Source: an uncultured Verrucomicrobiae bacterium
Lineage (GTDB): Bacteria > Verrucomicrobiota > Verrucomicrobiia > Limisphaerales > Palsa-1400
Direction of reading: 5' to 3'
DNA: 64,000 nt
Assembly (NCBI GenBank): GCA_963764165.1
Contig: CAVXRD010000001.1
Coordinates: 1,536,001-1,600,000 of the forward strand
Under the pieces are notes generated by a model. The model was not told where the DNA came from. It worked only from the letters and a program-made list of their open reading frames with translations, and made no database searches. Of the stretch, positions 1 through 64,000 are shown one piece after another (positions within the stretch are counted from its first letter, which is position 1; each line of letters starts with the position of its first letter). The position numbers were made by a program, and so were the translations under genes.

Positions 1-594
1 GCTGGAAAAACAACATTGCTCAAGACACTTGTAGCAGCCGACCTGGGAACCAGAATGCAATACATCCCGGAGCATTCAGACTTGTTAACTTGCATTGCAG
101 AGGCGCCGGAGCACTCATATTTCGACTCGCAGAAAAAGTTTCTCTTAACGGAGAGAATCCGACTGACAATGGTGACTGGATCATCAGCCACATTGCTTCT
201 GATGGACCGCTCCTTTGTTTCCATTTTCGCTCATACGATTGCGACAAAGCCGCGTTCTAGTGCTGCTAGGCACAGTGTTCTCGAAGAGCTGTTTGAACTC
301 ATCAAATCGAGGCTGTTAAGCATTCCCCACTGTTTTGTGTTCCTTGACGTGGCTTACTCAACTAGCCTTAGTCGCTTTTACACCAATCGATGGGAGAAAG
401 GCACCGACCTCGCTTTGATCGCTAAGCCCTACTTCCACCGCCTGCGCCGGATATACACTCGTTGGATTTCTTTGGTGGAAGGGCACTTGTTATTGTCCCC
501 AGGCAGATTTGATATCTCTCGGCTAACTCTGCGATATTACAATCCGGGAGCGTTGATTCAGGCGTTGCAGACAATCTCCCAGGAGGAGGATTAG
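1..594 (+). CDS. Deoxynucleoside/thymidylate kinase-like P-loop kinase (5' end outside window)
   Basis: Frame from base 1 reads AGKTTLLK (end of Walker A). Also LLMDRSFVSIFAH (DRxxxS motif) and VFLDVAYSTSLSR, typical of dTMP/dNK kinases. Confidence 0.7.
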   Translation, partial: AGKTTLLKTLVAADLGTRMQYIPEHSDLLTCIAEAPEHSYFDSQKKFLLTERIRLTMVTGSSATLLLMDRSFVSIFAHTIATKPRSSAARHSVLEELFELIKSRLLSIPHCFVFLDVAYSTSLSRFYTNRWEKGTDLALIAKPYFHRLRRIYTRWISLVEGHLLLSPGRFDISRLTLRYYNPGALIQALQTISQEED

Positions 595-595
595 T

Positions 596-1540
596 ATGCC
601 CATCGAGATAAGTTGCGGCTATCGGATACACGTCAATAGCATCGATATGAACGGCTTCAATCTGCGCGTGTGTGGTGGAATCGGATTTTGCCTAGATGAA
701 CCTCGCCTCCACGTTGGTGTGGAGAATTATGATTATGATCTGGTTCCCGAGGATTTGCTGGAGGAATTGATGCCTCTTTGTGCGGAATTTCGACTACGTT
801 ATGGACGTGCGGACTTTTATCGCGTTTTTTGCCATGATCGCATTCATCGGCATAAGGGTTTGGGCAGCAGCACGCTTCTTAAGCTTTGCGTTCTAAGGGG
901 CTTGCATGAGTTAGCAGACTTGCCATTCACGAAGAGCGTTGCTACATCATTCCGCCTTGGACTAACATCCGGCATTGGGTTTAACGCGTTCTTCGACGGT
1001 GGGTTTTTAGTGGACGGTGGCTATTTGGCCTATTCCGGTCACAAGACTCTCAATGGAGAGGTTGCTGGACACCGCGCTCCTATTCTCTTCCGGGCGGACT
1101 TTCCAAGTGATTGGCTGGTTCATGTCGCCATTCCAAATAAACACAAATCTTTGGACGCGGATGATGAGGTGGCTTTTTTTAATCGAATCACTCCGATTCC
1201 AAATGAGGAGGTGCATATGATTGCCTATAATGTCCTTATGGGAGTGATGCCAAGTCTGATGGAGGGCGACTTGGACGCATTTCTAAAAAGTTTGATCGCT
1301 GTGGTTAGCTGTGGCACTAAACGACACGAAACAGCCCTGCATGCGACGCTTTGCCAGAGTCTAATGACTCGTATGAACGCGGATTTCGGATTTGTGGCTG
1401 TATCTTCGTTAGGGCCTAGTGTGTATGCCATCTCTAACCAATGTATTGATATCTCCTCATATCAGCGCGACTTCACTGACTTCATTTTTAGTTCTTCTCG
1501 CGTCTCTTGTGCCGGGCACAGAATGGTAAGAATTCCATAG
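596..1540 (+). CDS. beta-ribofuranosylaminobenzene 5'-phosphate (beta-RFAP) synthase-like, GHMP family
   Basis: RIHVNSIDMNG..GGIGFCLDEP, HKGLGSST, TSGIGFNAFFDGGFLVDGG and VSSLGPSVY match RFAP synthase family motifs. Confidence 0.8.
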   Translation: MPIEISCGYRIHVNSIDMNGFNLRVCGGIGFCLDEPRLHVGVENYDYDLVPEDLLEELMPLCAEFRLRYGRADFYRVFCHDRIHRHKGLGSSTLLKLCVLRGLHELADLPFTKSVATSFRLGLTSGIGFNAFFDGGFLVDGGYLAYSGHKTLNGEVAGHRAPILFRADFPSDWLVHVAIPNKHKSLDADDEVAFFNRITPIPNEEVHMIAYNVLMGVMPSLMEGDLDAFLKSLIAVVSCGTKRHETALHATLCQSLMTRMNADFGFVAVSSLGPSVYAISNQCIDISSYQRDFTDFIFSSSRVSCAGHRMVRIP

Positions 1541-1566
1541 TAAGTTACCTTAAGACTTAAAGTCTT

Positions 1567-2022
1567 ATGCAAATCCGCTCGATCGCTATTTGTCTTTTTC
1601 GTAATGGGTCGCGAATTCTTGTAATGGAAGGGCAGGACTCCTCGAACGGAAGATTTTATTATCGCCCGTTGGGCGGCGAGATTGAGCCTGGTGAGAGTAG
1701 TGCACAAGCATTGATGCGCGAAATGCGCGAAGAACTCAATGCCACTGTCGCCGGATTACGCTTAGTGCATGTGATCGAGAACTTGTTCGCGGTTGAGGGT
1801 GTATGTGGGCATCAGATCGTTTTCGTATACGATGGGCATTTCACCGACTCTCGCCTATACGAAAACGAATGCTTAATGTTTCGAGAAGGCGCAGGTCCGG
1901 AACGAACGGCCGTTTGGAAGGAGTTAAGTGAGTTCGATTTTAGGCACCGTCTTGTTCCCGCTGGTTTATTAGACCTCATAGTAAACAGAAGTTCCGATCC
2001 GTTTTTGAGTAGTGGCTTTTGA
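1567..2022 (+). CDS. NUDIX hydrolase
   Basis: Nudix box GGEIEPGESSAQALMREMREEL. Confidence 0.9.
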   Translation: MQIRSIAICLFRNGSRILVMEGQDSSNGRFYYRPLGGEIEPGESSAQALMREMREELNATVAGLRLVHVIENLFAVEGVCGHQIVFVYDGHFTDSRLYENECLMFREGAGPERTAVWKELSEFDFRHRLVPAGLLDLIVNRSSDPFLSSGF

Positions 2023-2109
2023 TGCAAAGTTTGGTTTGCGTCGCATATGTCGGTCAACGCCACGCGAACCATTGGCGAAAAAGCACCTTTGAGCCGAAGA
2101 ATCGCTTTC

Positions 2110-2559
2110 TCACCAAAGAAATTGGTCCCTATGGAGACGTTGCATAAGCCCCTTGAAGTCGAATCCCAAATCAAGCTCAAGCACCTCGTGGTAGTAGAAC
2201 CAACCGTAATCGGCGATTTCAGAATGTTGGACTTCGATGGCACCCTTACATATTCCTAGAAACTTGAAATAATTGCTCTCCGGCGTGAGTTGAGTTTCGT
2301 AGAGTGATTGGGGCTTAAAGGTAAGATTCACCTCCTCTAAGAACTCACGAGTGACCGTTTCCAAAGGAGTCTCGTTGAGAAGGCCCTTTCCGCCAGGACA
2401 AACCCAACAACCCTTGAATGGACTTTGGGCCCGTTTCACCAAAAGAATTCTCCCTTTAACGATGACTATTCCTGCACAAGAATGTCGTCTGACATCGTTT
2501 TCCTTCCCCAAGTTCTCGCAGTCAACGGGGACTGAACTGAAGGTTTTCTCAGAAGGCAT
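2110..2559 (-). CDS. NUDIX hydrolase (MutT-like); start uncertain (2559 or 2622)
   Basis: Nudix box PGGKGLLNETPLETVTREFLEEV. Confidence 0.85.
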   Translation of the reverse strand: MPSEKTFSSVPVDCENLGKENDVRRHSCAGIVIVKGRILLVKRAQSPFKGCWVCPGGKGLLNETPLETVTREFLEEVNLTFKPQSLYETQLTPESNYFKFLGICKGAIEVQHSEIADYGWFYYHEVLELDLGFDFKGLMQRLHRDQFLW

Positions 2560-3014
2560 AGTGGAAAATCTTAACCCATGGAAGGGGCAACCTCCCACTG
2601 CCACTGATTTTGACATTGGCATTCATATGGGGACATTGTTTCACGGAGAGTCCATTATTGCAAGCCAATCCGAGTGTCGCGTAGTTTTCAAACCAGGACG
2701 TGGCGCAATTTTTGCGATTGGTATAAACGATCACGGGTTTCGCTTTTTTGTCGGGTGGCGCAGCGCGAACGGAATGATGTCCGGTAGGATGGAGGCACAG
2801 GACGACTTTGGCGCCCGGGGAGGCGGAGAGCGCCTGAGGGTAATTCCACGGCGGCCAGTCAGCGCGGGCCTTGGCCGCCTCGCTGGGCTTGGTTTTCCTC
2901 GGCGACCAGCAACAGTTGGTCGCCGATTTTTAATACGCAGGAAACTATTCGGTGAACTGGCAGAAGCATCTAGTTCCATTCGGAATTGTATCAAGGCCGG
3001 TGAGGGATCTCTGG

Positions 3015-3524
3015 TTATTCCCTGCCCCGCAAAAAATGCTCCGCAAGCGCCACAGCATCAAAAATGTCCATTCGGCAATCATCGCTCGTCCAAAGTTTGG
3101 GCTTTGGAGGCAAACGAGGGATCAATTCTTCCGGGAAGCGAGCGGCCAGATATTCGGCCAGGGCATGTTTTGTCCCTTGCTCATCCGCCAGAAAATCAAG
3201 GTTCATCTGCTTCCGGGAGCACTGTTTCACCTTGATCTTCCCATCCTTTGCCATAAGGACAATCTCATCAAGCAGTGCCCGTATCCGTTCCGAGCGCCGC
3301 GACCCTTTGGCCCAGGCATCTTCGATTGCGATGGCGTTTGGGTGATAAAGGGCAATCAGGTTTCCAATATTCGAGAGGCAGCGGGCATTCTTGTCCCCAC
3401 CCTTTACCGTTTTGACGCCCCAAGCAACGAGGGTGTTCTCCCCCTCCATCACGGCAAAACCGCAGCCGAAGGCAGATGGCGCAAGTCCCAAAACGCGGAT
3501 ATTTTTTGAAAGGTGATTTTTCAT
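3015..3524 (-). CDS. RuvC-like (RNase H fold) protein with Ala at the first catalytic Asp position
   Basis: RVLGLAPS..GFAV, IAIED, DIFDAVALA pattern of RuvC resolvases; Ala codon GCG confirmed in the DNA. Confidence 0.65.
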   Translation of the reverse strand: MKNHLSKNIRVLGLAPSAFGCGFAVMEGENTLVAWGVKTVKGGDKNARCLSNIGNLIALYHPNAIAIEDAWAKGSRRSERIRALLDEIVLMAKDGKIKVKQCSRKQMNLDFLADEQGTKHALAEYLAARFPEELIPRLPPKPKLWTSDDCRMDIFDAVALAEHFLRGRE

Positions 3525-3904
3525 GGGTTTTGTAATTGATTAAGAGGGCCAGTGGGCAAGATCGAAGCGAGGAATTGGCGCTTTCGGGCCGTTTGGGCTT
3601 TTGTATTGCTGCGTAAAGCCTTTTGTTCCAACAACTTGACTCGCGCCTCTAACTCAATTTGAATCTCTTTCACGAGTCCCGGAAAAAGTTCAGAAATAGG
3701 CCGCTTGTAAATCGCTTCATAGACAAGGGCAGATCGAAGGCTGGGGTCCAGAGTGAACCGTTCATGTTGGCAGACTTTGCCGCCGCCTTGAATTCCCAAG
3801 AGGAAAGCCACTTCCGTTTGGGAAAGTGCGGAGCGTTTGCGATGCGATAAAAGATGATTGGAGAGATATTCCGAGGCCATAAAGTGTGTTTTGGTGAACC
3901 GCAC
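3521..3904 (-). CDS. XRE-family HTH regulator
   Basis: HRKRSALSQTEVAFLLG..HERFTLDPSL; 4-nt overlap with the RuvC-like gene. Confidence 0.8.
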   Translation of the reverse strand: MRFTKTHFMASEYLSNHLLSHRKRSALSQTEVAFLLGIQGGGKVCQHERFTLDPSLRSALVYEAIYKRPISELFPGLVKEIQIELEARVKLLEQKALRSNTKAQTARKRQFLASILPTGPLNQLQNP

Positions 3905-3949
3905 GGGCGAGTCCAGAATGCAACACTAATGGAAAAGAAAGGCACTCAG

Positions 3950-3980
3950 AAGACTGTGGTCTTTGCCGAAAACGGCAAAT
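3950..3980 (+). repeat. Motif copy 1: AAGACT-N6-TTTGCCG-AAAA-CGGCAAA
   Basis: AAGACT at 3950-3955 and a perfect 7-bp palindrome at 3962-3979; recurs at 6192, 7132 and 8191. Confidence 0.85.
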
Positions 3981-4132
3981 TCTACAAAAAACACCGGGCT
4001 TTTTAAGGCTCGGTTAGTGTCAACTATATTATGACATATATATGAATAAATAGCAAATAACCATTCGATATCACCGAAAACGGACAATCCTGCCGTCTAT
4101 CCCCATTCAATGTGCCCGCATACAGTTGAGGA

Positions 4133-4303
4133 ATGAAAATTGAACCAGCCGCACTCCATGAATTAAAACGGATTTGTGCCGAATCCTTCCAACGAACCCT
4201 TTCCGATACAGAGGCACAGGAGATCGGGCAGCGGATCATCCGTTTCCTTATGAATTCCGAAGCGCCCTTTCCTGCCGCTGTCCGCGATGTTGACGCGGAA
4301 TAA
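4133..4303 (+). CDS. Small 56-aa protein preceding the LSR (missing from ORF track)
   Basis: MKIEPAALHELKRICAESFQRTLSDTEAQEIG...; resembles small helical proteins I recall upstream of this type of serine recombinase. Confidence 0.6.
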   Translation: MKIEPAALHELKRICAESFQRTLSDTEAQEIGQRIIRFLMNSEAPFPAAVRDVDAE

Positions 4304-4334
4304 TGGTACGTTACGCTTGAACCATCCAATCCCA

Positions 4335-6200
4335 ATGACCCAATATGTAATCTACAGCCGAAAATCGCAGGAGGACGAAGGCAAACAAATTCAATCCATT
4401 CCGGCCCAGGAGGACGAAATGAAACTGGTCGCATCAAGATTGGATTTGACCGTTATCACGCCCCTGTTGAGCGAAGCCAAATCCGCCAAAGCACCTGGCC
4501 GGCCTGTTTTCAATGACATGATGGAGCGGGTTGATCGGGGCGAAATCCGAGGAATACTTTGCTGGAAGCTTGACCGGCTTGCCCGAAACCCGGTTGACGG
4601 CGGACGGATCATTTGGGCGATCAAACAGCATGGCCTGGTCATTCAGACCCCTCACCAAACATTCTCCCAAGCGGAGGATAACATGATTCTCATGTATATC
4701 GAATTCGGCATGGCCCACAAATATGTCGAAGACTTGAGCAGGAACACAACCAGAGGCTTGGAGAAAAAGGCCAAGCTGGGTTGGTATCCCGGCATCGCGC
4801 CACTCGGGTATTTGAACTCAAAAGTGGAGGAACGGGGCAATAAGACCATATTCCGCGACCCCGCCCGCTTTGATGCCGTTCGCCGAATGTGGGACCTCAT
4901 GCTCACCGGGAACGCCAGTCCCACGAGGATTCAGAAGATTGCGAATGATGAATGGGGCTTTCGCACCCGGCAGACAAAGAAAACAGGTGGAAAGCCGATC
5001 TCCCGGAGCACCATCTACAGAATCTTTGCCGACCCGTTCTACTATGGCCGGTTCGAGTATCCAAGAGGCAGCGGCCTCTACTATCCCGGCCTGCATGAGC
5101 CGATGGTCACGAAGGCGGAATTTGAATGTGTGCAGAAGATTCTTCACCGGGAGATCAATCCAAGACCCCGAACAGAATTCGCTTTGCCGTTCCGGGGGGC
5201 CATCAAATGCGGGGAGTGCGGATCGTGCATAACCGCGCACTTCAAAGAGCAGGTCCGATGCACCAAGTGTCACTTCAAATCGTCGGTGAAGAACCGTGCC
5301 GCGTGTTCCAAGTGCGGTTTGGCTTTGAGTGACATGAAAGCGCCCACCATGCGCCGTTACGGTTACTACCATTGCACCCGGACTTTGAATCCGCTCTGTC
5401 GCCAAAAATGTGTGTCGGCGAGCGCGCTTGAGAAGCAGTTGACAGAGAAATTAAAGCCATTCGGGCTTCCAGCAGAGTTGCGGGACTGGGGTTTCCAATA
5501 TATCGAAAAACTGCAAGACCGGGACCTCGACGGGAAGCGGCAAATCCTTGTGGAAAGGAAAAAGGCGTTCGATCAGTGTGTCATTCGGTTGGAAAATCTG
5601 GTGAAGCTCAAAACGGCAGCGGCAAACGCTGACAACAGCCTTCTTTCCGACGAGGAATACCAGAAGCAGCGTGCCGATTTGCTTGCCCAAAAGAGCACAC
5701 TGGCGACTGATACCGCCGCCTTTGAGACGGAGTTGGAGGGCAAAGTTCGACGCACCAAGGAAGCGCTAAAAGTTCTTGGAAAAATACACGACATGGCTCC
5801 CGATGCCGACGCGCTGAGAAAAAGAGAAGTTCTGACCGCATTAGGATTGAACCACGCTTTGAAGGAAAAGGAGCTAGAGATCAGGCCGGAATTTCCCTTT
5901 TCTGACCTGCCGCGTGGAGACAATCTGGAGCAGCGTGATTTGACTCCGATTGAACCAGATAATATGCAGGGCGGACAAGGCCCAAATGGTGTTTTCCGTT
6001 CTGCTTTTCCCGTTCTTGAGCGGGAACGGGACGATGATCGAACCAAATTGTTGAAGATAGCACTCGACACAATCTGGAAGAAAATCGACCCGTCAAAGCA
6101 CTTTACCAAAAAAATCCCGATTACGGAAGGAGGATCGAGCGCACCTGGCGTCCCCGATAGAGGGCATGATACCAAAGGCACCAATAAGTCCAAGACTTGA
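4335..6200 (+). CDS. Large serine recombinase 1 (resolvase + recombinase + Zn-ribbon/coiled-coil)
   Basis: YSRKSQE catalytic Ser, WKLDRLARN, CGECG, an extra CxxC/CxxC insert, coiled-coil. ATG 4335 preferred over 4287. Confidence 0.93.
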   Translation: MTQYVIYSRKSQEDEGKQIQSIPAQEDEMKLVASRLDLTVITPLLSEAKSAKAPGRPVFNDMMERVDRGEIRGILCWKLDRLARNPVDGGRIIWAIKQHGLVIQTPHQTFSQAEDNMILMYIEFGMAHKYVEDLSRNTTRGLEKKAKLGWYPGIAPLGYLNSKVEERGNKTIFRDPARFDAVRRMWDLMLTGNASPTRIQKIANDEWGFRTRQTKKTGGKPISRSTIYRIFADPFYYGRFEYPRGSGLYYPGLHEPMVTKAEFECVQKILHREINPRPRTEFALPFRGAIKCGECGSCITAHFKEQVRCTKCHFKSSVKNRAACSKCGLALSDMKAPTMRRYGYYHCTRTLNPLCRQKCVSASALEKQLTEKLKPFGLPAELRDWGFQYIEKLQDRDLDGKRQILVERKKAFDQCVIRLENLVKLKTAAANADNSLLSDEEYQKQRADLLAQKSTLATDTAAFETELEGKVRRTKEALKVLGKIHDMAPDADALRKREVLTALGLNHALKEKELEIRPEFPFSDLPRGDNLEQRDLTPIEPDNMQGGQGPNGVFRSAFPVLERERDDDRTKLLKIALDTIWKKIDPSKHFTKKIPITEGGSSAPGVPDRGHDTKGTNKSKT

Positions 6201-6222
6201 CAGTTTGCCGAAAACGCCAAAT
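6192..6222 (+). repeat. Motif copy 2 (AAGACT-N6-TTTGCCGAAAACGCCAAA), overlapping LSR1 stop
   Basis: Read directly; one mismatch in the palindrome. Confidence 0.85.
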
Positions 6223-6528
6223 GGCCATACGTCTTGTCGAGTCTTCTACGAGACTATGCCGTGCAATGTGGCGGATAGGTGACAATACAATCATACGCCA
6301 CAAAATTCAATACCGGCAGGGACTTCTCCGATAGCCAAATCAGCAAATAGCCGCCCAAATAGCATTTGCAAACTGCACAGAATGCGTTACATATCGTTGT
6401 TACAAGGACAGATCACACTAATAGCTACCGTTTTCGAACTTATTATCATATTCGATATAGGAAACTGATTCGTCAGTCACGAAATGACTGAAGAACGGGC
6501 CTTAGATTGTCTGTCGGAAAGCACTATA

Positions 6529-6716
6529 TGTCAGACCACAAGAAAATTGAAATAATCAAGCATGAGCAAGAGGGCGGTATACTGTCTCCAGAGAGACACC
6601 GGGCAACAAGCCAATCCGGCGACCAAGTTCGAGCAAGCGAATTCCAAAAGACCCGTGGCGCAGCCGAACAAGAAGCGATTGAACGGCAAAGTGGGAGTCA
6701 AACTCAAAAAAAATAA
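6529..6716 (+). CDS. Small hydrophilic hypothetical protein
   Basis: 62-aa ORF followed by GC-rich hairpins; no recognisable motif. Confidence 0.4.
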
Positions 6717-6988
6717 CCCACCCCCATACAGATCACACTGAGGGAGGGTGGGAGACAAATGAACTCCGAAGGGGTTCACTTACCTATGTTTTAAGACGGT
6801 GCGAGACTCAAATCATTACACGGAGCGATTTACCCTGATCGCTCCCCTTTTTTTCCTTACCGTGGGGGACTCAGAGGACGTTAGAACCTACGGCTACAAA
6901 GCGAAACGGGCGGCCGCGCTCATATACGCTCATTTCAAAAAGGAATTCGGATTTCCAGAAGATCACTGAAATTGTCGGATTGGTATGG

Positions 6989-7162
6989 GACCAACAACAG
7001 GACACAGCTCGAATGTGGGATAACATTTTGGATCGGTTGGCAACATTGAATAGGCAAGGGTTGTTGCCCGATCTCTCGACACTGGCGGCATTTCGGCATA
7101 GAGAGGATACAACAGAGTTGAATGAATGACGAAGACTCCGGATATTGCCGCAAACGGCAAAT
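6989..7162 (+). repeat. Direct repeat A (start-less coding tail DQQQDT..WD.IL..L...GLLPDL) ending in motif copy 3 (7132-7161)
   Basis: GACCAACAACAGGACACA is identical at 6989 and 8053; downstream similarity is mostly at the amino-acid level. Confidence 0.85.
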
Positions 7163-7207
7163 CCCGCAGCCTATTATCATTCCCCTATTCTTACTACCCT
7201 TATTATC

Positions 7208-7462
7208 ATGCAAAACACACAATTCATTTCAAACCGTCTTCGGGCTTGTCGCAAGGAGACTAACCTCCTGCAAGTAGATGTCGCCAAGTCCCTGGGACTC
7301 GATTGCGCTGATCGCATCTCGCGCTGGGAGAACGGCACTGCCATGCCGAATGTCATCAATCTGTTCAAACTAGCAGCCATCTACAACGTGATGCCCCACG
7401 ACTTATATCCTGAACTTCTTCAGGTCACGAAGGAACAATCGAAATCAACCGAAAATAATTAG
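7208..7462 (+). CDS. XRE-family HTH regulator
   Basis: NRLRACRKETNLLQVDVAKSLG..ISRWENGTAMP; paralog-like to 3521-3904. Confidence 0.88.
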   Translation: MQNTQFISNRLRACRKETNLLQVDVAKSLGLDCADRISRWENGTAMPNVINLFKLAAIYNVMPHDLYPELLQVTKEQSKSTENN

Positions 7463-7556
7463 GCGGCATCGATACTTATAGCTTTGCATTACATTGACAG
7501 ACAACGCCCTTGTGGAGCACAATGATGCGAACGACTGGCAAAAATCATTACGAACT

Positions 7557-8030
7557 ATGGAAGAAACTCAACCTGTAATTATTCCGACTGAGGCCGCCCT
7601 GCGGGCAATGGTCGAGGCGGCTGCGCGTTTGACGATGCGAGACGAAATCGCCATATTAAAAAACGGCAAAGTCGAAAGAACCTTTTCTTCCTATTTTGCG
7701 AATAAAATCGCAGAGACAATTTGCATGGCAAATGTGCGCGCCGATCCATTTTACAACAAACATTTGGGCGCCACAAAGATACTCGACGGAAAGGTCATTG
7801 AGTTGGATATAGCCGTTCACGAGAGAAACAGCGACAAGAACAATTTGGTTGCAATAGAACTTGAAACAACGAATCACCCAAAGAGAGATGATATTTGGAA
7901 ATTGGAGAAGTTGACGCAGCAACTCTATGGCTTCGGGTATAAGCTCGGTTTTTATATTGTGTTCGGCGTAAAAAAAGAAGCTGGGAAAATCAGCATTGCA
8001 GAATGGTTCAAAAATGGCACGATCTTGTGA
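7557..8030 (+). CDS. Putative PD-(D/E)XK-like nuclease
   Basis: ERTFSSYFA, DPFYNK, LDIAVHER..NLVAIELE pattern; E-x-E instead of E-x-K. Start may be 7494. Confidence 0.5.
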   Translation: MEETQPVIIPTEAALRAMVEAAARLTMRDEIAILKNGKVERTFSSYFANKIAETICMANVRADPFYNKHLGATKILDGKVIELDIAVHERNSDKNNLVAIELETTNHPKRDDIWKLEKLTQQLYGFGYKLGFYIVFGVKKEAGKISIAEWFKNGTIL

Positions 8031-8052
8031 TTTGTTACTTCTAACAAGTTGT

Positions 8053-8212
8053 GACCAACAACAGGACACACCTCGAACCTGGGACCGAATACTCAGTAAA
8101 TTAACGGAACTTGCCGAAAAGGGCCTCTTGCCAGATTTGACTACCCTGTTCATAGGTGGGGGACATCATACCAAGAGTGCCAATGAGACCAAGACTGTGG
8201 CCTTTGCCGAAA
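8053..8212 (+). repeat. Direct repeat B ending in truncated motif copy 4 (AAGACTGTGGCCTTTGCCGAAA, 8191-8212)
   Basis: Matches repeat A; 8191-8212 matches 3950-3971 at 21 of 22 positions. Confidence 0.85.
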
Positions 8213-8232
8213 GCAACCAAACGGAGCAATAG

Positions 8233-9006
8233 TCACCTCACGCTATCGACTGGAGGATCGAGTTTCTTTTCACCGGCATCATGCGGTTTTCGGGCACGAG
8301 GGGCGTTTTCCGTGCTTTCAAAAAGCCGTTCAGCATATGCAAAGGCGGGAATTTTCACCCATGCGGGCTTAATCGTGAAAATCCACCAATAAAGAAGCAG
8401 TGCGTTCGCTGCCGTGCAGACCCATGGAGCGATTTTTGGGTCGCCAGAATGAACAAACCAGATGCCCGCACCACCACTCACGACGATACCAAGGAGCGTA
8501 ACCATAACTCCCGTCGAGCGCAAAGCAAACAGATTTCGGCAAAACCCGTATTGGACGTTTTCCTTATGTAACAAAGGATACTTTTTAGTGTCGCGGGTTT
8601 TGCCGATTTGGAGCTTCACTGCCGCGTTATAAATATCATCCGCGCCGGAGGGATTAGAAACTTCTTCCTCTGCCGTAGGAAATGCCTTTCCCAGCAGCTT
8701 GTGAAGACTTTTGTGCCAACGTTCCCGCATAACCGGATTTGCTGGCCCTGAATGGCGGAGGAATTGTGTAGTTGGCGCACCGCCCCAAGATTGCCAAAGA
8801 CCGGGTTCAATTCTTTTTCCGAAATTGCGAGCAAGTATTGCGAGGAAAAATGTGCCGCCAGCCGTTGAAAAAAGCGTCCAGAGAGCCGACTGCCATTTGA
8901 CGCCGGGACCCGTCCATGCGAACACACCAATTGCAGCAGGTAGCAAGGTCAAAAGCGCCGGTTGAACCCGCGCCCGCAAGCTGTAATAGTCAAACAAATT
9001 AGTCAT
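8233..9006 (-). CDS. Multi-pass (about 4 TM) membrane protein, coupled to MBL hydrolase
   Basis: Two hydrophobic pairs flanking a soluble domain (ENVQYGFCRNL); 8-nt overlap with the MBL gene. Confidence 0.75.
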   Translation of the reverse strand: MTNLFDYYSLRARVQPALLTLLPAAIGVFAWTGPGVKWQSALWTLFSTAGGTFFLAILARNFGKRIEPGLWQSWGGAPTTQFLRHSGPANPVMRERWHKSLHKLLGKAFPTAEEEVSNPSGADDIYNAAVKLQIGKTRDTKKYPLLHKENVQYGFCRNLFALRSTGVMVTLLGIVVSGGAGIWFVHSGDPKIAPWVCTAANALLLYWWIFTIKPAWVKIPAFAYAERLFESTENAPRARKPHDAGEKKLDPPVDSVR

Positions 9007-10096
9007 CGTTTTCTACTTGGGTATAAAATTGTATTGGTTCGATTGACCCGTATGTGCTTCTGGCAGGTGCTTGATCGCGCAGCCAAATATTGATCCCGGC
9101 TGTGGCGTGGACGGATGCTCCACGGCGGCGGAGGGCGTTGGTCACCTTTTTGTGGGGATGTTTCGGCGCGCCATCTTTTGCTGCGGAGATATAAGCATAC
9201 CAATCTTTTGCATCCAGTCCTCGGACGCCTCCAAATAGACGATTGAGCACTGAGGGGCCGAGATTCCGACGGCTTCCGTGGTGTGGCACATCGAAGAAAT
9301 ATAGTCCCGCGAGCGAAATCCCGTTTGCGTCTACAAATGCAATCGCCGCCTGTAGCGCGGGAACGCCTGCATCGCCTGTGAACAGGAACTTCTTGTCATC
9401 CACATCAAGGGTGAAAATCACGGATGAATTATTCTCGGAACTTGTCGCGTCTGGAGCAGGCTCTTGGAGCTTTTCCGTGAACCAATTCTCCGAGACCCAA
9501 TTCGCAACCGTGGCTCCCAACGCCCTGAGTGCCTCCCCAAGACGTGCAGAAGTAGTTTGGATTTCAGTTCCTGGCATAAATCTGAATCCCGCGAGCATTT
9601 CTTGGTAAAAATCTTTTGTCGGCCCAATGACGCGTAGTCCAAGCCCGCTTGCACCGGCAAAAGGCTCGATAACGGGGATCCCCTTTTCCTTCGCGAGCTG
9701 TTCAATCTCTCGCACAGTGGAGAGATTCCGTTTGGCATTTTCCCGTATCGAATCGGTCGTCACGCGACCGTCATCCAAGAATTCTTTGACATCGCTTGAA
9801 TGATTCCAAGGCAAGTGCATCGCCAATTGTTTCACTTTCAGCCCCTCCAAGATGTTGCGCATTCCCGATGCGTGATCCGTATCGGCATGCGACAATATTG
9901 CAATGTCCACTGTGTCGGTCCCATAATACGTTTTGACATGCTTCACCAGTGCATCGCCGGATTCCAATGTTCCACCGTCGATTGTGACGACGGTCTGCTC
10001 ATTGCGTTGACCAAAGAGGTTGCCGTAGCGCAGACATACCGCATGTGCGCTTCGCTCACCATCGCCCGCCGCTAAATAATCGATTTCGTATCCCAT
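8999..10096 (-). CDS. Metallo-beta-lactamase-fold hydrolase (ComEC/Rec2-like nuclease domain, no channel domain)
   Basis: IDGG, SHADTDH, ENNSS, FTGDAG, VPHHGS, HP motifs. Confidence 0.88.
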   Translation of the reverse strand: MGYEIDYLAAGDGERSAHAVCLRYGNLFGQRNEQTVVTIDGGTLESGDALVKHVKTYYGTDTVDIAILSHADTDHASGMRNILEGLKVKQLAMHLPWNHSSDVKEFLDDGRVTTDSIRENAKRNLSTVREIEQLAKEKGIPVIEPFAGASGLGLRVIGPTKDFYQEMLAGFRFMPGTEIQTTSARLGEALRALGATVANWVSENWFTEKLQEPAPDATSSENNSSVIFTLDVDDKKFLFTGDAGVPALQAAIAFVDANGISLAGLYFFDVPHHGSRRNLGPSVLNRLFGGVRGLDAKDWYAYISAAKDGAPKHPHKKVTNALRRRGASVHATAGINIWLRDQAPARSTYGSIEPIQFYTQVENDD

Positions 10097-10097
10097 A

Positions 10098-10126
10098 TTG
10101 ACTTTATATATGTTATATCATAACAT
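10098..10126 (+). promoter_or_regulatory. sigma70 promoter TTGACT-N17-TAACAT overlapped by palindrome ATGTTAT-ATC-ATAACAT
   Basis: -35 at 10098-10103, -10 at 10121-10126, 7-bp inverted repeat 10110-10126, ATG at 10133 (likely leaderless). Confidence 0.65.
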
Positions 10127-10132
10127 GCACTC

Positions 10133-12619
10133 ATGCAAAATGCAATAAAAATCGATGAGCGCCTCCGTTTACTTCGTTCAAAGTTGAACCTGAGCCAAGA
10201 ACAATTGGCGTCACGTCTAAATATCTCATTTGCAACGGTTAATCGCTGGGAAAGCGGCAAGGTGAAGCCGCAAAAGGCTCAACTTGACTCACTCGATAAA
10301 CTCATGGGGGAAGCTGGCATTCAGGATGGAGATAAGGGCAATGTTGCGGAGGGTGATGGAGCTTCTGCGCAGCAGCCCCGCCGTCGTCGAGGGGTTGCAA
10401 AAAGCGCCGTGCTCGGAAACCGGGGCATGGAGCAGATGCTTTGGGACGCGGCATGCTCGATACGCGGCGAAAAGGACGCGCCGAAATTCAAAGATTATTT
10501 GCTCCCGCTGCTTTTCATCAAACGCCTGTCGGACGTTTTCGACGACGAAACGCAACGGCTCGCCGATCAGTTTGGCGACCGCGCCACCGCCCTTGAAGTC
10601 CTGGAAGACGATCACAAACTGGTCCGCTTTTACATCCCGCCCGAGGCACGCTGGCCGGTGGTGAGCGGACGCGAGGCGTTCAAATGGCCAAAGGACAAAA
10701 CGCCGAAGGGTCTTGGCGAACAACTCACCACGACCATTCGCGGCATCGTGAAACACAATCCGTCGCTCGCGGGCGTGATTGATATTGTGGATTTCAACGA
10801 AACCCGAAACGGCGAGCGCGAGATTAGCGACTCCGCGTTAAAGGGTATCATCGAAACTTTCTCTGACGCCCGCTACCGGCTTGGCTTGCACGACGTAGAA
10901 CCTGATTTTCTCGGACGCTGTTACGAATACCTTTTACGGAAGTTCGCCGAAGGCCAGGGGCAAAGCGCCGGAGAGTTTTTCACACCCACCGAAGTCGGCT
11001 TTCTAATCGCCGAAATAATGCGGCCACGACCCGGCGAGGAATGTTACGACTACGCTTGCGGCTCGTTTGGTCTGCTTGTCAAATTGCAAATCATCTGTCG
11101 CCGCCTCGATCCCCTTTCAAAAGTCCCGCTTAAGCTTTATGGCCAAGAACGAGAGGCATCTAGTTATGCCATCGCTTGTATGAACAGAATAATTCATGAT
11201 ATGGAGGGCCAAGTGGCGCGCGGTGACTCTATGCGCAATCCCAAATTCAAAGACAGCGATACCCGGCTGAAACAGTTTGATATTGTGGTCGCAAATCCCA
11301 TGTGGAACCAATCGTTTGATGCCGACGTTTTCGAAAACGACCCTTTTGAACGCTTCGAGGAGCAAGGCGGTGTCACCACCACCAAGGGTGATTGGGCTTG
11401 GTTACAACACACGCTCGCGGCGTTGAAAAATGCGGGGCGAGCAGCCGTCGTCATGGATACAGGGGCAGTCACGCGCGGAAGCGGCAGTAAGAACGAGGAC
11501 AAGGAGCGCAACATACGCAAATGGTTTGTGGACCACGACCTGATTGATGGCGTTATACTATTACCGGACAACCTCTTTTATAACATGAATGCGGCAGGGG
11601 TGATAATTATATTGCGTAAGCAAAAGCCAAAAGAACGAAAAGGCCGCATTTTTCTCGTGGATGCAAGCAGCCAGCGCCAGAAAGGCAATCCCAAAAACTT
11701 CATTCCAGAATCAAGCATCAAAACGATTGCAACAGCTTTTCATAAAGGAGAGGCAGTGGATGGATTTCTTTCAGTGATCACAAATCAGGAAGCATCCAAC
11801 AATGACTACAATCTTCATCCTTCACGCTTTTGCTCTACGACTGCAAAGAACACACACCATAGCGCAGATGCACTTAGAAAGGAGTTAGATGCCCTTGAAC
11901 TTGAGGCGACTTCAATTGAAAAAGGTTTAGCCAGAATCTTGAGTAAATTTAACGTTTCGATGGATATCGATGAAGCTCCCTTGCCAGATGATTGGCAGTC
12001 TTCTGTGCTCGAAACATTTTATCGCATCACAAAGAAGCCGAAGGGCCTTGCTCTGGACGGAATCGACACAATTCCGTTTATTCCAATGGAATTGGTTCCT
12101 GCCAAGGGGACTCATAAAACTCCATTTAATCTCAAAAAACGAAAGGATATCACGAGCGGCACATACTTTGAAAAAGGTGACGTTTTGCTCTCGAAAATCA
12201 CGCCTTCCTTTGAAAATGGAAAACAAGGCATAGCCGATGAAATTCCGAGTGCTTTCGGCTACGCGACCACCGAAGTGATACCCATTCACTCACTACCCAA
12301 TGTGAGCAACAAGTATTTTCTGTTCTATTGGCTCTTACAGCAATCGGCGCGCTCTTGGCTTGAGGCTAGAATGGAAGGAAGCACCGGGCGGCAACGTGTT
12401 CAGGAACATTCAGTTAAGGAGATTCCATTCAGTAAACCTCCTTTTGAGGAAGAAAAGAAGATTGCCGCCGTGCTAAGAAAAATTCAGCGCATGATTGAAA
12501 TTAGAGAACGACAGACTTTTCTTCTGCGAGAGCTGTTCAAGGGTTCATTGAATATCCTCATGACTGGTCGCGTGCGGATAAACGATCTCGACATTGATAC
12601 AAAGGATATCGAGTCATGA
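10133..12619 (+). CDS. hsdM: Fusion of XRE HTH, type I HsdM methyltransferase and single-TRD HsdS
   Basis: N-terminal [40 protein letters not shown]-terminal [28 protein letters not shown] (one TRD plus coiled region). Confidence 0.9.
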
Positions 12620-15537
12620 GCACATTACTCGCAAACGAGGCCAGCACGGTTCAGTTTCCGCTCGTAAAGCACGCGGCGGAAATCGGCTGGACTGTCATAT
12701 CAGACGCCGAGGCACTTCGTCGGCGCGGCGGCGAAGCCGGTTTGTTTTTCGACAAAGAACTTGAAGACGCCTTGCTCCGCCTTAATCCCGACATCATCAC
12801 GGCGGAGAACGTGCAGTCTGTCATTCAACGCATGGAGAGCGTGCCGAACACCATTGAGGGCAACCGCGAAATTCTCGAATGGTTGCGCGGCAACAAAACG
12901 GTGTTCGTCGAAAGCGAGAAAAGGCATCGCAACGTTACGCTTTTAGATGTCAAAAACATTGACCGTAATGTTTTTCAAGTCACCTACGAATGGACATTCC
13001 GTGCGTTGAACAAAAAAGGCAATCGTGCGGACGTGATGTTTCTTATCAACGGAGTTCCAGTTGCCATAGTGGAAAATAAAAACCCAAAATTGCCGGATGC
13101 GACCGAACGCGCCATCAAACAACTTCGCCGCTACCAACTGGAAACGCCGGAATTGCTCACCATGTCCCAAGTGTTCAACGTGACGCACTTGATCGAATAC
13201 CTTTACGGCGTCACTTGGAATTATTCGCGCAAGGGCATCTTTGAATGGAAAACCAAGCGCGAAGAAACTTTCCGCAGCGCGGTTCAAGGATTCTTTGACC
13301 GGGGCATCTTTCTGAAAATGCTTGGCGAATGGATTTTATTTTTTCTCAAAGACGATGAATTGCAGAAAACTGTTTTGCGCCAGCACCAGACGCGCGCCGC
13401 TGAAAAAGTTGTGGAGCGCTGTGCCGACCCGAAAAAGAAAACTGGCCTTGTCTGGCATACACAAGGTTCAGGAAAAACTTTTACGCTCATCACGGCGGCA
13501 CGGCTCATTTTGGAAGACAAGGAACGCTTCCCCGGCGCGACGGTGATGCTTGTGGTTGACCGCAACGAATTGGAAGGCCAGTTGTCAGGCTGGGTCGAGC
13601 GACTTGTTGGTGAGGTTCACGGACGCGACATCAAAATTAAATACGCCGACAGCCGCGCAAGGTTGCAGGAATTGTTAGATCAAGATTTTCGCGGCCTTAT
13701 CATTTCGATGATTCACAAGTTTGACGAAATCCGAAAGGATTCATGCAAGCGTTCAGACTTTTTTGTGCTGATAGACGAAGCGCACCGTTCGACTAGCGGT
13801 GATCTTGGCAATTTCCTAATGGGCGCATTACCGAACGCGACGCTGATCGGTTTTACCGGCACGCCGATTGATAGAACGGCCCACGGCAAAGGCACATTTA
13901 AAGTTTTCGGCAAGGAGGACGACAAGGGTTATCTCGACAAGTATTCCATCCGAGAATCCATTGCAGACGGAACGACAGTTATGTTGCGTCACACGTTGGC
14001 GCGAAGTGAAATTCAGCTTCCCGAAGATTTGCTCGAAAAGGAATTCTTGAACATCGTCGAGAGCGAAGGCGTCAGCGACGTGAACGAATTGAACCGCATC
14101 CTTGACCGTGCGGTAAATTTGAAAGCGTTTTTGAAAGCCGACGACCGCGTAGAGAAAGTGGCACAATTCGTCGCAAAACACTTCAAGGAAAACGTCGAGC
14201 CGCTGGGCTACAAAGCATTCCTTGTAGCAGTGGATCGTGAAGCGTGCGCCCTTTACAAAAAGGCACTCGACAAGTATCTACCCCGAGAATACTCGATACC
14301 GATTTATACGAAGAATGCAGCGGACTCCATTGACCGCCCTCTTGTGGCACAAATGCAGTTGGACGAAACCGCCGAGAAGAAAGCCCGCAAAGCGTTTCCG
14401 AAGCCCGACCAATTGCCGAAAATTTTCATCGTCACCGACAAACTTCTCACCGGCTACGACGCGCCCGTTTTGTATTGTATGTATCTCGACAAGCCAATGC
14501 GCGATCACGTCTTACTTCAAGCCGTGGCGCGTGTGAACCGGCCTTACGAGGACGACAAAGGTGTTAAAAAGCCGTGCGGCCTCATCGTTGATTTCATCGG
14601 TATCTTGAAAGAATTGAACAAGGCGCTGGCGTTTGATTCTGACGAAGTGAGGGGTGTAATTGAAGACCTCGACATTTTGCTCGCTCGTTTCAAAGAGTTG
14701 ATGGAAGCCGCTGGCAAATCATACTTGGAAGCCGCTGGCACAAACGGCGGAAGGGACGTGAAGATCGAGAAACTGCTTTACGATATTTTCCTAGACAAGC
14801 AGAAGCGGCAGGAGTTCGTCGAGTTTTTCAAGGAGGTTGAAATGCTTTACGAAATCCTTTCGCCTGATTCCGCGTTGCGTGATTACATAGAAAATTACAA
14901 TAGGCTCGCTGACCTTTACGTCATGCTGAAAAACGCCTATGGCAAGAAAACGACGTTTTACGCAGACATCGCCCACAAAACTGAAATGCTTGTCCGCGAA
15001 AATGCCGCATCTCACGGTCTCGCCAAGATGACCAAGACGGTGGAATTTGACGCAGCGGCATTGCAGGCGTTGAAAGATAAAAAGGGTTCAGACAACGGCA
15101 AGGTAATCAATCTCATAAAAAGCCTCACTAAAAGTGCAACCGACCGAGGCGAGAAAGAGCCATATCTCATTTCGATTGCCGAGCGCGCCGAGTCTGTAAT
15201 GGGTGCGTTGGAAGATCGTCAGGTTTCCACGGCAGACGCGCTTTCGAGAATCGAAGGATTGATGCGGGAAAAACTGGCGGCTGAAAAAGTCCGTAAGGAA
15301 AGTGGGCTTGACCCCGACACGTTTGAGATTTTTTGGTTTTTGCAGCAGCAAGATGTCAAAGACGCTCTCCTTATTGCAAAGGAAATCAATGCGGTATATT
15401 CGCGCTTCCCCAATTCCGCCAGCAATGCGGACGAGCAGCGACAATTGAAAGCCGAGATTTACAAATCATTGCTCCGCGTCGTCAGCGGCAAGCGCATGGT
15501 TGATCTTGCGGAAGAGATTTTACGTCTTAAACAATAA
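12616..15537 (+). CDS. hsdR: Type I restriction endonuclease subunit R
   Basis: [13 protein letters not shown] nuclease, [36 protein letters not shown]. Confidence 0.95.
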
Positions 15538-15884
15538 TGAAATCACGACACCAAAACGCTGTGCCGTTGGATCAACCTTTCAAAACAAAGGTGCATTCAT
15601 GGGCATTGAGAGTTCGTGTGAAGCCGACGCAAGTCCGCATTCAGAAAATGACTCGCAAATGGGCGTCATGTTCGACTCGCGGATGGATCAGCTTTTCATA
15701 CGACCTTTTGCTTGAGCCGCAACCCTTTCAAGATTATGTGGTCGTTCACGAACTGCTTCACTTGAAAGTCCGCAATCATGGCAAGCTTTTCAAAAGTTTG
15801 CTTTCAGCATATCTACCAGGTTGGAAAAAATTTAGCCTTGAATGTCGCGCTACAAGACCAGTAGGTTCAGGAGCGGTGAAATAA
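15537..15884 (+). CDS. Short YgjP/DUF45 (M48-like) zinc metallopeptidase
   Basis: RKWASCS, YVVVHELLH, NHGKLF; usual neighbour of hsdR. Confidence 0.85.
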   Translation: MKSRHQNAVPLDQPFKTKVHSWALRVRVKPTQVRIQKMTRKWASCSTRGWISFSYDLLLEPQPFQDYVVVHELLHLKVRNHGKLFKSLLSAYLPGWKKFSLECRATRPVGSGAVK

Positions 15885-15901
15885 ACTCACCAAACAAAAT
15901 C

Positions 15902-18589
15902 ATGCCAATTACCTTTAATGAAATTGATGTGGTAGATAACGGCGCTCAGTTTTCCAATGCCGATCTGCACGTTCACTCCTTCGGCGCTTCCCACGATGTC
16001 AAAGATTCCGCGATGACTGTGGAAGCCATCATTGATGAAGCCGTAAAAATTGGCATTCAAATTTTGGCTATCACCGACCACAACACAGATGCAAACACGC
16101 AGAAGAGCATTGATTATGCGCAAAAATATACTGGCCAGATTCTCGTGCTGCCCGGTGTTGAAATTACGACCGCACATGGCCATCTTCTTGTTTATTTTTC
16201 CCCGATTAAAGCCGCGAATGTCCGTAATTTATTAGCAAAGATAAATGTTGTCGGCAACCTCGGCGATCAAAACAGTCACACTGCCATGTCCATGGCTGAT
16301 GTGATCAAAGAAGCTGAGCTTTTGGGCGGCATCTGTGTCGCCGCGCACATCGATAGAGTAAAAACTGGCTTTGAAATGCAGATTCAAGGTTATCCCAATT
16401 GGAAGAAAGACATCATGCTGAGTCCTGGGCTTTACGGCTTGGAATTCGATATCCCGACAAATCTTGGTTGGTATTCAGATACGGACGAGCCGACCACAAA
16501 CGGCACGGAACGGAAGCAAATCGCCCGGACCAGGGCAAATGTGCCGCAAATCATGGGGCGTCCCCACTTGGCTCGCATTCAAGGGTCTGACGCACATACG
16601 CTCAAGATTTTCACCACAGGTCGAAGTGGCAAAATTCTTACGCGATTTAAACTCACCGAGCTAAATTACGACGCGTTTAGAACCGCTCTATCTGACCCGG
16701 AAGCTCGCGTCCGGGCCGTGGCAACAATTCCACGCACATTGCCTCGCATTCTAGGAATGAAGATAGCCGGGGGGTTTCTGAATGGAGAAACCTACCATTT
16801 TAGTGATAATTTGAACTGCTTCATCGGCGGCCGTGGAACCGGAAAATCTTCTGCGCTCCAAACGCTTGCGCACGGCCTGGGGCTTAACGACGAAATGAAT
16901 ACGCACGATAACTGCCCTGGGTCCGTAGTTGTATATTGTGAAGACACGAATGGAATCCGTTATCGGTATGAACGAATGCAGGGATCAAAGCCCGTTGTAA
17001 GGGCAAAAAATGACCTAGATATTAACGATGTTCCGATTGATGCTTTTCGAGTTGAATATTATCAGCAAGGTGAGTTGGCGGAAGTTGCAAAAAACCCTCT
17101 TAAAAACCCAGGCTTGCTTCAACAATTTTTGGACAGACACCTATTATTATCTGATCTCCTCGGCAAAGAGGAACAGTTGGTCACAGCCCTTGAACAAAAC
17201 AGTGCGCAGCTTATTCCACTTGAGGTCAGCGCCGGCCAACTCACTGGGAAAAAACAGATTCTCGCAGATATAAACAAGAAATTGTCTATCGCAGAGGCCG
17301 GAAAATTGAAGGACATAGCGGCCGAACAAAGTTGTCTGGCCAATGAAAAGAATTTTGCAATATCACTCGAACAAATCGGAAATGAGTATGCGCGCGGTTT
17401 AACCCTTTCAAATTTTGCCCGCGATTATGGAACAATCGAGGCCACCGTTGCCCCGCTGACAAATTCGCCCGCCTGTAACGCCACACTCCTCAAAATTAAG
17501 AATGCAATCGAAGTGGTGAACACATTCTTAGATGAAAAGGAAAAGGATATTAAGGCAAAATTTAACAGTGCATCAAAAGAGATTACGGCTGCATTGGCCG
17601 AGTTGAAACAGATCCATAGCCAGCTGGAAACACAATTGAACGTCAAAATAAAAGAACTCCAGCAAAAAGGTCTGTCAGGAAGTATTACCGAGCTACAGAA
17701 TTTTCTCACCCAAAAGGGTGCAGTAACGCTCGAAATCAATAAAATCAACACCCAGGCACCACAGTTGAAACAGTTGAGGCAGGATAGACAGCAATATTTG
17801 ACCGATCTCGAAAATCTCCGGGAGGAAATTATGAAACGGAGAAAAGGACAGCTAAATTCGATCAATCAAAATCTCGCCGCGACCATTGAGGATTACACGG
17901 TCTTCGTGCATTACGAGCCGAGTGGAATAATCGACGCGTTCAAGAAGTTTATTCTCGAGAAGATGCAAGGAACGTATTTTCAAGAAGACGCAGCAGAACA
18001 ATTTTGTTCCCATATTACGCCACCAGCACTTGCAAAATTTGTGCTCGATGAGAACTTTACTGAAATTAGTAATGTTACCGGCGTCACCAAAGAATGGGCG
18101 GGACAGATTTGCAAAAAGCTCCGATTTTATCAACAACTTCACGCGTTGGAAGTTATGTGGAAAACGCCATGTCCCATTATTTCTGTGAAAACGAAAGGCG
18201 CGAAGCCGAAAAGTATCCCGGTTAATCAACTTTCGGACGGCCAGAAACACACCATTATGCTGACCATCGCCATGCTGGCAGAATCAAACATTCCATTGGT
18301 GATTGATCAACCGGAAGATGATTTGGATAATGCTTTTATTTTTTCGGCCGTTGTCAAAGCACTCCGTTCGATTAAGGAGCGAAGGCAGGTCATACTCGTT
18401 ACACACAATGCTAACATAGCTGTTTTGGGGGACGCCGAATTACTTTTGCCAATGCGACGAAACGGTGATGGAGGAACCGCCTTCGATCTTGGTTCAATTG
18501 ATAAAACCGAAACAAAAAAGACAGTTTTGAATATTCTTGAAGGTGGAGATTTAGCCTTCCGGCGCAGACGTGAAATTTACGGTTACTAA
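15902..18589 (+). CDS. PHP phosphoesterase + ABC/SMC-like ATPase fusion (Ppl/TrlF-like anti-phage protein)
   Basis: DLHVHS, ITDHN, GVEI, AH, GSDAH (PHP); GGRGTGKS, LSDGQ, IDQPEDDLDN, VTHNAN (ATPase). Confidence 0.88.
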   Translation: MPITFNEIDVVDNGAQFSNADLHVHSFGASHDVKDSAMTVEAIIDEAVKIGIQILAITDHNTDANTQKSIDYAQKYTGQILVLPGVEITTAHGHLLVYFSPIKAANVRNLLAKINVVGNLGDQNSHTAMSMADVIKEAELLGGICVAAHIDRVKTGFEMQIQGYPNWKKDIMLSPGLYGLEFDIPTNLGWYSDTDEPTTNGTERKQIARTRANVPQIMGRPHLARIQGSDAHTLKIFTTGRSGKILTRFKLTELNYDAFRTALSDPEARVRAVATIPRTLPRILGMKIAGGFLNGETYHFSDNLNCFIGGRGTGKSSALQTLAHGLGLNDEMNTHDNCPGSVVVYCEDTNGIRYRYERMQGSKPVVRAKNDLDINDVPIDAFRVEYYQQGELAEVAKNPLKNPGLLQQFLDRHLLLSDLLGKEEQLVTALEQNSAQLIPLEVSAGQLTGKKQILADINKKLSIAEAGKLKDIAAEQSCLANEKNFAISLEQIGNEYARGLTLSNFARDYGTIEATVAPLTNSPACNATLLKIKNAIEVVNTFLDEKEKDIKAKFNSASKEITAALAELKQIHSQLETQLNVKIKELQQKGLSGSITELQNFLTQKGAVTLEINKINTQAPQLKQLRQDRQQYLTDLENLREEIMKRRKGQLNSINQNLAATIEDYTVFVHYEPSGIIDAFKKFILEKMQGTYFQEDAAEQFCSHITPPALAKFVLDENFTEISNVTGVTKEWAGQICKKLRFYQQLHALEVMWKTPCPIISVKTKGAKPKSIPVNQLSDGQKHTIMLTIAMLAESNIPLVIDQPEDDLDNAFIFSAVVKALRSIKERRQVILVTHNANIAVLGDAELLLPMRRNGDGGTAFDLGSIDKTETKKTVLNILEGGDLAFRRRREIYGY

Positions 18590-18730
18590 TGTTTGTTTTC
18601 ACTTGATCCGATTTTCCGCTATCGCTCCCAACGTGTTTGTGACATGCCTGTCCCCCCACATCACGGGCTACATACATGGTATGTAGGGGCTGACGCCCAT
18701 CACTATTGAATTGCACGGCTTAACCGCCGC

Positions 18731-18872
18731 ACCAACTAGCTCCCCAACGTGTCGTCGGCCAGGCCGACTGTTTGCTTTTTCCCTGCGGGCTTCGGGATAA
18801 CGGACATCTAACCGCTGTCCTTTACCAAAAATCAAACAGTCGGTCTAACCGCCGACACGTTGGGGCACTGGT
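18731..18872. repeat. Long imperfect inverted repeat (hairpin 1)
   Basis: ccccaacgtgtcg..ccgactgtttgcttttt (18742-18780) pairs with aaaaatcaaacagtcgg..cgacacgttgggg (18827-18865), 5 mismatches. Confidence 0.85.
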
Positions 18873-19119
18873 TTTTGGAAAAGGGGTTATCACCCCGACG
18901 ACCGGTCCGTTATCACGCAGCGTTCACGCATGAAGCGTGGAGGACGACGGGTTGACTGCCATCACAAGTTCGTTCGTGATGCCACGACCGACGACCGTCC
19001 GGAGAAAAAGCGCTGCCGCGCCGCAGGCGCGACCGATTTTCCCGTTGAGCACGAATTTGCCGATTTCGCCAAATCCAGCAGTCTTTGATCGAATCCCCGT
19101 TCCGGTAATCTTGACGCAT

Positions 19120-19353
19120 ATGAAAAACACAAACAAAGAGGAAGCAAATGTGCCCGGTGCGTCAGAAGCGAGCCATGAAAAGAAGGCCGACATTACGAAA
19201 CTGCCCCGCATGGAAATGTATGCCGTTTTGGGCTTGGAATTAAGTCAGAAGATTTTCGAAAAATTGATCGAAGTTGAGGAATCAGTTGAGATTTTGGCGC
19301 GCCAGAAGGCGCGGGAGTTGCATACCGAGCAGCCGGAAGCCACAGGCAGATAG
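19120..19353 (+). CDS. Small helical hypothetical protein between the two hairpins
   Basis: 77-aa ORF from ATG 19120; no motif. Confidence 0.5.
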   Translation: MKNTNKEEANVPGASEASHEKKADITKLPRMEMYAVLGLELSQKIFEKLIEVEESVEILARQKARELHTEQPEATGR

Positions 19354-19361
19354 CCCATTCG

Positions 19362-19514
19362 GGTTCCAAAACCAGCCGCCATTACCCCGCCTACTCGCAC
19401 CAAAAGCGGTTGTCGGCGTTTGCGTGCGGTCATACCCCGCACTCATGCCGCAACTAACTTTCAAACGACACGGGGAAGTTCGGTCCGGCGGGAGTGGCGG
19501 CTGGTTTTGGAACC
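19362..19514. repeat. Long inverted repeat (hairpin 2) abutting the VirD4-like start codon
   Basis: Perfect 20-bp IR 19362-19381 / 19495-19514 with nested inner stems. Confidence 0.9.
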
Positions 19515-20798
19515 ATGAATCTAAATACCCCCATCGTGATCGGTGAGCGTGACGGCTGGGGTGACTCACACCCTTTCGGCATTTCGGCTGGGGATCATTG
19601 CCACCATATATATATTATTGGCAAAACCGGCTCAGGCAAAACAACATTGCTCCGCAACTTGCTTATTCAGCATATTGCACTTGGTCATGGGGTCGCGTTG
19701 ATTGATCCCCACGGCGATCTTGCCGAGGAATTGTTGAATCACATACCACCTGATCGAACCGACCATCTGGTATATTTCAATCCAGGTGATCTTGAATTTC
19801 CCGTTGGCCTGAATTTGCTGGCGAACGTGGAGCAGGACGACCGTCATCTTGTCGCATCTGGGATTGTCGGCGCTTTCAAAAACATCTGGCGTGATTCATG
19901 GGGTCCGCGCATGGAATATATTTTTTACAATGCCGTGGCCGCGCTGTTGGATTGTCCCAACACGACCCTTTTGGGCGTAAACCGGATGCTCACCGACGAA
20001 ACATATAGGGCATGGGTCATCCGGCAGATCAAAGACCCGTTCATCAAGGCATTTTGGTCGGAGGAATTTGCAAGCTATGACCCGCGCTTTCAGCGCGAAG
20101 CCATCGCCCCGATCCAGAACAAGCTGGGCCAGTTTCTTTTGAATCCAGTCATCAGAAACATTTTGGGCCAGGTCAAAACAAAAGTGAGCATTCCGTTTAC
20201 GATGGATCATGGACGCATTTTCATTGCCAATCTCTCCAAAGGCCGCCTGGGCCATGACAAGGCGAACCTGCTTGGTTCCCTCTTGACCACGCAATTCCAG
20301 TTGGCGGCAATGGCCCGCGCCAAAATCCCAGAATCCCAACGGCGTCCTTTTTTCCTTTATATCGACGAATTTCAAAACTTCTCTACCGACGCCTTCGCAT
20401 CCATTTTGGCCGAAGCCCGCAAATATCGACTCTGTCTGACAATCTCCCACCAATACATTGACCAACTCACGCTGCCGGTCCGCCAAGCGGTGTTTGGGAA
20501 CGTGGGCACCCTGATTTCCTTCCGTGTCGGATATGCGGACGCGGAGGTCTTGGAAAAGGAATTTGGCAATGCTTTTCCCCCAAGTGCTCTTGCCGACCTT
20601 GGGCGTTATGAGGCAGTTGTGAAATTGCTTGAGAACGGAGCAAACCGGGAACCGTTTCGGGCGAAAACCGTTGCTCCACTAGAAAACCGAATGGGCCGAA
20701 AAGACAAACTCATCGCCCGGTCACGGGAGCGGTTTGCAACTCTGCGAATCAGTATCGAAGAAAAGTTGAATCGCTGGATCGAAACGCATTCCTTTTGA
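19515..20798 (+). CDS. VirD4/TraD/TrwB-like coupling ATPase, no TM segment
   Basis: HIYIIGKTGSGKT, IDPHGDL, LYIDEFQNF, EARKY, HQY..QL, GNVGT. Confidence 0.9.
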   Translation: MNLNTPIVIGERDGWGDSHPFGISAGDHCHHIYIIGKTGSGKTTLLRNLLIQHIALGHGVALIDPHGDLAEELLNHIPPDRTDHLVYFNPGDLEFPVGLNLLANVEQDDRHLVASGIVGAFKNIWRDSWGPRMEYIFYNAVAALLDCPNTTLLGVNRMLTDETYRAWVIRQIKDPFIKAFWSEEFASYDPRFQREAIAPIQNKLGQFLLNPVIRNILGQVKTKVSIPFTMDHGRIFIANLSKGRLGHDKANLLGSLLTTQFQLAAMARAKIPESQRRPFFLYIDEFQNFSTDAFASILAEARKYRLCLTISHQYIDQLTLPVRQAVFGNVGTLISFRVGYADAEVLEKEFGNAFPPSALADLGRYEAVVKLLENGANREPFRAKTVAPLENRMGRKDKLIARSRERFATLRISIEEKLNRWIETHSF

Positions 20799-20805
20799 AG
20801 GCCGG

Positions 20806-21258
20806 TCATCCCGAACTCCGACAGGATTCCACGAAGGCAACGAAATCATCGTTCTGAAACACTTTCGATTTTTCCCAAACAGCGTGCGGAATCGGGAGCG
20901 AAAAGAATGCGCAGACATCCCGTTGCAAACCTTCCTGTCGAATAACGAGTTCATCCTTAAGCGATTCGTATACGCTGCTCAGATGGAGCACGACCATAGT
21001 GACGAATTCGTGCTCCCCGGGACTGATGGGGATTCTTGACAGATCAGCAGAACTGTCAAGAACTCGCGCGAGTTCCGGGTGGCGGAAGAATTCTCGCCAC
21101 ACGTCCCGATGATTCGATGTCAGGGCGATGAGATTTGCGACTCGCTGCGTCTTGGTTGCGGATCGTAGCGAGCTTGCGGTAAGAAAAAGACCGCCGACCA
21201 CTCCAACGGCGTTTAACAGTGTCACCCAATTGTCGGCTATCCAGCGGGGGCCTTCCAT
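20806..21258 (-). CDS. Hypothetical protein with N-terminal TM helix (DUF6082-like)
   Basis: One hydrophobic helix then helical domain ending W...F..FV; family resemblance from memory only. Confidence 0.55.
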   Translation of the reverse strand: MEGPRWIADNWVTLLNAVGVVGGLFLTASSLRSATKTQRVANLIALTSNHRDVWREFFRHPELARVLDSSADLSRIPISPGEHEFVTMVVLHLSSVYESLKDELVIRQEGLQRDVCAFFSLPIPHAVWEKSKVFQNDDFVAFVESCRSSG

Positions 21259-21298
21259 CGCCCCATGCTAGCACGCGTGAAAGAAGGCAGCAACGAGG

Positions 21299-21541
21299 TC
21301 AGAGCCGGTCGGGAATATCCGATTTGGCGAGCACAAGCGTCTTACGAGGAATTCTTACCATCCGCTCGTCGGGTCCACAGCCAGCGGAAGGCGGGAGCGC
21401 CCCTGCCAAATTGGTGATGTCAATGCCGATGACGGCAAAATCGCCGCCTTCGAGTTCCCAAATATCCGGGCACCCATGACAACCGACGCTTTTTGCGCCA
21501 TTCTCGTGCGGATCAGGGCCAATGCGTTTGATAAAAGTCAT
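21299..21541 (-). CDS. Small Cys-containing protein (CxxCPDIWEL..GDFAVIG)
   Basis: Resembles small CP-x-x-Y/W...V-x-G proteins found next to XRE regulators. Confidence 0.6.
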   Translation of the reverse strand: MTFIKRIGPDPHENGAKSVGCHGCPDIWELEGGDFAVIGIDITNLAGALPPSAGCGPDERMVRIPRKTLVLAKSDIPDRL

Positions 21542-21601
21542 GCGTCACTTCTAACTATAGTGAGATGCGTTGTCAAACTCTTTTGCGGCTAGTTTTCCAC
21601 G

Positions 21602-21871
21602 GTGGTAACCGACAAATCGCAGCAGGCCGTTTGCTCCCGTGTCGCGCATCTTTTGCGGCAGGAACGAGAGAGGCGCGGCCTATCCATGAATCTGGTGGCC
21701 GAGCGAGCGGGTTTATCCCAGCAAATGGTGAGCTACGTTGAACGCGGAATGCGCAACCCCACCTTGGAAACGCTCTTGCGTATCGCCGCCGCGATGGAGA
21801 TCAACCTCTCGGAGATACTCAATCAAGCAATGATAGAGACTCGGAAAGTTGCCGCAAAGCGCAAAGCCTAA
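21602..21871 (+). CDS. XRE-family HTH regulator
   Basis: RERRGLSMNLVAERAGLSQQMVSYVERGMRNPTL. Confidence 0.9.
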   Translation: MVTDKSQQAVCSRVAHLLRQERERRGLSMNLVAERAGLSQQMVSYVERGMRNPTLETLLRIAAAMEINLSEILNQAMIETRKVAAKRKA

Positions 21872-21909
21872 CGGCTTCCCCGCCTGTCCTCGCCTGATAT
21901 TCTGGACGG

Positions 21910-22821
21910 ATGTCATCCCGACGTCCTCCACGTTTCAAACGCACACCCACGGTTGCCCCGATGGAGCTTACGGAACGAGATCGTGCGATCATCCGGTTGA
22001 TCTATCGGCACCGCTTTTTGCGTTCATCCCACATCGTCTCGCTCATGGGCGGCAGCCGACAGCAGATTTTACGGAGATTGCAATTGATGTATCACCACGG
22101 ATTTCTGGACCGGCCACGCATTCAGATTGAATACTATTATCAGGGCGGCTCCCGGCAGATCGTTTACGGTCTTGGAAAGAAAGGTCGTTCTCTTCTGAAA
22201 CAGGAAGCCAATACGGAATCCCCATCTTTCCAATTTGAGGGGAACATCAGTCTGCCCCACCGAGTCTTCTTTGAGCACGCCGTTCTGGTGTCCGACATTA
22301 TGGTGGCCATTGAACTAGCCTGCCGCAAAGTGCAGGGTGTCCATCTGCTTATGGGAGAGGAATTGCCCCTTGCCGGTGGTGTCCACCGGAAACTCAAATG
22401 GAGGGTCAAAGTGAACAGGCGGGTGTTGCCCTATATCATACCTGACAGGGTGTTTGCGCTCATTTTCAAGGAGTCCCCCGACCAATCTCCCGGCCTCTTT
22501 TTCCTCGAAGCCGACCGGGGAACCATGCCCATTGTCCGCCAAAATCTCTCCCAATCCTCCTTTTACCGGAAGCTCTTGGCATATGAGTCCACATGGACAC
22601 AAGGATTGCACCGCACGCGGTTTGGATACCACCGCTTCCGGGTCCTCACCGTGACCACGAGCGCCGCGCGGGCGGAGTCGCTTGTGGCGGCATGTTCGCA
22701 GTTGAAAAGTGGACATGGCCTGTTTCTCTTTGCCGACCAGGCGGCACTCAAAAGGCACGGCGATATTTTGACGTTTTCGTGGAAAACCGGCAGAGGCGAG
22801 ACAGCCAAGATATTGCCGTAA
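21910..22821 (+). CDS. Replication-relaxation (Replic_Relax) family protein, putative relaxase
   Basis: LTERDRAII..HRFL, EHAVLVSD, IPD, FLEADRGTM, RKLLAY, FRVLTVT. Confidence 0.85.
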   Translation: MSSRRPPRFKRTPTVAPMELTERDRAIIRLIYRHRFLRSSHIVSLMGGSRQQILRRLQLMYHHGFLDRPRIQIEYYYQGGSRQIVYGLGKKGRSLLKQEANTESPSFQFEGNISLPHRVFFEHAVLVSDIMVAIELACRKVQGVHLLMGEELPLAGGVHRKLKWRVKVNRRVLPYIIPDRVFALIFKESPDQSPGLFFLEADRGTMPIVRQNLSQSSFYRKLLAYESTWTQGLHRTRFGYHRFRVLTVTTSAARAESLVAACSQLKSGHGLFLFADQAALKRHGDILTFSWKTGRGETAKILP

Positions 22822-22829
22822 ACGGCAAA
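22812..22829. repeat. Palindrome ATTGCCG-TAAA-CGGCAAA (no AAGACT) overlapping relaxase stop
   Basis: gatattgccg.aaacggcaaa matches 7141-7161 at 20 of 21 positions. Confidence 0.75.
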
Positions 22830-22945
22830 CCACACAGTCTATTAGAGAGTCATCACACGGCATACGATATTCCCCAGAGACGGTTCATTTCGTGAGCCGC
22901 ACTTAGTTCTTCATTAGTTCGTTGACAATTAACCCAAGGAATATC

Positions 22946-23974
22946 ATGCCAAAAACAAAGTTCGTTGACTTCAAGGCTGTCAAATCGGCCATCACCATGG
23001 AGCAGGTGCTCCGTCACTACAAATTGTTTGATACGTTCAAGCAAAGCGGTGACAGCCTCAGCGGTCCTTGCCCCATCCACAAAGGTTCAAATCCAACGCA
23101 GTTTCGAGTGAGCATTTCCAAGAATGTGTGGAATTGCTTTTCGGAATGCAAACATGGTGGTAACACTCTCGACTTCATCGCCAGGATGGACAACGTAAGC
23201 ATCCACGCAGCGGCGCTTCGAGCCGTCGAATGGTTCAACCTCGACTCTGATTCCATGGCCACGGATTCCCCACAGGAACCCGATGAATCCAATGGCAGAT
23301 CGTATTCCGCAGAGAGCCCACGTCCGCGTCCGGCCTCAAGCACGCCAGTATTAGACAATGTCCCGCCGAACAAGCCATTGAAATTCAAGTTGGACAAATT
23401 GGACCAGAATCATCCCTCGCTTGCGGAGCGCAAACTGACGCCTGAAACCGTGAGTGATTTCGGAATCGGATTTTGCACCAAGGGCATGATGGCGGACCGA
23501 ATTGCCATCCCCATCCGCAATCCGGAAGGAGCAGTCGTGGCCTACGCAGGGCGTTGGCCAGGAGAACCAGCAGAAGATACGCCCAAATACAAGCTGCCGC
23601 AGGGTTTCCGCAAATCGCTGGAGCTATTCAATATAGACAGAGCGATAAAGGAACCGAGCGAGTTGCCTCTCGTCATCGTCGAAGGATTCTTTGGCACAAT
23701 GACACTTCATCAGCTTGGTATTCGGAAGGTCGTTGCACTCATGGGCAGCACCATGTCCGCAGCCCAGGAAGAATTGATACGGAAGCATACCAAGGCCAAC
23801 AGCCAGGCCATCGTCATGCTTGACGAGGACGATGCCGGTCGGGCGGGACGCGAGGACATCGCAGTTCGCCTCTCCAAATTCCTCTTCGTAAAGGTTCATG
23901 CCTTTGCCGAGGAAGGACGACAACCGGAGAGTATCAGCGCGGAAGAATTACATTCCATATATCCAGAGGCTTAA
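22946..23974 (+). CDS. DnaG-like primase (CHC2 zinc finger + Toprim), element-encoded
   Basis: CPIH..CFSEC, RIAIPI..YAGR, PKY, VEGFFG, LDEDDAG. Confidence 0.88.
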   Translation: MPKTKFVDFKAVKSAITMEQVLRHYKLFDTFKQSGDSLSGPCPIHKGSNPTQFRVSISKNVWNCFSECKHGGNTLDFIARMDNVSIHAAALRAVEWFNLDSDSMATDSPQEPDESNGRSYSAESPRPRPASSTPVLDNVPPNKPLKFKLDKLDQNHPSLAERKLTPETVSDFGIGFCTKGMMADRIAIPIRNPEGAVVAYAGRWPGEPAEDTPKYKLPQGFRKSLELFNIDRAIKEPSELPLVIVEGFFGTMTLHQLGIRKVVALMGSTMSAAQEELIRKHTKANSQAIVMLDEDDAGRAGREDIAVRLSKFLFVKVHAFAEEGRQPESISAEELHSIYPEA

Positions 23975-23977
23975 TCC

Positions 23978-24304
23978 ATGGACGTATATTGTTCCACCTG
24001 TAACGAACCATGGGACACGTATCATCTCTGGCAGGACGCCATTTTTGACGTGTTGCCACACGACGAGGCCAAAGCCTGGTGTTCACTTCCCCGCGAAAAA
24101 AAGCTCACGCCGAAATATCGGGAGCAATTCCGAGCCGCCGGCTGGGTCTTCGGTGAGTCCATCATCAACGTCATACGCTGCCCAGGTTGTGTCGAGAATG
24201 CGAAGGCGAATCGGGAGAAACTCGAAACCAAAGCAGCCATCGAGAAACTCTTGGGCGATGACGAGGATGGCCTCGCCGCCGCCTTCGAGGAGTTCGGGCT
24301 ATGA
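23978..24304 (+). CDS. Small Zn-finger hypothetical protein
   Basis: CSTC..EPWD..CPGC; coupled to the next gene. Confidence 0.7.
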   Translation: MDVYCSTCNEPWDTYHLWQDAIFDVLPHDEAKAWCSLPREKKLTPKYREQFRAAGWVFGESIINVIRCPGCVENAKANREKLETKAAIEKLLGDDEDGLAAAFEEFGL

Positions 24305-25221
24305 ACGCCACCTGTAACGGCGATCATCTCGCCGCTCTGCGTCACGCAATCACGACTGCCACCGCCAAAAAGCCCACACCGCTTACGTCCCCGCTTCAAT
24401 TACAGCACGGGTGGCTCGTGCCGCTGATGCTCGATATTGACGCCTTTCTGTGGCGGCGGTGGACGCATTGGTGCGAAACAACGACCGCCGGGCACATCAT
24501 CGCTGCCATTCCCACGATTGAATGGCAGCGGCATCAGGCAGGGTTCGCAATGCTCGACCGGACACTGTGCGCCGTCACTGGCGACGGAGACTGGCGCGGA
24601 TGGAGCAGTTGGTCGTCCTTCGATTACTTCATGGATTGGCTTCTGTTTGCGTTCGGGCATCGAGGCCAACCGGAGTTGCCGCAGGAACCGTCCGGTTCTC
24701 CAGGAGCAAGCGAGCGCCTGTATCAAACGTTCAACTTGGAAACACTGCTTGCCTTCCCCTACGACTACTTCGGCGAGATTCTCGCCGAAAATCGCCATGG
24801 CCGACATCTCGGCTTCTATCCAACCCCGATGCACGTCTCGACCTTAATGGCCGAGATGACCTTGGGTGAGGAAGATGCCAGAGACAAAACGGTGTGCGAT
24901 CCATGTGTCGGCACCGGTCGAATGCTCCTTGCAGCATCCAACCGTTCCTACCGGCTATATGGTTGCGACATCAATCCAACCGTTATCAAGGCCACGCTCG
25001 TCAATGGCTACCTCTACGCCCCGTGGCTTGTCCGGCCATTTCCGTTTCTCGACGGAATACTCTGCGATCCCGCAGAGAGCTTAGCCGTAAGCGACTCGAT
25101 TGCGGCGCAGGGTAATGCTCAAAACACCGAGCATGACGCTCGCGAGCAGTGGAAGTTTGAGCCGATCAAGAAACGGCGCATCGCCGGCGAGCCGATGACA
25201 GAACAAGGCATCTTGTTCTAA
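24301..25221 (+). CDS. N-6 DNA methylase-like protein lacking a clear NPPY catalytic motif
   Basis: GFYPTP, DPCVGTGRML, YGCDIN present; no (N/D)PP(Y/F). Confidence 0.7.
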   Translation: MNATCNGDHLAALRHAITTATAKKPTPLTSPLQLQHGWLVPLMLDIDAFLWRRWTHWCETTTAGHIIAAIPTIEWQRHQAGFAMLDRTLCAVTGDGDWRGWSSWSSFDYFMDWLLFAFGHRGQPELPQEPSGSPGASERLYQTFNLETLLAFPYDYFGEILAENRHGRHLGFYPTPMHVSTLMAEMTLGEEDARDKTVCDPCVGTGRMLLAASNRSYRLYGCDINPTVIKATLVNGYLYAPWLVRPFPFLDGILCDPAESLAVSDSIAAQGNAQNTEHDAREQWKFEPIKKRRIAGEPMTEQGILF

Positions 25222-25393
25222 CTCAGCACACAACCTCTCTCATTGCGAGGGAGGTTGCCTTTTTCCCCACACGGCGCTTTGGCGCGCCGTTCAATTTCTC
25301 GCTGGAAAACAAAGCGCCGTCCACGCCCCCAGTGAGAGTTACCAAACCAGAGGCAGCCTGTTTGCGCAGGCGGACGGCCAGATTGAGAGTTAC

Positions 25394-26704
25394 ATGAAAA
25401 ATGACGTATATCAAATCATTACGGACAAGATCATCCAATTGTTAGAGTCAGGCACCGTTCCGTGGCGAAGGCCATGGAACGGTGGGTATCGGCCTCCCCG
25501 AAACTTCATGAGTCGTAAGGTCTATCGAGGAATCAATCTGTTCCTCCTGGACTCCACGGGGTTTGCCTCGCCCTTCTGGCTGACGTTTAAGCAGGTTGAA
25601 TCGTTGAACGGTCGGATAAAAAAAGGCGAAAAATCGCTTCCGGTTGTCTTCTGGAAAATTCTTGAGGACGTAGATAACGGCGAAACCAGAAAGATTCCGT
25701 TTCTGCGCTATCATCGCGTGTTCAACGTCCTGCAATGCGAAGGAATCACAGTTCCAACCCCGCCGATGGTCAACGGGACATTTCAGCCCATCGAACGATG
25801 CGAGGATGTCGTTGCCAACATGCCTCACCGCCCGGCGATTGAACACGGAGGCGGACGCGCCTGCTATTCCCCTCAACGGGATGCCGTGAGCATTCCAGAA
25901 GCAAGTCTCTTTGAATCGCCTCAGGCGTTTTACGGAACCTTGTTCCACGAATTGACGCATTCCACAGGGCATGTGTCACGGTTGAACCGCAAGGAGGTTG
26001 CCAACCCAAGTGATTTTGGCAGCGATCTCTACAGCCGCGAAGAATTGGTAGCGGAAATGGGTGCGGCATTCCTCTCACGCCATTGCGAAATTGAGCATAC
26101 GACGTTGGATCAATCGGCCAGCTATATTCAAAATTGGCTGGAGCGATTGAAGGAAGACCGCAAACTCGTCGTTCATGCAGCCGCGCAGGCCCAAAAAGCC
26201 TGCGATTTCATCCTCGATATAAAACCCGAGGACGAAGGGCCGATTCAAGAGCAACCCAAGGAGTTCAAGGTGGTGGCGCTACGCGAATGCGCGACGCCGG
26301 AAAACATGCACATCTGCGACACGCCACAGCTTGCCGCCGATTACTGGAAGCTGCATATCGCCACTTCGGTTCAGTTCAATTCTGAATGTGAGTGCTTGGT
26401 AGTGCTGCTTTTGAACACCCGTCGCCGGGTCAAGGGCCATTACATCGTATCCACCGGAACGCTGGACGCCGTATTCGTCCATTGCCGAGACGTATTCCGA
26501 ACTGCAATTATTGGCGCAGCCTCGGCCATCGTGATTATGCACCACCACCCAAGTGGCGAGCCACAGCCGTCCGAAGCCGACATCAAAGTTACCCGCGATT
26601 TGATCCGAGCCGGTAAACTTCTAAAAATCGAGGTTATGGATCATGTCATCATTGGAAATCCGACCCATTGTTCTTTGCGAGAGCTTGGCTATTTTTATAG
26701 CTAA
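25394..26704 (+). CDS. ardC: ArdC (ssDNA-binding + zincin-like) fused to RadC/JAB domain
   Basis: DVYQIITDKII..VPW, YRGIN, WLTFKQ, VFN, HELTHSTGH, EELVAE; then GTLD..VHCRDVF, HHHPSG..PSEAD, DHVIIG. Confidence 0.9.
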   Translation: MKNDVYQIITDKIIQLLESGTVPWRRPWNGGYRPPRNFMSRKVYRGINLFLLDSTGFASPFWLTFKQVESLNGRIKKGEKSLPVVFWKILEDVDNGETRKIPFLRYHRVFNVLQCEGITVPTPPMVNGTFQPIERCEDVVANMPHRPAIEHGGGRACYSPQRDAVSIPEASLFESPQAFYGTLFHELTHSTGHVSRLNRKEVANPSDFGSDLYSREELVAEMGAAFLSRHCEIEHTTLDQSASYIQNWLERLKEDRKLVVHAAAQAQKACDFILDIKPEDEGPIQEQPKEFKVVALRECATPENMHICDTPQLAADYWKLHIATSVQFNSECECLVVLLLNTRRRVKGHYIVSTGTLDAVFVHCRDVFRTAIIGAASAIVIMHHHPSGEPQPSEADIKVTRDLIRAGKLLKIEVMDHVIIGNPTHCSLRELGYFYS

Positions 26705-26709
26705 AAAAC

Positions 26710-26743
26710 AACCCCGACCAGACTTGGCCGGGGCTTTTATTTT
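26710..26743. terminator. Intrinsic (possibly bidirectional) terminator
   Basis: ccccgacca-gact-tggccgggg hairpin followed by T-rich run and preceded by A-run, between convergent genes. Confidence 0.65.
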
Positions 26744-26798
26744 ACGGGCGTATCCATCCACGACAAGCAATTCACTTTATTTTTGGCGGCGGAAGAAT

Positions 26799-27710
26799 TC
26801 ACCCGACGGTTCCTTGGACTAATCTTTGCATGAAATCGCACACTCGATCAAAAACCCCTACGGCCTCTGACGCTTTATATGAACTGCGGGTGTGCATTGT
26901 GTTGTTTCTCCAATTCTGCCGAAAAACATTCATTTCATCTGTAATCGCTCTGTAAAAATCCAGCTTCTTGAATTCTCCCTTTTTCTTCCTTTTGCTTTTG
27001 TCATACTTTTGCTGGCGTAATTCGATTTTGGCTCTTATGGCCTTAATCAACGTTCCCCAGTCGGCAGACTCTAAGGTTCGATTTCTTATTTTTACACCCA
27101 AGTGGTTAGCCAAAGACCTCATTCCGTGCTCCACTGTTCGCATTAGATGGAAAACCGCCGCCGTATTAAGATCAGCTGATATGCAATTACCGGCATATTT
27201 TATATCGTCTCTAGCCTCTGGAAACGCCGTATAAACATCGCTCCCAAACAACGCTTCCTTGGCGTCTTTATTAAAATATCTCGCCCTTTCTTTAGGGATG
27301 AAGACAACCACTTTTCCGTTCATCTCCTTTGTTGCAGTGGTAATCAAGTGCCTTAGTAACGCATCCACTGTTTGACAAGTTGAAGGCTCATGGTCGAGTG
27401 CATGACCGAACAATCCCGTTTGGTATTGCGTCTCCTCCAGATCAAGCTGCCCGCCAATGAACTCAAAAGCGCCCACAATTTTTGACAAATGTTGAAAATC
27501 TTGCGGATTCATTGGCTGCGCGTTCGGAGTCCTAGCCGCTTTCGCGTAGCCCTGGGCCGTTGTCTGAATGTCCAGCCACCTCATGCAGACATCTCCCAAA
27601 AAGAATTGATTCATATCCCAGAGGCTTATCACCTTTCGGCCTGAAAACAAGCGCTGGATGGCTTCCTTTTCCAAGCGAATAATCCCGCTTATTTTACGCG
27701 GATTTGCCAC
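26799..27710 (-). CDS. HEPN-domain protein (DUF4145-like); start uncertain
   Basis: AGNCI..TAAVFHLMRTVE and WRNNTMH (RxxxxH). Confidence 0.7.
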   Translation of the reverse strand: MANPRKISGIIRLEKEAIQRLFSGRKVISLWDMNQFFLGDVCMRWLDIQTTAQGYAKAARTPNAQPMNPQDFQHLSKIVGAFEFIGGQLDLEETQYQTGLFGHALDHEPSTCQTVDALLRHLITTATKEMNGKVVVFIPKERARYFNKDAKEALFGSDVYTAFPEARDDIKYAGNCISADLNTAAVFHLMRTVEHGMRSLANHLGVKIRNRTLESADWGTLIKAIRAKIELRQQKYDKSKRKKKGEFKKLDFYRAITDEMNVFRQNWRNNTMHTRSSYKASEAVGVFDRVCDFMQRLVQGTVG

Positions 27711-27813
27711 AAATTTTAGTTGAATGGCTGCTTTCTTCTTGCAGAAATTCCTAAACCCTGCGGGAATCAGTGAAGACAGTCAGCACGCAATATAAAAAAT
27801 TATCAATTCAATC

Positions 27814-28581
27814 GTGAGCGAGAACAGCACACCGCCTTCCGCACCGGCACAATCCCGTTTTCTTGCCTTCTTCGACGAATGCGGCGACCACTCGCTCGAA
27901 AAGATTGATCGTGATTTTCCGCTGTTCGTTCTGGCCTTGGTTTTGGTGGAGCGTTCCGTTTATCAGAATCAAGTTTTGACGGAATTCAATAATTTCAAAC
28001 TCCGTTACTTCAATCACGAAGGCATCAATCTCCATAGTCGGGATATTCGGCTTGCCACCGGCCCGTTCTCGCTGCTTCTCAATTCAACAATCCGCCCGAA
28101 ATTCATGGCGGAATTGAGCGGCATCATGGATCGTTTGCCGTTCACTCTTTTCATCTCTGCCATTCAGAAACAAGCCTACTTGGAGCAGCGCGGCGGCGAT
28201 GCGGCGAATCCTTATGACCTGGCCTTGGAATTTACGATGGAGGGATTGTTCCATTTCTTGAACGCCCACGGTGAGAAACATCTGCCCATCATCGCCGAGG
28301 CGCGGGGCAAGCGGGAAGATAATATGTTGGAACAGGTTTTCTCTCGTATGATGGCGACCGGCGCGGCCAACGTCTCGGCGGAGGGTTTCAAACAATTGGA
28401 TTGTCCATTGAGTTTCCAGTCGAAAAAAAATAATATTGTCGGCGTGCAGCTTGCGGACTTATGCGCCCATCCGTGCGCACGGCACATTCTTAATCCGGCA
28501 AAGCAAAACCGGGCATTTGAAATCGTGCGAAAACGCCTTTACGATCAGGATGGCGTCAGCGGATGGAAAGTGTTTCCCTAA
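27814..28581 (+). CDS. DUF3800 domain protein
   Basis: FFDECGDH, LHSRDIR, EARG, QLADLCA. Confidence 0.85.
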   Translation: MSENSTPPSAPAQSRFLAFFDECGDHSLEKIDRDFPLFVLALVLVERSVYQNQVLTEFNNFKLRYFNHEGINLHSRDIRLATGPFSLLLNSTIRPKFMAELSGIMDRLPFTLFISAIQKQAYLEQRGGDAANPYDLALEFTMEGLFHFLNAHGEKHLPIIAEARGKREDNMLEQVFSRMMATGAANVSAEGFKQLDCPLSFQSKKNNIVGVQLADLCAHPCARHILNPAKQNRAFEIVRKRLYDQDGVSGWKVFP

Positions 28582-28645
28582 AATCAAATGGGCATTTCCA
28601 GCTTGCGCGAAGAAATGCCCACCGACCGAGAATTCTCAGTCCGTT
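28582..28645 (+). ncRNA. Candidate DUF3800-associated structured RNA
   Basis: Stem gggcatttc/gaaatgccc followed by ccgaccgagaattctcagtcc directly after the DUF3800 stop; Rfam has DUF3800 RNA motif families. Confidence 0.55.
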
Positions 28646-28931
28646 TTCAGAATAACTCAATCGGCTTGGGTTTGCAACCCCTTATTGCGGAACCGCCGGT
28701 TGGACTGCCGGAGCCGGGGCCTGGCCAATTGCCGCCTGAATTCGCACTGTTAAATTTGACACCCCCCCGCTTGGAGTTGGGCTTTCAGCTTGTCGTTCAT
28801 ATCGGGAAATCTCGGATTGTCACCTAAACACGACAACTCAACATTCCACGATATTCGGGTAGTGGTACAGTTTGAATCCTGAAATCCGACTTTCGACTTG
28901 ATTCCGATCCTCATGGGCGCAAGGTTGCCCC

Positions 28932-29075
28932 ATGCGCAAAGACATCAATCAGACGGCATTTTCAGTGGTGCAACAGGCGACAGCGGAGAAAAAAGCGATC
29001 AAGCCGCGTCCTATAACGGGTTCGAGGGTGGCTGCTTTAGGAAAGAAATCTGTGCCGAAACGCCGAAAGAATTAG
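28932..29075 (+). CDS. Small basic 47-aa protein at the IS left end (missing from ORF track)
   Basis: MRKDINQTAFSVVQQATAE...KKSVPKRRKN; resembles D-x-NQ-x-A small proteins I recall from similar ISs. Confidence 0.5.
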   Translation: MRKDINQTAFSVVQQATAEKKAIKPRPITGSRVAALGKKSVPKRRKN

Positions 29076-29109
29076 CCTGAGTCCTGAAAACGCTGGCCAC
29101 GACTGCACT

Positions 29110-29580
29110 TCAAAAGTGCGGTCGGCGATGCCCGCAGCGATGGCAGATGCGTTCGGGCCGGAAAATGGCATCTCCCATGCAATTAGAAATCCCCGCTAAA
29201 AGCTGTCCCTCGAAACTCATTGGTCCGTAAACTACGGGACGCGATGGCTCGTAAATATCATAGCCAAGCCATCCGCAATTTGGACACTGATTCCTTTTTC
29301 TGCTTTCTTGCTCCAAGGCTGCCATCTTGACAGCGATTCGCCTGTGAAGTTCTGCCGATACTATTTCCGCATATTCCGAATCAAACAGCTCAAGTTGACG
29401 TCTGCAAGATGGGCATTCATAAGCCATTGTGACCATTTCAAAAGGGAACTCAATTTTTTGACTGCAATGTGTGCATTCGCAAGAGAGATATTCCGGCTTA
29501 TCAGGCATACTCCACATCATCCACTCGAAAATCTTTTCTGGCGGGCAATCGGCGGGAATAAAGTTATCGAAATCAGACAT
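29110..29580 (-). CDS. Zn-ribbon protein (four CxxC pairs), IS passenger
   Basis: CTHC, CPSC, CPNC, CHRC. Confidence 0.7.
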   Translation of the reverse strand: MSDFDNFIPADCPPEKIFEWMMWSMPDKPEYLSCECTHCSQKIEFPFEMVTMAYECPSCRRQLELFDSEYAEIVSAELHRRIAVKMAALEQESRKRNQCPNCGWLGYDIYEPSRPVVYGPMSFEGQLLAGISNCMGDAIFRPERICHRCGHRRPHF

Positions 29581-29598
29581 AATGGCTCCTTCAAAAAT

Positions 29599-29961
29599 TT
29601 AACGCCCTGAGAGTAATGCGGCGCATCCTTTGAAGATCAAAATTAACACGGCTGCATAGAGAAAGAGCGCAATAACCCCTCCACATCCGTTGCTGTCATT
29701 TTGAGACGGAGCCGAAGATTCGACGTGGACTTTGCCCTCCACGTTTTGAAGAACAGTCATTTGTTTGCAATTGGGGCACTCAACAAATTTTCCGTCCAGT
29801 TCGGCTGGAAATTCAAGTTTCTGGCGGCAGCAAACACAAAAACATTTCAAGATTTCCCTTCCGCGTCTCGGAAAGGAAAGGGCGCGAACCCGTTCGCACC
29901 ATTGCGAGGCACCTGAGAGGGCCTTGAGATGAATGCGCACGAGCCGCGCCCAGTCGGGCAC
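29599..29961 (-). CDS. Zn-ribbon + C-terminal TM protein, IS passenger; start probably internal
   Basis: CVCCRQKLEFP..ECPNC, similar to CTHCSQKIEFP..ECPSC of its neighbour; hydrophobic C-terminus. Confidence 0.55.
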   Translation of the reverse strand: MPDWARLVRIHLKALSGASQWCERVRALSFPRRGREILKCFCVCCRQKLEFPAELDGKFVECPNCKQMTVLQNVEGKVHVESSAPSQNDSNGCGGVIALFLYAAVLILIFKGCAALLSGR

Positions 29962-30187
29962 GTGCTCGGTGCGGGGTCATCTCGGAAAATTCTCAGGTTT
30001 TCGCAATTCCCCTACCGCTAACGCTAAATTATTAAAACTGCCCAAAGCATACCCCGCTTCAAATCCGCCAATCAATTTGAAAGTTTTAGAGAAAATGAAA
30101 AACCCACTTGCCATTCCCGATGATCGGAAACAACCTCTTTTTTTCAAACAACTGCCGCTAAGACAGCGGCCAACAAAAAGGGCTAAA

Positions 30188-31006
30188 ATGACCATTCTGA
30201 TTGGCATCACATGCAAAGATGGAATTGTCCTGGCCAGTGACAGCCAAGCGACTGTGGGGGGCGAATTTGCGCTACCAACATCAAAAATAACCAAAGTCAA
30301 TTTTCAGTTGAATGAGGCGCTTATAGCCTGCGCCGGAGATATTCACCTAGCTAATCGCGTTACAGAAATGATTCAGGATTCCGCATTGAGATCGGAGTTA
30401 AATTCGCCGCGTCATCTTGCCGATATGGCAGAGGCCGAAATACGAAAATTCCGCGATATGATGGTGGACGACGCCCAGAAGCAGTCTCTCGAAGAGGGTG
30501 GATTTATCTTAATGCTCGCCCACTTCGGTTGCTTTGATCCTAGTTTGTATTTGACGAACATATTGGGAATAGCAAGCAAGCCAGAATCATATTATGCCGC
30601 TGCTGGAAGTGGGTCCGTTCTTGCTGAATGCTTTTTTGCGGAATTTTTAGACAGGCCCTCCACGCTGCCAGAATCGGTAGCTGCTGCGATATATATAATT
30701 GACAAAGTGAAAAGGTATGATCCGAGTTGCGGTGGCCAAACTAAAGTCAAAGTCATTGGCAGGGAGAAAAATCCGTACCCAGCGCACGATAACCCTATGA
30801 CGCGCTATATCGGCAAGGTTTACGATTACCCGCAGTCCGACATTGACACTTTTGAACGGGAAATTGCTGAGATTGAAACATCCGAAAAACCTGGAAGGAT
30901 AAAGAGGCTCTCTGGCGTGTTGTCCGAAATCGGAAAGGTTCGATGGGAGGCATATTTGAAGTCCGTAAAAGCCACCATTTCAACCAATGAACAAACTGAG
31001 CACTGA
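30188..31006 (+). CDS. Proteasome beta-type (Ntn) protease-like protein, IS passenger
   Basis: M-T-ILIGITCKDGIVLASDSQAT (Thr1), SKI, ACAGD, AAGSGS, D..CGG. Confidence 0.8.
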   Translation: MTILIGITCKDGIVLASDSQATVGGEFALPTSKITKVNFQLNEALIACAGDIHLANRVTEMIQDSALRSELNSPRHLADMAEAEIRKFRDMMVDDAQKQSLEEGGFILMLAHFGCFDPSLYLTNILGIASKPESYYAAAGSGSVLAECFFAEFLDRPSTLPESVAAAIYIIDKVKRYDPSCGGQTKVKVIGREKNPYPAHDNPMTRYIGKVYDYPQSDIDTFEREIAEIETSEKPGRIKRLSGVLSEIGKVRWEAYLKSVKATISTNEQTEH

Positions 31007-31820
31007 GGAACGCAGTCGAATCGTAAGGTGTTTAGTAGAAGGAAACTCACTTCGATCCACAGTCCGAATCACTGACACCCACCGGACAACCATCCAGAAG
31101 CTATTAGTGGAAATCGGCGCGGCCTGTTCAGAGTATCAGGATAAGACTCTCCGCAATCTTAAATTAACCAAAATTCAGTGCGATGAAATCTGGGCATTCT
31201 GTGGCGCTAAAGACAAAAATCTCACGCCAAAAGGAAAAGAAAGAGGCTGGGGAAGCGTTTGGACTTGGACGGCATTGGATTCAAAAACGAAGCTCGTTCC
31301 CTGCTGGTATGTCGGCGAGCGCGATGCGAGCGCGGCTTATCACTTCATGCACGATCTGAGCGGAAGGCTGGCCAATCGCGTCCAATTGACCACAGACGGC
31401 CTGAATTTGTACATCCCGGCAACTGAGGACGCCTTCGGATCGGAAGTCGATTACGCGCAACTGGTGAAGATTTATGGGACGCATGTTGGACCTGACAACA
31501 ATGCAGAGATTCGATATAGCCCCGCAGTCTGCATGGGCGCGCGCAAGGCGGTCATCTCTGGCAATCCCCAACGGAAACACATCTCCACAAGCCATACCGA
31601 GCGACAGAACCTCACGATGCGCATGTCCATGCGCCGGTTCACTAGGCTGACCAACGCTTTCTCGAAGAAGGTTGAGAACCACGAGGCGGCGGTCGCGCTG
31701 CACTTCATGTATTACAATTTCGCCCGCATTCACCAGACGCTGCGGATTACTCCGGCGATGGCGGCTGACGTTGCGGATCATGTTTGGGACTTGGAAGAAA
31801 TTATTGATCTGATAAAGTGA
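30987..31820 (+). CDS. IS1-family DDE transposase
   Basis: LVEGNSLRS HTH, QCDEIW, LTTDG, TERQNLTMR..RRFTRLTNAFSKK. Confidence 0.92.
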   Translation: MNKLSTEERSRIVRCLVEGNSLRSTVRITDTHRTTIQKLLVEIGAACSEYQDKTLRNLKLTKIQCDEIWAFCGAKDKNLTPKGKERGWGSVWTWTALDSKTKLVPCWYVGERDASAAYHFMHDLSGRLANRVQLTTDGLNLYIPATEDAFGSEVDYAQLVKIYGTHVGPDNNAEIRYSPAVCMGARKAVISGNPQRKHISTSHTERQNLTMRMSMRRFTRLTNAFSKKVENHEAAVALHFMYYNFARIHQTLRITPAMAADVADHVWDLEEIIDLIK

Positions 31821-31824
31821 GCGA

Positions 31825-32061
31825 ATGAACATTATAAAATACACCACCGCAGTCGCAGACAACATTGAGGAGTTGGACGATAAGGTAAACGTCCTGATTC
31901 GAGACGGATTCCAGCCATACGGGAACCCATATTATATCGCCCCAAGTGATCGCGTGGTGGATTCCCCCGTATGCCAGGCGATGGTTAGGACAGGAACTCC
32001 ACACCATCAAATAGGGGAGGATGAAGAGATTGTGCCAGACGCAGCGCGGCCTGTTGGGTGA
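31825..32061 (+). CDS. DUF1737-like small protein, IS passenger
   Basis: ELDDKVN..GFQPYG..CQAMVR. Confidence 0.7.
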   Translation: MNIIKYTTAVADNIEELDDKVNVLIRDGFQPYGNPYYIAPSDRVVDSPVCQAMVRTGTPHHQIGEDEEIVPDAARPVG

Positions 32062-32310
32062 TTTCAAACTGTACCACTACCCGATATTCGGGTTGCATTG
32101 AACTCAAAGTCGGGTAGTATTGACGCGACCTCAAACCTGACCGAGATAAATGGTTTTGCCCATTGCAGGATTTGCCTGTCGGGACCGAACAACGAAACGA
32201 AAAGGGATAAATGTGCTGGAAAACAAAACTGCAAAAATGGGCCGGTCGGGGCTTAATCGAAATCAGGCACCTTCAACCGACTTTCGGTCAACAAATGAAC
32301 GGACTTCTTT

Positions 32311-33105
32311 ATGATTGACGAGTTATATAAAGAAATCAAGGACACCGGACTCTTGGATGTATTCGACGCAAGCGGCTTTGTTGAAAGCCTCAAGCAAATG
32401 TTTTTTTCCAAACACGTCGTATACAAGCAATGGCTTGTTCCGCTCGACAATTTCGAGTTCTCCAGCGCGACCTTTTACGAGATGATCGAGAAGGAGTTGA
32501 ACGTTCGTAAAGTGCCCGGATTGGAGATCACCCGCGTCGAATTGAGCGAGGGCGGGCCGCTTTCCGCAAAACGCCAATATCTCCGGCTCCGGCGCGAACG
32601 GCTTGCATTCGACATTTGCGCTGCGCCGTTTGGCACCAGCTATTTCTTCTCCTTCCGCTCGGTCGAGCTTCCGTTCAACATCAGCATCCTGCAATTGGTG
32701 GTGTTGGTCGTCATATTTTCGATGTTATACGCCTTGGTGGTGCATTTTATCGGCCTTATCCTCGGCATTCTCCTTTTCTTCGTCCTCGTGGGCGGCGGCA
32801 TTTGGTTTCTCCGTAATCTTGTGGCCCTCGGGTTGAAGGATATGGATGCCGCCCTCCTCAAAGCTCCGACCATTGGCCCGATCTACGAAGTGTTTTTCCG
32901 CAAAGAGACCTATTATCGCGAGGACACCCGAGCCATGTATCTTTCCCTTGTGGATACCATCACCAAAGCCCTGGTTGACGAGGTGACAGCGGCCAAGGGC
33001 ATCAAAATTGCCAAGCGGGATGACCGGCCGATTTCAGCCGAATTGAATCGAGAAAAGCCGAATCCGCCGGATCAGGGCGCAACACCCGACGAGAAAGCGA
33101 CTTAA
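32311..33105 (+). CDS. Membrane protein (2 TM) upstream of long VirD4-like gene
   Basis: Central hydrophobic hairpin; stop 3 nt before the next start. Confidence 0.75.
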   Translation: MIDELYKEIKDTGLLDVFDASGFVESLKQMFFSKHVVYKQWLVPLDNFEFSSATFYEMIEKELNVRKVPGLEITRVELSEGGPLSAKRQYLRLRRERLAFDICAAPFGTSYFFSFRSVELPFNISILQLVVLVVIFSMLYALVVHFIGLILGILLFFVLVGGGIWFLRNLVALGLKDMDAALLKAPTIGPIYEVFFRKETYYREDTRAMYLSLVDTITKALVDEVTAAKGIKIAKRDDRPISAELNREKPNPPDQGATPDEKAT

Positions 33106-33108
33106 GTC

Positions 33109-36100
33109 GTGTCGCCTATTGAAGAAAAGCTGTCCGATCAGTTTTACCAATGGGAACGGCGTGGCCGTGGCTGGGAGGTTTTTCCTGAACCCGTCCGCCC
33201 TGAACCCCCTTTCCGCCCTTTCTACGGGCATTTTGTGCCTGACGCGCAGATCATTGATGACGGGCGTCGGCCCACCTTCTTGAGTTCACTCGTGGAAAAG
33301 CTCAGTCGCAAGTTGAGCACCGAGCCGCCACCTGTGCCCGAAGTTCCAGAGGCAGAGGAAGAACCCGAACCGCATATATTGATTCGTGAATCGCTCATTG
33401 AACTTCAAACTTCCCTGCCCGCCAAACTCGACATCGGCAAGGATGCTTTTGAGCAGTTTTTGCGCAACCTCTATTCATGTCAGGAGCCGATTGCTTTTGA
33501 AATGCTGGGCACGCCGGAGCAAGTGAGCGTCCAGTTTGCCGCCCATCCGAACGATGCCTCCATTGTGCGCCGTCAGTTGCAGTCATATTTTCACGAGGCT
33601 TCGTTTCTACCGCGCGAAGGCGCGCTTATGAACGCATGGGAATCGTGCGAGGGTGATGAAATTCTCATTGTCGAATTCGGATTAGCCCGCGAATTCATGT
33701 TTTCGCTTGAGTGCGGCAAACTTGACCCGTTCGTTGGTATTGTCGGGGCGCTCTCCGAGTTACAACCGGGGGAATTGGCGCTGTTTCAAGTTCTCTTTGA
33801 ATCCGTGGAGCAGGATTGGCCTGAGAGCATCGTGAATTCAGTTACCCACAGCGACGGCAAACCCTTTTTCGTCAATATGCCGGAATTGGCGTCGGCGGCG
33901 GAAAAGAAGGTGACGCGCCCACTCTATGCAGCGGTCGTCAGGATCGCCGTCAAAAGCGAATCATACGACCGCACCGTTGAAATTGCCCGACACTTGGCAG
34001 GCTCCTTGCGTGTATTCGCCAATCCCCAGGGCAACGAACTCATTCCCCTTACCAACGACGATTACCCGTTCGAGGAACATATCGAGGACGTGCTTTGCAG
34101 ACAGTCGCGCCGTTCCGGGATGCTCCTAAACAGCGACGAGTTGATCGGTTTCGTTCATCTCCCGTCGAGTGACATCCGCTCACCGGCCTTGGAGCGCGAA
34201 ACCGGCAAGACCAAAGCCGCCCCGGCCATAGCCCAAAACGAGCGCGGCATCTTGCTCGGCACAAATGTGCATATTGGCAACGCGGTTTCAGTGCATTTGA
34301 CTCCCGAACAACGCGTCCGCCACGTTCACGTTGTTGGCGCAAGCGGCACCGGCAAAAGCACACTCCTTTTTAATCTCATCCGCCAGGATATTGAAAATGG
34401 CGAGGGCGTTGCGGTGTTTGACCCGCACGGTGACTTGGTTGACAAAATTTTAGGCGTGATCCCGACCGCGCGAATCGGCGACGTGGTTCTCGTTGATCCC
34501 TCTGACGAGGATTACTCAATCGGGTTGAATATCCTTTCGGCCCATAGCGACCTCGAAAAAAACCTGCTTTCATCTGATCTCATTTCCGTCTTTGAGCGGC
34601 TATCCACAACTTGGGGCGACCAGATGCAGAGCGTTTTGCAAAAAGCGATCCACGTGTTCCTCGAAAGCAGCGAACGTGGCACGCTTGCCGACTTGCGCCG
34701 CTTCTTGATTGAGCCGGCATACCGAACCGAATTCCTGAAATCAGTTCGCGACCCGGAACTGCTCTACTACTGGCAAAAGGGATTTCCTCAGTTGACCGGG
34801 AACAAATCCATCGGTCCGGTCATTACTCGAATTGATGCGTTTCTTGCGCCAAAGCCCATTCGATACATGGTGTCGCAAACGGAGAACCGATTGAATTTCG
34901 GCGAGATCATGGATTCGGGCAAAATATTCTTAGCCAAATTGCCCGAGGGCTTGCTTGGCAAGGAGAACTCATATCTTCTCGGCACCCTTCTGGTTTCGAA
35001 GTTCCAGCAACTCGCCATGAGCCGCCAAGCAAAACAGATTGCCGCGCGGAGGGACTTCTGGATATACATTGATGAATTCCACAATTTCATCACTCCCTCG
35101 ATGGCGCAGATACTTTCCGGAGCGAGGAAATATCGCATCGGACTGACCTTGGCCCATCAGGAATTGCATCAGTTAGAGCGAAACCGCGATGTTGCAAGCG
35201 CCGTAATGTCCAATCCCTACACCCGCGTCGTGTTCCGTGTCGGCGACAGCGATGCGAAGAAGCTGGCGGAAGGATTTGCGTTCTTTGAAGCGCGTGACCT
35301 GCAAAATCTGGAAACCGGGGAGGCTGTCGCCCGAGTCGAAAAGGCGGACAGTGATTTTAATCTGACCGTTCCTTTTCCCGAAAGCATTGACCCCGGAACA
35401 ATGGAGGCGACTCGGCAAGCAGTGATCGCAGCCTCACGGAGGAAATATGGGACTCCGCGCACGGACGTGGAAACAATGCTGCTTGCCAAATTCCAAGCAC
35501 AAGCATCCGAGCCAAAGAGAACGAAGTCTAAGCTCGCCCCGCCGCCATCTCCCAAGGTTGCGGAGGCGAAAATTTCGGATGTTCCAAAGCCGACGGTTGC
35601 GGAAAAGGAAGTTCCACCTGCTGCTGAGAAAACGGCAGCAGCGCCACCGGCTTTTACCCCACCGCCCCTTGCCGATATTCTAAAAACGGCACCGGCACCA
35701 GTCATCGAAATCCAGGAGCCGCCACGAGAACAAGGCCAAGGCCGAGGCGGATTGGAACACCAAGCCATTCAGAAACGAATCAAACAGGAAGCGGAAAAGC
35801 TTGGTTTCCGCAGCACTATTGAAAAACCCGTTTTAGAAGGCCAAGCCAGCATCGACGTTTGGCTAGAGCGAAACAGCCTCATCATCGCGTGCGAAGTTTC
35901 CTTCACAAATACGGAAGACAATGAATCCAGCAAAATCATAAAATGTTTGAAAGCCGGAATTCCGAAGTTCGCCATGATTTGCACGGACGAGAGAAAGTTG
36001 CGAAAGATCGCAGCGGCGATTTCCTCCGGTCTTGATTCTGAATTGGCCTCGCGGGTTGAGTATTTCCAGCCCGACCCGTTCATTGAGCATATCAAAACTC

Positions 36101-36255
36101 TGCCGGTTGAGCCGCCAAAGAAATCAGAGAAAATCCGCCGAGGCTATAAAATCAAACATTCACATTCAACAGGTTCAACAGAAGAACAGACGGCAAAAGA
36201 GAAAGCTGCCATTCGTGCCATTGCGGAATCCATGCAAACGAAAACGAGCCGTTGA
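33109..36255 (+). CDS. Long VirD4-like ATPase with Pro-rich linker and C-terminal PD-(D/E)XK-like domain
   Basis: HVHVVGASGTGKS, FDPHGDL, IYIDEFHNF, GARKY; C-terminal EHQ..IEK..IDVWL..ACEVS. Confidence 0.88.
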   Translation: MSPIEEKLSDQFYQWERRGRGWEVFPEPVRPEPPFRPFYGHFVPDAQIIDDGRRPTFLSSLVEKLSRKLSTEPPPVPEVPEAEEEPEPHILIRESLIELQTSLPAKLDIGKDAFEQFLRNLYSCQEPIAFEMLGTPEQVSVQFAAHPNDASIVRRQLQSYFHEASFLPREGALMNAWESCEGDEILIVEFGLAREFMFSLECGKLDPFVGIVGALSELQPGELALFQVLFESVEQDWPESIVNSVTHSDGKPFFVNMPELASAAEKKVTRPLYAAVVRIAVKSESYDRTVEIARHLAGSLRVFANPQGNELIPLTNDDYPFEEHIEDVLCRQSRRSGMLLNSDELIGFVHLPSSDIRSPALERETGKTKAAPAIAQNERGILLGTNVHIGNAVSVHLTPEQRVRHVHVVGASGTGKSTLLFNLIRQDIENGEGVAVFDPHGDLVDKILGVIPTARIGDVVLVDPSDEDYSIGLNILSAHSDLEKNLLSSDLISVFERLSTTWGDQMQSVLQKAIHVFLESSERGTLADLRRFLIEPAYRTEFLKSVRDPELLYYWQKGFPQLTGNKSIGPVITRIDAFLAPKPIRYMVSQTENRLNFGEIMDSGKIFLAKLPEGLLGKENSYLLGTLLVSKFQQLAMSRQAKQIAARRDFWIYIDEFHNFITPSMAQILSGARKYRIGLTLAHQELHQLERNRDVASAVMSNPYTRVVFRVGDSDAKKLAEGFAFFEARDLQNLETGEAVARVEKADSDFNLTVPFPESIDPGTMEATRQAVIAASRRKYGTPRTDVETMLLAKFQAQASEPKRTKSKLAPPPSPKVAEAKISDVPKPTVAEKEVPPAAEKTAAAPPAFTPPPLADILKTAPAPVIEIQEPPREQGQGRGGLEHQAIQKRIKQEAEKLGFRSTIEKPVLEGQASIDVWLERNSLIIACEVSFTNTEDNESSKIIKCLKAGIPKFAMICTDERKLRKIAAAISSGLDSELASRVEYFQPDPFIEHIKTLPVEPPKKSEKIRRGYKIKHSHSTGSTEEQTAKEKAAIRAIAESMQTKTSR

Positions 36256-36474
36256 TTATTTTTCTTCCAGTAAATACACCGGGCCTTTGACCTTGAATTC
36301 TGAATACGCCTCGATCATCCGAACCCGTAGTTTGACAAGACTTTGGCCAGGTGTTTCTTCCGCATTAAAAATTGAAGTCTGCATCACGCCCATTTCTCGC
36401 GCCGCCTGGGCGCGTGTCTTGCCCGCCTTTTTGCGAAGAGTTTTGGCAAGCACCACTAAATCGTTTTCATTCAT
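36256..36474 (-). CDS. Small HTH protein divergent from LSR2
   Basis: RKKAGKTRAQAAREMGVMQTSIFNAE. Confidence 0.7.
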   Translation of the reverse strand: MNENDLVVLAKTLRKKAGKTRAQAAREMGVMQTSIFNAEETPGQSLVKLRVRMIEAYSEFKVKGPVYLLEEK

Positions 36475-36574
36475 GGCCGCTTTGTAGTTCATGCGAAAAA
36501 CCGTAGCAGATATATTCAATTTGCATACACTTTTTTCTTGTCAAACGGTTGCGTTTTCGGGTATGAAATAGTGT

Positions 36575-38077
36575 ATGAAGGAAAATAGTGCCTTGAAAAA
36601 ACGTGTCGGCATATGGATTCGTGTTTCCACCGAAGATCAAGCCAGGGGCGAAAGCCCGCAACACCACGAGCAACGCGCCCGCGAATACGCCAAGTTCAAC
36701 GACTGGACAGTGGTTGAAGTGTATGACTTGGCCGGGGTGTCAGGCAAAACCGTCATGGAAAATGCCGAAGCCAAGCGGATGATGTCCGACCTTAAGCGCG
36801 GCCACATCAACGGCCTGATCTTTTCCAAGCTCGCCCGCCTTGCCCGAAACACAAAGGAGCTTTTGGAATTTGCCGAGTTGTTCCGTCAGCACAGCGTGGA
36901 CATGATCTCCTTGCAGGAGAAAATCGACACATCATCCCCCGCCGGACGCCTTTTCTACACGATGATCGCGGCAATGGCGCAATGGGAGCGAGAGGAGATC
37001 GCCGACCGTGTTAAAGCCTCGATTAAAATCAGGGCAAAACTTGGCAAGAGTTTGGGCGGTGCCGCGCCTTTCGGCTATCAGTGGGAGAACAACAAATTGG
37101 CCGTGCATCCCGTCGAATCTCCCGTCCGCAAGCTCATGTATGAGCTTTTTGCCAAAAACAAGCGCATGAAGGGCGTTGCGCGGCTTCTTAATGAATCGGG
37201 CTACCGCACGAGGAACGGCAGCAAATTCAGCGATACGACAGTTTTGAGGCTGCTTCAAGACACCACGGCAAAGGGGTTGTATCGCTCAAATCACACCTAC
37301 CGTGACGGCTCCGGCAAACTCCTTCCCAAACCAGAAGACGAATGGGTTTACAGCCCCGTCACTGCGATTGTGTCCGAATCCTTGTGGAAAGAGTGCAACG
37401 ATGCTTTGGGAGCGCGAAAGGCGCAGAAGCCGCTTGGACGGAAGCCTGTGCATTTGTTCGCCGGATTGCTGCATTGCGGTTGCGGCCAAAAGATGTATGT
37501 CTTTTCCCGCTCCCCCAAATACGTCTGCCCGGAGTGCAGGAACAAAATAACGGTCGAAGACATGGAGGGGGTTTTTCACGACGAATTACATGATTTCTTC
37601 GTGTCCCAGGACAAAATTAAAGGGCATCTGGCGAACGCAAACCAAAACCTTGCCGACAAAAAAGTCAGGCTTGAGGCGCATACCCGGCAGATTGAAAAAG
37701 TTCGCACCGAAATGCGCAAAACATACCAACTCTATCAAGAAGACCAGATTACCCCGGAGGGCTTTGGGAAAGTGTATCGCCCGCTTGAAGATCAGGAACG
37801 CGCCCTGACAGCCGAACTTCCAAAGCTCCAAGCCGAAGTTGACGCAATCGAAATGCACCAGATTTCCGCCGAAGAAGTGCTCGCGGAGGCGACTGGACTA
37901 CACCGGAAGTGGCCTCATTTCGGCCAAGAGGAAAAGCGGAGAATCATCGAAAGTATCGTCGAGAAGGTCACTCTTTCGGGAGACACAATTGATATAACAT
38001 GGTCATACTTAACCTCTTCTGAAGAACTCACAAAAAGGCAACGCAACGTGTCGGGTTCATCGCGGCCACCAGCATGA
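36575..38077 (+). CDS. Large serine recombinase 2 (integrase of the comM island)
   Basis: [29 protein letters not shown], coiled-coil; 3' end runs into comM sequence. Confidence 0.95.
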
Positions 38078-39104
38078 ATTCGGCGGGAAACGTCATCGTG
38101 CCTGCGGCTCGCGAAATGGTGACGCGGCCTTCTTCAATCGGCTGGCGCATGGTTTCCAAAACGCTGCGTTTGAATTCCGGCAATTCGTCCAGGAACAGCA
38201 CGCCATGATGCGCGAGCGAAATTTCGCCCGGCGTGGGATTGATGTTGCCACCCAGCAGGCCCGCGTCGCTGGCCGTGTGATGCGGCGTGCGAAATGGCCG
38301 GCGCGTGACCAGCGCCTGCTTCGGTTTGAGCAGCCCGACGATGCTGTGAATCTTCGTCGTCTCCAGCGCTTCCTCCAGCGTCAACGGCGGCAAGATTGTG
38401 GTGAGCCGTTTGGCCAGCATGGATTTGCCGGTGCCCGGCGGCCCGATCAAAAGAACGTTATGTCCGCCCGCCGCCGCGATCTCCAGCGCGCGCTTGACGG
38501 ACTCCTGGCCCTTGACTTCCGCCATGTCAAAATCGTCCTCGAACGATTGGCCGAAGATCTTCTCCAAATCAACTTTGGCGGGCTCAATTTTAATTTCCCC
38601 TTCCAAAAATCCTACCGCCTCGCGCAAATTTTCAACGGGAATAACCTCCAGTCCTTCAACCACCGCCGCCTCCGCCGCATTGTCCACTCCAACGATGAGG
38701 CCCTTCAACTTCTGCGCCCGGGCCTCCCATGCGATTGACAGAACGCCTTTGACCGGTCGCACTTGGCCTGTTAGCGCCAATTCACCAACCATCGCATAGT
38801 GATCCAGCTCCGACGACATGAGTTGATCGCTCGCCGCGAGCATTCCGATCGCAATGGGCAAATCAAAACTCGGCCCTTCTTTTCTGACGTCGGCGGGCGC
38901 GAGATTAATAGTCGTCTTGCCCATGGGAAATTTGAACCCGGAATTGGTAAGCGCCGTGCTGACGCGATCCCGCGATTCCTTCACTGCCGCATCGGGCAGC
39001 CCGACAATCACCACCAACGTATCACCCCAGCCGGAATTCACCTCCACCTCGACGGGGAAGGCTTCAATTCCATTGACAGCGGCGGATAAAACGCGAGCCA
39101 GCAT
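38028..39104 (-). pseudogene. comM: comM/YifB Mg-chelatase-like ATPase, 5' part, interrupted by the island
   Basis: [50 protein letters not shown] then abrupt stop; C-terminal third missing. Confidence 0.92.
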
Positions 39105-39222
39105 GGGCGGATGTTGGGGCAATGAAGCCGTTACGGCAATGCGGTTTTTGCGGGATTTGACAGACTGCGTCAGAGCCATCGATTCCCAAACAGCGCAAAC
39201 GTGGGGACTGACGCCGACCGGA

Positions 39223-39666
39223 TTAATGTTCCCGATTTCCGAGCCGCAGTTCCAATTCTTCAATTTTGTCCTGCCATTCCTCAGGGTCATATTCGTCCCG
39301 GAGTTGCGAATCTGACTTGATGAGGGCGAGCGCAGCTTGGGCAACAGGGACAAGTTCCTCAGCGGGCGAATCCCGATGAGCCGCAATCCAAGCTGTGGCG
39401 CCTATAGACAGTTTCGCCGGAGGACGGCCGCACAAAGCGCTTACAATCTCGACCGCTGCGATGGCTCTTTGGCAGTCGCTAATGGTCAAACGATCCGGGA
39501 GCCGGCCCAGGAATTTTCCGAACCGGGTCGGTTGTTTGGTCCCGCCGTGGTCGATGACGCGTTGGAGTTCACCGCGCAGGGTTACGCCAGCCACACCCTC
39601 ATTCAGGTCGTCAACAAAATCCAACGCTGGATCGTTTTGAAAACTACCGTCTCCCCAACTACCCAT
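39223..39666 (-). CDS. DUF4259 domain protein
   Basis: [32 protein letters not shown]. Confidence 0.8.
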
Positions 39667-39764
39667 TTCTACCCCTTTGAGGGACAAGCCTCATTCGTTT
39701 GGTTATTAGACCGCGTCCTAAATTCGCATCAACAAGCAGCTTGGGCGAAATCGACATAATTTGG

Positions 39765-39945
39765 ACCACCAATGTATCCCCCCAGCCAGAATTCACCTCC
39801 ACCTCGACGGGGATCCTCCTTCGTTGAAGCTTCGGAGGACAGGAGGCTTCAATTCCATTGACATCCGCCGTCGAGCTATTCGCGCTTCGGCAAGACAAGT
39901 CAGCGGATAAAACGCGGGCCAGCATGGGCGGATATTGGGCGATGG
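39765..39945 (-). pseudogene. Second copy of the comM 5' end (about 32 codons) with two in-frame palindromic insertions
   Basis: Aligns to 39010-39120 apart from insertions at 39814-39843 and about 39864-39899. Confidence 0.85.
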
Positions 39946-39966
39946 CGGGGCCGAGGGCAATGAGGT

Positions 39967-40087
39967 TTTTGTCGCGAAAAACCAAGGGTGCAATAGGGTG
40001 CAATAGCATGCAATGCCTCAATCACGAATTATCAAGTCGGCGAGGAAAACTGCGAAATATCAAAGAACATGCCTTGACGGCGACAGG
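39967..40087 (-). ncRNA. Candidate ~130-nt ncRNA/leader, copy 1
   Basis: Preceded by TTGACA-N17-TATTTT; TGTCGC/GCGACA ends; homologous to 51147-51265 and 63008-63140. Confidence 0.55.
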
Positions 40088-40162
40088 GGAAAAATAAGCC
40101 CAAAATTCTTTTTTGTCAATTATGATTGCAGTTACACTGTTTCGTGGTATTGTCGAAAGCGT

Positions 40163-40827
40163 ATGACAACCGTATCATCGATTGTTCAGCCGGGGCCGGA
40201 GGCGAATACAGCGCCGGGGGCGCCGGGGCAGGAGTGCCGCGGGCCGACGGGCCGCGCCCGCACCAGCAAGATCGCGCGCCTGCCCGCCGATATCCGGGCT
40301 GAATTGAACGAGCGGCTTCTGGAGGCGGAAGCGCCAGCCGCGATTGTGGAATGGCTCAACGGCCTGCCGGAGGTGCAGCGCACGAGGACCGCCTCAATAA
40401 AATCCTGGGCACAGGCCGCTTCGCCGCCAACTGGAACAACGACCTAAGACGATGGGAAGGTCCGGGAGCAGCCATGCGGTATGAGGAGGAGGAAGTCACG
40501 CTCCAGGTGCGGACGGAAATGAAGCGGCGCTATCCGAATGGTTTCCCGGAAGGCTACCGCCCTCCCTACGGCGACCCGCTGCCGGTTTACCCCGCGCCCG
40601 TTGACACCCCAAAGAGTGTCAATCATTCAGAGCAGAAGCCTGGCGTTCCAGCGCGCAGCGACAGCCCGCCCAACAATTCCGTTGGGAACGAGGAATGTGC
40701 ATCCGCCCCAAGGCAACGGACAGAACAGGAGCCCGCGCGATTGGATGTTGGGCGACAACCGACAAATGAACACATTATCAAGATGACGCCTGCGCATGGG
40801 GGCGCGGGTGTGACTGCAAGCGGGTAA
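40163..40827 (+). pseudogene. DUF3486-like ORF, frameshifted near 40385
   Basis: SKIARLPADIRAELNERL..WLNGLPEV, then continuation in another frame. Confidence 0.5.
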
Positions 40828-41369
40828 CAATATTTGGGCGGACGCGCAGGTCGGCCCTGCCAAATCTCGGCAGGGTGGCGCTGCGTCGCCGCACCAATGT
40901 CACCCACCGACCTGCGAGAGACTTTTTTACAACAAGCCCGGTAGGGACACTAAAAAATTTGTCTTACAATGATAGCAAAGTGATTTTCTGCCTCATTCAA
41001 GAGCCTCGCTAAAGAGCCTCGTTAAGGTAGACACTTTATCATCGAACGCATCGACGGCGCGGCTTACAAAAGCTGATTAGATACAATCCTCTAAACCGTC
41101 CTTAACAAAGACGCGAGTGTCCGAATACTGGACGGTTTAGAGGTCAACCTATCGTAACGCCCAGAGAAGACATGACTGGATACGTGCCGTTTATTTATGC
41201 TAAATACCGCATCCTATGAATCCAAAGCATGACCTATGCCCGCTTTTATTAATTCGTATAAAAAAAATGAATGAAATTTATTAAACTACTTGACACTCAC
41301 GATCGAGATCTCTACTCTGCCCGTCATCCCACCAACGAGCAGAAATCATTTAAACGAAAGGCATGCCAA

Positions 41370-43154
41370 ATGAAGACTATCAGTGTCTATATGTGTTCCA
41401 TTCTATTCGCAAGCTGTCTGGCTGTTCAGGCGTTCGAACGTGAAGTGTGGATATCCCCGATTGGGCCGGCGGTGACAAACGCGTTTACCAGCGACACCTC
41501 TGTAACCGTCACTGGCACGGGAACAGTCGTATATCCGGAAAATGTTATTGGAACTCCAACATATCCATTTCGCTGTCCGGACGCCAGCTCGCTCAGCAAC
41601 GTCCTTCATTGGGTGCTTCCAGAGACCAATATGACAATCCACTTCATGGTCGGGACATTCGAGACGCAGGTTGGCGCCATTGTGGTCGAGCATGGATGGA
41701 GATTAGTGGGGGCCGGAATCGATAATACGATCATTCAAATGACCCCCGGCGCTGTTGTTCAGGACGGGTCCCTTTGCGTCATCGGCGCCTGGAATGGCTC
41801 CGGTGTTAATAACGCGGACAGCGTGGAGGTTGCTGACATGACGGTGGACTGCAACCTCATTAACAGTAATGTAACCGTAACATCCGGTGGTTTTCTTGGC
41901 GCGGTGGGGTTTGGCGGCAACGACACGAGGATTTCCCGCGTCAAAGTTATCAACTGGGGATCACCGAGCGGCAGCCCGGTCACCTGCTATGTCTTGAACT
42001 TGGGCACGTCCAGCACCGGCGGCCCCGTCACAAACTGCGTGATTGAAGGTTGCATCCTGACTCAACCCGCGGCGGGGGCGTCCGGTGCGGGCGTCATAGG
42101 TATTTCCGCAGGAACAGGAAATGGGCCCATATATGCCGGCGTGCTTCGAAACAATGTTGTCTACAATGTGGGCGCGGGGGGCTCGGGCCAACCGGGAGCT
42201 TTTGTCGCATACCAGCCAAGTGGTTTGACGCTGAACAACATCGCGACGGGCCTTTCAGGAAACAGCACCTCCGTCTTCGCTGCTTCCGGAGACTTCGTCG
42301 ATGCAGTCGTGGATGGAAACGTTTTTGACAACGTTGCCAACGGGATCGAGATCGATTCGGAAAGCGGGTTTTCGACGAATGTGATATTAAAGAACAACGT
42401 GATTCGGGTGAACGGTGGAAACGGTATCTGGTATTACACAGGCGGGAGCTCGAATCACTGGGCGTCCAATTTAGTGATTATGGACAACATCGTCTACCCG
42501 TCTTTAACTGCCACCTCGTGCACCCCGCTGGCCATTGGGAACTATCTGTCCGCATCTGTGATGAACAACATCTTTCAGCATGCCGGCTCCGAACCAGATG
42601 TTTATATGAACTGGTATTTTACTCCGAACCCTCAGCATTCTGTCTCTACAAGCGATAGTATTCAACTAAACACCTGGGCTGGCAATGTTAATTTTAGCGG
42701 AACACAGCTTGTTGAGACCAGCGATTGGGATTGGCAGCCCGGGGACCAGGACACCATTCAGTTCACGCCGACGAGCGCGGGCTGGTACAGGATCATGACC
42801 GGCGTATATTACGGTTCAATCGCGGCGGATATTACCATAGATTCGCCGATGTGGAACGGATATATTACCGACACCGAGTTTTGGTTCCGCATGATGGGCG
42901 GGAGCACCTCCAGCACCATTGGCGAGGTGGTTGAAAACCGGCGCGGCAGTTATCCGTTTGGGACGGCGGGGAATGTCACTGAGGTTAGAGTTGGCTGCGA
43001 TGGCTCTTACACATACCTCGACGTTTACGTGCCGTCGACCACGGGTGCTCTGCCAATCAGTGTCACGGCAAAGGGCCTTCTTCGAGGCAGGCTTGAGGTT
43101 CCCACCGGGCCAACAACAACTGCGCCTACGGTGTCGTTCACACAAAGCCTCTAA
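41370..43154 (+). CDS. Secreted parallel beta-helix protein, paralog 1
   Basis: Signal peptide ending AVQA; LVGAGIDNTII, TVDCN, repeated N-x-I/V-x-x-N strands. Confidence 0.8.
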   Translation: MKTISVYMCSILFASCLAVQAFEREVWISPIGPAVTNAFTSDTSVTVTGTGTVVYPENVIGTPTYPFRCPDASSLSNVLHWVLPETNMTIHFMVGTFETQVGAIVVEHGWRLVGAGIDNTIIQMTPGAVVQDGSLCVIGAWNGSGVNNADSVEVADMTVDCNLINSNVTVTSGGFLGAVGFGGNDTRISRVKVINWGSPSGSPVTCYVLNLGTSSTGGPVTNCVIEGCILTQPAAGASGAGVIGISAGTGNGPIYAGVLRNNVVYNVGAGGSGQPGAFVAYQPSGLTLNNIATGLSGNSTSVFAASGDFVDAVVDGNVFDNVANGIEIDSESGFSTNVILKNNVIRVNGGNGIWYYTGGSSNHWASNLVIMDNIVYPSLTATSCTPLAIGNYLSASVMNNIFQHAGSEPDVYMNWYFTPNPQHSVSTSDSIQLNTWAGNVNFSGTQLVETSDWDWQPGDQDTIQFTPTSAGWYRIMTGVYYGSIAADITIDSPMWNGYITDTEFWFRMMGGSTSSTIGEVVENRRGSYPFGTAGNVTEVRVGCDGSYTYLDVYVPSTTGALPISVTAKGLLRGRLEVPTGPTTTAPTVSFTQSL

Positions 43155-43210
43155 TATCGTCATGGACTTGGTCATTTAACGAGCAGAAATCATTAAAAAA
43201 GGAGTATTAA

Positions 43211-44986
43211 ATGAAGGCTATCAAAGTCTATGGATGTTTTTTTCTATTCGCAAGCTGTCTAGCCGCTCAGGCGCTAGAAAGAGAGGTTTGGATATCCCCG
43301 ATTGGGGCGGCTGTAACAAACGTCACTAACATCAACGTCTCTGTCAGCGTCGCCGGCACGGGAACGATCGTGTACCCGGCGAATCTTACTGGAACTGAAA
43401 CATATCCATTTCGCTGTCCGGATGCCACCTCGCTCAGCAACGTCCTTCACTGGGTGCTTCCACAGACCAATATGACAATCCACTTCATGGCCGGGACATT
43501 TGAGACGGAAGTTGGCACGATTGTTGTCCAGATCGGATGGAAACTAAGAGGAGCCGGAATCGATGATACAATCATTCAAATGACACCCGGCGCTACTGTG
43601 CCGGACGGGGCTCTTTGCGTCATCGACTGGTGGAATGGCCGCGGTGTTAATAACGCGGACCATGTGGAGGTTTCTGATTTGACGGTGGACTGCAACCTTG
43701 CTACCCTTACCGTGATCCCCGGTGGCAAGCTTGGCGCTATTCAGTTTGGAGGCAACGACATAAAGGTCTCCCGCGTCAAAGCCATCAACTGGGGCTCAGC
43801 AACCGGCGCCTCGAACGAATGCTTTGTTTTCGCCTTGAGCGCCTCCAATACTGGCGGTCCCGCCACAAACTCCGTGATTGAAGACTGCATCGTGACTCAA
43901 CCCGCGGCGGCGTCCGGTGCGGGCGTCACAGGCATTTCCGCTGGGCAAGGAAACGGGAACCAAGTCGCCAACGTGGTGCGGAACAATGTTGTCTACGGTG
44001 TGGCCTCAGGGGGCACAAATCAGCCAGGATATATTAACGCTTACGTGGCAGGTGCCATGACGATAAACAATATCGCGACGGGATTGCTGGGGCCCGGAAG
44101 CGACTGCGTCCACATTGACAGCTATAGCTTTGTCGATTCGGTCGTGAGCGGAAACATTTTTGACAACGTCACCGCGGGAATGACCTTCAATATGATCAAT
44201 TCAAATTCATCGACGAATTTGGTATTAAAGAACAACGTGATTCGTCTGAATGGTGGATCGGGCATCTGGTATTTAACAGGCTCGAATTACTGGGCGTCCA
44301 ATTTAATGATTATGGACAATATCGTTTACCCGTCTTTAACTGCCACCACGTGCAACCCGCTGTCCATTGGGAACTATATGACCGCATCGGTGATGAACAA
44401 CATTTTTCAGTACGCCGGCTCCAATGCGGATCTTATCATGAACTCTAATTTTACTCAGAACCCTCAGAATTATTACTCTACAAGTGGTGCTTTGCAACTA
44501 AACACCTGGGCCGGCAATGTTAATTTTAGCGGAACACAGCTTGTTGAGGCCAACGACTGGGATTGGCAGCCCGGGGACCAGGACACCATTCAGTTCACGC
44601 CGACGAGCGCGGGCTGGTACAGGATCATGACCGGCGTATATTACGGTTCAATCGCGGCGGATATTACCATAGATTCGCCGATGTGGAACGGATATATTAC
44701 CGACACCGAGTTTTGGTTCCGCATGATGGGCGGGAGCACCTCCAGCACCATTGGCGAGGTGGTTGAAAACCGACGCGGCAGTTATCCGTTTGGGACGGCG
44801 GGGAATGTCACTGAGGTTAGAGTTGGCTGCGATGGCTCTTACACATACCTCGACGTTTACGTGCCGTCGACCACGGGTGCTCTGCCCATCAGTGTCACGG
44901 CAAAGGGCCTTCTTCGAGGCAGGCTTCAGGTTCCCAGCGGGCCCACAACGACTGCGCCTGCGGTGTCGTTCACACAAAGCCTTTAA
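43211..44986 (+). CDS. Secreted parallel beta-helix protein, paralog 2
   Basis: Colinear with paralog 1; RBS GGAG; near-identical 3' ~490 bp. Confidence 0.82.
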   Translation: MKAIKVYGCFFLFASCLAAQALEREVWISPIGAAVTNVTNINVSVSVAGTGTIVYPANLTGTETYPFRCPDATSLSNVLHWVLPQTNMTIHFMAGTFETEVGTIVVQIGWKLRGAGIDDTIIQMTPGATVPDGALCVIDWWNGRGVNNADHVEVSDLTVDCNLATLTVIPGGKLGAIQFGGNDIKVSRVKAINWGSATGASNECFVFALSASNTGGPATNSVIEDCIVTQPAAASGAGVTGISAGQGNGNQVANVVRNNVVYGVASGGTNQPGYINAYVAGAMTINNIATGLLGPGSDCVHIDSYSFVDSVVSGNIFDNVTAGMTFNMINSNSSTNLVLKNNVIRLNGGSGIWYLTGSNYWASNLMIMDNIVYPSLTATTCNPLSIGNYMTASVMNNIFQYAGSNADLIMNSNFTQNPQNYYSTSGALQLNTWAGNVNFSGTQLVEANDWDWQPGDQDTIQFTPTSAGWYRIMTGVYYGSIAADITIDSPMWNGYITDTEFWFRMMGGSTSSTIGEVVENRRGSYPFGTAGNVTEVRVGCDGSYTYLDVYVPSTTGALPISVTAKGLLRGRLQVPSGPTTTAPAVSFTQSL

Positions 44987-45185
44987 TGATGGGCGAGCCG
45001 TGCTTAGAAACCGGCCGCACGCGATTCACAACTCAGCTCGGGACGTTGGGCGCGCCGCCGCTAGGGCGCGCTCAACGCCTCAACTGCCACATCGACATGG
45101 GTGAGGGCTCCGCAACAGGGTGTCTCGAATGTCGATTGCATTTGGAACTTGTGCATGACCGCGACTGCGCATATTCTATATTTTC

Positions 45186-46140
45186 ATGAACCACACGCCT
45201 AAAGTGAAAGATGCCAATCACTCGGGGGCAAGGATTGGACCCGCCAACGGATTTACCTTGATCGAACTGCTGGTCGTGATCGCCATTATCGCCATCCTGG
45301 CGGCGATGCTGCTGCCGGCTTTGAGCAAGGCTAAAATTCAGGCCCAAGGCGTTCAGTGCATGAATAATGGAAACCAATTGAGCAAAGCCTGGCAGATGTA
45401 CGCGGGAGACAACCATGACGGGTGCGTCAATAATTTCGGCGTTACCGAAACAGATTATGTGGAGGCCCAGACACTCAACCCGGACTATGGCACCTGGGTT
45501 ATGAATGTCATGGATTGGACGACGGCCGAGCAGAACACGAATGTGTCGTATATTCAAAAAGGGCTCCTGGGGCCTTACATGGCCGGTTCCGCGGGGGCCT
45601 ACAAGTGTCCGGGCGACCATTATCTGAGCAGCGCGCAAATCGCGGCTGGATTTCCAGCGCGGGCCCGAAGTTATTCCATGAATTGCTTTCTTGGACATTT
45701 TTCTCCATGCGCCACGTGTGTGTCGGGAGCGGCCGGTTCCGGGACCGATGTCACTTACCAAGGCATGGACTGGGCCAATTCGGCGTGGCCGCAGGTACTT
45801 AAAGGTGGGCAGCATTCCCCAGCCCTCCCAAATTTTTGTGTTCCTCGACGAGCATGCCGATTCCATCAACGATGGCTATTTCGATTCTGGCCAGGCCGTT
45901 CAGGGAGTGCCCTCAACCTGGGGCGACTGCCCAGCCTCTTACCATAACGGAGCCTGCGGTTTTTCCTTTAGCGACGGCCATTCGGAAATTCACAAGTGGG
46001 TGGTCCCAGGCACGGACGCCCCGGTAATTCCCGGGGGCGCAAACTGGCCGGGGCCGTCGCTGGGGAGTCCTCCCAACTACAAGGATCGTTATTGGATCTG
46101 CGCCCATTCCAGCAGCGGCAATGGCCTCAACGCTCCATAA
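45186..46140 (+). pseudogene. Prepilin-type N-terminal cleavage / H-X9-DG domain protein, frameshifted at about 45795
   Basis: [25 protein letters not shown]; removing one G joins to [32 protein letters not shown]. Confidence 0.85.
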
Positions 46141-46213
46141 ACGGGCCGGGGCCAGCCCTCAGTTTTCGCGCTAGCCATGAGGTTCCATTCCGCTCCTCTC
46201 TCGAAAACGCTGT

Positions 46214-46630
46214 TCAGTCACTTGGGCGGGGGTTTTTATTGCCTTGGCGCACAATTGGGGCGCGGTCATTGCCCAGACGGTTTAATTGCTCTGCGGTCGC
46301 CGGCTGTGTGAGCACTTTCAGCAATCTGTAGTTTTTCCCGGGCGGTATCGGCAATAATAATCCCGCCAAACTCGAATCTTCCGGCAAATCTTCCCACCCT
46401 TGAGCACCCGTCATTTTATGTTTTTCCCCGAACTTGCTGACATTCGGGATAATAACTTCTTCAGCCGATTCACGGCGCACCCAATAGTTTTTGCTTTCGA
46501 TTCGGGCAGGCCCGCCAAAAATCGCCTCGTCAAATGGCAGCTCGAATTCGCCCCCGGGGCCGCGCATTAAAACTGTCAGCTTTCCTCCGGGTTTAACCTC
46601 AACATTATTTTGCACAACGCGATTGCACAT
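46214..46630 (-). CDS. Minimal SRAP (YedK/HMCES)-like protein
   Basis: N-terminal MCNR, ARIES, FGE, VLTQPA..NDRAPIV. Confidence 0.55.
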   Translation of the reverse strand: MCNRVVQNNVEVKPGGKLTVLMRGPGGEFELPFDEAIFGGPARIESKNYWVRRESAEEVIIPNVSKFGEKHKMTGAQGWEDLPEDSSLAGLLLPIPPGKNYRLLKVLTQPATAEQLNRLGNDRAPIVRQGNKNPRPSD

Positions 46631-46768
46631 GTTTTTCAGTATGGGGGGCCACTCCCACGGTTGCCAATTCCAATTGGGAGGACAATCAAACGCAGCCCGG
46701 GACGGTTACCGAAACGCGCGCACCCGTCTTGACTGTGAGGACAAATGGGGGCAAACGTAGGCTGAAAT

Positions 46769-47872
46769 ATGCCTGAGCAATCCACAAGGGCCGAGCTTCC
46801 GCCCATAAATCGAAGCACTGCTTATGCGAGTTGCGTTTGGTTGGAGGGCGGGCTGGCCTTTAACCGGCGGAGCCTGCACACCTGCCTCGTTGTCCATCAC
46901 GGACGCGGATGTCCCGAGCTGATGAAATTCAACGGCGGCGAAATCCCCGTCAGGCAAATCTTGGCCGCGCGAGACGAGATGATTCGCCAGAACCAGACGG
47001 GCCGGCATCCAGCGTGCCGGGATTGTCCGCACCTGGTTACAAAACTCTGGCCGCAGCCGCGATATCCGTTCCATACCATAGGAATCGCCAATTTTACCCG
47101 CTGCAATCTGCGCTGCAATTATTGCTTTCTTCAGACCGCGGTGGATCGCTCGATTTTGAACGGAGGCGACCAGCCCTATCGCGTCATGCCTGTTTTGCAG
47201 CAGTTGATCCGCGATGGCTTGCTGGCTCCCGACGCCTTCATAGACTGGGGCGGTGGCGAACCGACGATCTACCCTGAGTTTGATTCAATCCTCGAGCTGA
47301 CGACCCTTCGCGGGGCCGGCAATCTCGTTCATACCAACGGCACGCGCTTTCCTGCGCCGCTAAAACAAGCTTTGCCCGCTGGAAAAGTCCACATTATCTG
47401 CTCGGTTGATGCGGGCAGCCGCGAAACTTATAAATTGATCAAGGAAGAAGATCTTTACGACCGGGTGTGGAAAAATCTGGCCGAGTACCAGAGAGTGGGC
47501 TGCTTGCTTTATGTAAAATATATAGTCAAGGAGGAGAATTGCAACAGCCCCGATCTGGTGGCTTTTGTCCAGCAAGTGCGCCAACTCGGGTCTCCCAAGG
47601 TGCTGGTTGATATCGACTATGACTTTCCGATTCCCAGCGCCGCGGTATTAAAAGGATTGTGCGAAATGGTGCAGGAATGCAAACGCAACCGTGTGCCGGT
47701 GGACGTGGGCTACACCGGCACCTATTTCACGCCCGAAGCAGGAACAAAAGAACTTGTGCTCCAGCAGACTCGCGCGGGTCTCTTTCCGGCGTTAAAAAAG
47801 GCCTTGCGCGGAATGACTGCTGCCGCAACGTCTTTCTTCGCCAGCCTCCGGCAAAGCGGAGGCTTGAAATAG
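46769..47872 (+). CDS. Radical SAM protein with N-terminal Cys cluster
   Basis: CNLRCNYC, GGGEP, TNG, SVDAG; N-terminal C..C..CRDC. Confidence 0.9.
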   Translation: MPEQSTRAELPPINRSTAYASCVWLEGGLAFNRRSLHTCLVVHHGRGCPELMKFNGGEIPVRQILAARDEMIRQNQTGRHPACRDCPHLVTKLWPQPRYPFHTIGIANFTRCNLRCNYCFLQTAVDRSILNGGDQPYRVMPVLQQLIRDGLLAPDAFIDWGGGEPTIYPEFDSILELTTLRGAGNLVHTNGTRFPAPLKQALPAGKVHIICSVDAGSRETYKLIKEEDLYDRVWKNLAEYQRVGCLLYVKYIVKEENCNSPDLVAFVQQVRQLGSPKVLVDIDYDFPIPSAAVLKGLCEMVQECKRNRVPVDVGYTGTYFTPEAGTKELVLQQTRAGLFPALKKALRGMTAAATSFFASLRQSGGLK

Positions 47873-48200
47873 CGCGGACCGCTTCAAGCGGCTTCGTGTT
47901 TGTTAGCCGCTCGGGCTTCTTTGCATTTTCGCTCGGTTCAGTTGGGTTGCTCGTTCCACGCATGCCTGAAATCGTCGATTGAATTCGCCGGCGCCTTGCC
48001 CTAGCCGGGGTTCGACGGCTAGGAATTAACTCAGGCGCCTGAAATCCGCGCCCTCCGCCTCAAACGCAAGGGCGGGTGGGATTGGGCGGGATTGGGCTTG
48101 CCAAGGATGGAATCGTGCAATAATAACAGCCGGATTCAGGCTGAATGAAAACATCACCGCTCCAATTTAAAGGGCCAGAAAACGCCGCGGGAGAGCTCGA

Positions 48201-48857
48201 ATGCCCCTGAGCATTCATAACTTCTACGGGCAAATTTTCAAGATCTGGCGGCGGCGCCGCTTTAATCTGTTTCTTCGCCTGGCCGCTCCAAGGCCGTCGG
48301 ATATCATGCTTGACGTCGGGGGGACACCGTGGTTTTGGGCCTCAAGCTCCGTGACAGTCAAACAAATTGACACGCTGAACCTTGTTCAACAAGACGTTAG
48401 CGCGGCCGTCGGCGCTCGATTTGTGGTTCGCTCGCTGGCGGGCGATGGGTGCCGTTTGGAGATGGCGGACAAGTCCTATGACATTGCTTTTTCCAACAGC
48501 GTGATCGAGCACGTGGGGTCATGGGAGCGGCAAGAATGCTTTGCGCGGGAAATTCGCCGGGTGGGAAGGTCGCTTTGGGTTCAAACACCGGCTTACGAGT
48601 GCCCATTTGAACCACACTACTTGACGCCATTCGTGCATTATTTGCCGGTGCCGGTCCGGCGCGCCGTTGTTCGCTGGTGCACCGTTTGGGGATGGCTGGA
48701 GCGGCCAACACCCGAGCAGGTTAACGAGATGGTGGTGATGACGCGCCTGCTCCGCAAATCGGAAATGCAGAAGTTGTTTCCCGATTGCCAAATCTTGACG
48801 GAGCGCCTCCTTTGGATCATTCCCAAATCCTACATTGCGTTTCGTTCCAGAGGCTAA
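48201..48857 (+). CDS. Class I SAM-dependent methyltransferase
   Basis: LDVGGT, GDG, YDIAFSNSVIEHVG, VQTP..EPH. Confidence 0.9.
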   Translation: MPLSIHNFYGQIFKIWRRRRFNLFLRLAAPRPSDIMLDVGGTPWFWASSSVTVKQIDTLNLVQQDVSAAVGARFVVRSLAGDGCRLEMADKSYDIAFSNSVIEHVGSWERQECFAREIRRVGRSLWVQTPAYECPFEPHYLTPFVHYLPVPVRRAVVRWCTVWGWLERPTPEQVNEMVVMTRLLRKSEMQKLFPDCQILTERLLWIIPKSYIAFRSRG

Positions 48858-48947
48858 TCGAGATGCGGCGTGATCGTGGATTGATGAGCGGCGCCCGGCC
48901 CCAACCCTCAAGGCGATTTTTGCGTCCCTGAAAATCGGCAGACCAGA

Positions 48948-50867
48948 TTACTTGTTCTTTAGCAACTCACACGCGGGCTTTACGCCAAGATCACAGGCTT
49001 TCTCCAGCAGAGCGGTGGCGCGCTGCTCGTCCCGCGGCACACCATCGCCGGTGTGGTAGAGCTTGGCCAGATACAGGCAGCTTGGGCCGTCCCGCCCGTC
49101 GGCGGCCTTTTGCAGCCAGTGCGCGGCAACGGTGTGGTCTGGAGAACCGCCCTCCCCGGCCAGCAGCATCCTGCCCAGCTTCTGGCACGCCTCCACGTCC
49201 CCCAAAACCGCGCCTTGCTCATAGAATTGGCGAGCCTTGGTTTTATCCATCGCGCGGCCGCGCCCGAGGTCGCAAGCGCAGCCCAGGATGTAATAGACTC
49301 GCGCGTTTGTCATGCTGGCGGAGGCTGCTTCCAAGTGGGCCAGCGCCCGGTTTGCATAAGGTTCGGCTTCGGAGCGGCCCAATAAGACATATTGAATGGC
49401 GAGATTGGCGCAGCCCTCGGGATTGCCAAGCTCGCAGGCTTTATCAAAATAAAGGCAGGCTTTGGCCCGGTCGGCAGCGACAATCTTTCCCTGAACGTAA
49501 AGCGTTCCCACTTGGTTGCACAGCACGCCCAGGGATTGCTCGCGGCTTTGTGGTCCAGCGGCGCCCACCACACCCGCCGGAATGGAATCATCGCGCAAGT
49601 CTTGCTTCTCGAAGTCCGCCAGCAGGCCCATCAGGTTTTTCGTCGCGTTGGGCCGCTTTTCTTGCGCGGCCCTGGCCCAGAACCCGATGGTCGCCCCAGG
49701 ATGCGGCGCCTCGACAAAACCGGCGCCCAGCATCAGCAGAAACATCGCCGCCCAGCAGGCCATATAGGTGTAATTCGGCGCGCGGGGGCCAGCCCTGCTT
49801 TCCCAGCGTCCCAATTTTCCCAAAGCACTGAGCGCGGCCAATCGATCCAGCAGCGGCGCCAGCAGGTTCAACATCGGAACCACCACCAATTTGTCGTAAA
49901 ACGACGGCAGCCCGATAGCTTCCAAGACCCAAAAAGCCGCGCACACGCCCAACCCATAAAGGCCACCGAAAACAATCCTGCCCAGGCTGCTGCGCGGGGT
50001 GGTTGCCGGATCCGTCATCAGCAGGTGCAATCCCAAAAAGACCGCGACGGGAATATTCGTGGTCACAAAAAAGTACACCCCGGTCGCGTGGAAATAGAAG
50101 AAGTCAACCAGAGCGATGGCCACCACAGCCGAAAACGTCAAGAGCGTGACGGAGAAAAAGTACTGCACCACCAGGCCACCCAAAAAAATCTCCAGATAGA
50201 GATAGGGCGGGCGCCCCTGTGTGAGGGCAATTTGCTCTCCCCAAGTGCATCCACTGTTGCCCGTGCAGATTAATACCAGCGAGACGATGGTCAGCGCCAG
50301 AGCCGACGGATTGAAAATATGCGTCCCCTTTCCCTCGCGCCGCCAGCGGATGAATTGCTTGCCCAGCACTCCCATGGCGACCATCAGGAACTGAAACACA
50401 AACCAATCGTCACGAAACCACATGAACAGATTGGTGCTGAAGATGATCGGCCACGGCCCGAATCCCAGCCGCCATGCCTGGCCCCGCCACCAGGTCAACA
50501 GCCCGTCAAATACATAAAGGAACACCACCTGCGAAAGAATCAGCGGAGCTTCCTCGTAGACATTCCGCCAATACCAGCCCCAGTACACATAAATGCTCAA
50601 CTGGACCAGAGCCTGCACGTAGTGCGACCTTACCGCCACGAACTCCCACGCCAACCCCGAACCATTCCGGCCCGCACGCATGAAGAGAACCCCTTGCCAG
50701 CATAACAAGAAGGCCGCCACCCCGCCGTAAGTCCAGGCCAGATGTGGATTCGTCCGCGCGCGCGAAATAAACCCGAGCGCCATAAACACCGCTGTCAGCG
50801 CCAGCGGCAGCGCCAGCGCCCGGCGAGTCCGCGGCGCCGGGGAATGGGTGGCGGCCGGCAAAGTCAT
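48948..50867 (-). CDS. RnfD/NqrB-like membrane domain fused to Sel1 repeats
   Basis: HIFNPSA and MTDPATTP in a multi-TM domain; KACELG..GC, Y..G.GV..D Sel1 repeats. Confidence 0.8.
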   Translation of the reverse strand: MTLPAATHSPAPRTRRALALPLALTAVFMALGFISRARTNPHLAWTYGGVAAFLLCWQGVLFMRAGRNGSGLAWEFVAVRSHYVQALVQLSIYVYWGWYWRNVYEEAPLILSQVVFLYVFDGLLTWWRGQAWRLGFGPWPIIFSTNLFMWFRDDWFVFQFLMVAMGVLGKQFIRWRREGKGTHIFNPSALALTIVSLVLICTGNSGCTWGEQIALTQGRPPYLYLEIFLGGLVVQYFFSVTLLTFSAVVAIALVDFFYFHATGVYFFVTTNIPVAVFLGLHLLMTDPATTPRSSLGRIVFGGLYGLGVCAAFWVLEAIGLPSFYDKLVVVPMLNLLAPLLDRLAALSALGKLGRWESRAGPRAPNYTYMACWAAMFLLMLGAGFVEAPHPGATIGFWARAAQEKRPNATKNLMGLLADFEKQDLRDDSIPAGVVGAAGPQSREQSLGVLCNQVGTLYVQGKIVAADRAKACLYFDKACELGNPEGCANLAIQYVLLGRSEAEPYANRALAHLEAASASMTNARVYYILGCACDLGRGRAMDKTKARQFYEQGAVLGDVEACQKLGRMLLAGEGGSPDHTVAAHWLQKAADGRDGPSCLYLAKLYHTGDGVPRDEQRATALLEKACDLGVKPACELLKNK

Positions 50868-51146
50868 TTCCGAAACAGGCTATGCAGGCATCGAATGGGC
50901 GATGTCGCTGGTGGAGTCATGGTATGCCGAACTTTATCCGGCGGGCTCGAACTGTCGAGACAAGATTTCGATCTGCCTGGCGCAAAAAACTAATGTTCAC
51001 TGGAGGAAGACCGGGAAAACGGAGACAAAAAAACATCTTTAGGCCCGTCGTCTTTGCGGCAGGCATTTGAGTGGACGGCGGATTTGGTTTTGGGTTCCTC
51101 TGCGCACTCATCTTTTCTGCGCGGACGTTTTTTCCCCGGAGATCCA

Positions 51147-51265
51147 TGTCGCGAAAACCCAAGGGTGCAACAGGGTGCAATAGCGTGCAACGCCCCGATC
51201 ACGAACGGCTCCCCTCGCGCGGGGATCCGCAAAATATCAAAGAACACGCCCTGACGGCGACAACC
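51147..51265 (-). ncRNA. Candidate ~130-nt ncRNA/leader, copy 2
   Basis: TTGACA-N16-TATGTT promoter; same conserved blocks as copies 1 and 3. Confidence 0.55.
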
Positions 51266-51358
51266 AGGAACATAAGGCCGAAACTCCGTTTGTCAATTCC
51301 GATTGCAATTACACGCTTATGTGGTACTTCGTCGCATGACAAGCGAAACATCGATTGT

Positions 51359-51622
51359 TCAGGCTGGACCGGAGGCGAAAGAATTGACGGGGGCGCGGGG
51401 CCGAGGTTGCGCTGCGCTTTCGCAGTGTTCATAGCTCGGCCCGTCCTCGCCGCCGTTGCCCTGCGTCACTCTGCTCGAAATGATCGTGCCTTCAGTCGAA
51501 GGATAGCCGGTCGCCATGGCTTGCCGAACGGCGGGCACGACCAGGAAACCGTCAAAAAGCAACGTGATCGCCGACCAAAATACTCCAAAGAATGCCAGGA
51601 ACAGTCTGCCCTTCATTTGCAC
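51359..51622 (-). pseudogene. Truncated DUF3592-like membrane protein
   Basis: TM helix then YPSTEGTIISSRV; ends where repeat copy 2 begins. Confidence 0.45.
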
Positions 51623-51815
51623 AAATTATCACGAGGATGGCTTGCACGTGTCAATCAGTGGAAAATGAAGAATACACCACCTCGCTGAAGCGAGGTGTTA
51701 ATGGAAAGACAGCCAGAAGAATTCTATCTCACACCCATTAGGCATATCCGGGCGGAAATCGGTGTTGGGGCGGAAATCGGTTGCGCTTTTACGGGCGAAA
51801 GGGCAATAATATCGC

Positions 51816-53462
51816 ATGGCAGGACTTCCAAAAAAACCGCTCGGACCGGCATGGCGCGTACTTTTGCTTTTGTTTCCGCTGCTCGCGCCGGCGGCGGTGC
51901 AGGCTCAGTACGCCTACTCACTCAACGCCGACGGGGTTTCTGTCACCATCACCGATTATACTGGCCCCGCAGGCAGCGTCATCATTCCCAGCAGCCTCAA
52001 CGGATATGCGGTCAGCGGCATTGCGGAGGATGCTTTTTTCAATTGCCAGATGACGAATGTGACGATTCCCGGCACCGTTACCGTCATTGGACCGGAGGCG
52101 TTTTATCAATGCGGCAATCTGCCCACGGTGGCGATTCCTTCCAGTGTGACGAACATCGGAGCCGGCGCGTTCGCCGCGTGCATTGACTTGAAATCCTTCA
52201 CTGTGGCGGCGCAGAACGAGTATTACGCCAGTTCACAAAGCATCTTGTTCGACAAGGGGCTGGACACGCTGGTTGAATACCCGAGCGGCGCGAGTGGAAC
52301 TTATACGATTCCGGGGACGGTCACGAACCTGGCGGACGGCGCGTTCGAAGGCTGCACGAGCATGACTCATATCACTGTTCCAACTAGCATCGCGAACATC
52401 AGCGAGTATGCCTTCGCCTACTGTTATGACATGACCAGCATTACCCTGCCGGCCACCATCACGAACATTGCCGATCATGCGTTTTACGGCTGCAACGGCC
52501 TGGGAAGCATCACGATCCCGACTAATACCACCAGCATTGGGGCCGAAGCGTTTTATGGCTGTTACGACCTTGGCAGCGTCACGATTCCCGCTGGTGTCAC
52601 GAACATCGGAGCAGGGCCGTTCGAGTGGTGCATCGGGTTGAAGACTCTTGCCGTCGCAGCCCAAAATCCCTCATACAGCAGCGCCAGCAATGTCTTGTTC
52701 GACAAGAGCCAGGACACGCTCATCCAATTTCCCGGCGGGCTCAACGGAAGCTACACCATTCCCGGAAGCGTCAATGCCATAGCATCTTCCGCCTTCGCAG
52801 GCTGCCAATCGTTGAAAAACGTCGCGATTCCTTCGAGCGTTAAAAATATCGGAGATAATGCGTTCTATGAATGTTACGACCTGGCCAATATCACGATTCC
52901 CGGCGGCGTCACCAATCTCGGCGCCAATCTGTTTTATGGCTGCAATGGATTGACGAATGTTACGATTGCCTCAGGCATCACCAACATCGGGAGTGATGAC
53001 TTCTACGGCTGCTATGGGCTGACGAGCGTGACCGTTCCCGCCAGCGTCACCAGCCTTTATGATGGAGCGTTCGAGTACTGCGTTCATTTGACTACCTTGT
53101 ATTTTCTAGGCAACGCGCCCAGCGCCGACACAACCGTGTTCACGCACGACGCCGACTCGCCAACGATATATTATTTGCCCGGGACAACTGGCTGGAGTTC
53201 CAGTTTTGCCGGAGAGACGGCGGTCGAGTGGAACGCGCTGATACAAGTCAGCGATGGAAATTTTGGCGTGCGAGGCAATCAATTCGGATTCGACATTGCT
53301 GGATCGGCGAATATCCCCATCGTCGTGGAAGCCTGCACGAATCTGGCCAACCCGGTATGGACGCCGTTGGAATCGGCCACTTTGACAAACGGGCTGGTTT
53401 ATTTCAGCGATTCTAACTCGATCAGTTTTCCCGCCCGCTTTTACCGCGTCAGTTCACCCTAG
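51816..53462 (+). CDS. BspA-type leucine-rich repeat (LRR_5) surface protein
   Basis: Repeated IPxSVTxIGxxAFxxCxxL; signal peptide; C-terminal TNL..W..RFYRV tail. Confidence 0.92.
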   Translation: MAGLPKKPLGPAWRVLLLLFPLLAPAAVQAQYAYSLNADGVSVTITDYTGPAGSVIIPSSLNGYAVSGIAEDAFFNCQMTNVTIPGTVTVIGPEAFYQCGNLPTVAIPSSVTNIGAGAFAACIDLKSFTVAAQNEYYASSQSILFDKGLDTLVEYPSGASGTYTIPGTVTNLADGAFEGCTSMTHITVPTSIANISEYAFAYCYDMTSITLPATITNIADHAFYGCNGLGSITIPTNTTSIGAEAFYGCYDLGSVTIPAGVTNIGAGPFEWCIGLKTLAVAAQNPSYSSASNVLFDKSQDTLIQFPGGLNGSYTIPGSVNAIASSAFAGCQSLKNVAIPSSVKNIGDNAFYECYDLANITIPGGVTNLGANLFYGCNGLTNVTIASGITNIGSDDFYGCYGLTSVTVPASVTSLYDGAFEYCVHLTTLYFLGNAPSADTTVFTHDADSPTIYYLPGTTGWSSSFAGETAVEWNALIQVSDGNFGVRGNQFGFDIAGSANIPIVVEACTNLANPVWTPLESATLTNGLVYFSDSNSISFPARFYRVSSP

Positions 53463-53478
53463 CGAAGACGGTCGAACT

Positions 53479-55890
53479 ATGGATTATCATCTCCACTCCG
53501 GCAAGGAAGTCCTCGGTGTGTTTCCGTTGGAGGAATTGCGGCGGCGGCGGCTTGACGGGCGGTTGACCGGCAATGAAATGGTTTGGCGCCAGGGGATGCC
53601 CAACTGGAGACCGTTGGATGAAGCGCTGGGCATTTCGCCCAACTCCGCCCCGAACCGAAAAACCAGCCCGTGGCTGATCGTGGGCATTGCGGCCGGCGTC
53701 TTTTGCCTGATCATCGGGCTCGTGGTTTCCTTCTTCGTGGCTCGGAGGTTCGTGCAAGGATTGCGAGCCGCCAAGATACAGCATTCTCAGGGGGCAGCAA
53801 GCCCTTGGCTGGCAAACGAAAACGGAGTGGAAGCGGCCAGCCGCCCGATTCAACAGACGACCAAAACTCTTCGTCAAGCCGATGTTCAGAAAATGAACAA
53901 AGCCTTTCGCGTTCGGCAATACCTTGACGCTTACCAGCAGTTTGGGGCGCATGACCAACCTTGGGACGCGGATGCCAGATTCTTCATCCAATCTTGGATT
54001 GATAGCAACTTTGGCGGTGATGACGCAACGAACCTTCCCTACGTGCCAGCTTTGGGAGACAAACTGGCATCGAATAACGGATGCGCAGACCCGATCGTTC
54101 TGACGGTGGCCGGGGTGACTTGCGTGGAGCTTTTCGAAAGCCGCGCCCGACTCGAAAAAGCGGTGGCAGCGTTCGCCCATTCGCATTACAAGGCGTATCC
54201 AAGGATGTTCGCCACCGAGTCGCTGGCTGGCGCGTTGAAAGGCCAGGCGGCCCGTGTCAAATCGCTGGACATAGAGGCGCTGGATCTGTTTAAGGAATCT
54301 CTCCATGATGGCAGCCTGCAGGCGGCGGACCAGGAGGAACTAGCCTTCGTTTTCACGGACAATTGGGGCGCTGGCTTATTTGAGAGGCATCCCGAAAAGG
54401 TGATTTCCATCACAGAACAAGCGGGGCCGGATTTTCGCTGGCTGGCTTGCCTGCTCCGCGGCTTCGTGGAGGTCAAGCACGCCTGGAAGGCGCGCGGGGA
54501 CGGATGGGCTAATTCGGTTTCCGCAGCCGGCTGGCAGGGATTTCACGACCATCTGGCCAACGCCAACATCATCCTGACGGAAGCATGGAAGCTTCACCCG
54601 GAATGGCCGCAAGCGGCCGCGGAAATGGTAACCGTCATCATGGCTGAGTCCGATGCAGACCAGGCGCGCGACTGGTTTGATCGGGCCACCGTGGCCCAAA
54701 TTGATGACCCGGCGGCGTGGAACAACATGCGCTGGGCATTGCGCCCCCGTTGGGAAGGCAGCCTCGAGGCCTTGCGGGCTTTTGGCGCCTCCGCCATCAA
54801 TTCGGAACGCTTTGACACCGACGTGCCCCGCAAGTTTTTTGATTGTGTCACAGACATCGAAACGGATTCCAAAAATCTGCCCGGCCAGCACATTTACGGC
54901 CGTGAGGACATTTGGCCCGAGATGAAGCGAATGTATGAAGGCTACATCGCCGCGCCTTCTCAAGAGCGTTACGCCGCTGGCTGGCGGGGGTCGTACGCGA
55001 TTGTCGCCTATTTTGCGAATCACTTCGACGTCGCCCGCGAGCAATTGGAAAAGCTGGATTGGCAGTTGCCACCCGCAAAGCTTGAGGGCTGGGGAACCGA
55101 TCTTTCGCTGGTGACGTTGGAGGTGGCTGCGCGCACTGGCTCCCAAGCTCGCGAGATCACGGAAGCTGAGCACGCCCGCGACGACGACAGAATTGACGAA
55201 GCTCTGAAGCTTTATCAAAAGCTGGCGTCGTCCGCCCGGGATGAACGCACAAAACAATTCATCCAGCATCGCGTGGCCTCGCTGGCAATTGAGCAGCGGC
55301 TGCAAAAGGGCGATTGGATTGATTTCCTGCCCTCTTCCACCAACGATTTAAATTGGATTTCAGCGCGCGGGCGCTGGAATGTTCTTCCTGATGGCGCCGT
55401 CGAGATTGAGTCCGGCCCGACGGGTTCCATGCTTTTTTCCGGGGTTCGGGTCGGCACGGAATTCGAGGTCAAAGGAGAATTCGAGGCCGTGCGCTCGACG
55501 ACCGGGGATTTTCAGGCGGGGCTGGTGATGGGCCTGCCGGAGTCGAGCCAATCGGATTGGTATGCCTTCCTCGTCAAACGCAATCGCAACGAAGGCCAGA
55601 TCGCGGCGTATGCCAGGGCGTGGAGTTTGCGGGGGAGCGTGCGGCTTCCGGCAGCCGTGCATGACGGCCGGAATTCGTTTCTATTTCGACTGCGCGACGG
55701 CAAAGCCGACGCCTCCGTCAACGATGCGGAGGTCATCCACAATGCGGATAACCCCGGCTCCATACGTGTTTGCGACAATCAATTCCTTTTGGGTTTGGGC
55801 GCTTACAATGACATGAACGAAACGGTCATCCGGTATTCCAACGTGAAGGTGCGCCGGCTTGGGGGCACAGGTTCTTCGTCCGGGCGATAG
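53479..55890 (+). CDS. GYF_2/DUF4339 + TM + helical (DUF4034-like) + beta-sandwich protein
   Basis: VWRQGMPNWRPL, one TM, AWKARG, LRPRWEGS. Confidence 0.75.
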   Translation: MDYHLHSGKEVLGVFPLEELRRRRLDGRLTGNEMVWRQGMPNWRPLDEALGISPNSAPNRKTSPWLIVGIAAGVFCLIIGLVVSFFVARRFVQGLRAAKIQHSQGAASPWLANENGVEAASRPIQQTTKTLRQADVQKMNKAFRVRQYLDAYQQFGAHDQPWDADARFFIQSWIDSNFGGDDATNLPYVPALGDKLASNNGCADPIVLTVAGVTCVELFESRARLEKAVAAFAHSHYKAYPRMFATESLAGALKGQAARVKSLDIEALDLFKESLHDGSLQAADQEELAFVFTDNWGAGLFERHPEKVISITEQAGPDFRWLACLLRGFVEVKHAWKARGDGWANSVSAAGWQGFHDHLANANIILTEAWKLHPEWPQAAAEMVTVIMAESDADQARDWFDRATVAQIDDPAAWNNMRWALRPRWEGSLEALRAFGASAINSERFDTDVPRKFFDCVTDIETDSKNLPGQHIYGREDIWPEMKRMYEGYIAAPSQERYAAGWRGSYAIVAYFANHFDVAREQLEKLDWQLPPAKLEGWGTDLSLVTLEVAARTGSQAREITEAEHARDDDRIDEALKLYQKLASSARDERTKQFIQHRVASLAIEQRLQKGDWIDFLPSSTNDLNWISARGRWNVLPDGAVEIESGPTGSMLFSGVRVGTEFEVKGEFEAVRSTTGDFQAGLVMGLPESSQSDWYAFLVKRNRNEGQIAAYARAWSLRGSVRLPAAVHDGRNSFLFRLRDGKADASVNDAEVIHNADNPGSIRVCDNQFLLGLGAYNDMNETVIRYSNVKVRRLGGTGSSSGR

Positions 55891-55991
55891 TCAAGTCCTG
55901 CGCCGGACCGATAAAATAACTGACACCACATCGGCGACCATCCGGTGTGCGATTCGAATTCAAGATCCGGGCATACGCATCTTAATTCCGC

Positions 55992-56094
55992 GGTAGGGAC
56001 GCCTCGCCGAGGCGTCCGGTTGCGCGTGAAAATGCTTTTGGCTTTGTGCGTGAATAATGCCTCACCCCGGACGCCTCGGCGAGGCGTCCCTACC
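55992..56094. repeat. GTAG-type REP doublet (REPIN-like)
   Basis: Perfect 28-bp IR GGTAGGGACGCCTCGCCGAGGCGTCCGG at 55992-56019 / 56067-56094, each arm palindromic. Confidence 0.88.
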
Positions 56095-56203
56095 AATCAA
56101 CAAGCCTGGCGCTCGTTGATTTTCAATAGATTACAAAGAATTAAGATGTGTCTGCCAGAATTCAAGATTGATCGCCCCTACTCGATGGCGTATTGAACGG
56201 AGC

Positions 56204-57979
56204 ATGGGTTTTTTCCGTCCTTTAAGCACAAAACCAAAAAACTCCGGGGAAGATTCGAAGGAACTCGATTGCTATCCAGATGGCGGGCAGCTCAAATCCT
56301 GGCACTGGATATGTGGGATTGCCGCCGGTTTGTTTTATGCGGTTTTCATTTGGAAAAATTCATTCATGGTCAGCGGCGTGCGTTTTTTTTCCCTGTTCGA
56401 TGACGGGATGATTTCGATGCGTTACGCGAAAAACCTCGCTGACGGCTTCGGTCTGCGTTGGAATCCCGGGGAAGCGCCGGTGGAGGGATACACCAATTTT
56501 CTCTGGACGCTTTACATGGCCGCAATCCATCTGCTGCCGATTGCCCTCTCCAAGACCTCGCTGCTGGTGATGCTGACCGGAGTCGCGATACTGCTGGCCA
56601 ACCTGTTGGTGGTAAAAAGCGTGGCCGAACGCATCGTCGGGAAAGATTCTTATGTGCCGCTGATAGCTGTTTTTCTCACCGCGTTTTATTATCCCCTGAT
56701 CTACTGGACACTCAGAGGGATGGAGGTCGGTTTCTTTTGTTTGCTGATCAACGCAGCTATACTTGCCGCGTTCCGCCTCGAAGACCGCTACTCTCTCGCC
56801 GAGGTATGGTGGTTGGCTTTGGCTTGCTGTGCGGCAGTGCTGACACGTCCTGATGCCATCGTCCCTATAGCCGTCATCGGCATGTTCTTGCTCTATGTTA
56901 TCTGGCAGCATGGCTTTAAGCGCGGCTACTTGATCATTCCGTTTGCCATCGCTGCAGTGGCGGCGGGTCAGACGGCGTTTCGGGTGGCATACTACGGCGA
57001 TCCACTTCCCAATACCTATTATCTGAAAGTGACCGGAGTGACGCTGTTGGAACGAGGCGCTCGCGGTTTTGAGGTGCTATATCAAGTTGCTCTCTATCAT
57101 CTCTGGCCGGTCCTATTAATTCTTGCGGTGGGATTGGCAATGAATTTCAAACGGCTGATCTCTCCAAAGGTTCTTCTGCTGCTCGGCATCTTTGCTGGGC
57201 AGGCATCCTATTCGGTCTACGTGGGTGGCGACGCCTGGGACTGGATGCTTTTTTCAAATCGTTACCTCACTGTCGCCATGCCCGCTTTGTTTGTGGCGCT
57301 GGGTCTGGCCGTCACGATGCTGTGCCAATTCCGGCAAATGGCATTGATGGTCACCCTGCCCGCTTTGGGCGTCGTGCTTTTGCAGCAATCTCTTTGGTAT
57401 TTTGAAGTCGGCTCGACAACATGGCACGGCCCGGCCCTGGCTCTGGTGGGGGCCTTGAGCGTCGCCACCGGATTGGGCATGCTCCTTCTTAACAGCAATC
57501 GTCGTGTCACTCCTTCGAGTGTGTCTCTGGCAGCAATCCTATTGGTGTGCCTGACAATGAATATCTACGGGGTGACGACCTGGTTTTCAGGGAAGGGGCA
57601 AGAAATTCAGGAAGACGCAGAGGCTTCGCGCGCCGGTTTGTTGTTGGGCCAGGGCACAGCGCCGGACACTACGATTGCCTATGTCAAAGCTGGCGCGGCG
57701 CCCTACTTTGCGGGTCGCCGGGCCATTGATTTGCTGGGCAAGAGCGATCCGGCGATAGCGAAAGGCACGCCTGCGACCAAGTTTTATCCGGGACATAACA
57801 AATGGAATTATGATTACAGCATCGGCAAGCTGAAACCCGACCTCGTCGCGGCCTTGTGGAAAGCCACGGCTGCGGACACCAACATGATGACTAATTGGGG
57901 TTATGCGCTGCTTCGCAACGGAATGTATCTTCGTCAGGAAAGCGCCAATAAGGTCAATGTCGAAGTCCTATGCCCCTAG
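56204..57979 (+). CDS. GT-C-type integral membrane glycosyltransferase (AftB-like)
   Basis: DDGMISMRYAKNL..G..WN..VEGYT..LW, GME, TRPD, YYG.PLPNTYY.K, GGD. Confidence 0.8.
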   Translation: MGFFRPLSTKPKNSGEDSKELDCYPDGGQLKSWHWICGIAAGLFYAVFIWKNSFMVSGVRFFSLFDDGMISMRYAKNLADGFGLRWNPGEAPVEGYTNFLWTLYMAAIHLLPIALSKTSLLVMLTGVAILLANLLVVKSVAERIVGKDSYVPLIAVFLTAFYYPLIYWTLRGMEVGFFCLLINAAILAAFRLEDRYSLAEVWWLALACCAAVLTRPDAIVPIAVIGMFLLYVIWQHGFKRGYLIIPFAIAAVAAGQTAFRVAYYGDPLPNTYYLKVTGVTLLERGARGFEVLYQVALYHLWPVLLILAVGLAMNFKRLISPKVLLLLGIFAGQASYSVYVGGDAWDWMLFSNRYLTVAMPALFVALGLAVTMLCQFRQMALMVTLPALGVVLLQQSLWYFEVGSTTWHGPALALVGALSVATGLGMLLLNSNRRVTPSSVSLAAILLVCLTMNIYGVTTWFSGKGQEIQEDAEASRAGLLLGQGTAPDTTIAYVKAGAAPYFAGRRAIDLLGKSDPAIAKGTPATKFYPGHNKWNYDYSIGKLKPDLVAALWKATAADTNMMTNWGYALLRNGMYLRQESANKVNVEVLCP

Positions 57980-58396
57980 AAATGGATTGTGCGTGTCCAC
58001 AAAAGGAAAGTGGCTGACGTCGCGCGTTACAACCGTCAGGCCCCAAGCGCGGGCGATTGCGGCGATGGCCGAGTCCCTCGTAGTTCGGGAATTCCAGAAG
58101 CTTTTACCGCGCTCGGCAAATATCGCAGCCGCATATTCACCCCACACTTCCGACTCCGCCGGTCCAAAGGGGAGCACAATATCGCGATAGTCTTCCCGCA
58201 GGAAGCTGATGTGCCGCAGTAAATCCGAGCGTCGCCTTCCGAAGGGTAGACGATGCACCCCGTAGTGCAATTCGCCAAAAGTGATCTCGGAAAGCGCGCA
58301 CTCATCCGCGTTCGCCTGAAGCCATGATTGAACCGCCGGATTGGGCTGCGGTTTCCACATCTCGGAAACGACGTTGGTATCGAGAAGCCAAGTCAT
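57968..58396 (-). CDS. vapC: PIN-domain VapC toxin
   Basis: WLLDTNVVSE, ITFGEL, DSAIAAIA, VVTRD. Confidence 0.92.
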   Translation of the reverse strand: MTWLLDTNVVSEMWKPQPNPAVQSWLQANADECALSEITFGELHYGVHRLPFGRRRSDLLRHISFLREDYRDIVLPFGPAESEVWGEYAAAIFAERGKSFWNSRTTRDSAIAAIARAWGLTVVTRDVSHFPFVDTHNPFLGA

Positions 58397-58626
58397 TCCT
58401 CAAGATAGGGCGGCAGCTTCAGTCCTTTGAGCCGCCTAAAATGCTCTGTTAAAGGCAAGCGGCGGCGCGGTTTTTTTCCAAGACGGGCGCGCAAGGCCGG
58501 CATCCCCAACTTCAACGACTGACGGATCACGTCGGCCTGACTCAGCTCTGTCTCTGCAGCGGTCGCCGCAAGATCCTGGGCCAATCCCTTTGACCCGGGC
58601 ACGGGAATTGTGTTAGTATGTTTCAC
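58393..58626 (-). CDS. vapB: Putative antitoxin (RHH/CopG-like), GTG start
   Basis: LSQADVIRQSL; ATGA overlap with vapC. Confidence 0.7.
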   Translation of the reverse strand: MKHTNTIPVPGSKGLAQDLAATAAETELSQADVIRQSLKLGMPALRARLGKKPRRRLPLTEHFRRLKGLKLPPYLEE

Positions 58627-58706
58627 AGAGAAATCATAATCGCTGCCGGTCCCTTTGCAAGAAGTATGAGATGCGATTTCTGGCATGTCTTCATGGCACG
58701 ACGAGG

Positions 58707-60734
58707 TCACGGCGATACCACATGGAAAAACTGCTGCGGCGCCGTTGGGCTGACCCAATAAGGTGAAGTAGCATTGTTGGTTTTCCAAGGCCCTGTTAAA
58801 TTGGTCGCTTGCAACAACGTTCCTCTTGTCCAACTTAAAATCACATCGCTGCCGACCTGTTGGACGCTGATCGACTGAGCTTCGGATGCATGGCCAACGA
58901 AAGTGACCACGCTCAGCGGTGGAATCGGGTAGCTGAAGCTGGAGTTGGTAATGCCGAGCGCGGGCTGGTTTGATAGCGAAAGGCTGGCGGATGTGATCCA
59001 AGGAGTTACAACCTCGGCAGTGAATGAGGCCAGATTAAAAATCTGCGTTACGGCCGTGGATCCGGCGTTGGCGGCCACGATGGCAAAATTGCCGGAGGCG
59101 GGATCCTTGTAGGCGCTGATCTCGGTGAAAGCGTTGTTGGAAACTCCAATCCGGCAGTAACCCGGACGCACGAAACGGCTGTAATTGCCGAGCGCATATA
59201 ATCGTTTGGCTGGATTGCCGTAAAGATCGGTCAACCCCTCGTTGTCATTGTTATTATTGCCAGCGATCAGCCACCAGTAATTGAATGCGTTCACTTGTGC
59301 CTCGGTCATGAAGAGATGAATCCGGCTGGCCCAATACATGGCGTTGCTCATGCTGCCATCGAAGGGTGTGTAGGTGGAGACTTCCGACTCCCAAAGTGCC
59401 GCGTTCGTATTGGAATACTTCGGCAGCACGGATGGCATGATGCTAGGCGGGGAACCGTCATAATCGTGGCAGGCGATGATGCCGACGTTGGTGGCCAAAG
59501 TTGGATCGCTCATCGCTGCCGCATAATAATTGGTTTGCCAATTGTCGTCTTCCGCTACCATGATTTTTGTGGAGGCCACGTTGCTGGCGATCAGCGCCGC
59601 GTGAATGTATGGGACAAAATCATGGATCTGTTGCGGAGTCCACAGACACGACGGGTAATTAGCCGCAATATCGGGTTCGTTTTGGATCGACAGGGCATAG
59701 ATGTTGACGCCGCAGCGAGTCTCCATGTCGAGCACGAAACCGGCCAGTTCGCTGGCGTATGCCTGATCATTGGAAGAGACAAAGCTCCCTCCATTGAGAC
59801 TATTATTATCTTTGAATGCTGCATCCGGCGTGTAGGGAGCGCACCAGACCCGGGCGCCACGGGCTTGGGCCAATTGCATGACATTGGTTTCCACCGTCGT
59901 TCCTGCCACGATGACTGATTTCAGCAATGAAAGGCCGATGCCCGTGTTGGTCGAAAAAAACATATCGGCTTGAGCCGTGGTCAAATTGGTTTCAAAACCC
60001 GAGGAAGCGCCAAAGCCGTCTATCCTTTGATGCACCTCATTCCAATTCACAACACAGTTGGTGCTCGCGGGAGCGGCGCCTGAAAATTGGATGTTATCCA
60101 CCCAGCACGTTGAAGCGCCGCTCAAGGGCGTGTAATAGGGCCCGTAGATGTGAAGGATCACATTGTAGATGTTCGTCAAATTCGGATCACTCGCGGGATT
60201 GACGGGCACGCTCACATGGAGCCAATTGGTGGCGCTGGCGGGAATATCAACGGCGCCGAACCAATCCTGCCCCCACCCCACCGCGACGCCAAATTGCAAA
60301 TGGCCGAAGAGCGCTGCTCCGCTGTTCGTCGCGGTGGCGGAGCCGGGAGCGAAGCGGATGTCGCATTCAAAATTGGTGTATTGCACCCCGTTTACCGGCG
60401 GCAGGACGCCGATAAAGTCATAAACCGCCCACTGGCTGTTCCCATCCGGGCCGTCGAAGTTGGCGGTGATTTTCATTGAACCCGAAGCGGGATTGGCCCC
60501 GGCATCATTGGTGGAGTCCCAAGCCAAAGACCGAAAAGCGCCGCCAAACCAATTCGTCCAGACATTGGTAATCTGGCCGCTCGCGTAGTTATTGCTGGCA
60601 GGGCCCGATGGATTGAACTGATCAACGACAGCCACGCTTTGAGCAAAACTATTCGCGCAAACAAGACCGACAATCCCCAAAAATGCGAAAACGCATCCTG
60701 CATCTCGAAGATGGTGTAATCGTTTGCTTCTCAT
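58707..60734 (-). CDS. Secreted GH30 glycoside hydrolase with N-terminal beta-sandwich
   Basis: QRIDGFGAS, IQNEPD, WESEVS, YSRFVRPG; C-terminal TNL.GPW tail. Confidence 0.88.
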   Translation of the reverse strand: MRSKRLHHLRDAGCVFAFLGIVGLVCANSFAQSVAVVDQFNPSGPASNNYASGQITNVWTNWFGGAFRSLAWDSTNDAGANPASGSMKITANFDGPDGNSQWAVYDFIGVLPPVNGVQYTNFECDIRFAPGSATATNSGAALFGHLQFGVAVGWGQDWFGAVDIPASATNWLHVSVPVNPASDPNLTNIYNVILHIYGPYYTPLSGASTCWVDNIQFSGAAPASTNCVVNWNEVHQRIDGFGASSGFETNLTTAQADMFFSTNTGIGLSLLKSVIVAGTTVETNVMQLAQARGARVWCAPYTPDAAFKDNNSLNGGSFVSSNDQAYASELAGFVLDMETRCGVNIYALSIQNEPDIAANYPSCLWTPQQIHDFVPYIHAALIASNVASTKIMVAEDDNWQTNYYAAAMSDPTLATNVGIIACHDYDGSPPSIMPSVLPKYSNTNAALWESEVSTYTPFDGSMSNAMYWASRIHLFMTEAQVNAFNYWWLIAGNNNNDNEGLTDLYGNPAKRLYALGNYSRFVRPGYCRIGVSNNAFTEISAYKDPASGNFAIVAANAGSTAVTQIFNLASFTAEVVTPWITSASLSLSNQPALGITNSSFSYPIPPLSVVTFVGHASEAQSISVQQVGSDVILSWTRGTLLQATNLTGPWKTNNATSPYWVSPTAPQQFFHVVSP

Positions 60735-60884
60735 GCGGCTTGAGAAGCCTATCCGGTTTCCGCGCTGAAGTCGCCGCTAAAGTTATTGCTGCGTTTCACC
60801 TCGCTATGCTCCAAATCCGCGCCGCGCTCACAATCAGGCAACTGCTGATATGCGCTTACGCGGGCGACCCCTCCGGCATTTTTC

Positions 60885-61418
60885 CTATTTCTTCAAATAC
60901 TCGTCCAACCGTTCCTTTTCGGTTTGCGCATGGGCGATCTCGTTGGTCAAGTGCCGGTATCGGATTTGAAGCAATGAATGGATCTGCTCGTCCAGGGATT
61001 TGCCGGAAAGGATGTTTGTGTCGAAGTCATGGCCCAGCGGAACAACGCTATAGTCATCGAATGCCTGGCAGTCCTTGCCATCGAAGAAGTTGGCGAATAT
61101 AAGATACGCATCGCCCTGCGCCGGCCACTTCGTGGAGCGAAGGATTGCCGCCGTGCCAGAGTTGAACTTCTCGCCCTTTAGAGTCGCAACAATCTCGATA
61201 TCGGAAGTAAGGACTCCGCGGGACGGGTTAAACATTACCCCCCCGTTTGTAAGCTTGGTCCGCCATGGTATGCCCTTGGATGTTGCCACGAGAATGGACG
61301 ATGAACCATCAACTGTATTGTTCCAGTCGATAAATGGGGATGCCGGAAAAGCGAGTGCGGACACAGTCGCTACCAGCAATAAGAGAAACAATGTCTTTTT
61401 TCGGAAGTGCGTGATCAT
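60885..61418 (-). CDS. Secreted hypothetical protein
   Basis: Signal peptide ending ALA. Confidence 0.65.
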   Translation of the reverse strand: MITHFRKKTLFLLLLVATVSALAFPASPFIDWNNTVDGSSSILVATSKGIPWRTKLTNGGVMFNPSRGVLTSDIEIVATLKGEKFNSGTAAILRSTKWPAQGDAYLIFANFFDGKDCQAFDDYSVVPLGHDFDTNILSGKSLDEQIHSLLQIRYRHLTNEIAHAQTEKERLDEYLKK

Positions 61419-61625
61419 AGCAATTCATCTTAAATTTAAAGTTACCCAAAAGTCAAATTTCGTTCCACTCATGGATTTTCCCACAAATCATCCAACGGTT
61501 GGTTTAAAACGCGCATAATCTGTGAATTGCGCTATTAGTCCACTGCTCGTGCCTGTGGCATAAATGGCAAGCATTGGCCAGTTCCAGCGGTCTATTCGCT
61601 CTTAATCACAGTAATCTCCACTGAA

Positions 61626-62348
61626 TTAAATCGCCGCAAACGAAAAACCATTTTCCCGCCTGTTTTTTTCAATTCGCTCGAACACCTGAAATTGCAATCT
61701 TAATTGATAAATATCGCATTTATGTAGATCAAATTGCTCCTCCGGTGAATAAAATGTACGCGTAGTCAGTCCGCTTGGAAGAGCACGAAATGAGTCAAAC
61801 CCCTGCGGATTAGTCCCACGTGCCGTCCGGACACGTAGAAAACGGCTCACTTCGACAGCATCCATCTCATCAGGAGAATCCCTGAGATCAAAAAATGGAT
61901 TCCCCCAGCGTTCTCCCGCCGCCTCGAAATATCCGTCCATGTTCAGGTCTTGGACAAAATGAACAGGCTCGCCCCACGGATCCATGATTTTCCTCGACCG
62001 GACAAAAGAACGGTCCTCTTTGACAAAATCGTCGTCTTTCAAAAAGGCCGCAAACCCTTCAATCTCGATTTCCTCACCTCGCCCAGTCGGCTTAAACCGC
62101 TCCGGGTGCAACTCATAATAAGCACACATTCCCGGATTGATGTAGTAGGGCAGTTCGCGCCATTCGGTGTTTTTTCTTCCGCGCGAGCCCGCCCCTGCGA
62201 CTCCGATTGTCCCGACCCCTCCCCAAGGCCTGTCGGGAACAAACCGCACGATGGAATTAAGCAGGCAAGAACAGCCGCCGCCATTGCCACGATCCAAAGG
62301 CCCAGGATTATTGAGAACCTCGCGAAAATGAAGTTATGCCTGTTCATG
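61626..62348 (-). pseudogene. Fragmented membrane-anchored protein (DPWG motif), frameshift near A-run at about 62172
   Basis: TM segment lies in ORF 62039-62401 and the IMDPWGEP segment in ORF 61626-62297. Confidence 0.35.
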
Positions 62349-63007
62349 TTTGTTATGGTTGAATGCCGAAACTTGTAAGCAACTGACTTCAGTAATTTCA
62401 TCTTGAATCAATATCCGAAAGAAATTGCGCCCAGCACGCTAATGAACCGTTGTCGAAATAAAGGGAGGGTTCGCCTCCGTCGAAGTAATCGAACTGTAAA
62501 TAGGCGGCGTTCGTGTCCACGCTCAGAGCCATTCCGTCATAATCCCAACTTGGCGCCGTGGGGAGATTGGTAGAGGCTCGCGGCTGAGGAGCCGATGAGT
62601 GCGATTACAAGACTCAGGAATAGCGAGCGAAATGGCTTGGGCTTGGTCATTTTGTTTGGACTCCCGCGCTGGACTCAGTCCAGCCTTGCTGATTATTCAC
62701 GACATTGAGATTTTTTCAAGCGGCAATTCTTCAAAGCATTAGAACCCGCCGATTCAACGTGGCTTAAGTTGGGCTAAGCAAGCACCCGCGATGTGAGGCA
62801 ACGCGCGGCAGCGCTATTAGGCGAGATCCTAATTCGGGCGCGCAAGGAATTGCCCAAGACCCCCAAATAACAGGGCGAGGCTCCTGCCGGGCTTCGAGGC
62901 AGGATTTTGTGACGGCTCCGCGCGACTGTCTGTGGAGGTAATTCATACCACATAACAGTGTGATTGCAATATTAATTGATAAACATGGCTTTCGGCCTTA
63001 TAATTCT

Positions 63008-63140
63008 CCTGTCGCCTTCAGGGCGTGTTCTTTGACATTTTGAGGACTTCCGAGTCCCTGATTCGAGGCTTAGAAACAAACTGTGATCGGGGCGTTGCGC
63101 GCTATTGCACCCTATTGCACTCTCGGTTTTCGCGACAAAA
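63008..63140 (+). ncRNA. Candidate ~130-nt ncRNA/leader, copy 3
   Basis: TTGATA-N17-TATAAT at 62976-63004; TGTTCTTTGACA; tandem TATTGCACCC-like units; TGTCGC/GCGACA ends. Confidence 0.6.
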
Positions 63141-63231
63141 ACCTCATTGCTTCCACGCGCAAGCGCCAGCCCAATATTTAATATTAAGGAATCGATGGTG
63201 TCTCTCCCTGCCAGGACTGATCGACTGCGTT

Positions 63232-63452
63232 TGTGACGGCTCTATGCGAGGGTTTGTGACGGTATTTGTGACGGACTAAGTGCTTGATTGACAACGTTGT
63301 GACGGGTGTGACGGCTTTTTAGGGGGGTATGCACATATATGCCGTCTAAATGGTCGATTTAGCGGCTCTGATCTTAGCTGGGAAAAAGAGACAGTGGTCT
63401 CTGGTTCCAACCCAGTCTCAGCAAATCTCACCAAATCTCACCAAATCTCACC
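63232..63452 (+). repeat. Clustered short repeats TGTGACGG x5 and AAATCTCACC x3
   Basis: TGTGACGG at 63232, 63255, 63267, 63298, 63307; tandem 10-mer at 63423-63452. Confidence 0.8.
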
Positions 63453-63566
63453 TGTTTTTTTGATCGCCAGAAAAAAAGCCGCGGCAGTGCCTTCCGCATT
63501 ATGGTTATCATCAAGGTGAATTAAGGGTGCTTTAAATTCGATCCTGACTCGTCCATAATTAGGCAA

Positions 63567-64000
63567 ATGAAATCTAGCCGAAACATCTATCAAGGCCGAC
63601 GCCTGCTGCTTGCGCCAGTGTTCATCCTGGCGCTGGCGTTTTCATCCACGGCGAATGCGCAAGACGATGCCGCCAAACAGGAACCCGAGAATCCCGCGAC
63701 CGTGCTGCCGCTGGAAAAATCGGCGAGCCGGGGCATTGTCACGCGCGATCCGTCCGACATTGTCAAGTGCAAGGACGAGTATTGGGTCTTTTACACCGGG
63801 CGGGGCGTTCCGTCCTATCATTCCAAGGATCTGGTGAAATGGGAACGCGGGCCGGCAGTATTCAAAACGGCTCCGGAGTGGATCGCCAGCGCGGTTCCCG
63901 AAAACCGAAAAATGTCCTACTGGGCCCCTGACATCATGAAGGTCGGTGACCGGTATTTGCTTTATTATGCCGTTTCCTCGATGGGAAAAATGACATCCGC
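63567..64000 (+). CDS. GH43 endo-arabinanase-like protein (3' end outside window)
   Basis: Signal peptide, RDPS, SKDLVKW, WAPDI, YLLYYAVS. Confidence 0.88.
   Translation, partial: MKSSRNIYQGRRLLLAPVFILALAFSSTANAQDDAAKQEPENPATVLPLEKSASRGIVTRDPSDIVKCKDEYWVFYTGRGVPSYHSKDLVKWERGPAVFKTAPEWIASAVPENRKMSYWAPDIMKVGDRYLLYYAVSSMGKMTS

Follow-up and report, generated by a model that had tools for sequence, protein, structure and literature searches.

The 64,000-nucleotide stretch of DNA analysed here (the window) begins within a rare cassette of five genes, in the order Tmk-like kinase, B12 radical-SAM enzyme, dNK-like kinase, RFAP-synthase-family enzyme and Nudix-1, which together span less than 5 kb. 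The gene order is conserved, the location is mobile, and the ForT fold and residue pattern of the RFAP-family enzyme are in place. Our preferred reading, held tentatively and with slightly less than even confidence, is of a pathway in which an aromatic acid of the host is C-ribosylated within the cell, altered by radical chemistry and then converted by phosphorylation into an NTP analogue, possibly directed against phage. A literature search found no publication describing the cassette. The features referred to below are as follows (C1, contig coordinates; other positions are those of the window).

C1:1514800-1574040 (about), in-window part 1..38040: insertion of ~59 kb interrupting comM and holding the cassette
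C1:1532492-1533451, same strand, upstream of the window: possible XRE-type regulator
C1:1533518-1534300, same strand, upstream of the window: thymidylate-kinase-like gene (up to 260 aa), below family cut-offs
C1:1534314-1535963, same strand, upstream of the window: B12-binding radical-SAM gene (549 aa) with CxxxCxxC and K73-x-N75 motif
1..594 (+): 3' part of the dNK-type kinase gene (~212 aa), inferred GTG start at C1:1535956, just outside the window
596..1540 (+): RFAP-synthase/ForT-fold GHMP enzyme (314 aa), TIGR00144 160.5 bits
1567..2022 (+): Nudix-1 (151 aa), last co-directional gene, PF00293 40.5 bits
2110..2559 (-): Nudix-2 (149 aa), convergent, PF00293 48.2 bits

All four in-window ORFs (kinase, RFAP-family, Nudix-1 and Nudix-2) lie where the preliminary description had placed them, and the tight linkage it reported, with a convergent second Nudix gene, stands: the spacer is 1 nt between the kinase and RFAP genes and 26 nt between the RFAP gene and Nudix-1. 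Retrieval of the upstream genes, which it had proposed, extended this linkage and revealed a longer operon, of which the genes described form the 3' half, the B12 radical-SAM and Tmk-like kinase genes having been missed; the end of the former overlaps the start of the dNK-type kinase gene by 8 nt. Promoter and terminator scans gave results at chance level. No sequencing run was listed, which has no bearing on expression. That the genes are island-borne was also correct, as judged from the split comM, the low GC (0.513 for the insertion against 0.563-0.575 for contigs) and genes not found in relatives. The insertion also holds two serine recombinases, a type I restriction-modification system and other defence-like genes.

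Two independent loci were read. A four-gene core recurs in a Prolixibacteraceae genome (Bacteroidota) in the same order at 43-59% identity, the Tmk-like kinase being 59% identical, with the same 8-nt overlap and the same 1-nt spacer; a related Nudix domain flanks this copy, conjugative genes (MobABC) are adjacent, and both copies read are low in GC and lie on mobile DNA. No ORF similar to the XRE-type regulator was found at the second locus. Nudix-1 is 38% identical to the Nudix of that locus (E 1e-15) whereas Nudix-2 matches it only at E 0.011, so that of the two Nudix genes originally assigned to one pathway the first recurs and the second, without a counterpart there, is on sequence grounds probably a bystander and not a core part. 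Fused to the second-locus Nudix is an N-terminal domain which looked like an inorganic pyrophosphatase, but Pfam and PDB gave no support for this. Two further RFAP homologues share their source and the same longest-contig size (3512 and 46254 bp) with dNK homologues, which suggests RFAP-dNK linkage in those cases too.

Beyond these, the viral contigs searched held no further locus for the RFAP protein or the radical-SAM profile, phage records gave no match, and plasmid matches were distant (~20-32% identity among the matches listed). The radical-SAM profile found 0/40 relatives at E 1e-40, 4/151 genomes of the family of the Prolixibacteraceae copy and 36/401 Bacillota genomes; the KxNF motif was absent from all 13 matches inspected (3 other family matches and the best 10 of the 40 Bacillota matches). 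Three other members of the radical-SAM family carry Patescibacteria names. Since this family has 43 rows at 50% clustering against 10 in the RFAP subclade, it may often work without an RFAP gene. Within the host's order 2/401 genomes matched the RFAP profile; the second match belongs to a different cassette, in which Arg135 (ForT numbering) is kept. An RFAP-like cassette of a different kind encodes a HAM1 protein together with a DNA methylase, and in Paenibacillus an ABC transporter accompanies the genes of a sister clade.

The RFAP-family enzyme belongs to the beta-RFAP synthase family (TIGR00144 cut-off 113.5 bits), and its predicted model (pLDDT 94) is much closer by Foldseek to ForT (TM 0.87-0.89) than to GHMP kinases (≤0.70), although sequence identity to ForT is ~24%; ESM Atlas returned generic family names only. 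It falls in a 'RIHxNS' clade of its own in two quick trees built without bootstrap (SH-aLRT 99, 33/68 rows, and 98, 19/37 rows in the second), its relation to a ForT stand-in having a support of only 65 in the second tree. The equivalents of ForT Glu211, mutation of which (E211A) gave no product (PMC9832568), and of Lys263 are kept in 33/33 clade rows, that of Arg19 in all 30 ungapped rows and those of His99 and Thr106 in 32/33 each; Thr138 and Ser139 also have equivalents (Thr138 in the window protein). ForT Arg135 is essential for PRPP binding (PMC8183095). By sequence alignment only, this position is Leu or Ile in 31/33 clade rows (Leu121 in the window enzyme) and Arg in all 35 other rows, and Lys or Arg is found at position 96 in 9 of the 10 rows of the window's subclade but in none of the 21 other Arg135-less rows, a residue that might compensate for the missing arginine. 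ForT Thr23/Leu24 are replaced by Asn/Ser in 30/30 ungapped rows, with the loss of the ring-stacking Leu24, and the pyrazole-binding Ser21/Leu24/Gln266 correspond to His12/Ser15/Glu245. The proposed homology to ForT/PyfQ is sound for the fold and catalytic residues but does not extend to Arg135 or the pyrazole-binding residues, and because the clade has lost Arg135 plain PRPP chemistry cannot be assumed. ForT and PyfQ (PrfE), the formycin and pyrazofurin C-glycoside synthases, are like the window enzyme used outside methanopterin synthesis. A Mesorhizobium ForT homologue adjoins purC/purH, whereas neither cassette locus has such genes, nor any for pyrazole-building or purine-like pathways.

We also considered a displaced MptG making RFAP for a methanopterin-like cofactor. 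Like MptG, MTH0830 and MJ1427, the window enzyme is a TIGR00144 member, scoring above the cut-off. It shares His12, Asp17, Arg24, Lys242 and Glu245 with RFAP synthases of the archaeal type, D17 and R24 matching (by eye from the motif) D19 and R26 of MTH0830, which affect pABA binding (PMC6787355), and the host has two chorismate-binding enzymes. Against this, the Arg of the GRG motif of MptG is lost, the score for the equivalog NF040726 is 162.1 against a cut-off of 328, and MCH and FTR were not found in the window's genome (97%-complete, control families detected), nor MCH in either of two genomes bearing RFAP homologues. The window enzyme's clade is moreover separate from MptG genes adjoining mch/mtd, and no methanopterin genes were found among the upstream genes read. 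Identity with MptG was rejected on the equivalog score, the lack of MCH/FTR and the separate clade; the explanation is largely refuted already and we consider it most improbable. The earlier remark that no methanopterin genes were in view is borne out by the upstream genes and the genome search, and grouping with MptG inside an upstream H4MPT cluster, which the same description named as the finding that would overturn its proposal, was seen neither in the tree nor in the genes.

The nearest solved structure for the radical-SAM family is OxsB, which ranks first in the PDB in sequence as well as fold comparisons, and the domains (cobalamin domain, radical-SAM barrel and helical C-terminal domain) are those of OxsB. 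N75, equivalent to OxsB Asn186 under the corrin, is present in 37/37 ungapped family rows compared with at most 5/100 distant rows; an Asn at the lower face of cobalamin is thus common to this family and to OxsB/AlsB, which catalyse ring contraction on the way to oxetanocin A and albucidin. The identity to OxsB is, however, only 14%, the protein is shorter (549 against 744 aa), the alignment begins at OxsB residue 138 with the N-terminal domain absent, and the cassette has no OxsA/AlsA partner, lacking both an HD hydrolase and a second radical-SAM gene. With the family profile, OxsB scores 89 bits and generic B12 radical-SAM genes reach up to 218, such structurally unsolved proteins being closer in sequence. 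OxsB acts on dAMP/dADP/dATP, and as both cassette kinases resemble deoxy-nucleotide families and Asn186 is shared, the GHMP enzyme may have lost PRPP chemistry and become a kinase, decarboxylase or transferase while the substrate of the cassette would be a normal (deoxy)nucleotide, altered by an OxsB-like radical step. The loss of Arg135 and the Asn/Ser replacement fit such a scheme, but the enzyme is much nearer in fold to ForT than to any GHMP kinase and still has the catalytic Glu, Lys263, Arg19, the His99 loop and Thr106, generic genes outscore OxsB and an OxsA-like HD hydrolase is lacking, and we judge it unlikely.

The in-window kinase had been labelled a dNMP kinase. At full length it is of the deoxynucleoside-kinase type, scoring 36.7 bits with PF01712 (cut-off 27, E 5e-9), with 8PUU as a PDB relative; its P-loop reads GNVNAGKT, it retains the Glu (PE/GE) motif and the DRS motif, and the motifs occur in 5/5 homologues. 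A literature search on what the Glu/Arg motifs do in dNKs found nothing. In our preferred pathway the ForT-fold enzyme would join a phosphoribosyl-type donor to an aromatic carboxylic acid with loss of CO2 and pyrophosphate; as there is no base-building gene, the host's own metabolism would have to provide the acid, and the donor may be other than ordinary PRPP given a clade without Arg135. A search of the host found no chorismate lyase, which makes a supply of 4-hydroxybenzoate uncertain. The B12 radical-SAM enzyme would methylate or rearrange the product or its sugar. The two kinases would act as a ladder, the dNK-type enzyme producing the NMP from the nucleoside and the Tmk-like enzyme the NDP from the NMP; the triphosphate would then be completed by a host kinase and held at a low level by Nudix-1 as long as the cell is uninfected. 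Since ForT-type enzymes yield a 5'-monophosphate directly, the need for a nucleoside kinase is not evident, which counts against this scheme. Precedents are the viperin-linked nucleotide kinases, viperin itself modifying canonical NTPs (10.1101/2023.09.13.557418), and the 4'-thiothymidine cluster of radical SAM, kinase and NTPase, in which the NTPase gives resistance (PMC12691670). The likeness to thmABC and to viperin plus kinase is one of gene logic, namely radical SAM, kinase(s), a hydrolase in thmABC and a nucleotide analogue, and those systems lack a ForT-fold enzyme. Viperin is not known to have a B12 domain.

The same compact precedents, thmABC and oxetanocin/albucidin, would also suit a small cluster for an excreted nucleoside antibiotic with biosynthetic kinases and a Nudix for self-resistance; ForT and PyfQ make excreted C-nucleosides and the Paenibacillus relatives have their transporter. 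Neither copy of the cassette holds a transporter or an HAD/HD-type phosphatase, however, and the presence of two kinases suggests that the compound is activated within the producing cell, which makes this quite unlikely. Nucleoside kinase, NMP kinase and Nudix are likewise salvage- and sanitising-type enzymes, and they could salvage or detoxify an outside nucleoside analogue or provide a modified nucleotide marking the element's own DNA; the restriction-modification genes on the same insertion and the methylase and HAM1 protein of the other RFAP-like cassette agree with this. A ForT-fold enzyme, which forms bonds, next to a B12 radical-SAM enzyme is more in keeping with synthesis than with clean-up, and within neither copy is there a polymerase, transglycosylase or nuclease partner, so we find this possibility quite improbable.

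Returning to an intracellular C-nucleotide pathway, it is the neighbourhood that makes a defence role possible, the nearest good defence matches lying 1-9 kb from the cassette (with no background rate computed). The radical-SAM gene weakly matches M51A of PADLOC PDC-M51 (E 5e-9 over 189 residues) and the Tmk-like gene M51B (E 7e-7), the two genes being adjacent here, but these matches are probably at superfamily level; an M51 search at E 1e-60 found 0/101 genomes, the window's genome included, and the control was also without a match. No paper bearing the name PDC-M51 was found. The boldest version, which we regard as a long shot, is a viperin-like immune pathway that would build its own weapon: the Arg135-less ForT-fold enzyme would make an aryl C-nucleoside from a donor that is not ordinary PRPP, the OxsB-like enzyme would rebuild the sugar ring, the two-kinase ladder would make a triphosphate that blocks phage polymerases and the Nudix would act as a safety valve.

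For the RFAP-synthase family, two characterised uses were found in the literature, methanopterin and pyrazole C-nucleosides. As the clade keeps the catalytic machinery but has changed sugar-phosphate and ring-stacking residues, it is a candidate source of C-glycosylation chemistry of a new kind and a candidate biocatalyst for C-nucleoside analogues, and the five-gene unit is small enough to be cloned and tested directly, both for the formation of a new nucleotide and for protection against phage.

The preliminary description placed a kinase gene, an RFAP-synthase-family gene and a Nudix gene in tight linkage at the start of the window, with a second, convergent Nudix gene, and the ORF positions bear this out, with spacers of 1 and 26 nt. 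The operon unit extends beyond that finding, as further same-strand genes lie upstream of the window, which itself covers C1:1536001-1600000 (C1, whole-contig coordinates):

C1:1532492-1533451, + strand, XRE-type HTH gene, upstream of the window
C1:1533518-1534300, + strand, Tmk-like P-loop gene, upstream of the window
C1:1534314-1535963, + strand, B12-binding radical-SAM gene (549 aa), upstream of the window
window start to 594, + strand, 3' part of the kinase gene, inside which the window starts
window 596-1540, + strand, RFAP-synthase-family gene (314 aa), 1 nt after the kinase gene
window 1567-2022, + strand, Nudix-1, 26 nt after the RFAP-family gene
window 2110-2559, - strand, Nudix-2, convergent

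The radical-SAM and kinase genes share 8 nt, counting from the inferred start of the kinase. The in-window kinase had been labelled a dNMP kinase, which needs revising: at full length it scores over the deoxynucleoside-kinase (dNK) family cut-off, its single PDB match is a deoxynucleoside kinase, and its P-loop, PE-motif Glu and DRS are kept in five of five homologues. Because this Glu is presumably the base activating the nucleoside 5'-OH, a nucleoside kinase is more likely. The Tmk-like protein scores under the cut-offs of its kinase families.

The RFAP-family protein passed TIGR00144 (160.5 bits versus a cut-off of 113.5), failed the equivalog NF040726 (162 versus 328) and has strong PDB sequence matches to three ForT entries only. 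The absence of methanopterin genes remarked on earlier extends to the upstream genes, and a search of the host genome for the marker families MCH and FTR, with positive controls, found neither; the genome holds one TIGR00144 gene; MCH was likewise not found in the genomes of two named homologues (completeness not stated). In the phylogeny against MptG that had been proposed, a 68-row quick tree, the protein groups within a clade of 33 rows (SH-aLRT 99), separate from the context-verified Azospirillum and Azoarcus MptG; sampling of this clade is too dense, since its own members made up the query alignment. That the enzyme is MptG is thus rejected as highly improbable on the NF040726 shortfall, the missing MCH and FTR, and the separate clade. 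A Mesorhizobium protein (294 bits to ForT; beside purC, purH and Nudix genes) stood in for ForT, and had a long branch without firm placement in a tree of 37 of the 68 rows (hand-picked clade representatives). Its locus (L014:3495-10871, plasmid NZ_AP023260), with a convergent Nudix gene and purC and purH paralogues, resembles the clusters for formycin or pyrazofurin, here carried by a legume symbiont.

The AlphaFold model (pLDDT 94) gives TM 0.87-0.89 to ForT and at most 0.70 to GHMP kinases. ForT residues were mapped through the PDB sequence alignment, with roles taken from the accessible text of PMC8183095 and PMC9832568. Glu211, whose mutation in ForT abolishes product (PMC9832568), is kept in all 68 tree rows. 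Few if any clade rows depart from ForT at Lys263, Arg19, His99 or Thr106, and the equivalents of MTH0830 D19 and R26 (PMC6787355) are also kept. Position 135, an Arg reported essential for PRPP binding in ForT (PMC8183095), is Leu or Ile in 31 of the 33 clade rows and Arg in all 35 others. The Thr23/Leu24 positions, of which Leu24 stacks on the ring in ForT (PMC8183095, PMC9832568), are Asn/Ser in 30 of 30 ungapped clade rows, position 24 being Leu or Phe in 33 of 33 ungapped others. The bond-forming machinery therefore appears intact while both substrate pockets appear altered. Lys96 is K or R in nine of the 10 rows of the window's subclade, and either it would make up for the missing Arg135 or the donor would not be PRPP.

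The radical-SAM protein has 41 matches at E 1e-30 or better among 1.84 billion representatives. Its best PDB match is OxsB both by profile (89 bits versus 47 for the next) and by fold (TM 0.66 versus 0.58), although identity is only 14%, the protein lacks the N-terminal domain of OxsB, no OxsA partner is present, and unsolved generic B12 radical-SAM genes score as much as 218 bits against that profile. Asn75 aligns with OxsB Asn186. This OxsB residue keeps a water molecule in place beneath the cobalt, a site filled by bulky residues in the methylases TsrM and TokK (PMC9204698); methylases appear to be the majority of the class (PMC9204698; PMC13331322). Asn75 occurs in all 37 rows with residues at the motif among the top 43 non-self rows, and in at most five of 100 rows at greater distance (6 long rows left out). 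Cobalamin is plausibly available, since genes of B12-dependent mutase families occur in the host. Rows P0013-P0055 make up a family of B12 radical-SAM proteins in which a K-x-N motif is invariant and a His follows the cluster motif; it is larger than the RFAP subclade and includes three members with Patescibacteria names.

Homologue scans returned two relatives in GTDB genomes and four in metagenomes, one of the four identical to a Prolixibacteraceae locus (L003). There the Tmk-like, radical-SAM, dNK and RFAP-like genes (59, 52, 43 and 50% identity) keep the window's order, 8-nt overlap and 1-nt spacer. Directly upstream is a Nudix fusion whose Nudix domain shares 38% identity with Nudix-1, a match tempered in that this subfamily may simply be common, and barely matches Nudix-2. 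The fusion's N-terminal domain of ~105 aa (L003:4268-4585) looked pyrophosphatase-like, a reading that found no support in the databases searched. This cassette (GC 0.28-0.33; neighbours mostly 0.41-0.48) adjoins MobABC and an IS1595, together with a YhcG-like gene and a TIR gene resembling SpbK; Gabija is ~9 kb off. Two of three further dNK homologues share source and longest-contig size with RFAP homologues, which indirectly suggests two more linked copies.

The window's cassette genes have GC 0.46-0.49 versus 0.563-0.575 for the contigs. comM is split (N-terminal part at window 38031-39386, C-terminal part at ~C1:1514336-1514800), which points to an insertion of ~59.2 kb (GC 0.513). A 12-bp motif lies in inverted orientation at both ends, with a third copy at C1:1531177, 1.3 kb before the XRE gene, and the left copies each stand at the start of a similar HTH ORF. 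This placement is consistent with stacked serine-recombinase insertions in a composite element; the motif alone proves little because four other genome sites carry it. The cargo includes two serine recombinases, a proteasome-subunit-like gene (PF00227, window 29933-31006) and these defence-like genes:

window 8233-10096, - strand, PDC-M48B-like metallo-hydrolase (E 2e-86) and partner gene with no family assigned
window 10133-15537, + strand, type I restriction-modification, fused HTH-HsdM-HsdS and HsdR
window 15842-18589, + strand, Ppl-like PHP-ATPase gene

None of 40 relatives had a match to the radical-SAM profile, and the RFAP profile hit one of 400 other genomes of the host's order, there in a different cassette.

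The other four homologue loci (Paenibacillus and three low-GC metagenome contigs; 34-38% identity) fall in a sister clade (~20 rows) whose RFAP-like enzymes lack Arg135. Three of these loci have downstream sequence. A different, four-gene cassette (D12-type DNA methylase, small membrane protein, RFAP-like enzyme keeping Arg135, HAM1-kinase fusion) recurs in three distant bacteria:

L004:7968-16828, Paenibacillus forsythiae, sister-clade cluster
L006:5567-13148, sister-clade cluster
L008:7459-15612, sister-clade cluster
L010:3167-7579, Rhizobium plasmid, methylase/HAM1-kinase cassette
L015:2954-7644, Cupriavidus, methylase/HAM1-kinase cassette
L032 (genome G804), methylase/HAM1-kinase cassette

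The sister-clade clusters, scanned for gene families mainly in L004, partly in L006 and by ORF likeness in L008, combine a CysRS-like ligase and an APH-like kinase with two or three radical-SAM genes, one of them B12-type; they also have either an ABC transporter or a HAD gene resembling 5'-nucleotidases, and are a candidate undescribed C-nucleoside pathway. Rows P0190-P0193 and P0195-P0197 are ~515-aa fusions of RFAP-synthase GHMP domains with PF01947.

The most economical, though tentative, reading of the window's cassette is a self-contained intracellular nucleotide-analogue pathway, for which we infer every chemical step and the defence role: a host aromatic acid would be C-ribosylated, the product modified by radical chemistry and phosphorylated twice by the two kinases, with Nudix as a brake. 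Neither cassette copy showed a base-building gene, a transporter or a HAD/HD phosphatase, and the missing transporter makes an excreted antibiotic improbable. Remodelling of a canonical nucleotide is unlikely, though less so than the antibiotic, and salvage or DNA marking ranks lowest of these three. The intracellular pathway parallels in its logic the viperin-kinase pairs (10.1101/2023.09.13.557418) and thmABC, where resistance comes from the NTPase (PMC12691670). PADLOC candidate PDC-M51 has two profiles, which the radical-SAM and Tmk-like genes match weakly. The accessible text of a C-nucleoside review (PMC8724604) and a formycin preprint (10.1101/728154, whose supplements could list further ForT-like clusters) describes only methanopterin and pyrazole uses of the RFAP-synthase family, and the open-access literature, as far as its text was available, yielded no publication on this gene combination or RFAP-like clade. 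The cassette is real, rare and mobile, and represents an apparently undescribed variant among ForT-type nucleotide-analogue pathways.

Follow-up and report, generated by a model that had tools for sequence, protein, structure and literature searches.

Orphan serine-recombinase tails and a promoter-like repeat in a stacked gene array of a Verrucomicrobiae mobile element

How small genes come to be stacked behind a large serine recombinase (LSR) gene, and what the repeat scattered among them does, is the question raised by a locus of an uncultured Verrucomicrobiae bacterium (contig CAVXRD010000001.1; the whole 64,000-nt stretch analyzed here is called the window). An initial annotation had split the region into units at this repeat and read its copies as recombination sites or element ends of an integron-like array run by the recombinase LSR1. 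The described repeat itself held up: AAGACT-N6-WTTGCCG occurs at 3950, 6192, 7132 and 8191, every copy on the plus strand of the window, against a chance expectation of 0.01 per window, and four copies were reached in none of the shuffles (0/100). An exact search of both strands of the 7.0-Mb genome returned those four matches only; the full motif including its right arm has three matches in the genome, the fourth copy (8191) being truncated, as had been noted. The homology reported between the stretch before copy 4 and the end of LSR1 (GHDTK/GHHTK) was also found, extending over 52 nt at 73% identity (6162–6213 versus 8161–8212; repeat family D4). This peptide likeness is at least partly DNA-level and spans an antisense −10 box.

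Using a PWM trained on 50 instances of the box taken from other genomes, the top 12 genome matches fell within the window's element (7/12) and its C4 sister element (5/12). The same box is also present at 19057, 21849 and 22813, upstream of core element genes (Table 1). Of 67 motif instances, 52 are followed at 20–22 nt by a TAnnnT −10 box (control windows: mean 1.6, maximum 6), and the distance of the ATG from the box peaks at 33–36 nt. Throughout the window element, the C4 sister and relatives, the box precedes integrase, relaxase, primase and VirD4-like genes. Because of the fixed −10 geometry and the element-wide distribution, the repeat most likely serves as the upstream box in promoters under element control, not as a recombination site, which corrects the identity first given to it. 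The forward arm of the two-armed copy 3 has its −10 box (TACCCT, 7195–7200) 7 nt upstream of the XRE2 ATG, and the XRE2 transcript is likely leaderless; the reverse arm (TATCCT, 7104–7109) runs antisense over an orphan recombinase tail. Relatives carry clear boxes at the position equivalent to the degenerate box at 4071–4126.

All boxes of the C4 sister have a different outer arm, and this difference between two elements of one genome suggests an element-encoded binder, for which XRE_left would be a candidate. An alternative offered at the outset, operators for the two XRE genes, came closer in proposing a protein-binding operator, although the box is element-wide and not XRE-specific. A motif at a fixed distance upstream of mobility-gene promoters, as found here, is the mark of a master-activator box. 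According to the parts of the report considered, the AcaCD/SetCD boxes of IncC plasmids and SXT ICEs place one motif at a fixed distance upstream of mobility-gene starts and are also used by satellite islands (PMC4207636). The window element resembles them in this spacing and in divergent promoters sharing a region, whereas sequence and candidate activator family (XRE) differ as far as could be seen, and the palindrome centre here is predicted near −54. No AcaCD-like genes were noted in the window element. The box can thus be put forward as the predicted signal of a regulon in elements that combine VirD4, relaxase and primase genes with two serine recombinases, a family on which we found no paper in the mostly open-access literature searched.

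Table 1. Features of the recombinase-linked stack and of the surrounding element (window coordinates).
Feature	Position	Strand	Evidence or remark
RuvC-like ORF, conserved left-end gene of element family	3015..3524	-	weak NCBIfam RuvC match, E 0.005; same position in relatives
XRE_left, XRE-like regulator	3521..3904	-	28% similar to XRE2; conserved in relatives; no Pfam match
Box copy 1	3923..3978	-	palindrome-N8-GTCT; -10 TAGTGT (3923-3928), directed at XRE_left; PWM genome rank 3
Degenerate box (weak)	4071..4126	+	-10 TACAGT 6 nt before 56-aa ORF; PWM 10.7 bits only
56-aa ORF, conserved before LSRs of the family	4133..4303	+	14 homologues in retrieved loci
LSR1, large serine recombinase, 621 aa	4335..6200	+	PF00239, PF07508; open frame, YSRKS catalytic motif
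LSR1 3' tail, clade A2	6015..6200	+	start = putative attP crossover region (P/P')
Box copy 2	6166..6220	-	-10 TATCAT (6166-6171), antisense over LSR1 tail; PWM rank 6
62-aa cargo ORF, unit 1	6528..6716	+	homologue between tails in L051, 50% over 38 aa
Terminator-like hairpin and T run	6822..6858	+	directly before orphan tail 1; fold z -7.7
Orphan LSR tail 1, clade A4	6859..6969	+	E 8e-14 to L010 LSR C-terminus
Orphan LSR tail 2, clade A3	6986..7129	+	C-terminal match to intact LSRs L023, L024
Box copy 3, two-armed	7104..7200		PWM ranks 1 and 5
XRE2 helix-turn-helix gene	7208..7462	+	PF01381 (HTH_3)
157-aa cargo ORF, PD-(D/E)XK-like as a lead only	7557..8030	+	Atlas named neighbours score 0.76-0.77
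TTG-N10-CAA palindrome	8032..8047		2 nt before orphan tail 3 (8050)
Orphan LSR tail 3, clade A3	8050..8232	+	same clade as orphan tail 2
Box copy 4, degenerate palindrome	8165..8219	-	-10 TATGAT (8165-8170), antisense over tail; PWM rank 12
Two-gene cargo after last tail	8233..10096	-	MBL-fold gene matches PADLOC PDC-M48B, E 2e-86
Box copy	19057..19112	+	before operon leading to VirD4-like ATPase; PWM rank 4
Weaker box copy	21849..21904	+	before Replic_Relax relaxase; PWM rank 17
Replic_Relax relaxase	21910..22821		PF13814
Box copy	22813..22868	+	before CHC2-Toprim primase; PWM rank 2
CHC2-Toprim primase	22922..23974		behind 22813 box
LSR2, second serine recombinase	36575..38077	+	reads into 5' half of split comM-like gene; right end of ~59-kb island

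Judged from the sequence, the true seams of the stack are the 3' end of LSR1 itself (6015) and three orphan recombinase tails (6859, 6986 and 8050), which were located by tblastn and hmmsearch. Homology between units reaches far upstream of the motif, to the whole orphan tails at 6986 and 8050, and the junctions are the tail starts, about 140–180 nt upstream of copies 2–4; small tandem units, as proposed earlier, are supported, but not the motif as their border. The tail at 6859, missed in the initial annotation, is without its own motif copy; it shows 78–83% nucleotide identity to tails in other genomes, and its tRNA likeness is at chance level. The same 17 nt found before the tail at 8050 also precede an orphan tail in another genome (G145); this arm had no match in viral contigs or in 400 further genomes of the phylum. 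Antisense RNAs of the tails showed no consistent structure (fold z −2.2, 0.1 and −0.5). All ORFs named at the outset (56 aa, LSR1, 62 aa, XRE and 157 aa) are present, while the nuclease label is a lead: the 157-aa ORF has no Pfam, NCBIfam or PADLOC match.

Large serine recombinases combine a Resolvase catalytic domain, a Recombinase domain and a zinc ribbon with coiled coil; LSR1 shows the first two (PF00239, PF07508), its predicted fold matches serine integrases (E 1e-18) and its homologues carry PF13408. Of 7,998 proteins scored, at least 2,784 belong to the family at E ≤ 1e-50; the viral contigs searched held no LSR1 relative. At their 3' end, the LSR genes of the family encode a 35–60-aa tail, the first ~30 nt of which resemble a reverse-complemented tRNA 3' end. 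At the LSR1 tail start, the best tRNA match is a tRNA-Gly 3' end (19/26 versus a shuffle maximum of 18), and the tail contains a predicted helix (residues 567–583) that is confident in the model. On the metagenome contig L049, the same P arm is joined to tRNA-Thr exactly at the tail-start position, and the order LSR/tail, cargo, P remnant/tRNA equals the predicted tRNA-docked state; among the 120 closest homologues, 4 continue in frame into tRNA-like sequence where the tail would begin. Since tail starts mimic tRNA 3' ends and homologues are tRNA-fused there, the attP of the family likely lies inside the LSR gene, at the tail start. Compared with tRNAs, tails have TCGAAC 4–5 nt farther out, the tail offset being partly fixed by the alignment anchor. 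This shift is as expected for attP (tail) versus attB (tRNA) ZD motifs, the distal motif being shifted by about 5 bp in the part of the published comparison considered (PMC3783163). Both marks of an att site at the tail start, a P arm joined to its target at a fixed point and a distal-motif shift, were thus found; no conserved distal motif was visible by eye in the P arms. The 56-aa protein is a possible recombinase cofactor.

The C-termini of the 120 closest homologues were classed by tail HMMs. An intact tail is present in 104/120, none of these 104 proteins combines body and tail of different clades, and all 26 tail-bearing proteins of the near clade carry A2 tails. In 9 of the 12 loci chosen by LSR search, the LSR is followed by orphan tails, all co-oriented; most of them start at one codon, give or take a few nt, where homologues fuse to a tRNA. 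Gene content between units varies among relatives and is not fixed, as the initial annotation had anticipated, with cargo including Gabija, OLD, PDC-S06/S15/S54, HicAB and NYN. The first orphan belongs to the clade of the resident LSR in 13 of 14 arrays; the window differs, its orphans (A4, A3, A3) stemming from two LSR clades other than that of LSR1 (A2). Because of these foreign clades and the absence of body/tail swaps in the 104 tailed homologues, LSR1 probably did not build the window stack alone. Of the earlier reading, the tandem gain of small units with variable cargo is supported, whereas an integron run by LSR1 is doubtful for the window (0/3 orphans in its tail clade). A TTG-N10-CAA box-like palindrome lies 0–4 nt before the junction in 11/33 non-attached versus 0/30 attached tails.

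We consider it reasonably probable that the motif is a promoter box and that the units behind LSR1 are decayed or non-autonomous elements, stacked in tandem by tRNA-targeting LSRs with attP inside their own 3' end; the three detached tails are likely the marks left by small gene packets that inserted one after another. Integration into a tRNA would split the LSR gene into P/tRNA and X/tail, and a later element entering the P/tRNA junction would supply a new LSR tail and add cargo, giving the order LSR P/tail, cargo, X/tail, cargo and so on up to the tRNA. Several related recombinases would have contributed to the window stack, which would then have departed from the tRNA with the element and now reside in the cargo region of the VirD4/relaxase/primase element, a ~59-kb island apparently put into comM by LSR2. 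A regulator of the element, probably XRE_left or XRE2, would bind TTGCCG-N4-CGGCAA-N8-GTCT at about −61 to −34 and activate the integrase, relaxase, primase and coupling genes from promoters that are mostly leaderless. It would also drive an antisense promoter across each tail, which we propose as the reason why a box follows each tail. The stack is probably a variant of the known accretion by which mobile elements gather defence genes.

Some observations appear to argue against tandem accretion at a tRNA. In the window, as at the other loci examined from Verrucomicrobiota genomes, the stack does not end in a tRNA, and L049 alone has one; intact tails seem more frequent (104/120) than expected of an integrase that normally splits itself; the tie of the palindrome to the junctions (11/33 versus 0/30) would not be explained by the model; and the chance-level tRNA likeness of tail 6859 points the same way. 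The frequent intact tails are consistent with an active integron-like platform, in which the resident LSR would insert circular X/tail-cargo cassettes at its own intact site, acquiring a fresh C-terminal helix each time with no tRNA needed. We regard this as unlikely. It agrees with the first orphans of the resident clade (13/14), the often near-identical first 30 nt (G007, G030, G076, G099), the leaders shared by units of G007 and G076 (84–86% identity), the X arm before tail 8050 found again in G145, the 2.2–3.4-fold excess of third- over second-position differences, orphans included, and the confidently predicted helix of the tail. However, the window, with an A2 enzyme followed by A4, A3 and A3 orphans, is an exception, near-clade tails being A2 throughout (26/26); P/P' x X/P' is not an attP x attB pairing, empty-site alleles were not found, and tRNA accretion predicts the same observations. 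A fuller version, to which we give the same low credence, is a serine-recombinase cassette platform inside a mobile element: palindrome/tail half-site cassettes would enter the recombinase gene and swap its C-terminal helix, while one regulator would control integrase, transfer genes and the antisense att promoter and also bind beside the junctions. If true, anti-phage genes would be traded in Verrucomicrobiota by an analogue of integrons that lacks both attC and IntI; entry of cassettes into an intact site without a tRNA would amount to a gene-capture system parallel to integrons.

Less probable still is that the orphans are debris left by local duplication or by homologous recombination of related elements, a route that would involve no site-specific event. 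Longer remnants of an LSR precede a few tails, and the window tails are too diverged to be recent, yet most orphans start near one codon, the tRNA-fusion position, all are co-oriented, and those of the window are not copies of LSR1's tail. Very improbable, finally, is the original proposal that the AAGACT-N6-palindrome copies are themselves recombination sites or element ends bounding cassettes. A copy does lie behind 3/4 tails at a fixed spacing (142–180 nt), and related palindromes adjoin 11/33 non-attached tails. Nevertheless, −10 and ATG spacing are fixed, copies stand before relaxase, primase and VirD4-like genes with no cassette border there, tail 6859 lacks its own copy, and homology between units switches at the tail start rather than at the motif; the motif was rejected as an LSR att site.

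Comparing the preferred accretion model to previous studies, the closest parallel is offered by the ssrA islands of Dehalococcoides. In the sections of that study considered, the 3' end of the LSR gene (DsiB) overlaps attL/attP and its C-terminus is set by the neighbouring island; islands lie in tandem at one structural-RNA gene, those without integrase being read as cis-mobilizable and gained by accretion (PMC3146451). Shared with the window are the att site (here putative) in the LSR 3' end and the tandem integrase-less units; here, by contrast, targets are apparently tRNA 3' ends, units span 0.1–5 kb, orphan tails of three clades are mixed, and the stack is carried by a second element, presumably integrated by LSR2, with no tRNA nearby, while those sections describe no common promoter box (PMC3146451). 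For CIME/IME/ICE accretion (ICESt1/ICESt3 type), the passages considered describe how a new element enters a decayed one at its att junction, how att sites become chimeric, and how composites are co-excised and transferred, with a worked example that uses tyrosine integrases (PMC5704250); here the putative att site is coding sequence of a serine recombinase. Co-oriented tandem putative att junctions with integrase-less units between them are found here as well; the array abuts its target gene in L049 only, not in the window or genome arrays. In the mostly open-access literature searched, no paper dealt with cassette arrays of serine recombinases that have coding tails. For this widespread LSR family, our results provide a testable map, with the probable att site in the recombinase's own gene and stacks of anti-phage and toxin-antitoxin genes, and tRNA-end-targeting LSRs with readable att sites could possibly be useful as integration tools.

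SCC elements form composite islands at one site; the target here is different, and LSR1 and LSR2 gave sub-threshold CcrA/B/C and XisF matches, far below curated cut-offs. Integrons combine the tyrosine integrase IntI with a co-oriented array of small variable units, attC repeats and promoterless cassettes read from Pc. In contrast, the recombinase here is a serine recombinase, several recombinase clades are represented, no attC-type repeat was seen, and units carry their own boxes, with cargo mostly opposite to the integrase. As in integrons, small, variable units rich in defence genes stand in a co-oriented array behind the integrase.

The motif AAGACT-N6-WTTGCCG occurs four times on one strand of the window, where 0.01 occurrences are expected by chance. 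These copies are the only exact matches in the 7.0-Mb genome, and three of them carry the full right arm. The ORFs listed in the initial annotation are all present, and its report of four same-orientation copies is confirmed, but incomplete as a description. For copies 2 and 4, identity is 73% over the 52 nt before and within the motif.

On the opposite strand, the motif reads TTGCCG-N4-CGGCAA-N8-GTCT. In 52 of 67 distinct instances from collected loci (own genome included, kin not being independent), GTCT is followed at 20-22 nt by the start of a TAnnnT hexamer; other windows of 3 nt average 1.6 such instances and reach 6 at most. The distance from GTCT to ATG codons peaks at 33-36 nt, which is the geometry of putative leaderless promoters. 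Trained on 50 instances from other genomes, a weight matrix scored 25 sites of the own genome above 17 bits. Of the top 12, seven lie in the window's element (7160-, 22813+, 3978-, 19057+, 7145+, 6220-, 8219-) and five in a sister element on contig C4; 21849+ ranks 17th. In relatives, the box precedes the genes for the left XRE protein, XRE2, a VirD4-like protein, the relaxase and the primase as well as the operon of the small ORF and the large serine recombinase (LSR), and it also stands 3' of most LSR tails, oriented back across them. Copies 1, 2 and 4 in the window point leftward, copy 3 both ways. The motif had been taken for a recombination site or element end; the -10/ATG spacing and the placement before relaxase, primase and VirD4-like genes make this very probably a misreading. 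On the complementary strand, the stretch of GHDTK/GHHTK similarity contains the -10 boxes TATCAT and TATGAT.

The C4 copies all have an outer arm different from the window's, which suggests a binder encoded by the element itself. The constant spacing upstream of -35 points, by analogy with AcaCD (PMC4207636), to an activator; the two XRE proteins would be the obvious candidates, an identity that we infer. Each recombinase tail, with its probable att junction, is crossed by a predicted antisense promoter. These promoters showed no conserved ORF or fold and may regulate the integrase.

The unit boundaries had been placed at the motif copies, whereas they coincide with the starts of LSR 3' ends: that of LSR1 itself and three detached ones, here called orphan tails. 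Where orphans are homologous to LSR genes, the similarity mostly sets in at the tail's first codon or a few bases from it. Three tail HMMs recovered 67 distinct tails in the collected loci.

Features of the array and related loci (window coordinates unless a locus is named)
Feature	Position	Details	Clade or similarity
Left XRE gene	3521-3904 (-)		
Motif copies 1-4	3950, 6192, 7132, 8191		
56-aa ORF	4133-4303 (+)		
LSR1	4335-6200 (+)		
LSR1's own tail	from 6015		A2
Orphan tail	6859		A4; matches another LSR C-terminus
Orphan tail	6986	upstream of copy 3; 47-codon open frame	A3; aligns with C-termini of intact LSRs elsewhere
Orphan tail	8050	upstream of copy 4; 60-codon open frame	A3; aligns with C-termini of intact LSRs elsewhere
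Predicted antisense promoters	6166-6220, 7104-7160, 8165-8219		
XRE2	7208-7462 (+)		
LSR2	36575-38077 (+)	right island end	
LexA-domain fusions	L031:1389-1796, L030:19419-19769, L038:16300-16734, L063:979-1347		resemble small ORF

A related palindrome, TTG-N10-CAA, lies 0-4 nt before the junction in 11/33 non-attached but 0/30 attached tails; this count excludes rows with too little upstream DNA and includes one orphan misclassified as "remnant" and one intact gene truncated at the end of its locus. A terminator-like hairpin lies upstream of 7/26 orphans and 0/30 attached tails. The 17 nt before tail 8050 recur ahead of an orphan in another genome (G145). Judging from these counts and this recurrence, a box-like palindrome belongs to many cassette ends. 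To this extent the proposal that the motif delimits units survives, for related palindromes rather than the four listed copies.

An att crossover probably lies at the tail start. On a metagenome contig (L049) whose LSR is 78% identical, the LSR 3' region survives as a remnant that continues into a reverse-complemented tRNA-Thr at precisely the expected tail start. Among the best 120 homologues, scored on residues 1-520 only, 104 end in the family tail, four (P0024, P0029, P0100, P0135) have tRNA-like sequence at this position as judged by eye, and the remaining 12 are truncated, fused or frameshifted. T[CT]GAA[CT] occurs at offset 18 in 45/45 of the own tRNAs showing a TGG antisense start and the motif (55 tRNAs in total), and T[CA]GAAC at offset 23 in 44/44 tails showing the motif (65 tails), an offset that the alignment anchor partly dictates. 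Once the starts are superposed, tails and tRNAs differ by 4-5 nt, a value near the 5 bp by which the ZD motif of serine integrases is reported to shift between attP and attB (PMC3783163). The best tRNA matches of tails 6015 (19/26), 6986 (18/26) and 8050 (19/26) exceed the maxima of 60 shuffles (18, 17 and 17), while tail 6859 is at chance level by the same measure. The tail is probably also a working part of the enzyme, given a confident predicted helix behind a low-confidence linker in LSR1 and a divergence at third codon positions 2.2-3.4 times that at second positions. L049 (2233-3156 and 3373-3490) also carries a PsbP-like cargo protein and a tRNA-Thr(CGT), the latter followed ~25 nt later by a tail whose start resembles a tRNA-Gly 3' end, as if elements had entered each of two adjacent tRNAs.

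At least one orphan tail follows the LSR in 9/12 mapped loci, chosen through full-length LSR searches; none was found within the fetched DNA of G048, G082 and G068. With the window and tail-search loci included, 14/17 loci carry orphans. All tails share the LSR orientation. Cargo differs from locus to locus, so fixed gene content, which was to refute the proposed tandem units of variable cargo, does not apply. Scans with Pfam (49 proteins: 47 of 82 candidate ORFs and two from the window) and PADLOC (25) matched Gabija, OLD, PDC-S06, -S15, -S54, HicAB, NYN and FRG, and PDC-M48B in the window unit after 8050; many proteins had no match. In several arrays, a gene similar to the small ORF, with a LexA-type DNA-binding domain fused to it, lies in reverse just after the tail.

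We consider a new variant of att-site accretion the most likely reading, with moderate confidence. The order on L049 (LSR with tail, cargo, LSR-side remnant fused to a tRNA, further tail) matches the tRNA-docked state that accretion predicts. In neither the window nor the genome arrays is the stack closed by a tRNA, so that co-excision must be assumed, and accretion does not account for the box-like palindrome at cassette ends. In 13/14 arrays, resident LSR and first orphan are of one clade, the window (A2, then A4, A3, A3) being the exception. Tail-bearing proteins at least 55% identical to LSR1 have A2 tails in 26/26 cases and more distant ones A4 in 77/78, the remaining one being an A2 outlier at 53%. 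Insertion of units at LSR1's own site would leave LSR1-type enzymes with foreign tails, and none occurs among the 104 tailed homologues; hence several related recombinases probably contributed to the stack.

An active integron-like platform is an unlikely explanation, even though the high share of intact LSR genes fits it as well as accretion. Integrons have IntI and cassettes that do not carry their own promoters; the array has no IntI and its units have their own promoters, so by membership it is not an integron. The closest published case for accretion, which is reviewed as a three-step model in PMC5704250, is that described for the Dehalococcoides ssrA islands (PMC3146451), where the DsiB 3' end overlaps attL and islands without integration modules were interpreted as cis-mobilizable and acquired by accretion. 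Further features of the window, by comparison, are the promoter box, tails of three clades in one array, and a stack that lies without a tRNA inside an element with two LSRs. A literature search of largely open-access papers found no description of coding-tail arrays or this element family.

The element reads RuvC-like (-), XRE (-), 56-aa ORF, LSR1, variable region, VirD4-like ATPase, Replic_Relax relaxase, CHC2-Toprim primase, second VirD4-like ATPase and LSR2. LSR2 reads into the 5' half of a split comM-like gene, whose other half lies ~21 kb upstream of the window, giving an island of ~59 kb. The C4 sister element has the same gene order and a tRNA-Ser at its end. LSR1 matches occur in 27/101 genomes searched, own genome counted; the two other own-genome members of the family, the C4 element among them, lie on C4 at 739-780 kb (L001-L003) and C2 at 871-877 kb (L004, L005).

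Upstream of the window, contig C1 has two similar units at distances of ~21.2 kb and 4.8 kb (L104; L006:15170-15680), with 70% identity over 341 nt. Each opens with the LSR2 end sequence in inverted orientation, then an XRE-like ORF, which has a further att-like inverted repeat ~310 nt in. The two units point to a second tier of tandem accretion, with LSR2 acting at comM. The low-GC cluster at 1-2622 and upstream, inside the comM island, encodes a GHMP-kinase-like ORF, two NUDIX genes and kinase-like ORFs. The nearest Atlas clusters of the 56-aa protein are mostly from CPR bacteria (scores <0.8, leads only), a hint at element families common to CPR and Verrucomicrobiota. The cargo region at 10133-18589 holds a Type I restriction-modification cluster with an XRE-HsdM-HsdS fusion, a YgjP-like peptidase and a PHP-ATPase (PADLOC Ppl match). 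At 41271-44986, two tandem paralogous secreted proteins have near-identical C-terminal halves.
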